Assembly (NCBI GenBank): GCA_964016885.1
Contig: OZ024740.1
Span: 183,582,001-183,646,000 of the forward strand
DNA: 64,000 bases
Source: Eledone cirrhosa
Lineage: Eukaryota
Direction of reading: 5' to 3'
The stretch's first letter is position 1, and each line of letters opens with the position of its first letter. The notes beneath the pieces are model-generated. The model worked only from the letters and a program-made list of their open reading frames with translations. It did not search any database and had not been told where the DNA came from. Made by a program: the position numbers and the translations under genes. Below are positions 1 to 64,000 of the stretch, in pieces.

Positions 1-21
1 AGCAAATATTTATTAAAATAA

Positions 22-95
22 CAGATTAAAGTTTAAGCAAAGAATCGCTGCTTTCACCCTTAACGGGATCTTCTGAAACTAACAAAGTCAATCTG
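22..95 (-). ncRNA. Type I hammerhead-like motif, family A (core CAGAAGA variant)
   Basis: Minus strand: stem I AGUUU/AAACU (extension CAGAUUGA/UUAAUCUG), CAGAAGA, stem II CCC-GUUAA-GGG, GAAA, stem III AGCA/UGCU, triplet CUU. Confidence 0.65.
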
Positions 96-169
96 TAAAC
101 GCAGAGCTGGATATTTCAAAAAACGTTGCAACCGGAGGAAGACAGGAAGACGATACTTTGGTTCATGGT

Positions 170-435
170 GACGTTCGCTGGCAAAGAACGGGAAACAACG
201 AATAATACGTCATTAATAGGAGCGGTGAAAGACAATTACGTGCAAGGACAAAACCACGTTTATGGTATAAAAGAGGTCGTAGACTAATGTTCTCTAAATG
301 GTGCATAGAGACGTTCTCTGGCAATGAACGAAAAAACGAAGATAATAAGTCATATGTGGAGCGTGTAGAACAATAGCGTGCAAAGACAAAACCACGTAAA
401 TGGTATAGCAGAAGTCGTAGACTAAAATTCTAACT
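170..435. repeat. Diverged ~140-bp tandem duplication in PLE-A 3' UTR
   Basis: gacgttc.ctggcaa.gaacg...cgtgcaa.gacaaaaccacgt..atggtata...gtcgtagactaa occurs twice. Confidence 0.75.
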
Positions 436-1006
436 AGGAGACCGAATGAATCTCCGCTACAGAGTTAAAAACAAGGTAAATAAATACAATACAGAAGTAA
501 TAGGAACAAATAAATACATACACGCAAACAGATACGTACATACACAAGCATACGCAAAACCTTACCATAGGTATACAAAACCACGCACATATAAATATGT
601 GTATGTGTGTATGCTTGTGTACAAATAAATAAATAATTATATAAACGTATATAAGTAAATAAATACGTATATAACAAGCGCACACACATACCTACAAATA
701 AATACATGAAGGTTCGGAGACGTAAGTCAACTAAAACAAGAAGTACGCATAAACACACACCCACCATACGTACGAACCTGCATACTCACGCAGACGCAAA
801 ACTCCCATATACACATAACCAAGCCCTAAATACCAGAATATGTAAAAATTATACGCCAAAACAGTCAAATATACGTACGAGAAGGTATACATACCTTCAC
901 AAAACATACGGGTAATATATACTTACCTATGCAAATAAGTAAAAGAATAAACAAAACATACACTTAGCTCCCACATCAAGACGTAAATATCCACGTATAG
1001 ATCGTG

Positions 1007-3117
1007 CTATCCGTTAGGGTATAACGTAGGGCTGTAATACAGGAAAGTTTTGTGCAATTTATGTTTACAAGCCGAAATTGCCTCAGATTTTTTGTTTAAG
1101 ATGTGGTCTGTGGCGTAGAGTATTTCCAGGGCCTCAGCGGCGCAGAGGTCACATGGTCTTTTATTTCCATTATACGATCTAGCCCTAGCTAGGATCTCCC
1201 AGTGTAACTTATATTGGGTGTGGTTGTCTTTTAGACTCCAGATATAAGCTGAAACTGACGTCATATTCCTTCTTAGAGGGTAACGAAAAGAATGGGTATG
1301 CATGTAAAGACGCTGCTTGAAACTATTGGCGGTTAACCCTATGTAGGCCCTACGGGACGTGGGTGTTACAACCTTACATTTGTAGACAATGTTACTAGAG
1401 AGGCATTTCCCGGATAGGGGACAATCAGCCCGATTCCCACAATTACAGTTAGTACTAACTACAGGGTTACACGTGTTACTACGGCTAGGTATTTTAGCTA
1501 AATTTGAAGCTGTGATGTTATGTGCAAGGTTAGGAGTCGTTGAGTAAGAAATTTTAATAGTGTTTCTATTAAAAATTTTACTATGTTTATGTGTAGGGGG
1601 AAATGCTTCGTAATAAGGGAAAGAAAGATCTTAGCTAATGGTGTGGCCACCTCCATATTATATGGTGGGTTAAACCAACAAATGCGACGGGAGCTATTTC
1701 TTCTAGGTCTATTCTCGTACTCTGTATATGCTACCTTATCGACAAATCCACTTCGAGCAAGAGCTTCATTGTAATAAGTGGAATGGTCGTTGAAAATGCG
1801 CTCGTTGGTGGAAAGACGGGAAAGCCTCAACGAAACGTTTTTTACCAGGTTCTTGGTTATGCTGGCAGGATGGTTGGAATGCTTACTTATGTAATTAAGC
1901 GTATCATTCGGCTTTCTATACGGGTAATGCAACCCATTCAATAAATTGAGGGTAACGTCGAGGTAATTAACGACCGAGAGATTGGCCTCAACCTGTATAG
2001 AGAGGTTGAAGCCTTTAAAGAAGGCTGTGAGTTCTTTTCTGAATCTGTCGCAAGCACGAGGTCCGCACTTAGTCATGGTCAAAAGGCCGTCGTCACGGTA
2101 CAAACCACCGCCCGCGTTGGGGAATTCGTCCTTGATAGAGAAAAGAAGGAAAAGGCCAATAAGATCAGTAACCTCGGCAGAGTCACTGGCGCCCATACTC
2201 ACGTCGAATGGGGTACTATTGGATTTTTTAATCCAAATAGAATCGTCGAAATTAATCACCGACTTTCGGGCATTAAGGATGACATCAACTTCGAAATCCT
2301 TAACCACTGTGAGTGTTTTAGCGAAATTGATAGCTCTAAGGAGAAGTGGTAAAGTGATGGAGGAGTAGTAATTGTTGATGTCGAATTAGATAAAACGGCA
2401 ATGTTCCTTGTTACATATGCCGTTGAACCAATCAATCACCGCGAAAGAATTGTTCCACAGTGCGAGAGGGGCCACATTTCTAATTTCAGGTATAATTCTA
2501 TCAAGAATCGTTTTACTAAGTCTACCTAAATCGGACTTCGTAGGGTTAATAAGCGGAATAGAGGGGTTGTTCTGAAAATTGGATTTGTGGTCCTTCAGGG
2601 TAAAGTGGGGAGAGATAGGGTCCAGGATGTTGAGATCAGATGTGATTTTAAACCCAGCATCGTTGATTTCATTGATGACACACCGATTAGTTTTACGGTA
2701 ATCCTTAGTTACAGCATTATGTAGTAGTTGATGGTAAGTACTGCGCTCCACTTGATATAGGTTGCCAGTTTTGTCGGAATGGACGTGCACGGCGTTAGAA
2801 TCCTTAATAGAACGAATTCTATTCTTCAGGTCTTTCTGGAAGGAATTGCTCCTATTCCGAAATTTGATACTCCGAATGAGTTCCAAGACATCATTTTGGA
2901 AGGGTAGCAATGCTGGGTTCCACGGAGGGTTATTATAGGTTTTAAATCCAAATTTGTCCTGCTTGTTGTCTGCTTTTCGCGGATTATTGAAATAAAAGGC
3001 ACGCCAACGCAACCTTTTAATGAACGCGTCTATTTTCTGTATCAGGAGTTTTAGGTATGTTTTCCTGCTTGGTACGGGTATGTTCTTTGTAGAAATATTC
3101 AGATGTTGTTTCTGCAT
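1007..3117 (-). pseudogene. Disrupted PLE ORF: reverse transcriptase + C-terminal GIY-YIG endonuclease
   Basis: ORFs 2386-3117, 1498-2307 (DVSMGASDSAE...GLYRDDGL, VNYLDVTL, WFNPPY) and 1007-1303. Manual translation upstream of the last gives CNC..CPLSGKC..NIVYKC..AYIGLTANSFKQR. Broken by stops/frameshifts. Confidence 0.9.
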
Positions 3118-3262
3118 GATGAATATAAGTCAGTAGAGTGCTCAACCGAAGGAGCCAAATAGTAATAATAATAAAATTGAAGACTAAAATCCAGAGAGGG
3201 CTCGATAAGGAAAATATATATCAAATATATAAGAACCGAAGAGCAAATATTTATTAAAATAA

Positions 3263-3336
3263 CAGATTAAAGTTTAAGCAAAGAATCGCTGCTTTCACCC
3301 TTAACGAGATCTTCTGAAACTAACAAAGTCAATCTG
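3263..3336 (-). ncRNA. Type I hammerhead-like motif, family A, second pseudo-LTR copy
   Basis: Same fold as 22-95. Confidence 0.65.
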
Positions 3337-3349
3337 TAAACGCAGAACT

Positions 3350-3395
<46 letters not shown>

Positions 3396-4109
3396 TTATA
3401 TAAATGTAGTTATATAGTAAGGTGTATTATTGGTTGTGTCCTACGGTCCAATAAACTTTCGTTAGCCATATTAAGGTCTCCACGCTTTTGTATATCTCTA
3501 ATTCCATTTATGGGAACAGCTAGATGATGTAAAACAGAGTATTTGTATCAAAATAAAGATCCGAAGGCATGGTATAAATTTCCAATCATTTTAATCACGA
3601 CACATGTTTCAATAAGAGATAGATCGATTGTGCGGCCATGATCGATTATCACTGTACTCGTCAGGTGAAAATGAATTGTCTTCAAATCCTTGACATGGGG
3701 GAGAACATTTAACGATGTTCACTCACTAGAGTTTTGTCCCCCATATGAAGATTAAGCAGCCAAAACACGCCGACTGCTATCGTCTTCAATTAGGGTCATA
3801 AAACTATCAAGTCTCTATCTCTCAATAGCTGTAAAGACGCTGGACGGGTCTAATCTCAACATCAAATCGGTAGAATTACAGACGGACACAGAATTACAGA
3901 CGGTCACACACCGACGCGAGGTCAAAGAAAAAAATATATATATACCAACATAGTATTCACCGAAATTTAGGTTACAAAACAACAAATGTTATATTGGTCA
4001 AATCTCAATTTGACGATGTAAATTGGAAAAATTGGGTCAACCGCAACCCTATACACACGCAAGTAAATTCGGTTCAATGTTCTGCTATGCGTGTATCGAT
4101 TGAATTGTA

Positions 4110-4195
4110 ACATCCGTATCTTCTAAATAGTGTATGTTTTGGTATATACACATCCGTATCCTCTAAAAAGTGTATGTTTTGGTATATACACATCT
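4110..4195. repeat. 41-bp tandem duplication
   Basis: catccgtatc.tctaaa.agtgtatgttttggtatataca x2. Confidence 0.85.
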
Positions 4196-5208
4196 GTGTG
4201 AAGAGCAAGTAGTCAGCTCATATCGAACTCTGTATATGCCGTTGTCCCATTGAGATTCTGAGTCTCCAAATCTGTGAATGCAAGCAACCGTCATGTAGGC
4301 CACCAAGGGGCTCTGTGTAGGGTTGGGTATTTGAGTTAAGGTGTCAGTATGTGCGTTTTCGCGTCATATGGGCCCTTGGGATTTTACGTTTGAGTGGTGG
4401 AGGTGTGTTACCCAACACAGAAATAAAAATAAAATAAAATATAATAAAATAAAAAAGAATAGCAAAACCCGTTGGATGTGTGTAAGTAGTATAGTCCAAT
4501 CAGTAACCGTGAGCACTCCAATGTTAGATGATCACGGATCAAAACCTAGTGCAGTGTTCAATTGATAGGATCGTGACCAATCATAACTGTGGGAACTCCG
4601 TGTCTAAAGAAACCGGGTACTGTGTGTAGAGTTATGTATAAAGAGCGTAATCGGTCTTAACTGAGTGTGTAATACGTCTAACTATTTACTAACCGAGAGA
4701 ACTCAATGGTTAGGGCATTCTAAAGTAATGGTGAATGCGCGTAATTTGGTTTTAACTGAGTGTGTAATCATTCTAACTATTTACTAACTAGGTATTCCAA
4801 AGTAGTGATAAATGTGCACTCAGCTGTGACAACTCTGTTGAAGCAAACCGACTACCGTTTGTAAGTGCGCAAACGATCTTAGCTATTTACTACCTGAGTG
4901 TGTGATTGTCTGTTTTTTGCTAATTGAAAGAACTCTATGGCTAAGGTAAAAAGCGGATTCAACAAGATGAAGATATAATAGATGTAATCATCTTGTTGAA
5001 TCCGCTTATGGCTTGGCATTTAGCAGAGATGCTTAACAACCCCAGCATGCACCTCTTTGTTCGCCATCTCCAATCTCCCTTTTTTTTGTGGAGCTTATAC
5101 TCAACACTGTATTTATTAGGCTCCGAGGAACCCTGCCAAAAGGTGAGGATGAACAAGTGTAAGAAAATAAAGACTGTTTGAGTATGTAAGCATTCCTTGG
5201 TTTCTTTT

Positions 5209-5250
<42 letters not shown>

Positions 5251-5397
5251 GCTCTGAAATAGCGATATATATGTGAATATAGACATAGAATATTCGAAAA
5301 TATTCTGTATGTTTATAATAAACATTTTGAAGACCTAATCGCTATAGAATAGAATACGTCACGTATTACAATTAGATTCTCGATAAAAGAAAGGGAA

Positions 5398-5440
5398 GTA
5401 ATCTACGCGTTTCATTCTTGTTAGAATTCATCAGGACTAC
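5398..5440 (-). ncRNA. Minimal type I hammerhead ribozyme (also 5708-5750, 6018-6060, 6328-6370, 6638-6680; truncated copy 6948-6982)
   Basis: GUAGUC-CUGAUGA-AUUCU aaca AGAAU-GAAAC gc GUA-GAUUAC: intact core, stems I and II, palindromic ACGCGU stem III. Confidence 0.92.
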
Positions 5441-7233
5441 ATATCCAGTGCTTTTATCGAGAATGACACAGCTAGAGACTTATAGAATACTTAGCTGTGT
5501 ACAGGAACTGGTTTGAAAGAGCGGTTGCCGGTCCGGCAGAAATTAGAAATTGGAATAAATGCTCTGAAATAGCGATATATATGTGAATATAGACATAGAA
5601 TATTCGAAAATATTCTGTATGTTTATAATAAACATTTTGAAGACCTAATCGCTATAGAATAGAATACGTCACGTATTACAATTAGATTCTCGATAAAAGA
5701 AAGGGAAGTAATCTACGCGTTTCATTCTTGTTAGAATTCATCAGGACTACATATCCAGTGCTTTTATCGAGAATGACACAGCTAGAGACTTATAGAATAC
5801 TTAGCTGTGTACAGGAACTGGTTTGAAAGAGCGGTTGCCGGTCCGGCAGAAATTAGAAATTGGAATAAATGCTCTGAAATAGCGATATATATGTGAATAT
5901 AGACATAGAATATTCGAAAATATTCTGTATGTTTATAATAAACATTTTGAAGACCTAATCGCTATAGAATAGAATACGTCACGTATTACAATTAGATTCT
6001 CGATAAAAGAAAGGGAAGTAATCTACGCGTTTCATTCTTGTTAGAATTCATCAGGACTACATATCCAGTGCTTTTATCGAGAATGACACAGCTAGAGACT
6101 TATAGAATACTTAGCTGTGTACAGGAACTGGTTTGAAAGAGCGGTTGCCGGTCCGGCAGAAATTAGAAATTGGAATAAATGCTCTGAAATAGCGATATAT
6201 ATGTGAATATAGACATAGAATATTCGAAAATATTCTGTATGTTTATAATAAACATTTTGAAGACCTAATCGCTATAGAATAGAATACGTCACGTATTACA
6301 ATTAGATTCTCGATAAAAGAAAGGGAAGTAATCTACGCGTTTCATTCTTGTTAGAATTCATCAGGACTACATATCCAGTGCTTTTATCGAGAATGACACA
6401 GCTAGAGACTTATAGAATACTTAGCTGTGTACAGGAACTGGTTTGAAAGAGCGGTTGCCGGTCCGGCAGAAATTAGAAATTGGAATAAATGCTCTGAAAT
6501 AGCGATATATATGTGAATATAGACATAGAATATTCGAAAATATTCTGTATGTTTATAATAAACATTTTGAAGACCTAATCGCTATAGAATAGAATACGTC
6601 ACGTATTACAATTAGATTCTCGATAAAAGAAAGGGAAGTAATCTACGCGTTTCATTCTTGTTAGAATTCATCAGGACTACATATCCAGTGCTTTTATCGA
6701 GAATGACACAGCTAGAGACTTATAGAATACTTAGCTGTGTACAGGAACTGGTTTGAAAGAGCGGTTGCCGGTCCGGCAGAAATTAGAAATTGGAATAAAT
6801 GCTCTGAAATAGCGATATATATGTGAATATAGACATAGAATATTCGAAAATATTCTGTATGTTTATAATAAACATTTTGAAGACCTAATCGCTATAGAAT
6901 AGAATACGTCACGTATTACAATTAGATTCTCGATAAAAGAAAGGGAAGTAATCTACGCGTTTCATTCTTGTTAGAATTCATCGAGAATCTAATTGTAATA
7001 CGTGACGTATTCTATTCTATAGCGATTAGGTCTTCAAAATGTTTATTATAAACATACAGAATATTTTCGAATATTCTATGTCTATATTCACATATATATC
7101 GCTATTTCAGAGCATTTATTCCAATTTCTAATTTCTGCCGGACCGGCAACCGCTCTTTCAAACCAGTTCCTGTACACAGCTAAGTATTCTATAAGTCTCT
7201 AGCTGTGTCATTCTCGATAAAAGCACTGGATAT

Positions 7234-7276
7234 GTAGTCCTGATGAATTCTAACAAGAATGAAACGCGTAGATTAC
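7234..7276 (+). ncRNA. Minimal type I hammerhead ribozyme in the inverted arm of the 310-bp array
   Basis: gtagtc ctgatga attct aaca agaat gaaac gc gta gattac read directly on +. Confidence 0.92.
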
Positions 7277-7398
7277 TTCCCTTTCTTTTATCGAGAATCT
7301 AATTGTAATACGTGACGTATTCTATTCTATAGCGATTAGGTCTTCAAAATGTTTATTATAAACATACAGAATATTTTCGAATATTCTATGTCTATATT

Positions 7399-7457
<59 letters not shown>

Positions 7458-7485
7458 TTATGTATGTATGTATATATATATATAT

Positions 7486-7710
7486 ATTTATTAAAATACG
7501 AGATTAAAATTTAAGCAAAGAATCGCTGCTTTCACCCTTAACGGGATCTTCAGAACTTCCCGTTAAGGGTGAAAGTAGCGATTCTTTGCTTAAACTTTAA
7601 TCTGTTATTTCAATACATATTTACACTACGGTTCTTATATATTTGATATATATTTATCCTTATCGAGCCCTCTTTGGATTTTAGTCTTCAAATTTATTAT
7701 TATTACTATT
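7486..7710. mobile_element. Fold-back fragment of PLE-A pseudo-LTR
   Basis: 7486-7550 matches 9-72; 7550-7710 is the reverse complement of ~3160-3317; flanked by (TA)n. Confidence 0.88.
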
Positions 7711-7728
7711 ATATATATATATATATAT

Positions 7729-8347
7729 TTCGTTTCTGAATTTGTTTAGCAAGATTCTTTATCTGAAATCGTGTGTTGAAACCGATATTGTTATACTTTG
7801 GGAGGGTCATGTTGCCAATAAGAAACACACGCACCAGTTGCTTTCACTTCAATTTATTATAATAAATTTATAATAAATTTATAAATTTATAAGTTTCTGG
7901 TTGGTTGGTTGGTTCCACAACCAGATAGTTATTTATATATAGTCATAGTTCTTTCGTCACACACTATGTGACCTCTTCAGTGACTGGGGATTCCTTTCTT
8001 TGTTTCTGTGCCTCTCCTTTGTTCTGTGCTACGCCATTTTATTTCTGTGTGTGTGTTGTGTGCTCAGTCTGCGCATGCGCCACATCTGGGTGTCTGTGTG
8101 TATTTATGTTCATTTATTTATTTGTTTATTTACAGGTTACTGGTTGGTTGTTTGTTCTATGTGTGTGTGTGTTTTCATTTTGTCCTTAATTGTAAGTTAT
8201 GGTGTTGCTGTTCCCCTCATATTTTCTATTTAATTTTGGTTGTAATTCTTTTATGTTTATTGCCTCTGTAATTTGTCTAAACATTGCGTATTTTCTGTGT
8301 GTAGATTCTATTTTTATTTCTATGTTCTCTAATTTACTCTTGTGTTC

Positions 8348-8349
<2 letters not shown>
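7729..8349 (-). mobile_element. 5'-truncated 3' end of PLE family B, with HHR at 7941-7985
   Basis: Encodes [43 protein letters not shown], matching 24240-24406, plus 3' UTR/pLTR. Confidence 0.9.
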
Positions 8350-8427
<78 letters not shown>

Positions 8428-8555
8428 ATGTATATGTATATATATATATATATGTATATATATATGTATATATATATGTATATATATATATGTATATATA
8501 TATATGTATATATATATATACATATATATATACATATATACATACATATATATAT

Positions 8556-9754
8556 AAATAGGGCACCGGTCCCATCTGGGAAATGGCCATTCCCAGTGTG
8601 TAGGAAAGGAGCAGGCAGAAACTCCATTTTATGTCCCATATGCAAAGTATGGGTGTATAAAAGATGTAGTGGGATCACAGGTAAGATAACTAAGAATATA
8701 GATGTCATATGTGGCCGGCGCTCTGGTGCAATAAGTAGCAGCAAGTGCCCACCGAATACTAGCTCATTCCATTGCACAGATGGTTCTATAGAAATACTGG
8801 ACACCTTCCGTTACCTGGGTGACAAAATCAGCAGTGGGGGAGGGTGCTCTGAAAGTACAGTGGCTAGAGTCAGAACGGGATGGAAAAGGTTCAGAGAGCT
8901 TATACCACTATTGGCCGCTAAAGAGTTCTCTCTAAAAATGAAAGGCAGGCTGTATGATGCCTGCATACGAACAGTAATGTTCTATGGCAGTGAGACCTGG
9001 GCATTGTGTGCAGAGGATATACGCAGACTGGAGAGAAACGAAGCTTGCATGCTCCACTGGATGTGTAATAGTAATATACGTGAACGGCAAAGCATAAACG
9101 GACTAAGGGAGAAATTAGGAATAAGAGGGATCAGATGTTGTTTACTCGAGAGAAGACTACGTTGGTACTGCCACGTGATGCGCATGAAAGACGACAGCTG
9201 TATAAAAAAGTGCAGGGCGATAAAAATAGACGGTAGCCACGGAGTAGGCAGACCCAGAAAAACCTGGGATGACTTGATAAATTCCGACCTCACACACTTA
9301 CACCTCTCCAAGACAATGTCACTGGACCGAGATCTTTGGCGCTACACAGTTATACGGAAGACCCGCCTTGCGTAAGTACAAAGCGAAACCTCCAGTCAGA
9401 AGGCACCTCTAAAAAAATACACCCCGTTCCGCTTCCCCCGCCCCCATCCACACTACCCCCTTAAATGTGAAGTTATGTTGGTACAACAACATCCAGTCCG
9501 AAACAAATGAGGTCGTGTAGGTGTCATGACGAAAAAACACACAGTCCACGCTGTAATGTGGCCGTGTAGGTAACACGGTAAAAACCTCCCAGTCCACACT
9601 GTAAAAGTGGTTGGCGTTAGGAAGGGCATCCAGCCGTAGAAAACCCGCCAGGCAGTCCTGAACAAGACAACCAATCTTGCCTCAAGTGGTACAATTCCCG
9701 TCAAGACCCATGCTAGCGTGGAAAATGCACGTTAAACGATGATGATGATGATGA

Positions 9755-9758
<4 letters not shown>
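8556..9758 (+). mobile_element. 5'-truncated RTE-clade LINE (C-terminal ORF2, 3' UTR, (GAT)n tail)
   Basis: ORF to 9375 with [41 protein letters not shown]; ends in gatgatgat. Confidence 0.9.
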
Positions 9759-9802
<44 letters not shown>

Positions 9803-9845
9803 ATTTAAAAAGAACAGAAAGATGCAGCAAAAGAGATTTATTCGG

Positions 9846-9959
9846 TTCTTACGTACGTTTCAATAGACATCTATTTGCCTAGATCTCGCTACATCTATAA
9901 TATTATATATTTAGTAGAGCATTCGATATCCAATGCACAATCGATCCCATATCATCAGA

Positions 9960-9962
<3 letters not shown>
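9846..9962 (-). ncRNA. Possible hammerhead with long (~90 nt) stem II insertion
   Basis: Minus strand: UUCU-CUGAUGA-...-GAAAC GUAC GUA-AGAA, within a 160-bp island between (TA)n tracts. Confidence 0.5.
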
Positions 9963-10046
<84 letters not shown>

Positions 10047-10086
10047 TATACATATATATATATACATATATATAAATGTATATATA

Positions 10087-10131
<45 letters not shown>

Positions 10132-10174
10132 ATGTATATATATATAAATGTATATATATATATATATATAAATG

Positions 10175-10212
<38 letters not shown>

Positions 10213-10262
10213 TAGATGTATATATATGTATATATATATATGTATATATATAAATATATATG

Positions 10263-10314
<52 letters not shown>

Positions 10315-10817
10315 TATACATATATATGTGTATATATATATATGTATATATATATATGTACAAATATGTATATATGTGTGTGTAGATTATATATATATGG
10401 TGGCTGCCAACTCGTTTTCGAGTACGGCCACTACTTTATATCCATGTAGGAGTACCCCTACCGATGCGCTGAACGAGTGTGACTTTTTAGTCGAGCCAGC
10501 GATTAGAAAACTCTGGTACAAACACTTCACTTGTGACAATTAGTGACACATAGTGGTGGGCCCATGGTACCATGTGATGACAAGTGCAGAGAGATCTCCA
10601 GATATAAAGCAAAGCAATGCCTGTGCCGTGAAGCTTTTATAGTGAGCAAAGGCACTGCACAAAGCCAGTCCCACTCTCTTAACCAAGATGATATTTACCA
10701 AAAAGAAGAACAAGTCAACATCATTGGATACCATCAGGGTTGCAAGTGTTATGTCAGAGTTTTACTTCTCCTAGAATTCTGCCTTGACAAAGGCTAAGGG
10801 GTCATCTCTGCCTATAT

Positions 10818-10918
<101 letters not shown>

Positions 10919-10943
10919 TATGTATATATATATATATATATAT

Positions 10944-11942
10944 AGTTTTAATATAGATGAGATTCTACAGGACTAGAACTGTTTCATTCATTAGAAATCA
11001 TCAGGAATCTGGGTATCAAAAAATAAATATGGTATTTATAAGTCTCTACAAGTGGTAGGAGAGGGTGGGGAGTGGGATGGGTGCAGGTCATTGGTTGATA
11101 GAAAAGGGAATTCATTAAAAGCTAATTCTACAAAGCTATAGTTTATTTTTATTTTTATTTATATTTATTTATGTTTTTAGAGTAACAAAGGCAGACAGAA
11201 TTCTATAAACAGGTTCCGGATGGCATACCATTCCTTGTCAATAAGTTTCTCTTAAGCTAACAGATGTCTATAAAATCAGTGGGGGGTCAGTCATGGTCGG
11301 TAGAATTAAAGAAAAGGGAGATTCTTTAAAAGCTAAAGTCATTAAGGTTCTACTAAGTGACAAAGGTCTAGAGAATTCTGCAGACAGATTCAAAATACTG
11401 AGTGCATATCTTACTATTATCTTCGAAGATAATAGTAAGATATGCACTCAGTATTTTGAATCTGTCTGCAGAATTCTCTAGACCTTTGTCACTTAGTAGA
11501 ACCTTAATGACTTTAGCTTTTAAAGAATCTCCCTTTTCTCCCACTGATTTTATAGACATCTGTTAGCTTAAGAGAAACTTATTGACAAGGAATGGTATGC
11601 CATCCGGAACCTGTTTATAGAATTCTGTCTGCCTTTGTTACTCTAAAAACATAAATAAATATAAATAAAATAAAAATAAACTATAGCTTTGTAGAATTAG
11701 CTTTTAATGAATTCCCTTTTCTATCAACCAATGACCTGCACCCATCCCACTCCCCACCCTCTCCTACCACTTGTAGAGACTTATAAATACCATATTTATT
11801 TTTTGATACCCAGATTCCTGATGATTTCTAATGAATGAAACAGTTCTAGTCCTGTAGAATCTCATCTATATTAAAACTGTTATACTCTGCTATGTATTGA
11901 GTACCTTACTTACTGTGGTTACCTCCGATTCAACCCGGAATA
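10944..11942. mobile_element. ~930-bp spacerless palindrome carrying a hammerhead in each arm (family C)
   Basis: Centre ttcgaa at 11422-11427; arms 10944-11424 and 11425-11878; the right arm has ~60 bp extra tail; (TA)n flanks. Confidence 0.9.
11812..11862 (+). ncRNA. Type I hammerhead ribozyme, family C (mirror copy on - strand at 10960-11010)
   Basis: agattc ctgatga tttc taat gaat gaaa cag ttctagtc ctg ta gaatct: stem I AGAUUC/GAAUCU, stem III ACAG/CUGU, GUA triplet. Confidence 0.88.
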
Positions 11943-11944
11943 AC

Positions 11945-12025
<81 letters not shown>

Positions 12026-12169
12026 CATATATATACATATAGAGTATTTATGTATCGAGAGAGAGAAAAAAGAGGGATAGGTGGTACATGTACTTATCTG
12101 CCAAATACTGTATGCAGAAGGTGCTCAATACTAGTGCCGGCAGCGTTAGATATTAGAGATGTTAATATC

Positions 12170-13700
12170 TAGTGGTCGAAAGAGTTAGCAGTGCGTAAGC
12201 ACGTGGAAAAGTAAGAAAACAGACCGTTAATACATGTTTATTTAAAACAGCACCTGCGTAAGTTTCGCCCGGATAGGCTCCTCAAGGGCATAAATAACGA
12301 AAAAGTGTTCCTTACATGGCCCGGAATGTGTTTGTGGGGGTATGATCATGTCAGAGTTCATTCTTTGCAAAAAAGCGTGTTTTGATTTTGCAGTAGGTGA
12401 AGGGAAGTAACTCTGGCCAGTGTTAGGGCAGTCTTTCCCGGACATATTTTTTATCCGTTATAATATGTGGTTACAACCATTCCATTGTCGATACGCACAG
12501 TGTCAGATAAGCAACGTTTGTTTTGAGACGTTTGTTTTTCTGAACCTGCCCGCCTGGGTCATTTGAAGCTGGGTCTGGGATGCATGGTTAGTTTCCGGAT
12601 GTTTTTTGCAGCGCAAGCTCGCCGGGGTGTTAAAGCTTGTTGCAGAGAGACCCGGTATACTCTTTCACTCCTCATCCTTATCCCATCTGAAGAAGGATAT
12701 TTTTAAGTGATGTGTACAGCGTATCGTCGTTTCAGCTATGCTGTTGCGAGCTCGTGGGGAGCCGTTATGATGTGGTAGAGCTCCATGAGGCAAATATCGC
12801 ACTTCCTCTTGAAGTTGTACGGTGCAGCCCTGCCGACAATATTCCAGTGCGGGGAAAAGCTGATGTTTAAGTCTTTTAACGATGTGATATAGTCCGCGAG
12901 CGAAGTGGAGTGTCTTAATTTTTTATTTTTGAAACAGTGGAGAACTAATTTTGAACGGGCCAGATGTAGCCCCTATATAATGTTTAACAATATTGTGGCT
13001 AGTTACAGTGCACCTATATATAACCCTATCAGATAAGCAGTATCCCCTAAGGGGGCAGCGTCCCCTGTCGAGGTAGTTGCAATTTCGGTCGCGGTCCTTC
13101 TAATTCCCACATTAAGGCTATCATTATTGCTATCTACGTTGTTACCTACTCTGCCGCACCTGGCGTTAGCACCATTAAAACCCACAGTGCGCGGGGTGGT
13201 ACCATTAATATTCCGCACGTCATGTCCTGCATGTTCCCCAGTCACGTTGCGGCTATGTTGGTTGTGTCTGTAGAGGCTGTTGCCAGCACTATTGGATGCT
13301 GTTAGGGAGCCGTTAAGGCCGATATAGTTATTGTCAGGTGTAGGTGCGTCTGTACTAAGGTGTTGTATCTTGGTGATCTTACTGTGATTAGTTGTTCCTA
13401 TGATGTCTGCTAGGTTAGGAGTAGTAGAGAAGGATATTTTTATATTGTTCCTATTAAGGATTTTTCTATACCTATGTTTGGGTGGGAAGTTCTACTCTAA
13501 GGCTTCGAAGAATATCCGGGGTATGTCGGAGGCCACACTCCGAGAGTAAGGGGGATGAACCATAGGTGGCGATTACGTGTCCTTGTACGTTTGCTACGGG
13601 TGCTTCCATCAGGGTAACCGTCCTTGTGCATGTAAATGCGGTGTAGCTCGTTACGTGTCCCTTTCACTTTATGCTCGGGTGCACTCTTCTTCCTTCTGGT
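12170..13700 (-). mobile_element. Decayed 3' part of a PLE related to family A (thumb, linker, GIY-YIG)
   Basis: Manual translation: WFIP.., PPKHRYRKILNRNNIKISFSTTPNL, LYIGA, HSTSLADYITSLKDLN..HWNIVGRAAPYN..KCDICLMELYHI; frameshifted. Confidence 0.78.
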
Positions 13701-13707
13701 ATATTTA

Positions 13708-14264
<557 letters not shown>

Positions 14265-14610
14265 TAACTTTGATAACTTTGATAGGTTTCGGTCAGTATT
14301 GGCCCAGGCCATGTCTAACTTAATAGCACCACCTGGCGAAGTCTTACAGATCAGTGTTTGGGTACCATGGCCCACTCGAGCAGAGAGTTATTGTTTACGG
14401 AGGCATATCCGCGTGTAGGAGGCTTATCTGGGATTTCTTGGAGGAATCTATCCAAAGACTTCTTGAACTTGAGGGGTCTGTCTCTGCTTTGATGTGTCTT
14501 GGTGTAATATTAAAGAGTGCAGGGCCAATTAAGGTGTATTAATTGTGCGAAATGTTGTTATGTGATGCGAGTGAGATTTTTGTCGTGGGTGGATAGCACG
14601 GGGCCCAAAT
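14265..14610 (-). mobile_element. 3' end of CR1/L2-like LINE
   Basis: Manual translation GPALFNITPRHIK / [33 protein letters not shown]; short tandem tail (aaagttatc)x2. Confidence 0.65.
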
Positions 14611-14743
14611 ATGTATATATAAATATATATATTAGAAAGTGACTTTTTTTTTATATTACGTTTATTAAAAAAAAGCCTTCGTGAGCCCCCCCCCCCCGCC
14701 CTTTTTTTAAAGTAAAAAAAAATTCAAACGCACAACACGCACG

Positions 14744-14811
<68 letters not shown>

Positions 14812-15486
14812 TACACACACACACACAAGCATACACATAAACATACATATCTTTACTTTCTTTATTTCAATAGAAAATCTGAATTCTGACACCACAACGA
14901 ACTAACCATATTCACTGAACCAGACCAATTCTCCCATCCCATTTCTCTTGACCATTATCTTTTACTTGTCATAAAATTCTCTAAAAAGGCTACAGAATAG
15001 ATTTCCAAATATGGGTGCGAAATTTAATGAAAACTTGTTCACGTGACAGCCATAATTTCATTTATAACCAATCAAATTACGTTTATTAAAAAAAAACTTC
15101 GTGAGCCCCTTTTTTTAAAGTAAAAATAAATTCAAACACTCATATATGAAAAAAACACCCTGAGCCCCCTCCCCCCTTGTTTGAAAAACTTTGTAACACG
15201 AACAGGTGCGAAATTTATTATAATTATTGACCATCCAATCAAATTACTTCTCTAAATACCGGGCGTTTCGAGCCACTTTTTCCATATAAACAAGTAACAT
15301 TCAAAGTCCAACCAGATGTGAGAAAAACCACAGACTCTCCATCTCAACTCTACTTACGAAAAGCAGAAGAACTGCGAAATCTGTAAAGGAACCAAATAAA
15401 TATATATATTTTTTTTAAAATAAGACTCCAGTTGTATTTTCGATTTCATCTTTTTTTTCTCTCTCTCTCTCTATATATATACATAA

Positions 15487-15522
<36 letters not shown>

Positions 15523-15523
15523 C

Positions 15524-15576
<53 letters not shown>

Positions 15577-15602
15577 ATATATATATATATGTATATATAT
15601 AT

Positions 15603-16042
15603 GCAAAAGTTCTATTTAAATTGTTGGTATACAACAAGCAAATATTATTATAACTGATATAAAGCACTCGACAAATATTTGGAGTAGATATACAATATTA
15701 ATAAATGGAAACTATATTTATTTCATTATATATATTTCAAGGATACCAAGTTAAATCATGGTATGCCTTCATCAGACAAAATACAATATATAACAGTTTT
15801 ACAAATAGATATTGACGTACACTTTCAAAAAGGTGACGTTGCTTTTGGAGGTCATCCGGATAGTGGTTTGTTTACTTTAGTAAGTCATAGTGTTAAGAGT
15901 ACGTCAATATCTATTTGTAAAACTGTTATATATTGTATTTTGTCTGATGAAGGCATGCCATGATTTAACATGGTATCCTTGAAATATATATAATTAAATA
16001 TATATGGTTTTATAAATATAGTTTCCATTTATTAATATTGTA
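15603..16042. mobile_element. Fold-back HHR element, family D (HHR - strand 15719-15783, + strand 15936-16000)
   Basis: Inverted arms around a ~70-bp spacer; tattttgt ctgatga agg.atgccatg...catggtat.cct t gaaa tatata ta; (TA)n flanks. Confidence 0.85.
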
Positions 16043-16091
16043 TGTATATATATATATATATATATATATCCCATATATATATATATATATG

Positions 16092-16205
<114 letters not shown>

Positions 16206-16553
16206 CATATATATGTATATATATATACATATATATATATATACATATATATATAAATATAAAAACAAATAACGAAACGAAATTAAATTTCGTTTCGCTT
16301 CTAACTCACTTTTGTATGACTGACGCTTAAACAATTAAGTTAAAGTGTACATCTACATATGTATACGGAAGTACTAGTATGCATATAAATACACACATGT
16401 ATACATATGTACATGTACCGAGTTTTTCACTAGATACTTTACAGTGAGTGTCCAGCTAGTCTGTATGTAAACAAACAGACGAACCGGGTTTTAAAGTCAT
16501 ACGAGTTTTCAAGGAAACACACTTCCTCTATTCTCCAGAGAGCCAGACAGGAA

Positions 16554-16594
16554 TATTGGACTAGTTTCGATGTTATTACATCTCATCAGCAATA
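16554..16594 (-). ncRNA. Minimal type I hammerhead, monomer E1 (GUC)
   Basis: UAUUG-CUGAUGA-GAUGU aaua ACAUC-GAAAC ua GUC-CAAUA. Confidence 0.9.
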
Positions 16595-16905
16595 ATAACC
16601 TATCTTCCGGCTTCTCTGGAGAATTGTAAAAGCACATATCGTTATATGCTTTTTCTATGAAAATCAGTAGTGGGCAGACTAATTTGCATAGAACGTGAGT
16701 CATTGTACGCGCCGGTTCAGCGGAAACGATAAAAACAAATAACGAAACGAAATTAAATTTCGTTTCGCTTCTAACTCACTTTTGTATGACTGACGCTTAT
16801 TATAACGCCCGCTTTGTCCTTTTGTAAACAAACTGAACAGACTGAATTTATGCCGTACGATGTTAAGGCAACCACGTCACCTTTTTGTTCAACACTGACA
16901 CAGGA

Positions 16906-16948
16906 ACGATGTACTAGTTTCAAGCTTGTTAGCTATCATCAGCACCGT
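16906..16948 (-). ncRNA. Minimal type I hammerhead, monomer E2 (GUA); + strand copy at 17247-17289 has C3U
   Basis: ACGGUG-CUGAUGA-uAGC uaacaa GCUu-GAAAC ua GUA-CAUCGU. Confidence 0.88.
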
Positions 16949-17457
16949 ATACCCTTCTGCCAGATGGTTGAAAGTTCGAAAGTATATACTGTCCTTATGA
17001 AAATTAACGGCTGAACAGCCTAATTCACATATCGGGTGAGTTCAGTCGGCCAGGCGCACCGAAAACGATAAGTTGTAATAAAATGAAAACGAAATTTCAT
17101 TTCTCACTCTTAGTATGGCACTTACTTAAATGTAAGTATGTATGTACACGTACATACATATATGTATACAGACGTACAGTAGCATGCATATATATATATA
17201 TACATATATATACATTCGAACGTTCAACCATCTGGCAGAAGGGTATACGGTGTTGATGATAGCTAACAAGCTTGAAACTAGTACATCGTTCCTGTGTCAG
17301 TGTTGAACAAAAAGGTGACGTGGTTGCCTTAACACCGTACGGCATAAATTCAGGCTGTTCAGTTTGTTTACAAAAGGACAAAGCGGGCGTTATAATAAGC
17401 GTCTGCTAAACTGATACGTACATATATGTATGTGTACCTGTTGTACCTGTATGTATA

Positions 17458-17497
<40 letters not shown>

Positions 17498-17659
17498 TGC
17501 TACTGTACGTCTGTATACATATATGTATGTACGTGTACATACATACTTACATTTAAGTAAGTGCCGTACTAAGAGTGAGAAATGAAATTTCGTTTTCATT
17601 TTATTACAACTTATATATATATATATTTATATATATATATATTTATTTATATATATTTT

Positions 17660-18125
17660 TATACTTGGGGAGGGTCATATTTGTGTAATAGTATTGCTAG
17701 AATTAATAACAGAACACACTCACTGTTTGGTTGGTTTTCGCTTCTGTGTCTTTTAGATCGGTTCATTTAATTTATTGAGTCGTCAATTTTGCCATTGACT
17801 GACCAATGGCCAAAAATACAGATACTATATAGACACAAATAGATATATATAGTCTATCAAAGTTCTTTCGTAGCACATCTGCAACATCGTCAGTGGCGCT
17901 ATTATGTTTCCTCCCATTGCATTGTATGCTTACGCCATCTTCATTTAGTCTGTTTATTTATATATTTATTTGTTTATTTATTTGTCTTCTATCTTAGTTT
18001 ACTAGTGTGTGTTTATATGTGTTTGTATTTATTGTGCTTGTGTATGTATATTTATTTATTCATTTATTCATACTTCATTTAGGTCAGTGTTGTTTGTTTG
18101 GGTGTTGTTGTTATTCCATTTATGT
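17660..18125 (-). mobile_element. Diverged PLE-B-like 3' UTR/pLTR remnant with degenerate HHR (17857-17896)
   Basis: atactt.gggagggtcat, agttctttcgt and tacgccatc motifs shared with PLE-B; minus strand CUGACGA...GAAAG aa CUU. Confidence 0.6.
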
Positions 18126-18155
18126 TTATATATATATATATATGTATTTAAATAC

Positions 18156-18191
<36 letters not shown>

Positions 18192-18196
<5 letters not shown>

Positions 18197-18650
18197 ATTA
18201 AATAAATGGAAAACTATATTTATAAAACCATATTTATTTCATTATATATATTTCGGGGATATCATATTAACAATATGCTATGCCTTCATCAGACAAAATA
18301 CAATATAAACAGTTTTATAGATAAATAGATTCGACATACCGTTATAACACCGACTTCATTTGAAGAGGTTTAAGCTGGCAGTTAAACCTCTTCAAATGAA
18401 GTCGGTGTTATAACGGTATGTCGAATCTATTTATCTATAAAACTGTTTATATTGTATTTTGTCTGATGAAGGCATAGCATATTATTAATATGATATACCC
18501 GAAATATATATAATGAAATAAATATGGTTTTATAAATATAGTTTTCCATTTATTTAATATTGTAAATATACTCCAAATATTTGTCGAGTGCTTTTATATC
18601 AGTTATAAATATTTACTAGTTGTACCCAACAATTTTAAATATAACATTCC
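18192..18650. mobile_element. Fold-back HHR element, family D (HHR - strand 18235-18300, + strand 18455-18520)
   Basis: Near-perfect ~180-bp arms around gctggcag at ~18374-18380; right arm extends ~85 bp further. Confidence 0.88.
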
Positions 18651-18722
18651 ATGTATATATATATATATATATATTTATTTATATATTTATTTATATATAT
18701 ATATATATATTTATTTAAATAC

Positions 18723-18833
<111 letters not shown>

Positions 18834-18904
18834 TTATTTATATATAAAGATATATATATTTATATATATATATATATTTATTTATTTATATATAAATATT
18901 TATT

Positions 18905-18953
<49 letters not shown>

Positions 18954-18996
18954 TTATATATATATATATATATTTATTTATATATATATATTTATA

Positions 18997-19069
<73 letters not shown>

Positions 19070-20774
19070 ATTTATTTATATATATTTATATATATATGTT
19101 TATATATATTATATATATATTTAGTTATATATATATATATATTTATTTATATATATATACACATATTTATTCATATATATATATTTATATATATATATAT
19201 ATATCGTTTCTGAATTTGTTTAGCAGGATTCTTTATCTGAAATTGTGTGTTGAAACCTATATTGTTATACTTTGGGAGGGTCATGTTGCCAATAAGAAAC
19301 ACACGCACCAGTTGCTTTCACTTCAATTTATTATAATAAATTTATAATAAATTTATAAATTTATAAATTTCTGGTTGGTTGGTTGGTTCTACAACCAGAT
19401 AGTTGTTTATATATAGTCATAGTTCTTTCCTCACACACTCTGTGACCTCTTCAGTGACTGGGGATACCTTTCTTTGTTTCTGTGCCTCTCCTTTGTTCTG
19501 TCCTACGCCATTTTGTTTCTGTGTGTGTGTTGTGTGCTCAGTCTGGGCATGCGCCACATCCAGGTGTCTGTGTGTGTTTATGTTCATTTACTTATTTGTT
19601 TATTTACATGTTACTGGTTGGTTGTTTGTTCTATGTGTGTGTGTGTTTTCATTTTGTCCTTAATTGTAAGTTGTGATGTTGCTGTTCCACTCATATTTTC
19701 TATTTAATTTTGGTTGTAATTCTTTTATGTTTATTGCCTCTGTAATTTGTCTAAACATTGCGTATTTTCTGTGTGTAGATTCTATTTTTATTTCTATGTT
19801 CTCTAATTTACCCTTATGTTCTATTTTAGCATGTTGGTAGAGTACAGATGATTATTTATTATCTTGAAGGTCTGGCCAGTGTTCATTTATCCGTTCCCCT
19901 ACACTACGAGCTGTCTCACCTATGTACACTATATTTTTGTCTCTACATTGTCCTTCAGTACATCTTATGCTATACACTAGATTTCTAGTTTTACAGTTAA
20001 TATGGGGGCTAATTTTACAGGTTATACATTTCTTATCTATACATGAGGTTCTTTGAAAAGGGTATTCTTGCTAATAAGTGTGTTTACGGAGGTACCTGGT
20101 CTTTCTACTGTCTTAATATTGAGTTTACGTTTATTTAGGGCCCTTCTAAATTTGTAAGCTCATTCACCTCTAGGGGTTGTATCGATGAACATTACACTCT
20201 GGTATTTATTGCTATCATACCATGAGTTTATTCTATTAGCCTTGTTCCTAGTTCTTTCTATTCTATTCCACAATTTGCTCCTATACAAGGGGCAGGTCCC
20301 ATTTATGTCATTATTTACCATTTTTTCCCATTTGGTTCTGGCTCCTCTATACACTCTGATTTTATCTCTCTGATTGTAGCCAGAGAACTGCATACGGTGG
20401 ATGAAGTGTTGTATGTGTCTCTCTAGTTCTTCGGGTTGCACATGCGGGAAACATTTCTCATCACCCGTACCAAATCCGCAATCAGTATGTTGATTTTGGT
20501 ATGGTCCGAAACGGCCGAGTTTCGGTGGATCAGATGTTTGGAAGTCATGGGTTTGGCATAATGGGAATGGAGGATTTGTTTTTGTTGTTAATGGTATCTA
20601 ACCAGAGCTCTGTGTCTAGTACAGGTAATCGATGGTTGGGGTGTTTACTTGGGTAGTCTATAGTAACTCTAATGCTCTGGTTGTGGAACCAACCAACCAA
20701 CCAACCAACCAGAAATTTATAAATTTATAAATTTATTATAATTTTATTATAATAAATTGAAGTGAAAGCAACTG

Positions 20775-23700
20775 GTGCGTGTGTTTCTTATTGGCAACCT
20801 GACCCTCCCAAAGTATAACAATATCGGTTTCAACACACGATTTCAGATAAAGAATCTTGCTAAACAAATTCAGAAACGAAATATGTTCTGTTGTCTACGA
20901 AAAACCATAACATCTCGACAATTACACTTCATAAAAGAATGTGCCTCATCCCGAGTTTACACCAACACCATCAACACCGACGTTACAAGATTACAACTCA
21001 CCAAAAAACAAGCAGATAGGCTAAAACGAACATTAATTCTAAACATAAAAAAGATCTATAGAGAATTAAGTCATCAAGAAAAACATAAGCGTAACCTAAT
21101 ACAAGAAATAGCTAGGATCACTACACCAAGAGAGAAACTAATATTCATAAGCCTTATACGCCCTGAAGAACAGTACATTACTCAAGAATGTGATAAGCAC
21201 TTTAACAAGAAACTAAAGTGGCTTAAGCAGATAAAGCTAAATCAGGATACTATAGAGAATACCAATAGATATCCCGACAAAATTGACGGTATAAATATGG
21301 CCGACACCTCATTAACAGAAGAGTTCAACAACAACAACAACACAAATATATACGGTAACACAAGAATAGATGACGATGAGATGTCTGTGTTATGTTTACC
21401 TCCGAAATTTGCGACATTCAAGAAGGTAAATATGATTAGTTGTCTGTCAGAAATAGATAAATCATTTACAAAACTACGCTGGAGCCTCAAAAACAAAAAC
21501 AAAAGCAACAATATACGCACACACATCCCAACAACAACAGACACACAGACACAAACAACAATAACAACAACACACACACCAACAACAACAACAATAACAA
21601 CATACCCAGAAACAACAACAGACACGCAGACACAAACAACAATAACAACACACACAACAACAATAACACACACGGAGACAACAACAACACACATCAACAA
21701 CAGAACACACACATTCAATGCCTCTCACCACCACCACAATCTTAACAAACACACAGAGACAGAAAACAAGTAATGACAGTAGCACAGAAATCCCAGATAT
21801 AAGGGAAATTAATAGGATTAAAAAGAGAAGGGAGACTAAGGACAAAGAGAATAACCAAGACGAACACACAGACACACAAAATAGGGTAGATAACAACAAT
21901 GAGCCAGTGGAAAGAGACAGGAGTAATTGTGAGAGACATAGAAACAACCATGAGGCTGTTGGTGGAAATAGAAATAGAAACAACACAACTAACAATAACA
22001 ATAGCACTAGTACACATAAAGCAGCAGCCTGGAACTCTACGTTTTATAATCCCTCCGATAAATCATTCGACCTGCGACGAGTCCACGCCACGACATTACC
22101 ATTTAACAAACGCACGCAATTGCCGTTGCAGGTCGATGAACAAACAGAAGCACAATTTAGTATAGCTAGATCCGAAATTAGAAATATTATAGAACAGTAT
22201 AGCAAGAAGCATAATAGAATGGAGGCCCAGCAACTGGGAGACAAATCTGCAAATGGCTTGCGTAAGCTCATGCAGCGCTCGCGTAATTGAGAGATAGCAT
22301 GCTTTCCAAAAGACAAGTCTGGCAGAATGTCGGTTGACAGCCTGCCAAACTACATTCAGGCAATGCAACCCCACATCACTAACACAAGAGAGGTAACACC
22401 ACAGGAGCATGAGGATTGAGAAAAAGCCCTCAAGCCCATATGGTGATGTGGACGAATATAATGCAGCCCAACAAAAGGACTGCCAACAACTTCCAGGCCT
22501 GGAACAATGACGTGCCGGCGTTGTATGGGCTTCGAAAAGACTATAAAACGGACTGTGACCCTGTCGCGGGACCACCAACACGGTCAGTCTGCGGAGCTAA
22601 CATTGCTAGTAACTACAGACTGTCCTACTTCCTCTCCCTGATCATACGCCCCATCATTAAAATGTCACCAGATGTATGTGACAGCACGGAGGATCTCCTC
22701 AGAAGTATCGGCGTGGGTAACCGATCTGGGGACCTAAAAAACTGCATAATAGGCAGTATCGATGTTGTGTCCCTATATCCATCTATTGACGTGGATTTTG
22801 CTGTGGAGAAATGCGTAGAAATGATCAGTGAGAGCAAGGTTGCGTTCCGTGGGATTGATACCAGTGAGCTGGGACTCCTACTTAAGCTTATCTATTGTAA
22901 TAATTACCTAGACACATATGATCTTAGCAACCTGTGCCCTACAAGACCAGCAAGAGGCAGACCACCTACCATTACCTCAATGGCCAATAAAACCCACACA
23001 GATAGATGGAACGGGTGGACCAGAGCCATACGGACACCCGAAAACCACGATGAACTGAAGAAAATGATTGCACATGCGGTAGGGGCCAGCATAAAACTAA
23101 CCCTTAAGGAACATATGTTCAAATTTAATGGAAAAACATATGCCCAAGAGGAAGGAGCAGCCATTGGTGTTAGCATTGCAGGCGACATAGCTAACTTATT
23201 CATGGTATGGTGGGACAGTAGAGTTAAACTTAAACTTAAAGAACAATTAGAATACCCCTTAACTACGTACTCCCGCTACGTAGATGATATAAACATCGTA
23301 GTTAAGACACCCCCACTAGAGAACAGTCAGGAACTAGAGAAAAACACAATGGAAAGCATCCAGCAAATAGCAAACTCCATCCAACAGAGAATTAGAGTTA
23401 CTATAGACTACCCATGTAAACACCCTAACCATCGATTACCTGTACTAGACACAGAGCTCTGGTTAGATACCATTAACAACAAAAAACAAATCCTCCATTC
23501 CCATTATGCCAAACCCATGACTTCCAAACATCTGATCCACCGAAACTCGGCCGTTTCGGACCATACCATAATCAACATACTGATTGCGGATTTGGTACGG
23601 GTGATGAGAAATGTGTCCCGCATGTGCAACCCCGAAGAACTAGAGAGACACATACAACACTTCATCCACCGTATGCAGTTCTCTGACTACAATCAGAGAG

Positions 23701-24406
23701 ATAAAATCAGAGTGTATAGAGGAGCCAGAACCAAATGGGAAAAAATGGTAAATAATGACATAAATGGGACCTGCCCCTTGTATAGGAGCAAATTGTGGAA
23801 TAGAATAGAAAGAATTAGGAACAAGGCTAATAGAATAAACTCATGGTATGATAGCAATAAATACCAGAGTGTAATGTTCATCGATACAACCCCTAGAGGT
23901 GAATTAGCTTACAAAGTTAGAAGGGCCCTAAATAAACATAAACTCAATATTAAGATAGTAGAAAGACCAGGTACCTCCGTAAAAACACTTATTAGCAAGA
24001 CATACCCTTTTCAAAGACCCTCATGTATAGATAAGAAATGTATAACCTGTAAAATAAGCCCCATATTAACTGTAAAACTAGAAATGTAGTGTATAGCATA
24101 AGATGTACTGAAGGACAATGTAGAGACAAAAATATAGTGTACATAGGTGAGACAGCTCGTAGTGTAGGGGAACGGATAAATGAACACTGGCGAGACCTTC
24201 AAGATAATAAATAATCATCTGTACTCTACCAACATGCTAAAATAGAACATAAGGGTAAATTAGAGAACATAGAAATAAAAATAGAATCTACACACAGAAA
24301 ATACGCAATGTTTAGACAAATTACAGAGGCCATAAACATAAAAGAATTACAACCAAAATTAAATAGAAAATATGAGTGGAACAGCAACATCACAACTTAC
24401 AATTAA
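20775..24406 (+). pseudogene. Disrupted PLE-B ORF: N-terminal region, RT, GIY-YIG endonuclease
   Basis: ORFs 20775-21773, 21718-22290 and 22416-24089 (SIDVVSLYPSI, GAAIGVSIAGDIANLFM, YSRYVDD, LPVLD). After a frameshift: [41 protein letters not shown]. Confidence 0.92.
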
Positions 24407-24605
24407 GGACAAAATGAAAACACACACACACATAGAACAAACAACCAACCAGTAACATGTAAATAAACAAATAAATAAATGAACATAAACACACACAGAC
24501 ACCCGGATGTGGCGCATGCGCAGACTGAGCACACAACACACACACAGAAACAAAATGGCGTAGGACAGAACAAAGGAGAGGCACAGAAACAAAGAAAGGA
24601 ATCCC

Positions 24606-24650
24606 AGTCACTGAAGAGGTCACAGAGTGTGTGACGAAAGAACTATGACT
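24606..24650 (+). ncRNA. Type I hammerhead, family B (copies on - strand at 7941-7985 and 19415-19459; degenerate at ~61141-61184)
   Basis: agtca ctgaaga g gtcac agagtgt gtgac gaaag aa cta tgact. Confidence 0.85.
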
Positions 24651-24838
24651 ATATATAAACAACTATCTGGTTGTGGAACCAACCAACCAACCAGAAATTT
24701 ATAAATTTATAAATTTATTATAAATTTATTATAATAAATTGAAGTGAAACTCCTGGTGCGTGTGTTTCTTATTGGCAACATGACCCTCCCAAAGTATAAC
24801 AATATATATATATATTTATTTATATATATATATATATA

Positions 24839-25344
<506 letters not shown>

Positions 25345-25384
25345 ATATATTTATTTATATATATTTATATATATATATATATAT

Positions 25385-25416
<32 letters not shown>

Positions 25417-25473
25417 TTAGTTATCTATATATATATTTAGTTCTATATATATATATATATATTTAGTTATATA

Positions 25474-28400
25474 TCATCATCATCATCATCTTTATTTAAC
25501 GTCCATTTTCCACGCTAGCATGGGTTAGACAGTAGTTGTCCCAATTGAAACAAGGTTGGTCGGATGACCATGTCTTGCTCATATAGGACTATCTGGCAGG
25601 TTTTCTACGGCTGGAAGCCCTTCCTAACACCAACCACATTTACAGTGTGGAACTGGGAACGTTTTACCGTGTTACCTACACGCCAACAATACAGCGTGGA
25701 CTTTGTGTTTTTTTCTCGTGACATCTACACGATCTCGATCTCGATCTCATTTATCTCATTTATTTGGACTGGATGTTGTGGTACCAACATTATAGAGAGA
25801 GAGTGGTGATGGTGGGAGTGGGAGGATAGGGTAGGGGTAGTTGATTGGGGTGTATATTTGGTTAAGAAGTGCCTACTGACTGTAGGTTTCGCTTTGTACA
25901 TAGGCAAGGCGTGTCCTCTGTATTACTGCGTAGCGCCACAGATGTCGGTCCAGTGACATTGTCTTAGAGAGGTGTAAGTGTGTAAGGCCGGAATTTATCA
26001 GGTCGTCCCAGGTTTTTGTGGGTCTACCTACTCCGTAACTACCATCAATTTTGGTCGCCCTGCACTTTTTTATACAACTGTCGTCTTTCATGCGCATCAC
26101 GTGACCATACAAATGTAGTCTTCTCTCGAGTAAACAGCATCTGATCCCTCTTATTCCTAATTTCTCACTTAGTTCTTTTATGCATTGCCGTTCACGTATA
26201 TTACTATTACACATCCAACGGAGCATGCATGCTTCGTTCATTTCCAGTCCATGCAGGTCCTCTGCACGCAATGCCCATGTCTCACTGCCATGTAGCATTG
26301 CTGTTCGTATACAAGCATCATACAATCTGCCTTTCATTTTTAGAGAGAAACCTTTTGTGGCCAACAGCGGTATAAGCTAGCTGAACTTTTTCCATCCCGT
26401 TCTGACTCTGGCTACTGTACTTTCATAACACCCTCTACCACTGCTGATTTCGTCACCCAGGTAACGGAAATCGTCTACTATTTTTATAGAACCATCTGGG
26501 CAATAGAAGGGGCTAGTATCCTGTGGACACTTGCTACCTATTTCACCTGAGCATCGGCCACATTTAAAATCTACGTTCTTAGATAATTCACCTGTGATCC
26601 CACTACATGTTTTATGTACACATACTTTGCATTTGGGACATACAATTGAATTTCTGCCTACTCCTCTCCTACACATTGAGCAAGGCCATTTCCCTGAGGG
26701 TACCTGTGCCTTATTTTCCTTTCTACAAACCAGGACTTTAGTCTTAGACAAGTTAACTTTAATGCCTTTTGATTCTAGGCCATGCTTCCATGTTTGGAAT
26801 TTCTTTTCTAGTTCAGCCATTGATCAGCTATGAGCGTTAGAACATCTACGTATAGGAGTTCCCATGGGCAGCCGGTCTTGAACTCATCTGTTATAGCCTG
26901 AAGGGCAATAATAAATAGGAGAGGTCCAATCGACAGAGACTTGGTGAACACCAACTTTTACACTAAATTCTTCACAATATTCATTGTTAATTCTAACCTT
27001 ACTGACTGTTTCATTATACATAGCTTGTATAGCTCTCACAAGCCATTCATCTACACCTAGTCTTCTAAGAGCCCACCAGATAATGGAGCAGGGGGACTCT
27101 GTCAAAGGCTTTTTCCAGGTTTACAAATGCTAAGTATACGGGTTTACTTTTAGCTAGGTACTTCTCTTGTAGTTGTCGTACAAGGAAAAGAGCGTCTGTG
27201 GTACTTTTACCTGACACAAACCCAAACTGCATTTCATCTAGATCAATTCGCTCTCCGATTAGTTGCGCTATAACTCGTTCTGTGACCTTCATGACCTGGT
27301 CAACTAACTTAATGCCTCTATAGTTTCCTCTATCTAGCGCATCTCCTTTACCCTTGTAGAAGTTAATGATGATGCTGCTACACCAGTCTTTTGGTATGAC
27401 CACATTCTGTATTACTTGGGTAACTATACGGGTGACCATAGTATGTCCCACCATTCCGGATGCCTTTAACATCTCAGCAACTCTCTCCGAAGGCTCAGCT
27501 GCCTTGCCTGTCTTCATATCTTTGATTGCCTTACTTATTATACTACCTTTAACTTGCACCGCTGGTCCTTCTATTGGATCGATTCGGGGCAGAATATCTT
27601 TTTCCCACTTATTCTCCTCATTTAATAGTCTCTCGTAGTGACACTTCCAGGCTATCTTCTTATCAGCATCAGTGAGGGCAAGTAGACCGTTATCATTACG
27701 GTCACATTTCTCCCCGACAATATCACGGTTTTCCTTGACACATTGTCTAGCAATCCTGAATACCTCGCGTTTTTGGTCTTCGCGTTGTAGAACATGCTTT
27801 GACTTTCTATCCTCTGCTTCCCTTTTTGCAAGGTACACTTGTCTCCTAGCTTTTCTCCTGGCCACTTGATAGTGCTCTCTACTTCCCCCATCCTGCCATA
27901 CTTTCCAAGCCTGCTTTTTGGCCTTGATTGTCTCTTCTACCTTACTGTTCCACCACCAAGTTACTCTCCTCCTGCCAATATATCTGCTCCAGCCAAGAAT
28001 TGCCACTGTTCCTCTATATCGCACGTCTCTAATTGCTCTTCCTTATTGTCAAAGGCATCAAGTAATAAGCTTTTAAATTTGTCACTGGCTATGAAGTCCT
28101 TCAACTTCCATATTCTTCTCCTCAAGGTAGACCTCCTCTGTCGTCGAGTACGTCTATTTCTGACTGTGAGGTCACTAACTACTTGGTTATGTTGGGAAGT
28201 GCATTCTTCACGGGAGAGGGATTTAGTATTTACAACATACACTTTGTCCCGTCTTCTAGTAAGGATATTATCTATCTGGCTGACGTGTTCCCCTGATCTA
28301 TAGTTTAACAAGTGGTTTTCACGTTTTTTGAAGTTTGTGTAACAGATAGTTAGGTTATTGGCGTCACAGAATTCCAGGATTCTGAAGCCTTCCTCATTTC

Positions 28401-29050
28401 TATATCCAACCCATAGCCTCCATGGATTCCATCATAGCCATTACTATGTTGCCCAACGTGGCCGTTTAGATCGCCAGCAATAATTAGGTAGTTGCTGTCG
28501 GTTATTTGGGAGGTAGTGTGCATTGGCGTCTCATAGAACCTCTTCTTTATAACGTCAAGTAGATCAGATTGGGGTGCATAAGCAGATATTATTGTCACAG
28601 TAGTTTTATTTAGAACTAGCCTTATTTTAATCATTCTGTCATTTACTCTATTTACGTCGATTACCTTATCTACCCATTTGTCAGCTAACATAATTCCTAC
28701 TCCACCCAGTCCGTTGTCGTTTCCCACCCAGAACAGTTTATAGCATCGTGTTTTACCCACAATGAATCTGGCAGACCCCCTCTCCACCTAGTCTCTTGAA
28801 TACAACAAACATCAACTTCTTTACGTGTCAATCATCTCTACAACCTCATTTGAGCGACCTTTTAATGTGCCTACGTTCATGGTACCAACTCTGAAGTTGG
28901 GAGGGTGGGATAGATGGGTTAGAGGGGCAGGGAGGGGTGTGGGAGACTGAATTATGTTGGTCATTTGTGTCTGGAATAGAGAGGGGTCTTTGTATTTTCG
29001 TCCTGCAGCAGGAGGTGAATTTAACTTTATCTGTGACATCGTCATTGAAT
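25474..29050 (-). mobile_element. Near full-length degenerate RTE-clade LINE (APE endonuclease + RT)
   Basis: VGTMNVGTLKGR, GVGIML, ISAYAPQ, IAGDLNGHVG, SQIDNIL, GNYRGIKL, QFGFVSGKSTTDA, LEKAFDRV, HGSETW; (GAT)n tail at 25474-25490. Confidence 0.93.
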
Positions 29051-29200
29051 GCTTAGACTTTCCAAACCTCCGCAGTTAACCCATCAAACAGATCTAAACT
29101 TAAAGAGTAGTAACCGGGGCGGTAGCTTTGCTATACTGACTTATTAGGGAACCTACTAAAGCCGCTGAGTTATGATTGGACCATTAGCAATGGGGGTGGG

Positions 29201-29638
29201 AAATGGGTGACTTTAGGAGAAGGATTTGATTTAGGAAGGGTCCAACAGAATGAGACAAATCATTTAAAAACATGTAAATATTAATTGAAAATCTGAGAGA
29301 AACAAACGGGGAATTTGAATTGTAGACTAGCATAGCTCAGAGTTTAAAAACACTGCTCATTGGGGAGATTACGGAATATGGAAGACAATGCTTACATTCT
29401 CAAATCAACAAGTCGTCCGTAAGATAATTTAGATAGATAAATTCTGTCCTTGGAAACCAGCAAGATGTATTTTATACTTGCGATCAGGCGGGGGGGGGGG
29501 GGTATGAGAGAAAGAACAAAGTGATTACAAAGTTAGGGAGCGAGATGCAGAAAGGTTCTGGAATAATTAATTAATAATAATACTTAAATGGGTAACTTTA
29601 GGAGAAGGATTTGATTTAGGAAGGGTCCAACAGAATGA
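29201..29638. repeat. ~52-bp direct repeat pair (29201-29253, 29587-29638)
   Basis: aaatgggt.actttaggagaaggatttgatttaggaagggtccaacagaatga twice. Confidence 0.8.
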
Positions 29639-29894
29639 TGGAAGACATAGGCACAAGTAGGAAAAGCTCATCTCAGTATGCTGAATCTCAGAAAAGAGAT
29701 AAAAGAATCTAACAAATGGCAGAAGGTATTTTGGAAAAGATCTGTGAAACCCATGCTAGTATGGAAAAACAGATGACGATGATGATGAATTAGTTAATGA
29801 AGCATAAGTAAACAAACCTGTGATATAAATTCTGCTCATTAATAAGGAGGATTTAGTTTTCTCTATACATTAGTTAAAGGAGTGAGGGCAGTGA

Positions 29895-30650
29895 CCTATA
29901 ACCTTATCCAGGGCCTCTGAGACTGATGGTACAGGGGGAATTTATTCTCAGATTGACTGTATGAAGCGTGCATACGAACAGAAATGTTACATGGTAGTGA
30001 GACATGGGTGCTGTGTGTAGAAGAATTGCGTAGATTAGAAATAAACAAAGCTTGCATGCTCTGATGGATGTGTAATAGTAATATACGTGAATGGCAAAGC
30101 CTAAACGATTTGAGAGAGAGACTGAGTACAAAAGGAAGCAAATGCTCTGTGCAGGAGAGGAAATTGCGTTGGTATGGACATGTGATGTGTATGAAGGATG
30201 ACAGCCGCATAAAAAGGTGCAGAGCATTAAAAGTCGATGGAAGCTTTGGAGTGGAGAGAGCCAAGAAGACTTGGGATGAGGAGGTAAAAAATTGCACCTT
30301 TCAAAGATGATGACACAGGACCGTGTCCTCTGGTACAAGCCGAAGCTGAAGCATGCATACAATATGCCCCCACCCCCTCCCACTGCAAAGTGGTTGCGGA
30401 GGTGTCTTGACAAAAAAGCACCCGGCCCTCACTAAAGTGGTCGTGTAGGCGCCACGGTAAAAAAGCACCCAGTACTCACTGTAAATGAGGTTGGTGTTAG
30501 GAAGGGCATCCAGCTGTAGTAATCAAGCCAAAATCAGTTCCCGTATGAGCAAGACAAGGTCACGCAACTTGGCACTGCCCACAACAAGACAACCCGTCTA
30601 GCCCATGCTAGCGTGGAAGAATGGTGATGATGATGATCATCATCATCATC
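29895..30650 (+). mobile_element. Decayed RTE LINE 3' end
   Basis: [27 protein letters not shown]; same 3' UTR and (GAT)n tail as 8556-9758. Confidence 0.85.
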
Positions 30651-31479
30651 AGACATATTGCTTCAATGTTGCAACAAAATATATTCTTTGAGAAGCAAAC
30701 ACTGCAGAATCAAAAATATTCTAATAACTACTATAAATCACAAATAGACCTCTGTTTGTTTTGACAGTGAGTGATCTGGTTGCTCATTCAATGGAATGAC
30801 CAATTCCACAGACACACGTACATTTAAAGTAATTCTCCAAGATGATCAGTATGACAGTGAATGAATTATATTTCCAATGCATCTGATGGGCTTCCAAACT
30901 GTTTCCAACTACCAAATATTTATTAACAGGGCTATAATAAAAAACAATTGCCCAAGAAACTGGATATTATCCAGTTCCAACATTGGAACTTCATAGTTGT
31001 GAATCAAACTTCTCAACAATTTTAACATGCTACATCCATATTTTAATAATTACTACCATACAGATTTCAACTACTAATCTCTATCACTTTTTGAATTTTC
31101 CCTAATACAAGTATTTAGAACGAAAACAAAATTTTAATTAGAATTAAAAAAACATGCAGAACTGTTTGCAGATGTGTGCTGTTAAAAAAATAGTATAATT
31201 TAGCAATTAAAATAAATGTGAACAAGATAATACAGTGTTAATAGGATTTATGAGTTTCAATTTTTTTAGCCAGGTATTCTATAAAGATTATTTGCATAGA
31301 ATTACAAAATGAACTCCTAAATGTATTCCATATTGGTTATATCTCTGCACTTTGTTGATATTGTTGTAACTAGTGCTGTTGTGAAATACTGTTTTCTTCT
31401 AAAAACCAAACATACCATTAGGGAATATAAATTGCTCAACATTAGATTGGTAAACAAACATTCCATTGTTTGTTTAATA

Positions 31480-31665
31480 ATTGTTTCTACTTTTGGCACA
31501 AGGCCAGCAATTACCAGCACATTACTGGTACTTTATTTTATCGACCCCATAAGGATGAAAGGCAAAGTTAACCTCGACGGGATTTGAACTCAGACCATAA
31601 AGGGACGTAACTATGCTAGAAAGCATGACGTCCAACTCTCTACCGATACTGCCAATTCACCGCCC
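31480..31665 (-). mobile_element. tRNA-derived-type SINE
   Basis: tttctacttttggcacaaggcc...atcgacccc..aaggatgaaaggcaaagttaacctc...atttgaactcag; many copies in the window. Confidence 0.8.
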
Positions 31666-32132
31666 TTGTTTGTTTAATAATACATGCATAAACAAATACT
31701 ATTCTTTAATTGCACTGTCAATATATGCATACATGTCTGTGCACATGAGCATGTTTTTAAATAGCAAAGATTAAATACTGGATCAAAATTTAATGAAACC
31801 GTTCAAATATACTATAAAAATAGAATGCATTATGATTTTCAGCAAGTCACTACGCCATTCTAAACTACTTCCGTTCACCTTAATTTAAAGAACCAGTTCA
31901 TCTGTGAATGTTACCTGTGAGAGACTAGAATTTTAGCTAGTTAACAGTTTTATTTGATTTATTTGTATTAAGCTTATCACCAAGAAACAAGATATCAACA
32001 CACACTCACGTATATTCACATGCGTGAGTGCACAGGTGTAACTCCAGAGTAACAAGAATCAATGCACTGTCTTGTTCATACAGAACTGATTTTGACTTGG
32101 TTTCTACAGCTGGATGCCCTTCCTAACACCAT

Positions 32133-32304
32133 GCTATATATATACCGTATTTCCCGGCATCAAAGACGCTACATTTTTCCTACAACAATCCTCAAAAATC
32201 AACCATGCGTCCTAGAGGCCGAAGGTTGTTTATTATTTTTTTTTCAAATTTTTGGTTGTCAAAATTAGGGTGCATCCGCGATGCCTCTTTGCCACCAGGG
32301 GTAT
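32133..32304. mobile_element. Possible Tc1/mariner-superfamily (Tc2/pogo-like) MITE remnant
   Basis: Starts ta-ccgtatttccc..aagacgc; right terminus degenerate. Confidence 0.4.
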
Positions 32305-32316
32305 ATATATATATAT

Positions 32317-32542
32317 ATTTATTAAAATAACAGATTAAGATTTAAGCAAAGAATCGCTGCTTTCACTCTTAACGGGATCTTCTTTGTTTCAGAAGATCCC
32401 ATTAAGGTTGAAAGCAGCGATTCTTTGCTTAAACTTTAATCTGCTATTTTAATAAATATTTGCTCTAGGGTTCTTATATATTCGATATATATTTATCCTT
32501 ATTGAGGCCTGTTTGGATCTTAGTCTTCACATTTATTATTAT

Positions 32543-32548
<6 letters not shown>
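32317..32548. mobile_element. Fold-back fragment of PLE-A pseudo-LTR
   Basis: Same outer ends as 7486-7710; right arm has tttcagaagatccc attaa ggtt gaaagca...tgctt aaact. Confidence 0.88.
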
Positions 32549-32627
<79 letters not shown>

Positions 32628-32915
32628 AGTTTGAAGAACAGGTAGATAAAATTTACCTAACTTTTCTTCTTAGTCCGGAGAAATTAACTAAATAAATAAT
32701 CAATTAAACAGTGCTAAGTTTAAAATTTAAGTTTGAAGAAATAATAGATAAATGTGTATCAATATTCCTCTAGCCCCGACTGTCAACAGTTTCGCCTGTA
32801 CTTTGTGGTAATGTGTAATCACTGCATTATCCTTGAAGCATCAACCATATCAAGGGCCTCCCTTAGTTAGGACCAATTTTTTTCCAAAGTAATTGCTGCC
32901 AATTACACACACACG

Positions 32916-33001
<86 letters not shown>

Positions 33002-33079
33002 GTCCAGAATTAGCCGTCGAAACGGCTTGAGCTCAGCTGTCGGGGTCTTACTGGTTCCTATATATATACATATATGTAA

Positions 33080-33500
33080 ATCATCATCAGCATAGTCATC
33101 TTCTTTTAACGTCCATTTTCCACGCTAGCATGGGTTAATATATACATATATATGGCAACATTACAAAAAGCACCCACCGACACAGTAATGTGGTCGTGTA
33201 GGTCTCACGACAAAAAGCAACCAGTCTACACAGTAGAGTGTTCATGTAGGTGTCATGGCAAAAAGCACCCAGTCCACACAGTAAAGCGGTCATGTAGGTG
33301 TTATGACAAAAAGTATCCAGTGCTCACTATAAATGAGGTTGATGTTTGGAAGGGCATGCAGCTATAGAAACCAAACCAAAATCAGATCTGTATGATCAAG
33401 GCAGGGTCAACTGACCTCGCATTGCTCACAATGGGATAACTTGTCTAACCCATGATAACATGGCAAAATTGACATTAAACAGTGTTGATAGTGATGATGA
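33080..33500. mobile_element. RTE 3'-UTR-related element(s) with ~48-bp internal tandem repeats
   Basis: aaaaagcacccagtc.acacagtaa.g.ggtc.tgtaggtgtcatgac x3-4, then aagggcat.cagct.tagaaa and gat tail; inverted tail copy at 33080-33137. Confidence 0.7.
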
Positions 33501-33839
33501 TATATATATATATATGGTGTGTTCAGGTAGAGAAAATACCTTGATGTCTAGCAATGGCATTCTCAGGGATGGATGGTTACATTGCTTCTCATCTGACTCA
33601 GTTTTGTCTCTGAAAACATTTTTAGCTACATTCTGGGAATTGTTTCTGCTGGTAGGCTTAACCTAGGGAGAGACTTGAAGCTTGAAGAGGAGATGGACAC
33701 CACCAAGCAGTCTAAGGCCCACTGAAATGCCATAATAACCGGTGACCACACTCTCCACTGCTATTTCCCAGGGTGAAGGGAATCAATGTACAACTGGGAC
33801 AATGACAACAAAGTAAATGACACCCACATTGAGAACCAT

Positions 33840-34500
33840 CAAACTCTCTAAAGAAAATACTGTCTTTGAGACATGGAACGTTTCCACTCTATATGCTTGT
33901 AGAAGGACAAACGCACTCACACAAACTTGCCAGATATATACAGGATATCTTAGGGATGGCTGAAGTCAGGTGGACTGGATTTGGTAATACAAATTTAGAT
34001 GAAGGCCACAGACTGTGGTACAGTGCTAATGACACAATATATGAGCATAGAGTGGGTTTCATCATTAACAAAGCCAGAGTGAGTTCAGTCATCAGCTATA
34101 CAGCACTATCCAGCAGACTCATCACCATGCGTCAAAATACATGACCACAGAATATTACCATCATACAAGTCTATGCACCAACACTTGATTATGATGTTAA
34201 TGATGTTGAAGAGTTCTATTAGGACCCGGAGAAAATCATCAAGACAGCTTCTAAAATACTTTCTCGTCATCTCAGGAGACTGGAATGAGAGAGGTGCATA
34301 TGACCAATGGGCTGGGACAGCAAGACGATTTGGATTTGGAAAAACAAATGATTGTGGACTCTGCCTCCAAGTATTTTCTAGCACGTACAAGCTGAACTGA
34401 ACCAACACACTGTTCTCACATAAGACCTCACAGACAGCAACATGGCATGTTCCAAATGGCAGGACTGACAACCAAATTGACTTTATCCTCATACCTCAAG
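33840..34500 (+). pseudogene. Decayed APE endonuclease of an RTE-type LINE
   Basis: TWNV, DILGMAEVRWTGFG, VGFIINK, IIQVYAPT, ISGDWN, NQIDFIL across frames. Confidence 0.82.
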
Positions 34501-34574
34501 AGTTCCCATAAAAAGTGAGAAGCCAAAGAGAAATGGATATCAGACCTGTGCAAAAACATTGTAGCTAGATTAAA

Positions 34575-37068
34575 AAAATGGTACCAGCAAGGCTGCTTAT
34601 GTGGCCAGAGAGTCGTGAGGGTTCGAGTAGGCCAGGTTCCACTCTCAGTGGAGATGGCGTGGCTGACGGCAGCCGTCCTCGCTCAGGTTGAAGATTCAAC
34701 AACCATACTCAACGTCATACGAATAAGACAGGAAAATTGGACAGTGTCGGGGATGGAGCTAATCATCCAAGCAAACCACGAAAGCGTTGAGGTCATCCCC
34801 GATGTAATAGACCTGAACGACGGCAGCCATCTACCAATGACTGTCGAAGGTAGGCGCCCAAGGTCTCATGGATGCGGTGACAAGACGCACCTTACGGCAT
34901 TCTGCCCCAAAATTACCAAAACAGGCACGCGCTCACCCCTTCTCCCCACGCCGTGCCCCGCAACTGGAGCAGACAGACAAACAAAGAACACAGTGGCAGA
35001 AGAGAAATCACCATCCCCAACAACAAAAACACCATCTCTTCCACCACCCACAAAACCAATGAAAAGCATACCCCTTCCTCATATAGCCAAATCGGACAAG
35101 GAGTGCGATGAGGCCGAAGAGTGGAGAACTATTCCAACAAAAGAAAGGAAGAACTCCCTACCCTCATCCCCCCCCCCCCAAAAAAAGAGGAAGAAAGAAC
35201 ACTAAAAAAAAGAAAATGAAAACAACCCCACCTCCTCCACCACCATCAACAGCCACACACCCACAACCACCTACACCATCAACACCACCACCATCACCAC
35301 CACCACCACCCTTACCATCTACCCCATCGTCACCTCCAACAACACGACAGCAAACACAGAAAACACCAACACCCAAACAGCAGACACAATACACAACCAT
35401 AGACACAGACAACACAAAGCTTTTAAATAACGTTCAACATCACAGAAACAAACTACGTACAAACCAACAAAATTGCACACCCCCTACCCACATAAAAATA
35501 ATAAAAATTACACAAAAAAATTACATAACATTTAAAAAAACGTTTCCCACATCAATTGGAGACTACCGAGGGAACATCACCAAAAGAATATTCACGGATA
35601 TTCTCGTGGAGAAACCGACCAATGGTCGGAGGGATGGATCACCCACCCCCTTCCTAAAGAAGAGCCACAGGTAATTTTTTGTACCTCTCCCCTCTCACTG
35701 GTTTTCCTCCTATCCTAGCCATCATGGCTACTCTCAGAATAGTTAGCATAAATGTACGTAGCCTGGGGTCGTCTTGGAAGCAGGGGCACCTGCTGAACGA
35801 TCTCAGGTCGCTAAACATAGATGTGGTGGCCATCGGCGAGACCAGAATCTCCGAAGCACAGGCCTTCGCACCGATATTCGGTGGCTACGATGTGTACGCA
35901 TCTCCCAGCCTTCCTGGATCGGGGGGAGGAGTTGCTGTTCGCGCTCATGCTACGACATCTCCACCTCTTCCTCGACGGTGATCAGGTGTGGTCGCCGTTT
36001 GCTAGACGCGTCTTTCCCCAGCTCATCTCCTTGACGGAGCTGCAGTCTTGGGTCAAGCGAAGACCGAGAGGGAGCGCTTGGAGACTGGAATGTCTTCATC
36101 GCTCACAGCTCTCGACCAATCGGGCAATATGATCGGTGGAAAATCCACCTTGGCGTTCTATAGAGGATTAGTGGAGTGGAAGAGCGACGACGTATTTGGG
36201 GGAAATTCTAGGCGTCGACGAAAATCAACTAGCCAATCTCTTTGGAAGAACTTTCGGGCCGGGGCCTATGGACAACTTCCAGAATCCCTGGCCTGGCAGT
36301 GCTACCGAGGAGCTTTGCCGGTTCGGAATATATTCTACAGGCATGGAGGTGCCGTCAGATGGGCATGTCCGAGATGCGCACAGGGCGACGAAACCGTCTT
36401 GCATGTACTCGTCCAGTGTCCGAGCATTGCTGACTTGTGGGTTTATGTCGAACACCTGCTGTCGCGTGTAGAACGGATCCAGCTATCAGCTGAGTCCAAC
36501 GTGAGGATTGCCCCGCACTCTTCCTTTGGTCGGGAAGGGCAGGCAGTTTTTATCTATCTGGTTGCCATGGCGAAAGAGATAGTATGGTGGACGCGTCTGA
36601 AAGGGCTGAAGACGAGCACTTACCTCTTCGGTGACGCCCTGATTAACTTTTTCCAATTTCATTTGAAAAGGAAAATCAGGGTAGAGAGGGAGGTGCTCTC
36701 TTCCCAGGTTTTTGTTGAAAGATGGGTGAGAGAGGCAAGAATGGCCTGAGTGAGTGGACCTACTCTAAGTATATGCCTGTAAATTGAAGGTGGAAAACTG
36801 GGAGAGAGCATTGCCCTGGTGGTTAGGGTCACCGTGGCTTTTTTTAATGGGCTTTCTCCACGATGGCCCTTGGAAGCCTCCCCCCTATTGGGGAATTTTT
36901 CATTGTTCTTTTATTACATCCTCTGTTTTTTTTGTTTTTACACGCAGAAATACCCATTTGTACCGTCCTGTATTTTCCTGTACTGTCCTTAATGTCTACT
37001 TTGTGTAAACCCTTGTGGTTAATAAAGAAAGCATTATTATTATTATTAATTATTATTATTATTATTAT
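34575..37068 (+). mobile_element. L1/Tx1-like element with internal deletion of most of ORF2
   Basis: ORF1-like 34615-35205 (VEGRRPRSHGCG..HL..FCP knuckle); ORF2 start MATLRIVSINVRSL..DVVAIGETR at 35724; C-terminal CPRC..ETVLHVLVQC at 36048-36749; aataaa + (ATT)n tail. Confidence 0.82.
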
Positions 37069-38985
37069 TAACTTTGCCTTTCATCCTGACAGGGGTCGAT
37101 AAAATAAAGTACCAGTAATACACTGGGATAATTGCTGGCCTTGTCTCAAAAGTAGAAACAATTATTATTATTATTATTATTATTATTATAATTCATTGGT
37201 CATTAGAATATCAGTAGGTGATAGATTGGCAGAATTGTTAGAGCATCAAATAAGGTGCTTTGTAGTATGTAGTTATGACTCATGTAGTTATGACTCATTT
37301 AATTATGACTCATGCTAAGATCAACTATACCTTTCATCCTTCTAGATTTGATAAAATATAGTACCTTTCAAGTAATTATTGCAGTTGATTTAATTAACTA
37401 AGTTCTACCCCAAAATTGTGGCCTTCTACATATGATAGAAGATATTATTATTATTATGAATAGTAGTTGTAGTAGCTTTGATTTTATGACTGTGTCAAAG
37501 AGATTTGGTGCATCAAGACTGATTTAGCAAGCCAATTACAGTGTCTATGCATAATAGGATTTCACACACTAATTTTCTCTTTCTCTTTCACGATTTTAAA
37601 AATTAGTTAAACAGTATTATTTCTAGAGAGAAACTAAAACCTGAAAATGTTGAAAGAAATTATATTTTCGTCAGTGTGATGAGCCATTAGGAGACAACAG
37701 GAATTTTTTTACTTGATTTTATATAAATTGACTTTGGCTTCAAGAAGTAAAAGTTGATGATGTTTGATGATGAGATTGCTTTAAAAGGAACATTCAAATG
37801 CATACGCATGCACACATACATATCACTACATATAAACACATACACACAAATACATACATATATACAGCGCCTCAAATACACATATGTACAAATATACATA
37901 CATACCACTGTATTATGGTTGGTGTTAGGACAGGCATTCAGCTGAAGAAACCAAATGAAGATACATATCCGTATGAGCATGGCGTGATCTCTGGACCTGT
38001 CTTGTTTCAAAATGTGTCAACCCATCTATCCCATGCTAGAGTGGAAAAATAGATGTTAAACGATGATGATAATACAAATATAAATACACACACTTAAACA
38101 TACATGCAAACAGACACTCGTATATTCTTTGCAGACCCTAATAAATACTAATTATTATTACATAGGCACGGATTGGGCGGTGGATTGGCAGTATAGGTAG
38201 AGAGTCAGACACTATGCTTTCCAGCATAGTTATGTCCCTTTACGATCTGAGTTCAAATTCCGCCGAGGTTAACTTTGCCTTTCATCCTTATGGGGTCAAT
38301 AAAATAAAGTACCAGTAATGTACTGGGGAATTTGCTGGCCTCGTGCCAAATGTAGAAATAATTATTACATAGGCACATGGCCACACATTTATTGAGGAGG
38401 ATAATTAAGTAATTTTATCAAACTCCTTGACTGGCACTTTATTTCTTTGATCTTAAAATGAGGAAAGGCAAAGTTGACTTCAGCAGGATTTGAACACAGA
38501 ATATAAAGTGCACTAAATAAACACACCCTGGTTATTTGTCTAATGCTCTAAATAATAAGGGTTTCTCATTTAGGCACAAGGCCAACAATTTGGAAGGGAA
38601 AGTTGATTAAATTGACCCCAATATATTACTAGTGTTTTATTTTACTGACCCTATAAGGATGAAAGGCAAAGCTAACCTCAGCAGGATTTGAAATTAGAAT
38701 GTAAAAAGGCGTAACTATATACTGCAAAGCATGTTGTTTGATATGCCACCAATACTGCCAATCCACCACCCCAATGCTCAGCCAGTTATAATAATAATTG
38801 TTTCTACGTTAGGCACAAGGCCAGCAATTAACCAGTGCATTACTGGTATTTTATTTTATCGACCCCGTAAGGATGAAAGGCAAAGTTAACCTTGGCGGGA
38901 TTTGAACTCAGAAAGGCAAGGGCCGTAACTCTATACGTCAAAGCATGGCATTCGACCCTGTACCAATACTGCCAATCCACCCCCA
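37069..38985. mobile_element. Cluster of SINE copies (~37069-37160, 37215-37440, 38175-38360 on +; 38368-38530, 38560-38770, 38798-38985 on -) and an RTE-like tail (37915-38070)
   Basis: Shared core aactttgcctttcatcc / ggatgaaaggcaaagtt with (AAT)n tails. Confidence 0.75.
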
Positions 38986-39479
38986 GTTATAATAATAATC
39001 ATCATCATTTCACATCCATTATATCTGCTAACAAGTGTTGAACATTTTATCACAAACCAGATCAGTATTTTTATCAGAGCTAGTGACCTCTCAGATGGGC
39101 TGGGGCAGCTTCACGCCTACATATATTCCCACACTCTATATCTTTCTCTCTCCAGTGTGCACTTGGTGTACTTCATCATGTTGCCAAAACTGAAGAGGTT
39201 GTCATGCACTTCACACAACTGAAGTATCTTCAAACCCTTTAGCTGGATTCATACAGCTAGAAGCTCTTTCTAACACCAACCACTTTACAGAGTATACAAG
39301 GTGCAATTTGTTGCACCAGCACTAGAATAGAGATTAAGAAATATAACAGTTAAATGTTTTATATTTTATCATTTAAAAAATACAAACCCTTTGAATTATT
39401 CTAACTGAGCTGCTAAATAATGTTAGTATGTACACATCTTTTAATTGTACAAAATTAGCTATAACAGGCTACTAATTAG

Positions 39480-39720
39480 CATCAATTGTCAAGTCAAGAG
39501 TACTCAAACTATACGGCCATATAAAAAGATCAACTCATAGTGTGAGTAGGTTATGCCTGGAAGTAAGGCTGGCTGGTAAGAAAAGCAGAGGCCAGCAGCC
39601 AAAACGATGGCTTGGCAATGTCAACTTATGGACTGGACATGATCTTTGTTCTTTGAATTCTGCTGCTGCTGATCACATGTTAATGCAGAGTCTGCAACTG
39701 GCAGAGTTTAGCGTCACAAG
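39480..39720 (+). mobile_element. Old RTE-like LINE C-terminal fragment
   Basis: LYGHIKR..LCLEVRLAGKKSRGQQPKRW. Confidence 0.6.
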
Positions 39721-40817
39721 AGAATTTGCTTCATTTTTAGGGATGTTGTAGTAATTTATTCTCTATATCCGACCTATGCTCAAGTGTGCTCAGTATACAC
39801 AAATATACACACAAACATACACATATATCCTTTCGTACATGAGCCATTTCCTTCTGATGAGTTCAATGGGCTACTATCACGGCATATGGCACATTTAAGG
39901 CTTTTAAATCTGGCAGAAGTTATTCCTCTCCAAATATGACCACAGTCAGTTTCATTGAGAGAGAGAGAGAGAGAAAGAGAATCGATTTTGCTACTTGTCA
40001 TGTACATTATTTTTCAATACTCAAAATGCTGAAAGGCCTTGTCAGGATTTGATTTCAAAGCAAAAAGATCTGGAGCGAACACTGCAATGCATTTTTTACC
40101 AACACAACAATAATGAAGATTTCTTGAATTACAACATTCAATGAATCCTTGAAATGATGTGAAGTAAATCTGACTCTGGAGAGATTTGAACTCAGCATGT
40201 AGAATGATATAACTAAAATGTCCACATGGTATATTTTTATTCACCACACTAAACAGCAACAATAATATTAACATGAATATAATTAAAAAAATGATTCCCT
40301 CCCCCAACAGCAGACCTTTGAGTTTATATACATTCTTAGAAAAATTGATGCATAAATGATATGGAAAAAGAGTTTACCAATGATAATATACTATTTTCCA
40401 AACAGAATTAAATAAAACACATAAAAAATGCAAAAACAAAGCATCAACAAAAGATTACTTAAGACACAAAAACCTTTGAATAGATATTCAATGTAAATAT
40501 TTATTTAGTTTTTTGTTTTATGTGAGTTAAAGCTCTGTCTATTACATTTCAATAAATATTATTCCATGCAAGTAAATATACTTTGAAGAAGGTTAATACA
40601 ATTGCAAGACTTTTAGAATTGAGTTGAGTAACATACAATGTTGAAAGTAATTTATAGAATAAAACAATTAAATTAGGTGCAGGGTCAGAATGGAATGGGT
40701 ATAATGTATCAATGGCTACAATATAAGTTCTTGCAATTATATATATATAGGTTGTTACCCATTGCTATGCTGCCAGTAAAATACACACACAAACAACCAA
40801 AAAATAACTATATGTAT

Positions 40818-40876
<59 letters not shown>

Positions 40877-41367
40877 CAAACAAATGTCATGGCCTTTTTT
40901 GAAGTTTCTGTTGCATTGTCTATATTTTGGAGGACATTTAGAAACACAAAAATCTACTTTTTTTCCACACATGTTGATAAACATACACAAAAAGTTTGGC
41001 GTTTTTTTAATAAAATCTCTTTAGTAGGGTGCCAACACTCTATTTATTTCTCTCTCACTCACACACACAATCTCTCTCACTGTGTTTCTCTATCAATAAC
41101 AACAACAACCTGACATAGTGAAAGTCTACTTTTAAAGTTTGTTGGGTTGTCTATATGTTGGAGGGCATACAGAAATACATATACATATACAAACAACCAA
41201 AGAAGCTCTGTATTCATATATTGATTGAATATCTCAAATGGGCCAGAGGACTAAATATCAATTACATACAGTCATGCACTCTACCAAATACATTTTATCA
41301 AGTCACCACCAGTAGAGAAGTTGTTTTTTATCCATTCAACATTCTCTCTCTGAATATATATATATAT

Positions 41368-41568
41368 ATAGAAATGGCTTCTAAAGGACTAGAATTGTTT
41401 CATTCACTGGAAATCAGCAGGAAAAGCTTTTCTTGATGATTTCCTTCGAATGAAACAGTTCTAGTCCTGTAGAAGCCATTTCTATACTAAATGTTGTTGC
41501 ATACACTCTACTAATGTATTGAGTAACTTATTTACTGTGGTTACCCCCAATTGAACCCCTGGGACTCA
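41368..41568. mobile_element. Short diverged fold-back of HHR family C
   Basis: Centre aaaagctttt at ~41422-41431; right arm ttgatga tttc..gaat gaaacagttctagtcctgta gaagc; tail gtattgagta.ctta.ttactgtggttacc as at 11894-11925. Confidence 0.82.
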
Positions 41569-41738
41569 TATATATGTAGGCAAACCTACAGTAATTTCAT
41601 GTTACACTCCTTGGATATATATATGTTGAAGCGAATAACTATGTGTATACTCTGGGAATGTATCTTACATTGCCTATGGAGTACGCTGAGATACAACCAG
41701 TCCTGGCATTGATAAATATGCTTGGTCCATCAACTGCT

Positions 41739-41772
<34 letters not shown>

Positions 41773-42283
41773 TCATTTAAGATCCACTATACTGATGTGG
41801 GGCCACTGATATTCCAGACAGGCTGGGGGTTTGTATCTCGCTTACATATTGTTCCATGATCTGAAGGAGTGAATTTTACCATGACACCAGCATTAGAGAG
41901 ATTGTCATGTCTTTGACATACCTCTAGGTATATATAGCAATTTATTTATGTATTTATCTTTAAATGTATGGCCAGTATTTCATTTCAGTGTTCTTTCAAC
42001 TTATCCATTTTTATCTTTTATCTATGCTTTGATACATCATTATTCTAAACATGAATTTATTGTCATATATATATATATTGAGCACCTGCTAATGTGCTTA
42101 AAAAATAAAGAAATATTTTCATTATATTTTTGCAAAATATTTATTTCAATTATCAAAGTATGTCTTCACATGTGTATATGTATGGATGTTATATGTATGT
42201 TGTATACATGTATATGGTGTACAGAAAGGAAAAAGATATTACATCACAAATATTTTATTGAAAAGTCAGACTGAACTTTATTT

Positions 42284-42323
<40 letters not shown>

Positions 42324-44539
42324 GGTGTGTGTGTGTGTGTGTGTGTTCATGTGTGCGTATATTTGTGTGTATGTGTGCCTCTGTATGTTTGTATGTTTGT
42401 GCTGAACATATGTAAATTTATAACAGGAAATAAGAAATAAAAAGAATAGCAGATATATTATGAAAATCTTTAGGATTAAACTAATTTATAAACATTCTCT
42501 ACTTATATAAATGTCTGCAAATAGTTTTGATCTGAAATTATGTGACAAAACATATATTGTTCTATATTCTAAACTATCATAATGTCCCTTTATTAAACAA
42601 ATGCATACACGGACAGACAGGCAGGCATGCTAATAAATATCTAATATGGCATGCTCAACAGAGAATAATAAATTCAATAAAGACAATATTTTGATAAATT
42701 GCTCTGTATATTGAAAGTAAAGGTTCAAATATATATACATTTAATATGTAAATTTCAATTAATTTGAATTTCTTTTGTATAAGAAATAATTTGAAACATA
42801 TCTCAAGACTTTATATGAATAGGAAACTTTAGAAGGTTTGTTATATGTGCAAATATGTTTAGATTAAGTATTTAATCTAACTCCGAATATTATTCAGAAA
42901 TTTGTTAATTTTTTTTAACTTTCATTACCTATTAATTTTATATAAATATGTCAAATAGATAGCCTCACTTCAGTTGTGTGATCTGTCAGAAATAGCAGCT
43001 AAATCTCTCTCAAATCACAGCTTAACATCTTAAAAAGGGAACAACATAATGGATTATATAATCCTGGATGTACTATTTCAAAAGAAAAGATGTATTTACG
43101 CAATCAGTGCTGGTTTGGTGCTAAACAACAGTAATAACACTACCGTCTTCAGTATTCCCAACAACAGATAAAAATATGAACTAATGTGTGAACTATTATG
43201 GAGTTGCTTGATCTGATTAGGATAGTAGCAAAATTTGAGGGATGAGATCAAGAATCCTATGTATTATTAAATAACCACAAAGCTGGCTGGTTTACTTCTT
43301 ATTCACAACTGCCAAAAAGCCCACATGGGCCCAATATCACAGAGAGCCTAAATATATACGGGTATAAGTTTATATATTTATTTAGTACTATTTTAGTTAC
43401 ATTCTCCAAGATTTACCTTGTATTGGTGCAGGCAAGGTTTATTTTTTATGACAAACTGATGGATTTATCAGTGGGTGGTGGTGGTGGTGGTGAATGCTCT
43501 TGGCCACACCTCATCAAACCAAGCCTCTCCATCTATGAACAGATCTTCTTTTTTTTCTCTCACTCTCTCTTTTCCCGATAATGTGCATACACACACACAC
43601 ACACACACATACACATACCAGTATGTCTGTGTACATAAGTGTGTCTATGTTATATGAGGGGCTGATTAAACCTGAACTCTCCAAGAGTTCCCAAGGTCTA
43701 AATCTGGTCCTTAATCCACCCTCAGTGTTGACCAATGTAGATATATAAGTGAATAGAGGATGGCATGACAGTCATCATAGACAGACTCAGAATGTTAATA
43801 GATGGAATGAGTATAACAAAGAGAAGGCGTTTTCTCCAATACAACAGTTCCGCTAATTCTCTGTTCAAGTCTAGTTCATTGTTTTATTAAGGCAAATGTA
43901 ACATCAGTGGGATTTGAACTCAGAAGTTAAAATCTAGAACAAATACTGTAGAATGAAAATACCCCAAAAAATATCAAGATATTAAAAGCCCAAACAAATA
44001 CTCTCTAATACCTCTGACAATTCAATACTTTGGATTGGTATTTCATAAGAATCACTAAAAATTCTAGAGGAATAATATTTTAATGAGGGATGAAAATCTC
44101 AGAGAAGAGGCTTGTCTTTTCCTGGAATAGTGAACACCATTTGTTATGAGCTTGGCATGAAATGAGTTGAAGTTGAAGTATTTGGAAATAAAAGGGATTA
44201 GGATCTTATTTGTAAACATATTTAATTCATGGATAATTGTATTGTATTTCTCAGAAGATATGTTGTCGATGTGTTCCAATTAATTTTTAATATAATTAGA
44301 ATTTAGAAGGGTTTAATAAAATTTTTTTAAATATCCATTATTATTCTGTTGTTTAGAAGATGACTTAGTGGCATTTTCAAACAACTTAATATCAAATGGG
44401 GTAAATATAGAGAGTATAATATGAGCATTTTGAAATGAATAAATGAGTGGAGTAAGAGAAGTGTATACATAATGGAAGTCTTCTTGTCATATGATATATG
44501 CACAAAGGTTGAAGAGACACATCAAGATTGTTGAGCCAG

Positions 44540-46200
44540 ACTCAGAGATCATTTATAGTATTATGGCTAGCCTCAATGGAAAATGTCCGAGGGGGCAAAA
44601 CCGAACAACATGTGGCACTGTCTGGTCAGGTTTCCCATAGTCACATGCTTAGCTGTCTTTCATTTTCCCTCGATGGAGATGATGGACTGTCCTGAAATGT
44701 GTTGTGTGGGTCTAATCAAGGGACACTCATTACTTTCTAGGAAGGTCAAAGCAAGCTGGTTTAGATGTGGGGTCCTGAATGAGGTCTTGGTTGGCAAATG
44801 TGGATTCATTCCATAATCTTTGGCATTCTTCCTTCAGATAAAAAATATTGTTTAGGATGGTTTTCATAGTTACCATGCACTTGATGATACAACAGGCCTT
44901 CAGAAAGAGGTTGCATCTCAATACAGTATCATATGCAGAAGATAAGTTGATGAGAGTAGTCCTTGTCTTGAGACTACATTAGTAGCCAGCCACAATCAAG
45001 GTATTTAGGGCAAGGACTTGATCATTGCAACTCGTTTGTGGTCTGAAGCCTGCTTTAACCCTAGGCAAGGTTAGTTCTACTAGAGGGCCACGCCTAACCA
45101 AGAGGAGCTGTTCAAGTAGCTTGTAAGAAGTACAGAGGAGAGAGATTGGCTGGAAGCTTGCAGGATTGTCTGCAGGTTTTCTGGGTTTCAGGATGGCGAT
45201 GAACTTGGATTTTCTCCTGTTGAGTGGATGATTGTGAAGAGAGAAGCCAGTTAGTCTCAGGCATTTGGACCAAGTTCCTTAAGTAATTCAGGATAGATAC
45301 CATCAATTCCTGCTGCCTTACATGCTTTGTTGGGTGAAAGGTCAGAATCTACCTCACTTATGGTGTAAGGGCTAGCAAATGGGGTACTCTTTGGTGAAGA
45401 TGAGTAGTGTGCTGAGAAATTCTTATGGACTTCTTGGTGTGCCTTCTTGGTGGAAGGTACCTCGAAGTTGAGAAGTAGGCATAAAGCAACTGCATTAGCA
45501 GTTACTTTTGGTGGCTGGTGCTGGATAGGAAATGCTGTACCAAGTTACCTAAAGAGATTCGATGCTTCCATGGTTTCCAGCCAGCATGTCTGCCTAACTG
45601 ACTCAAGAGAGTCTAAGAGATTCGTAGCAATGTCTGGATCACCTGAGGTTTCAAAGCTCTTGAGAAGCTCTTCAGATTCTGTGAGTCAGCACGAAGTGTA
45701 AGATTGACAGAAACCTTTCATGGCAACTTCCTTCAGAATCTTATGTATGTGGCAACATCATATTTTGTGTGGGTTGCTGCAGCAATGAGCTTGTACCCAT
45801 AGAATTGAAGCTTAGAGAAGCTCTTGACATCACCAATATGGGTTTCCTGTACACATCAAATTCAAGATCTTTCACTGTTTTAGCGAGTTAGTTGCATTTC
45901 ACCTTTGACATACCTTCTGCAGTGATTTGTAGGATATGAAAAGGTTTCTTGATGAGTCAGGAAGGTTAGTCCTTAGAAGGGCCATTGGGGTGATGATTGA
46001 AAAGGATTTTGACAAGAGAACAAGTTGATTGTACATCTCCCTCTCAATAATGGAGGTAAAAGTATAGTCCTCTACTGTTGTATAACTCCTGGTTAGATCT
46101 GAATAAGCAAACCTGATATGAAATGTTTGCGTATTTACATCTGACCAGGAGTTATAAAACAATAGAGAGCTACCTTTACCTCCATGACATATAAGCAGCC
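44540..46200 (-). mobile_element. Highly decayed non-LTR retrotransposon RT region
   Basis: Manual translation ..AGFRPQTSCNDQVLAL..TTLINLSSAYDTV; many stops. Confidence 0.65.
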
Positions 46201-49200
46201 CTAAAATGAAATGTGTGAAGCCACATGGCCTAATGATTAGGATGTTGGACTAATCATTAGGCCATGTGGCTTCACACATTTCATTATTGAGAGGGAGATG
46301 TACGATCAACTTGTTTTCTTGTCAAAATCCTTTTGAGTCATCACCCAATGGCCCTTCTAAGGACTAACCTTCATTGGTTCTATTTCTGGACAGAGTGCTA
46401 CATTGTTTTCTTGAGCAAAACCGTTTATTTCATTTTGCTCCATTACAGCCAGCTGAGAGTGAGTACAAGCAATAGCTGGGAGTTAATCCTGTGATGGACC
46501 ACTGTTCTATACAGGAAGAATTGCTTAACACAAAGGAGACTGGGAATAAACATCAGCCTAATGAGCCCTCAGTTTAGAACAGACTTTAACTTTTTAATAT
46601 GATATGTATAACAGCCATATGTATCCCAGGCACAGGGACGTATGGATCAAGAGTTCACTTTGAAACTATATGGCTTTATGTTCAGTCACCCTGTGTAACA
46701 CCTTGGGCAAGTGGCCTCTAAAATAGTTCTGGGCTAATCAATGCATAGAAAGGCATCATGCTATTGAAAATCTCTCTTAAATATTTCAACCAATGCATGA
46801 AGCATTGAAAATTGATGCAAAATAGATGTTTTCAGAATTACAGTAATTCTGAAAACATCTATTTTTCAATGAGTTATTTTATCTTTTTAGACAGTAAGGT
46901 ATCATTTGATAAAAATTTCTCAGCTCTTACTTGCAGGTTATGTGATTTTGTAAAGGTTTCATCTTTAATTGAATGACAGTGCATTTAATAGCTATGGTCA
47001 TAGTGACTAATGGCAAATTTTAGTTTTAGGAGAACTAAAGATCTCAAGACATTTTGTGTTGGAACAAAAACATATAACTTCAATGTAGTAAGGAGTAATG
47101 TTTGTTCTTTGAATGAAAGGTCTTTATATTTTCTATATCTTTCCATAAATGTAATTGGAGATAAAACAAGATTAATGATGAATCTATGCTGATGTTCTAT
47201 TTGAATCATAATTAATGCCTTGCAAAGTTTGAGTTAATTAAACATTTCCACAGCTATTGTTTGTCAGTACAAAATGTGTAAAGGTCTAATTGTTCTGTCT
47301 AATTCAAATGTAATAAGCAGTTATTATAATGAGGTTTGCTGTGGATGAAGTGGTGTTAGAAAAGTAACAAATTAAATTTAAACAGAGATTTTTATTGGAG
47401 ATAACAGATCTTCAAAATAATGATTCAAATAAAGAATGATGGCTACAGTCAGATATGTATTTTAGAGCACCTAGCAGGGGTAGTATATAAAATGTAGTGA
47501 ATGCTTTAACTTTTCAATTGGTTGAGTCAAGATAAGTGGATATTAGGAAAACCAAATACTACATTTAAAGAATAGAAACACAAGCAGATGTCTTAAAAAA
47601 AAGTATTTGTGTGAAATATTTCATGATACTTGCCAAAATTACAATAGATTTAGAAACTTGAAATCACTTACAAAACATAAAAAATATGAAGAATTTTTAT
47701 CAAAGTAGCTGCAAATGTTTATCTATGATTCTGCTGTAAGCCAATCAGAAAGGAACAATAGGTGAATATTTGTAACACCAGACAAAATATTGCAAGTTTA
47801 TTCAAAGTATATAATTAAAATAGTTGAGAGAAGATGAGTTGATAGTGTGATACATATTCAAGTCTGTAGGTAGATGCGTGCTCCATTTCTATTGAGGAAA
47901 TAGAAATGGTCAGTTAAGTTTAAACAAAAATTTATATAAGATGGCATAGATAATTAAAAAGAAACAAAACAAAAATAGAAAGTATAGAATTCTGGCCTAA
48001 AGCTGAACTTATTTCTGTTTTCGTTCCATCAACAACTTTTGATTACCTCATCAGAATAAATATATTAGTAAAGTTAGAATTTATTTAAATTTAAAACCTT
48101 TTAGTTTTGTCAAGGCCTATAAGAGATGGTACACTAGTCCAACACCTGGGGAAGCTGCCCTCATCCTTGCAACCTGTAAGAAGTCTTATTCTACTTTTCA
48201 AAATATGTCTGAGAAGCTGTCAGTGGGCAGGAACTTTTCTAAAACAGACATTTGTTTTAATCAGAAAATATGCAATATTTCATTGAAGTTCCTTGGGGGT
48301 GAGGTATCATTCAGAGATATTTTCCTGATCATCTTCAGAACTTAATATGGAATGATCTCTTTGCTCCTCCGGACTTCAGATTCAAAATTACAAGTTGAAG
48401 CCCCATATATATCATCTTGAAATCAATCATCAAGATGAACCGAGGCCTCAAAGATATGGATCTGCATGCTGCAATGTTTGACGAAGGACGCTGGAGCTCA
48501 AACTTGAATATGCCTCATCACTCATTCACGGCATCGGATGACTCAAAAAGAAAAATATTTCAGCTCAATTTATTTGTAATTAACATATTAAGAAGCCTTT
48601 GGTGATGTTGCAGTGGTTTAGTGTATTAAAGGTCATAACTATTAGTGTGTAGTATAAAAATATTCCATATACATATCTTAGAAATTTCAGTGAAGCTGAA
48701 ATAAAAATCAATCTATTTGAACTTCATGAATTGGATAAGGGAGTTAGACTCCTAGAGACATAATTAACCTTGATTACTTCAGAAATAAAATTACACGAAA
48801 ATATTTGTAAAAGAAAATGGAAATTTACTATAAAAAATTCAAAATATAAGTTGAAGATAAATAAATAGATTTTTTAAATTGAAAAAAAAAAAAAAAGAGA
48901 ATGTATTTGATAAAGAATTACTTCAATTAAAAATGTTAGAAAAAATTAGGTCATAAATTCTGTGTATATTTATTGTGTAAATCAAATAATTCCATACGAC
49001 ATATCTAAAAATTAAAATACAGGTTTTAATTTTCTGCTTTACAGAGACATCAATAAAGAATAAATTGAGATAAATAGAGATAATGGTATTTGGATTATTC
49101 TATGCAGCTATGAAGGATTTCATTATAAAGTTTATAAAATTTAGACATTTCATGTAAATTTGAAATATAAAACACAAAGCTGAGAATAAATATGAAATAT

Positions 49201-50677
49201 TTGCAATAAAAGAAAGGATTTTCTTTTCCTTTTTACATGTTGAATTTATTTTACTGAAAATTTTCTTTAATTTGACAGCTTAATCAATTCTTTGAGATTA
49301 TAGACTGGAAATGTCTACACTATTATATCTTTTGAACAGTATATTAATCTAACACTTTTATTAAAGATGGTGGTTTATTGTTTTTGAGATGTTTGGAAAA
49401 GGCATCAAAATGTATTTGTTTTATTTCCTCTGTGTCTTTTATTTTAATGAAATATTGAAAATTTTGTAGAAAACAAATAATTTCTTTATTAAGATGCTGT
49501 TTTATAAACTATCATCAAAGACATTTGTTGAAGATATATATAATTTTAGTATGGGTAACAATGAGAAATACAGAAATAAAATGTTTTCTAAGAATATCAG
49601 TAAAATTAATTTGTAATAATTCAAGAATTACACATATACATTTTCAACCAAAACAATAAAAAGAACAATGCCAATTGTAAATACTAGTGATGAGAAATAT
49701 TCATTATAGGCTTCAGAATATATAAAAAATACATATATTGCTAAAACAAGAGTCAGTCAGATCTATATATCAGCTATCAGTTTTTGTTTCAACAAAGATT
49801 TAAATAAAAGTAGTTGTTCAGGCCCAGGTCAGCCCCATTCAAGTGGAGCTATAACTAAAGACACTTCATCTAACCCATGCGAGCATGTAAAAAGGGATGT
49901 AAAATAGTGATGATGATGATGATGATGATGACTTCCATCTTACTTTGTTTGTTTTTATTATCAGTATTTTCAGATACAATGCATCTAGTATGTCTTTCAT
50001 ATTTTAACATAGTAGGTTATAATTAGAGGGACATTCATTTTCTCTTTCTAAGAAGTTGAACAACCACATAGGAATTCTTTCATTTGATCACAGTAAATAT
50101 TTGTGTTATTGGGAAATTGATTTGAATGAGCCAGTAAAATGTGTTCACCCATAAGAATCACCACAGTATTATTTGAGGTTGATCTAGCTTGTAGTTCATC
50201 ATTTCTTCTATATTGATACTAAATTAAAGTTTCAATTTCATAGGAAATTGATGATGGACTAAGAAGACACACCAAGTGAGGGATTGTCTGATAGATATCT
50301 CAGAATCATCACTCAAATGGATATTGATAGAATCATTAATTAGTGAATATGCATTTAAAACCATTTTACACGAGCTAACATCCTTTCAGGAATTCCATTT
50401 GATTCTAAATGATATGGAGATGACATAAGTTTATATCAAGCCATGTACACAAACCATTATCATTAGATTTGAAGCATTGTAACAATATTATTTGCAAGCA
50501 CAGTTCTTAATACTTGCTTAAGTGTTTCTACTTCCTTATTGTCAACTGTTATTGCTTCTGGTCAGCGATATGCATCAAGGAATATTAGGAACCATCTATA
50601 ATGCTTGACCGAAGCATGATCTATATGCCGGTATATATGCACTGAGATAGGTAAATCCAGGTGTATTATATCACATA

Positions 50678-51458
50678 CTAGCAGTAAAGCCCGGCGTTGC
50701 TCGGGGTCGCTCAGTAGCTGTGTTAAAGTTACAATGTTAAGTTTCTTTTTTGGCTTAAAAACTGTAGTGTCTACTGTGCAGACTTGCATGTGGTGTTTTT
50801 GATTAATATTCCCTCAACCAACAATATGCCTTATGAAGTTAAGAAAACATAACGATAACCCGAATGTTATAACAAAAGAGGATTCTGGGGATAAAAACTG
50901 CACTGGTTATTTATTAACAAAGATCGAAAATGTAAACACTGCAACGCAGAGAAAAACATTAGCGTAACCAAATTATCAGTTATGTCTGTCTGCACGCCTA
51001 TATCACCTCTCTGCACGACTATCTGTCTGCACGCCTGAAATATTTGCTTGTTTTACGTAGTCTTTAAATAGACTTGTTTTCAAGTAAAAATATTGTTTTA
51101 AAATGCTTTTAAATGGAAATGAAGCAAAACGGAAGCTTAGTGTTCGAACTGATGAATTTTGCAGGTCAATATTTTGCTGGCTCGAACGCTGAGAAAGCCA
51201 GCGTAATTTTTTACGTAAGACGCTCAATGTAAACAGAACAAAGGGAAACAACTGATAACTTACGCTCAAAAATCGATACATTATATTCGATTTCGTCACA
51301 TAGGGTGGGTCAATTTGAAATTTCTTTTTTCCGATGTCTTCGCTAGGGCTCAATGTACAAGTCTAGCAATTTCGGTGCAATTCCGTGAGAGATTCTAAGA
51401 GGAGATGTGTGCCAAAAATCGATAGACAGACAGACAACCACAGTTTTATATATATAGA
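50678..51458 (-). mobile_element. Non-autonomous Helitron
   Basis: Minus strand begins TCTATATATATAAAA and ends with hairpin CCCGAGCAACGCCGGG then CTAG; inserted between A and T with no TSD. Confidence 0.8.
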
Positions 51459-51899
51459 TCAGACATTTTGTTGATATTGTATCACATTCACACAACGACA
51501 TTCCCACCAGGCTTCTAATTTCATCCAATTCCTTGTTGGATTTATGTCACACCATGATGCATAGTTTTTATCCTTAATTTTCTCAAAGACTTTGGTTAAA
51601 CAAAATTCTCCATTACACGATATAACATCTTCTGCTCTTAACCATCTCAGACCTGGGCCACTGTGACTACACCTTCCACCTGGGCTCCTTAGCCAAAAAA
51701 AAAAAAAATAGTTACATACTGAGTTCAAGATTAAAGATTGCAGGCAAACTAATAAATAGAATCGACACAAAGTACAGTAGATTTTTCAACCCACTCTTCA
51801 TCTAGATATACCTAATCTCCACCACCCCTATCAGTTTCAGCTGTGTGAGGGCTACACCGAAAGTAGCGATTTGGGTGAAGAATTTCGGTGTAGCCCTCA

Positions 51900-52150
51900 C
51901 ACATTCTTGAGGCTTGAGGTGCCATTGAAAGTTATCTGAAGTGTGGAAATTTAGCCTTCCAGACAACATGAAAAGGAGCCTCTTTCAAGCAACTTTTACT
52001 TCTGTTCTATTGTATGGCTACTCAACATGGACCCTTACCTCAAAACTGGAAAGAAAATTAGAAGGAGCCTACACTCGCATGCTAAGTGTGGCTTTGAGTA
52101 TCACTTGGAGGGATTGTCTGATAAATTAGCGACTGTATGGGAATGTTTGT
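51900..52150 (+). mobile_element. RTE-like LINE C-terminal fragment
   Basis: LFQATFTSVLLYGYSTWTLT..LEGAYTRML. Confidence 0.7.
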
Positions 52151-52599
52151 CCTGTATAAAATCAAATCAAAGAACATAGAGTCAAATTTACACAGCATTG
52201 CTGGAGTACTAAAGGCAAAATTGTTAATGAAGTTCTTTTGTGGTAGCTTACTCAAGGAAGAGTTAACAGAGGATGACATAAATTGCAATCCCTTTGACCT
52301 GCCTAATATGATGAACACATGTGTTGGATGGTGATGGAGTCAAGGGAATCCATGCAAGCAGTGCTACCAATTGTAGTAGTTTACTTCAGTTGTGGTTAAT
52401 ATTTTTGATAGGTATAGAACAAGATGGCTATCTTGTGAATGTATCCTTGATAAAGCCTTTCACTTGCATCAATTATTAATGTTACTTCATTCACAATATC
52501 ATAAATCGAGACCAGTAACTTTGAAACTAATGTGAGATTTATATGCTCAACTGCATTGTTGTTGAACATTCAATGAAAATGAGATACCATGTTTATGGA

Positions 52600-54200
52600 G
52601 TGATAATATGTAGTCTGAATAATAATCAATAAATCTTTCATAGAGATTAACAAATCTGAGAAAAGATTATAATTGCTCCTTGTTCCTTGGCAGTTTTACA
52701 TCCAGAAATCTCACTAGTAGGGTGATATCTCCTACGAACAATAATTCATCAGTCTCTAACACATATTTAGTTTCACTGATCACCATGCCTGATAATTCCA
52801 AACTTTTTATGATTGTATCTACCTTGATATGCAGATTTTCAGTGGCTTTAGCACCAATACATATATCATCTTGATAAGTAATACCATTATTTCCAACATT
52901 TTCAATAGCTCTCTGAAACATAGCCCTTTCTGTTTTAATTTTACACTGAAGGCATGCCCATCTTAAAAGATTCATTTGTGTATATGTCATAGCAAAATCT
53001 ATTGTATCAGAATACATTTATATATGACATATGATAACTTTATAGAAAATTAATCAAAATAATTCATGCCAGAAACAGAATGGAATATCTAGATAAAAAG
53101 CTGAAAAAAAAAAAAAAATATTATTGATACAATCTTTATAATCTCCATATATTCTGAAATCTCCAAAGGAGAAGTATACTTACACTTGCCATGGGGAACT
53201 TCTAAAGGATATTTGCTAATTGGTTTCCACAATTTTTCTATGACGAATTTGAGCATTTGGTCAGGTTAGGCTTTTGCCTGCTACTGGTACCATGTAACGC
53301 AGTACAATCTGCTTCATGATGGTGTGCTCAGCAACTAAACAATCTCCCCAACAAGACCTTGTTGAATTCTAGTAGCACAAAAAACAAGAGCTGTTAAAGA
53401 GTGGATTAATTCCTCCATCAACAGCCAGCCATCCCAACTATCAGTTAAATAGTCTCACCAACCCATAATTGGCAAAGTATGGTGAATACTGCTACACCCC
53501 TGACATGACCAAAACCAAACAGAAAGCCATGTAGGTCAACCATGAGTGAAAAGGTCCTGGATTGAATTAGATTCAATTTGAATATTAGTCATGGTCTCCC
53601 ACGAAAATAACATTCTCGAATTTCTTTTGAGACAAATGTTAGCCCTGAAAGCTCTTAATCTTCCAAATTGTCCTGAAGCTTCAATATAATGTATTAATGT
53701 TGATCTATCAATATTCATCACGTTCATACCAAGCAAGTTATGATTTTCGTTGTTTTTTAATTAAGCAACACTAACATTTCTCTATTCTTTAACCAGTTTC
53801 CATTAATGCATCAAATTTCCCCAATATTTTCAATGCATGATCCATAAAATTGTTTTACACTTTCTTGATTTCGGTTTATTCAAATCCATCTGGAAATTCT
53901 TAGGTATTACCTCGGTGCCAATGTTAATTTGCATCTTAACAGTAACATTATTGATTTTCACAGCAATTATTGTGTTATTTTTCAGGCCAATTTCATAAAT
54001 ACTTGCCAAATCTTCATTTTCAATTCCTTTGAATTCCTTAACCTCTTTATTTCTTTATAGATTTTGCCATAAATGATTATCATTTCCACATTTAATACAA
54101 TTTTTACCAAATTGAAGACATATTCATGGTGAATATTTATACCCACAAAAGTGACGTTTATATTAAAGTTTTAATATATCTTTATCAACATGAAACACAG
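52600..54200 (-). pseudogene. Decayed Ty3/gypsy-like gag-pol remnant
   Basis: AMFQRAIEN..ITYQDDICIGA (YxDD), FRIYGDYK..IN, protease-like VKINNVTVKMQINIG, knuckle-like CIKCGNDNH. Confidence 0.72.
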
Positions 54201-55252
54201 AGAGGTAGAAGATGAATAAGATAGTTGAATAACATCCATGAGATCAGCTGGCCTGACTTGGGGATCTTGTTGGATCAATTAGAGACAGTTGTTTCTGACA
54301 GGATCCGCTAGTAGGAGTATTGGTGAACCCATAGCCCTCACAGGAATAAGTGGGCGAAGAAGAAGGATTTAAAATACACATAGTAAAGAAAATGGAAAGC
54401 AAGCTTAGCTATGATCTACATGTGTAGTTTAGTACTGTTAAAATAATTAATATATATTAATTCACATTGAACCACTATTTTCCGATAGTTGACAGTAGAT
54501 TTGTATTTTCAAATAGAAGCGGTTTCTTTCATGTCAAGTATTCTCTTCTTTTTTTTTATGATGAAGGTGATGTCGATATTACAACATTTCCCCAGTTATT
54601 TTCCGACATTTCTGTTACACACATACATACATCGATCTATGTATATAAAAAATAGGTTTGGTCACCAAAATACCCTGTGGTGTATATTTTGTTTGAGATA
54701 ATATCTCTTTAGACCATGGAGAACTCAACAAATTAATATATTATTTTAAGGTCCCATAACTCCTAGCAAAGTCGTAGGTGTGCCATATTGGCATACAGCC
54801 TTTCTAGATAATTTTTTAAACATGGCAGAGCCCATCCACTCTCTTGTTCTAAATATAACAGATTTCTTCCATAGAAGGATAGAGAATGAGAAAAAGGAAA
54901 TGAGTAAGAGATATAAAGCAAGAATGGGCTCCATGTATTAGATTAGAATTTTTTCATCAACCTCGAATGGATGAAAGGCAAAATTGACATTGAAAGGATT
55001 TGAACTGAGAAAGTAGGGAGCCAAAACAAATGTCACAGAGCATTCTATATGATTTTCTAACAACTCTACCAATTCATTACTTACAATTAATATATAGTTA
55101 TACATAAAATAAGCACTAGTCAAAGTGTTAGTGGAAGGATAAATATATATATTCTTTTAGGTGATAACCTAGCATGGCCACAATCTAAAGACTGCAACAA
55201 ATAAATAGTACAGAGAATACATGTGTGTGTGTGTATATATATATATATATAA

Positions 55253-55602
55253 GCAAAGGGATATTTAATTTGTTGGTAATTCAACAAATATATTAATAAC
55301 AGATTTGAAGCGCTCGACAAGTTTTCTGAAGTATATATCAATAACATTAATAAATGGAAACTATATTTATAAAACCATATTTGTTCTATTATATATATTT
55401 CAAGGGTAGCATAACTTTGGTACGCTCTCATCAGATAAAATACAAAGTTTGTTTTATAAATAGTGACATGTCCAGGAATCAGACCTTAACGGTTCAACGG
55501 AACTTGAACCGTTAAGGTCTGATTCCTGGGTATGTCACTATTTATAAAACACACTTTGTATTTTATCTGATGAGAGCGTACCAAAGTATTAATATCATTG
55601 AT
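55253..55602. mobile_element. Fold-back HHR element, family D (diverged)
   Basis: Arms around aacggttcaacggaacttgaaccgtt (~55488-55513); tcatcag at ~55428 and ctgatga at ~55567. Confidence 0.8.
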
Positions 55603-55744
55603 ATATATATATATATATTCCCATGGGCATGGGCTGACGTTGAAGCATATATATATATAGTATTCACCACTCCCACCTCCACCTGACCCATCCATATAGC
55701 TCCCAAGAGAATAGGCTGAACCATTCATCTAGTGAAGCCTCTAG

Positions 55745-55985
55745 ACCACACTGTAAGTGTCATGACAAAAAGCACACAGTAGGTGTCATGACAAAAAGCA
55801 CACAGTACTAACTGTAAATGTGGTTCGAATTATGAAGAGCATCCAGCTGTAGAAACCAAGCCAAAATCAATTCTTTATGAGCAAGACATGGTCACCTGAC
55901 TTGGCATTTCTCACAACATGACAACTCGTCTAACCCATATTAGCATGGAAAAATGGATGTTAAACGGTGATGGGCATGATGATGT
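55745..55985 (+). mobile_element. RTE 3'-UTR-related element
   Basis: gtgtcatgacaaaaagcacacagta x2, catccagctgtagaaa, gat tail. Confidence 0.65.
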
Positions 55986-57050
55986 TGTATGTATGTGTGT
56001 ATGCATGTGTGTATTTATATATATATATATAGTATATTTCTTACTTTATATGCAAACTGGATGTAGTACTAGTTTTAAATTCGATTAATTCAATGTGAAC
56101 TTGTGTGAAAATCTCTTCCTTTGAACCTTGTTGTAAATGCCAGAATGAATGAAATTTTGATTTCTCTATATGATATGTCTGTACGATATATATATATACT
56201 GTCCATCTTCTCCAACAGTGTGAAATAACTTGTAAAATTAAATGGGAAGTATTGGCATTTCTTTATCCTGATCTGGACGTGCTATCAAATACCAATTCAC
56301 TGTCAGAGCTCATGGCACCAACTCAAATTTCCAGTATCATCTAGATTTTACTTCTGGTTAGAAAAGGTCAATGCCAAGTACTGTATCAGTTTCACATCCA
56401 TGCCTAGAGAACATTTAGGTGTAAAATATCTTGTATGTGATGCAAATATGCTATTAACTGTTGCAATTTTATATATAGATTCATTGAGTCACAATTGAGA
56501 TATCTTGGAAATCTTCCAAAATGTCTACAACTATTGGCTCTTTTTATAGCGATAATAATGATAATCCTAATTATTATTCTCCTTACTTCCTATCACTTAC
56601 AATTCCAATGTTTGGAAACAGTTGAAAAGTAACGTATTATTAACAAAGATGAATGCTTCCGCGGATGCGATTTAGCATCATGTAGTTATGAATTCTGAAG
56701 TAGATATTTAATATCTGATATGATTGACTAAATCTTTCCAATGTAGTGCCACAGCATGGTCACAGTCTAATAACTGAAGCCAGTAAAATAATATATATAT
56801 ATATATATAAAGACTGACAACCTCTCCTGTGCACACAGCAGAATGCAATACCATACCTAAGTGAAATGCAGTTCCCTGACCTGTCCAGGAGATCAGTAGC
56901 CCTACATCAGTCCTGACTTGGTCTATGTAGACCCATCAAACCCTTGCTAGCAGGGAACGCGGACATTAAAATGACGATGATGTGTATATAATAATAATTG
57001 TTTCTACTTTTTGTGTATATAATAATAATAATAATAATAATATTAATAAT

Positions 57051-57675
57051 GGTTTCTACTTTTGGCACAAGGCCAACAATTACCCAGTGCATTACTGGTA
57101 CTTTATTTTATCGACCCAGTAAGGATGAAATGTAAAGTTAACCTCGGCAGGATTTGAACTCAGATCACAAAGGGGCACCACTCTATGCTTCAAAGCATGG
57201 CATCCGACTCTCTACCGATACTGCCAATCCACCGTTATAATAATAATAATTGTTTCTACTTTTGGCACAAGGCCAGCAATTATCTCAGTGTATTACTGGT
57301 ACTTTATTTTATCGACCCTGTAAGGATGAAAGGCAAAGTTAACCTCGGCGGGATTTGAACTCAGACCATAAAGGGCCGTAACTCTTTGTTGCAAAGCATG
57401 GCGTCCGACCCTCTACCGATACTACCAATCCACCGCCCTATAATAATAATAATAATAATTGTTTCTACTTTAGGTACAAGCCTAGCACTTTGAAGAGGAA
57501 AGGAAAGTCAATTAAATTGACTCCCCTGTTTACTGGTGCTTTATTTTATTTACCACATAAGGATGAAAGGCAAAGCTAACCTTCACAGGATTTGAACTCA
57601 GTATGTAAAGCACCATAAACCTATGCTGAAAAGCATGGTATCTGATGCTCTACCAATACTGCCAATCCACCACCC
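57051..57675 (-). mobile_element. Three SINE copies in tandem
   Basis: ~200-bp units starting tttctactt at ~57053, ~57253 and ~57462, separated by (AAT)n. Confidence 0.85.
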
Positions 57676-58767
57676 TACATGATAATGCTTTCTCACCCTA
57701 CATGATAATAATAATAAGAGTGAACAAAGTGTCAATTTAGCATCTTGTGTGTATTTTATCCATTTGTGACAGGCGTTTCATCAACGACAGACATTTCAAT
57801 ACCACTAAAGGTATGATTGGATATGATTGGGTGTAATTCTGGAATTGTTACCTCATCAGATTTGTGAACAATGAGGTTGTATAGGAAAATTCTTCCCACA
57901 CCTTTATATATAGGCATTAGACAGTGTCTGTTCAGAGTTATTAGTGGTATTATCATGCAGTATTTAAAGTTCAAGATTGTGGGTAGATGGAGGTACTAAT
58001 GATCAATACCTACAACAAGTACATAGACATAAACACAAAATGTAAAGATTAATTAGTAGGTCATTGCTATTATTCTTATTGGTGCTGCTACTGTTGTTAG
58101 TGGGTGAGTAGTTGACAATGACCTGGTAGGGGATAAGTAAATAGATAAATCCTAATAAAAAAATGACAGAGAAAGAAATATAGAAGAAAGAAGATAATGG
58201 ATGAAGACATGGTTTGTTAATAGAAAGATGTGGGTATGTTCACCAGATATGTGTGTAAACGGACACATCTAATAGGTCAATATTCTGGTATAGGATACAA
58301 GAATTATTGTTCATTTTGTGTGGCCCACTATATCCACTACCAGACCATTGGCAACACCACCACCAACAACAACATCAACAAAAACATTAACAACAGCAAA
58401 TAAAATACCCATTTCCTTAACATCGGCTACATCTAAGTCGGCAATTGGTTCTCTTGAGACAACAGCAATTGTGGCTCTTACAGCAATACCCACAACAACA
58501 ATAATAGTGTTACTAGTGGCAATTATAAAAAAAAATTATAAATACACACACACACACACACAGATATATATATATTAGTATTTTAGTATTGGTGCTCTGA
58601 AATAGTGATGTATATATGAATGTATGTATAGTATATTTGATAATATACTGTATGTTTAATTAAAAACATTTACACATATATACATACCTATATATATATA
58701 TATATATATATGCACACATATACACATACCTATATATATATATATACATACACACATATATACATAC

Positions 58768-58824
<57 letters not shown>

Positions 58825-59163
58825 CATATATATATATATATGGGAAAGTAAAAAACAACACAGGAGTAAAAGTTACAAAAGTTATTAGGTTCACGCTTAT
58901 TGAGAGTGGGGCATGTGGGTGCAATGTTTTGGGCATAACCCTTCATCAGGGGAGTGGGGGGAAGGAGAAGGAGGAGGAGGGAGTGGAAAAAAAAAACACA
59001 TGAGTTGGAAAATAAAAGTTAAAAACAAGTGGTGAAAAGATATGAGGCGTGTAGAGATGGTGGGTGGATGGAGGATATATATATATAGGATAACGTGTTC
59101 GTTTAAGGTAATCCAGCTAGTTGTACAGTCGACCATGTTATTTTTCCTTCCTTAATATATATA

Positions 59164-59216
<53 letters not shown>

Positions 59217-59894
59217 GCATATTTATGGTCGCTGCAAACTCTGCTAAGAGTATTGCTATCACTTGTCAGATTACAGAAAATGGTGCACCTTTAGGCTACA
59301 GCCAGCCACACAAACCTGTAAAGTATCCTGAACAAGCAATGCTTTGCTTTGATGGTTTTTTAAGTGGTGAAATGCCTTGCATTTGACCCTCGACCAATCC
59401 AACTCTCTTAGCCTCGAAAACACTAGCTGAAGAGGCGAAATGGTCAACATCATCGGATGTTTCCGAAGACGCAGGGTTTCTTTCAGATGTTCCCCCTCTT
59501 AGAAAGGTGTTGTGACAACAACTGGGAACCTTTCACTCCCAGGTAAAAAAAACAACTATTTGGATAGCCATTGACTCTGCTGAGTTCCTCTGCCCTTCGC
59601 CGGGTCTTGTATTTCATCCTGCCGGTTGTCCAAATATTACCCTTGCTTGGTGAAGTTGCCGGTTTAGTCACCGACTGCCCGACCATATTTATACATACAT
59701 ATATACACACATATATACGGACACATACATACACACACACACACACATATATGTGTCAAGGAGAATTCTGATATTGGCAGGGACACGTGTGTCCGTAATG
59801 ATGATGGTATACTTGCCCTCACTGAGAGTGATAAGGATGTTGCTTAGAAGTGTCATTATCAGAGAGTACTGAGGAGAATGAATAGAATAAAGAT

Positions 59895-60485
59895 AGTCTG
59901 CCCCACATTCATCCAACAGAAGGACCAGCTGTGCAAGTTAATGGTAGTAGAGTAAGTAAGGCAATCAGAGATATGAAGACAGGCAAGGCAGCTGGGTCTT
60001 CAGGATAGTTGGTAAAATGTTGAAGGTATCTGGAATGGTGGGACACACTATGGTCTCCCGGATAGTAAACTAAGTAATACAAAATGACTGGCATAGCAGT
60101 ATCACCATGAACTGTTACAAGGGCAAAGGAGATGGCCTGGATAGAGGAAACTATAGGGGCATTAAATTAGTTGACTGGGTCATGAAAGTCAGAGAAAGAG
60201 TTATAACTCAACTGATTAGGGCTTATTTTTCTCTAAGAATCTCTCTTGTAATTGTCTCACTAAGAACAGGGCATCTGTTGTACTTTTCCCAAGAACAAAA
60301 CCAAACTGCATCTCATCTAATTTGAACTTTTCTCTAATTAGTTGTGTTAGTATTCTTTCTGTCACTTCCATAACCTGATCCATCAGATTTAAGCCCCTAT
60401 AATTATACTCCTCTCCAGATCATCCCCTTTACCTTTGTAGCAATTTATAAGAATACGGCTGCAACAGTCTTTGGGTATGACTCCG
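59895..60485. mobile_element. Two RTE RT fragments in opposite orientation
   Basis: + strand CYKGKGDGLDRGNYRGIKLVD (60107-60220); - strand [22 protein letters not shown] (60270-60485). Confidence 0.78.
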
Positions 60486-60555
<70 letters not shown>

Positions 60556-60568
60556 TATATATATACAT

Positions 60569-60730
<162 letters not shown>

Positions 60731-60754
60731 ATGTATATATATATATATATATAC

Positions 60755-60790
<36 letters not shown>

Positions 60791-60799
60791 GTGTGTGTG

Positions 60800-60844
<45 letters not shown>

Positions 60845-60851
60845 GCGTGAG

Positions 60852-60888
<37 letters not shown>

Positions 60889-61003
60889 GTGTGTGTATAT
60901 GTATATATATATATATATATATATCTGTGTGTGTGTATGTATATATATATATATATATCTGTGTGTGTGTATGTATATATATATATAAGTATATATATAT
61001 ATA

Positions 61004-63300
61004 TCGTTGTGCTTTGGGAGGGTTATGTTGCCAATAAGAAACACACGCACCAGTTGTTTTCACTCCAATTTATTATAAATTAAATTTATAACTTTCGGGT
61101 TGGTTGGCTGGTTCCATAACCGGACGGCTGTTAATATATTGTCAAAGTTCGTTCGTCACACATTCTGTGACCTTTTCAGTGACTGGGGATTATTTTCTTT
61201 GTTTTGGGCCTCTCCTTTGTTCTGTCCTACGCCATCTTGTTTTTGTGTGTGTTGTGTGCTTAGTTTGCGCATGTGCTACATCCGGGTGTCTGTGTGTGTT
61301 TTTATTTGTTTATTTATTTGTTTATTTTCATGTTACAGGTTGGTTGTTTGTTCTATGTGCGTGTGTGTTTTCATTTTGTCCTTAATTGTAAGTTGTGATG
61401 TTGCTGTTCCACTCATGTTTTCTATTTAATTTTGGTTGTAATTCTTTTATGTTTATTGCCTCTGTGATTTGTCTAAACATTGCGTCTTTTCTGTGTGTAG
61501 ATTCTATATTTATTTCTATGTCCTCTAATTTACCCTTATGTTCTATCTTAGCATGTTGGTAGAGTACAGATGATTCTTTACTATCTTGAAGGTCCCGCCA
61601 GTGTTCATTTAACCGTTCTCCTATACTACGAGCTGTCTCACCTATGTACACTATATTCTTATGTTTACATTGTCCTTCAGTACATCTTATGCTATATACA
61701 ACATTTCTAGTGTTACAGCTAATATGGGGGCCTAGTTTACAGATTATGCATTTCTTATCTATACAGGGAGGTCTTTGAAAAGGGTATGTATTGCTAATAA
61801 ATATTTTTATGGAGGTACCTGTTCTTTCTACTATCTTAATATTAAGTTTATATTTATCTAGGGCCCTTCTAAATTTGTAAGCTAATTCACCTCAAGGGGT
61901 TGTATTGATGAACGTTACACTCTGGTATTTATTGCTATCATACCATGAGTTTATTCTATTAACCTTATTCCTAGTTCTTTCTATTCTATTCCAAAATTTG
62001 CTCCTATACAAGGAGCAAGTCCCATTTGTATCATTATTTACCATTTTTTCCCATTTGGTTCTGGCTCCTCTATATACTCTGATTTTATCTCTCTGATTGT
62101 AACCAGAGAACTGCATACGGTGGATGAAGTGTTGTCTGTGTCCCTCTCTAGTTCTTTGGGGTTGCACATGCGGAACAGGTTTCTCATCACCCGTACCAAA
62201 TCCGCAAGCAGTATGTTGATTTTCGTGTGATCCGAAACAGCTGAGCTTCGGTGGATCAGATATTTGGAAGTCATGGGTTTGGCATAATGGGAATGCAGGA
62301 TTTGTTTTTTGTTATTAATGGTTTCTAACCAGAGCTCTGTGTCTAGTACGGGTAAAGGATGGTTTGGGGTGTTTGCTTGGGTAGTCTATAGGAACTCTTA
62401 TACTCTGCTGGATGGAGTTAGCTATTTGCTGGATGCTTTCCATGGAGTTTTTCTCTAATTCCTGACTGTACTCTAGTGGGGGTGTTTTTACTACGATGTT
62501 TATATCATCAACGTAGCGGGAGTACAGTATCAAGTGTAAGAGGTTGCTGTCTTCTAATTGTTCTTTAAGTTTAAATTTAAGTTTATTGTCCCACCATACC
62601 ATGAATAGGTTAGCTATGTCACCTGCAATGCTAACACCAATGGCTGCTCCCTCCTCTTGGACATATGTTTTTCCATTACATTTGAACATATATTCCTTAA
62701 GGGTTAGTTTTATACTTGCCTCCACCGCATGTGCAATCATTTTCTTTAGTTCATCGTGGTTTTCGGGGGTCTGTATGGCTCAGCTCCACCCGTTCCATCT
62801 TTCTATTGGGCTGCATTATGTTTGTCCACATCATCATATGGGCACTGAGGGTTTTCTCCCTATCCTCATGCTCTTGTGGTATTACTTCTCTTGTGTTAGT
62901 GATGTAAGGTTGCATTGCTTGGATGTAGTTGACAGACTGTCAACCGACATTCTGCCAGACTTGTCTGTTGGAAATCATGCAATCTCTCCATTACGCGAGC
63001 GCTGCATGAGCTTAGGCAAGCCATTTGGAGATCTTTCTCCCAGTTGCTGGGCCTCCATTCTATTTTCCTTCTTGCTATATTGTTCTATAATATTTCTAAG
63101 TTTATAGCTATACTAAATTGTGCTTTTCTTTGTTCATCGGCCTGCGACGACAATTGCGTGCGTTTGTTGAAACTAAGGTCGTGGCGTGGACTCGTCGTAG
63201 GTCGAAGGACATATCGGAAGGATTATAAAAAGTATAATTCCAGGCTGCTGCTTTATGTGTACTATTGCTATTGTTAGTTGTGTTGTTTCTATTTCAACCA
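61004..63300 (-). mobile_element. Diverged, internally deleted PLE-B copy
   Basis: YIGETARSIGERLNEHW, GAAIGVSIAGDIANLFM, YSRYVDD; ~0.5 kb of RT (equivalent to ~22475-23000) missing at ~62790. Confidence 0.9.
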
Positions 63301-63555
63301 ACATCAACTACGACGAGTACACGCCACGACATATTTGAAGTTCTAGTTAAACTGTAATTAGTTACCTACCTAGCTATGTGTGCTTACATTCTTTACACAT
63401 TATTCCCTGTGATTGTTTCATATGTTTATTTTATATATATATATGTCAATCTATTTCTAGTTGAAATTGGAATCTTTGAGCTTATTTTACAGTGAATATG
63501 ACGCATGTCTCTCAGACATGACAACTCTTAATTTTGGATACATATATATATATAT

Positions 63556-63784
63556 ATTTCGTTTCTGAATTTGTTTAGCAAGATCCTTTATGTAAAAACG
63601 TGTGTTGAAACCGAAATTGTTATACTTTGGGAGGGTGATGTTGCCAATATGAAACATACGCACAACTGCTTTCACTCCAATTTATTATGAATTAAACATA
63701 TATAAAAAAAAAACTGTTTTGTTTTCTATATAAATATCCGGTTGGTTGGTTTCCCAACCGGACAGTTGTTCATATATTGTCATA
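63556..63784 (-). mobile_element. Solo PLE-B pLTR fragment
   Basis: Homologous to 7729-7946; homology stops at HHR stem I (gtcata). Confidence 0.82.
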
Positions 63785-63825
63785 TACAAACATCCATCCA
63801 TATATATATATACATGTATACAAAC

Positions 63826-63862
<37 letters not shown>

Positions 63863-64000
63863 TACATACACATATCCATATATATACATATATATATACA
63901 TATATATATATATATACATACATATATATACATGCATATATATATATATATATATCATTTCTGATTTTTGCGTTTCGCTTCGCTTTTCCTACCCGCCGAA

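Follow-up and report, generated by a model that had tools for sequence, protein, structure and literature searches.

Non-LTR retrozymes of metazoans have been described by Cervera and de la Pena 2020 (PMC7229834), in PMC4209133 and in the preprint of Li, Clavereau and Pollet 2026 (bioRxiv 10.64898/2026.07.22.740005), and the features of EN+ Penelope-like elements (PLEs) are given in PMC11167929 (Frangieh 2024), PMC3846280 (Arkhipova 2013) and PMC8557442 (Craig 2021). According to the available excerpts of these papers, the Penelope 'tail' comes from a pair of internal sites at which the RT starts; both strands of the target are cut and extended (PMC11167929), and the tail is found on one of the inverted repeats (PMC3846280, PMC8557442). 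It has also been reported, in the excerpted text of PMC3846280, that a Penelope copy was attached 5′ into another element by microhomology and that microhomology-mediated deletions occur in Penelope copies.

An insert in which two related units, E1 and E2, are joined is present in the window, as the whole analysed stretch of 64,000 nucleotides of Eledone cirrhosa DNA is called here. The first-pass annotation of this DNA had described the insert as a chimera of two related ribozyme monomers and explained it by template switching between two co-expressed retrozyme-like RNAs. The E1 and E2 units align collinearly at 62% identity (312/505 columns), and the homology extends beyond the hammerhead, with z values of 3.5–7.7 in each of four non-hammerhead segments (1,000 shuffles). 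Both are noncoding, with a longest ATG frame of 62–64 codons and a GC content of 36–38%, and their circles show strong predicted self-pairing (circular MFE z = −11.2 and −8.0, 40 shuffles each). Searching the 3.0-Gb genome gave 8,812 exact matches to a 23-mer of E1, 13,612 matches to the E2-type hammerhead pattern and 454 to a 20-mer marking the E2 subfamily with the junction word. The genome search for pure arrays that the first pass had proposed was successful for both units: pure E1 tandem arrays occur, for example, in sampled stretches L162 (at least 14 units) and L007, and pure E2 tandem arrays in L035, L042 and L143. A fixed E1-E2 unit is ruled out by these pure arrays together with the single-copy junction. 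E1 and E2 are separate, high-copy families; both look retrozyme-like and fit the metazoan non-LTR retrozymes. Within E1, the subfamilies E1a and E1c differ by 11% and have alike arm-to-arm divergence of 0.5–0.9%; a single opposite-arm pair was as divergent as 4.9%, its insert having an internal deletion. An E1 internal deletion, an intra-family rearrangement, lies in the TA-rich block at L028 1850–1870.

The features of the locus are given below in window coordinates; the RNA sense of the E1 unit is the minus strand.

16041..16258, no strand: left (TA)n target tract, without an E2 head remnant
16259..16728, minus strand: E1 unit of 470 bp, young subfamily E1a; its outer end is the distal start site (unit position 1)
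16259..16328, minus strand: E1 'tail', between the distal (1) and proximal (~70–75) family-wide ends
16554..16594, minus strand: E1 type I hammerhead, with CUGAUGA, stem II GAUGU/ACAUC, GAAA, the palindromic ACUAGU and GUC
16729..16799, minus strand: second, partial E1 unit (positions 1–71), identical to 16259–16329
16792..16799, no strand: 8-nt microhomology GACGCTTA, joining E1 64–71 to E2 191–198
16792..17215, minus strand: E2 left arm (unit positions 191–465, then 1–148)
16906..16948, minus strand: E2 type I hammerhead, with CUGAUGA, GAAA, U-U at the base of stem II, ACUAGU and GUA
17207..17215, no strand: centre junction of the two E2 arms, a short TA-rich overlap
17207..17614, plus strand: E2 right (inverted) arm, unit positions 386 to 1; its outer end is the distal start site
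17247..17289, plus strand: hammerhead of the inverted E2 arm, with the core change C3U at 17253
17612..17656, no strand: right (TA)n target tract

It can be seen that the E1 monomer of about 470 bp noticed in the first pass is a real unit at 16259–16728, and its restart is real too, with the first 71 nt repeated exactly, starting at 16729 and not at 16731 as had been given (off by 2). The switch into E2 at an 8-nt word was likewise recovered at 16792–16799, and the sequence of the inverted arm at 17207–17614 bears out that E2's own head precedes GACGCTTA there. The E1 'tail' contains a predicted 13-bp hairpin at 16270–16298. The E2 unit is 465 bp long, and the outer part of the E2 left arm, expected at about positions 60–190, is missing. 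The inverted E2 arm is 97.5–98% identical to the left arm, and rare variants at E2 unit positions 80 and 219 are common to both arms; these shared variants make it likely that both arms came from one template.

The hammerhead positions and cleavage triplets of the first pass (16554–16594, GUC; 16906–16948, GUA) were confirmed on the minus strand. The predicted cuts lie between 16559 and 16558 in E1 and between 16912 and 16911 in E2. A search of the whole window against Rfam at the gathering score gave no match, so the hammerhead call rests on the motif, the pairing and covariation. With a regex demanding a near-intact core, CUGAUGA was present in 117/118 E1 and 126/131 E2 motifs. As had been claimed, the core and ACUAGU are kept and the stems covary, but the stems are not entirely different: of the five core-proximal pairs of stem I, two are identical and three are changed yet paired, and in stem II two pairs are identical and two are altered on both sides, with the basal G-C replaced by a U-U mismatch in E2 (128/131 E2 motifs). 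The C3U change was seen in 1/131 E2 motifs, and judging from the core the inverted-arm hammerhead is likely inactive. Two variants were found among the pattern matches: an E2-related subfamily in which C-A or C-G replaces U-U at the base of stem II and the cleavage triplet is GUU, and subfamily E1c, which has a GUU triplet with a covarying stem II.

When stem I is cross-paired between E1 and E2, two good pairs are followed by mismatches, and the duplex energies are −5.1 and −5.7 kcal/mol versus −10.7 and −9.7 kcal/mol otherwise; because of this mismatched stem I, an E1/E2 heterodimer is predicted to cleave poorly. The composite could yield a cut-to-cut RNA of 353 nt, whose reformed hammerhead would have a mismatched stem I and so be a crippled ribozyme. 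In tandem the composite carries a hammerhead of E1 and another of E2, with the cross stem I mismatched, and it has a third hammerhead with C3U; it falls outside the 'active retrozyme' of Li 2026, which has two consecutive same-family units with complete hammerheads.

The E1/E2 junction has one match in 3.0 Gb at up to two mismatches, and it left no found progeny. It is off-register: E1 64–71 is joined to E2 191–198, and E1 64–71 aligns to about E2 52–60, which rules out a junction at homologous positions. A junction at E2's own second start site is ruled out as well, since that end lies at about 56–60 and not at 191. An exact match of at least 8 nt covers 190 of the 218,550 E1 × E2 break pairs (0.09%), and this rarity by chance argues that the microhomology is a real joining signature. 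At same-family centre junctions, an overlap of at least 2 nt occurs in 43/87 and one of at least 8 nt in 5/87; microhomology is usual there, so by itself it says neither RNA switch nor DNA repair. In E1 and E2 alike, GACGCTTA sits just beyond the TA-rich block of the unit, at its outer border, and a break in that block could be resected to the 8-mer. An E2-to-E2 jump onto the same word, an intra-family rearrangement, was observed in L149 (G000:C1470:48645-48679); a pattern census of jumps onto the word gave three rows, none of them E1, and is incomplete in that a first letter C falls outside the pattern.

The 34 listed E1 departures after position 71 were sorted by eye: about 14 lead into an inverted E1 arm, about 10 into TA and 5 are point changes, and the remainder comprise 2 local duplications, 2 others and 1 into E2, which is the E1/E2 locus alone; the pattern used does not catch breaks at which the next letter is A or the last place of the pattern is G. 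E1 position 71 as a truncation hotspot is unsupported, as these 34 departures stand against 8,812 read-throughs; no locus from one E1 search ended at 71, and it was the query itself that selected L083 and L085. Crossover probing covered two of the words shared by E1 and E2. At the longest in-register shared word (12 nt), inter-family crossovers numbered 0/6 departures for E1 to E2 and 0/93 for E2 to E1, with 5,450 (E1) and 7,996 (E2) read-through copies. Signs of a recurrent E1/E2 chimera family were sought and not found, with one junction copy and 0/99 crossovers at the 12-nt word. A DNA-level exchange between E1 and E2 loci lying far apart, whether by ectopic recombination or by templated repair, would have thousands of 62%-identical copies to draw on, but homology-driven exchange would be in register and not 64–71 to 191–198, and the nest of TA-targeted inserts around the locus makes neighbours a simpler source; we consider such an exchange very improbable.

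The geometry of the inserts was taken from 144 merged genomic stretches, about half of them the best-scoring matches to the E1/E2 locus and the others in genome order from pattern lists, which gave 70 inward-facing end pairs, with 80 ends unpaired and five stretches without a call. Two positions are fixed for the RNA-3′ ends of the arms, namely 1 and about 70–75 in the E1 unit, or 1 and about 56–60 in the E2 unit, with a predicted hairpin between the two; the arms are 5′-variable and tandem or inverted, and the outer ends lie on TA runs in nearly all inserts listed. In same-family two-armed inserts, distal and proximal ends are paired in 67/69 cases (29 E1 and 38 E2 inserts in all), the other 2 being proximal+proximal, and distal+distal ends were found in 0/69. 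The E1/E2 locus is the only distal+distal case among the 70 pairs; for this end rule as a whole, p is 4e-18 against independent ends. The regular pairing of distal and proximal ends suggests that one RNA is copied from both start sites, and we infer that a Penelope-type enzyme would do so onto opposite strands. As a separate observation, rare variants shared within an insert are most often T>C, which reads A>G on the RNA strand (36/140), whereas this class ranks fourth among segment-unique variants (77/845); this pattern is as expected from RNA-editing marks copied by RT, and it includes E2 unit position 80 in the window.

An assembly or read chimera, joining E1 and E2 copies at a short match in TA-rich sequence, would account for a unique junction amid long TA tracts and inverted repeats. 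Both outer ends are, however, exact family termini on TA tracts, the E2 arms share rare variants as in one insert, and across assembly contigs hundreds of Mb long many similar inserts, both tandem and inverted, are resolved, so that an artefact is the least probable origin of the junction.

The composite probably arose in two steps, in which a younger E1 arm was joined by microhomology to an older two-armed E2 insert, with a deletion between them. A Penelope-type RT-endonuclease would nick (TA)n and copy one retrozyme RNA, probably circular, from two start sites; copying onto two strands would have given an E2 insert of the standard form, its left arm begun at the proximal and its right arm at the distal start. 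Later, E1a RNA would have been copied into the TA tract on the left from the distal start, over at least 541 nt, and the E1 end would have paired with GACGCTTA inside the E2 left arm, with the loss of E2 positions ~60–190. The pairing may have taken place during 5′-end attachment or in later microhomology-mediated repair, two routes that the sequence cannot separate. Insertion of E1 into E2's internal TA run is ruled out, as there is no E2 head to the left of E1. Two steps are favoured because the junction is unique and off-register, without in-register crossovers, and because the E1 part looks younger and unjoined E1/E2 neighbours exist; the distal+distal ends are also as expected, because a separate E1 arm would have replaced the proximal-start left end of E2.

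The ages bear on this as follows. Rare unique changes number 2/525 in the E1 part and 11/686 in the E2 part, or 10 without one at the centre junction; the contrast of 2/525 with 10/686 has a one-sided p of 0.052 and a two-sided p of 0.079, and stricter counts give p 0.07–0.17, so the sequence weakly suggests that the E2 part is older than the E1 part at the composite. The two E2 arms of the composite differ at 6/291 columns, and four variants in E2 413–433 are without a sibling within one mismatch. The family medians of arm-to-arm divergence agree with this direction: E1 has 0.5–0.9%, and E2 has 2.7% in the genome-order stretches and 1.4% in the best-hit ones, though the ranges overlap. In ten E2 stretches with high arm-to-arm divergence that were inspected, the cause was mostly a separate insert next door or an alignment artefact, L112 and L114 aside.

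Unjoined E1 and E2 inserts lie in one TA tract in 2/143 other stretches (L053 198–2060 and L170 388–1436), adjacent but unjoined E2 and E2 inserts share one TA tract in L094, L136 and L046, and the window itself has about eight hammerhead-bearing inserts at 15.6–25.3 kb; such unjoined neighbours, together with the nest in the window, indicate that neighbours are common. The composite is thus most likely an ordinary by-product of crowded inserts and not a new kind of element. Several points weigh against the two-step origin all the same: the age contrast is weak and the E1 and E2 age ranges overlap; a deletion of at least 130 nt is needed; E1 ends at 71 more often join a TA tract directly (~10/34 listed); the end rule rests on 70 paired calls; and a search for an autonomous partner, covering the window and 30 loci of a single Penelope family, found none.

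Other elements were observed in the same window. A 310-bp tandem array (5.6 identical units) at 5245–6982, with an opposite-strand copy at 7240–7264, carries its own type I hammerhead with an ACGCGU palindrome and is a third retrozyme family. Another two-armed hammerhead family, with an AUAUAU-type stem III, is found at 15685–16050, 18185–18570, 25046–25330 and 55234–55611 and flanks the E1/E2 locus within the same TA nest, and an inverted pair of a further hammerhead motif lies at 10982–11004 (minus) and 11818–11840 (plus), a similar motif being seen once in L173–L202. A Penelope-like ORF with weak RVT_1 and GIY-YIG matches is broken by stops and frameshifts, and its 3′ repeat has a minimal hammerhead at 24611; the ORF and solo or related repeats occupy 20766–24800, 19250–19560, 17650–18100, 7785–7980 and 61382–62779. 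The RT of a second, very abundant Penelope-like family lies at 1007–3129 (minus), with 51,782 first-look candidates, many at 92–98% identity; a hammerhead regex found almost nothing in 30 loci of this 1007–3129-type family. Fragments resembling LINE-type RT/endonuclease elements appear in the ORF list at 8305–9375, 25873–28787 and 34519–36749.

In a one-step alternative, a Penelope-type RT would have jumped between hammerhead circular RNA families within a single insertion: the RT would have copied E1 RNA from the distal start and, once the cDNA end had paired with the 8-mer on an E2 RNA, gone on along that molecule. Synthesis on the other strand would have been primed on that E2 RNA too. This route is possible but rather doubtful. 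It needs no deletion; the 8-nt match exceeds most same-family centre overlaps (at least 8 nt in 5/87) and has a chance of 0.09%; the rare variants shared by both E2 arms mean that one E2 template could serve both; the families are homologous, with the same target and end geometry, and likely the same enzyme; and the age difference is not significant two-sided (0.079). Yet two RNAs would have to enter one complex, and distal+distal ends occur in 0/69 same-family inserts. Moreover, E1a and E1c, subfamilies of similar age, are unmixed within inserts (none mixed in 36 inserts with comparable opposite arms or in 48 with tandem units), no crossovers occur at the longer in-register word, and the E2 part appears older than the E1 part. 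Of the first-pass explanation, the microhomology join and the separate, homologous, retrozyme-like families therefore stand, and the switch itself is not favoured: the junction is unique and off-register, crossovers number 0/99, the ends are distal/distal and the ages differ, if weakly.

If a single-step jump had nevertheless occurred, the locus would preserve in the genome a case of recombination among viroid-like retrozyme RNAs and would represent a modular exchange of the kind that could found new ribozyme-circle families. It would also show, as an exception, that a complex in which a single RNA is normally copied from two starts can take in two RNAs. The background end rule is a more useful result than the fusion itself. 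In the Penelope literature, 'tail on one inverted repeat' is a qualitative statement; with the count of 67/69 it becomes a near-strict rule, under which the two start sites of a single RNA are predicted to be used for copying onto opposite strands.

Like the non-LTR retrozymes, E1 and E2 are noncoding tandem units with one type I hammerhead each and thousands of copies, with low GC, circles predicted to be highly self-paired and two related families per genome. According to the excerpted text of PMC7229834, U-U is likewise found at the stem II base of the axolotl HHR_Amex2, which cleaves, and does so better as a dimer. At 465–470 bp, E1 and E2 are longer than the 170–400 nt given in that text and lie within the 51–972 bp given in the excerpts of bioRxiv 10.64898/2026.07.22.740005. 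Two-armed inverted inserts with fixed ends, as formed by E1 and E2, are absent from the available text of PMC7229834, where the word 'inverted' occurs 0 times. The main text of the retrozyme papers, as far as it is available, describes no inter-family fusion, and the supplements may list cephalopod or chimeric cases; a literature search in which subscription journals were thinly covered found no inter-family retrozyme fusion in animals.

With the EN+ PLEs, as far as the excerpts of those papers go, E1 and E2 share two fixed RNA-3′ ends, a hairpin between them and a tail on one inverted arm, as well as 5′-variable arms, an AT-rich or microsatellite target and a hammerhead upstream of the start sites; the composite further resembles them in its microhomology join and probable deletion (PMC3846280). 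In contrast to the EN+ PLEs as excerpted, E1 and E2 have no ORF, and their tail is about 59–74 nt versus 30–40. A search for homology to the pLTR of an autonomous RT-GIY-YIG element, covering the window and 30 loci of one PLE family with 1.5 kb of flank, gave no match. The E1/E2 composite, with its two distal ends, is the exception to the tail-on-one-arm pattern.

LINE-1 template switching produces chimeric retrocopies, such as those of the U6-L1 type, which recur at many loci, and in L1 and R2 the 5′ attachment can be microhomology-assisted and accompanied by target deletion. The composite is like the U6-L1 chimeras in that two RNA-derived sequences are fused at a short match in one apparent insertion; unlike those recurring chimeras, its junction is unique, and its end geometry and the ages of its parts point to two events.
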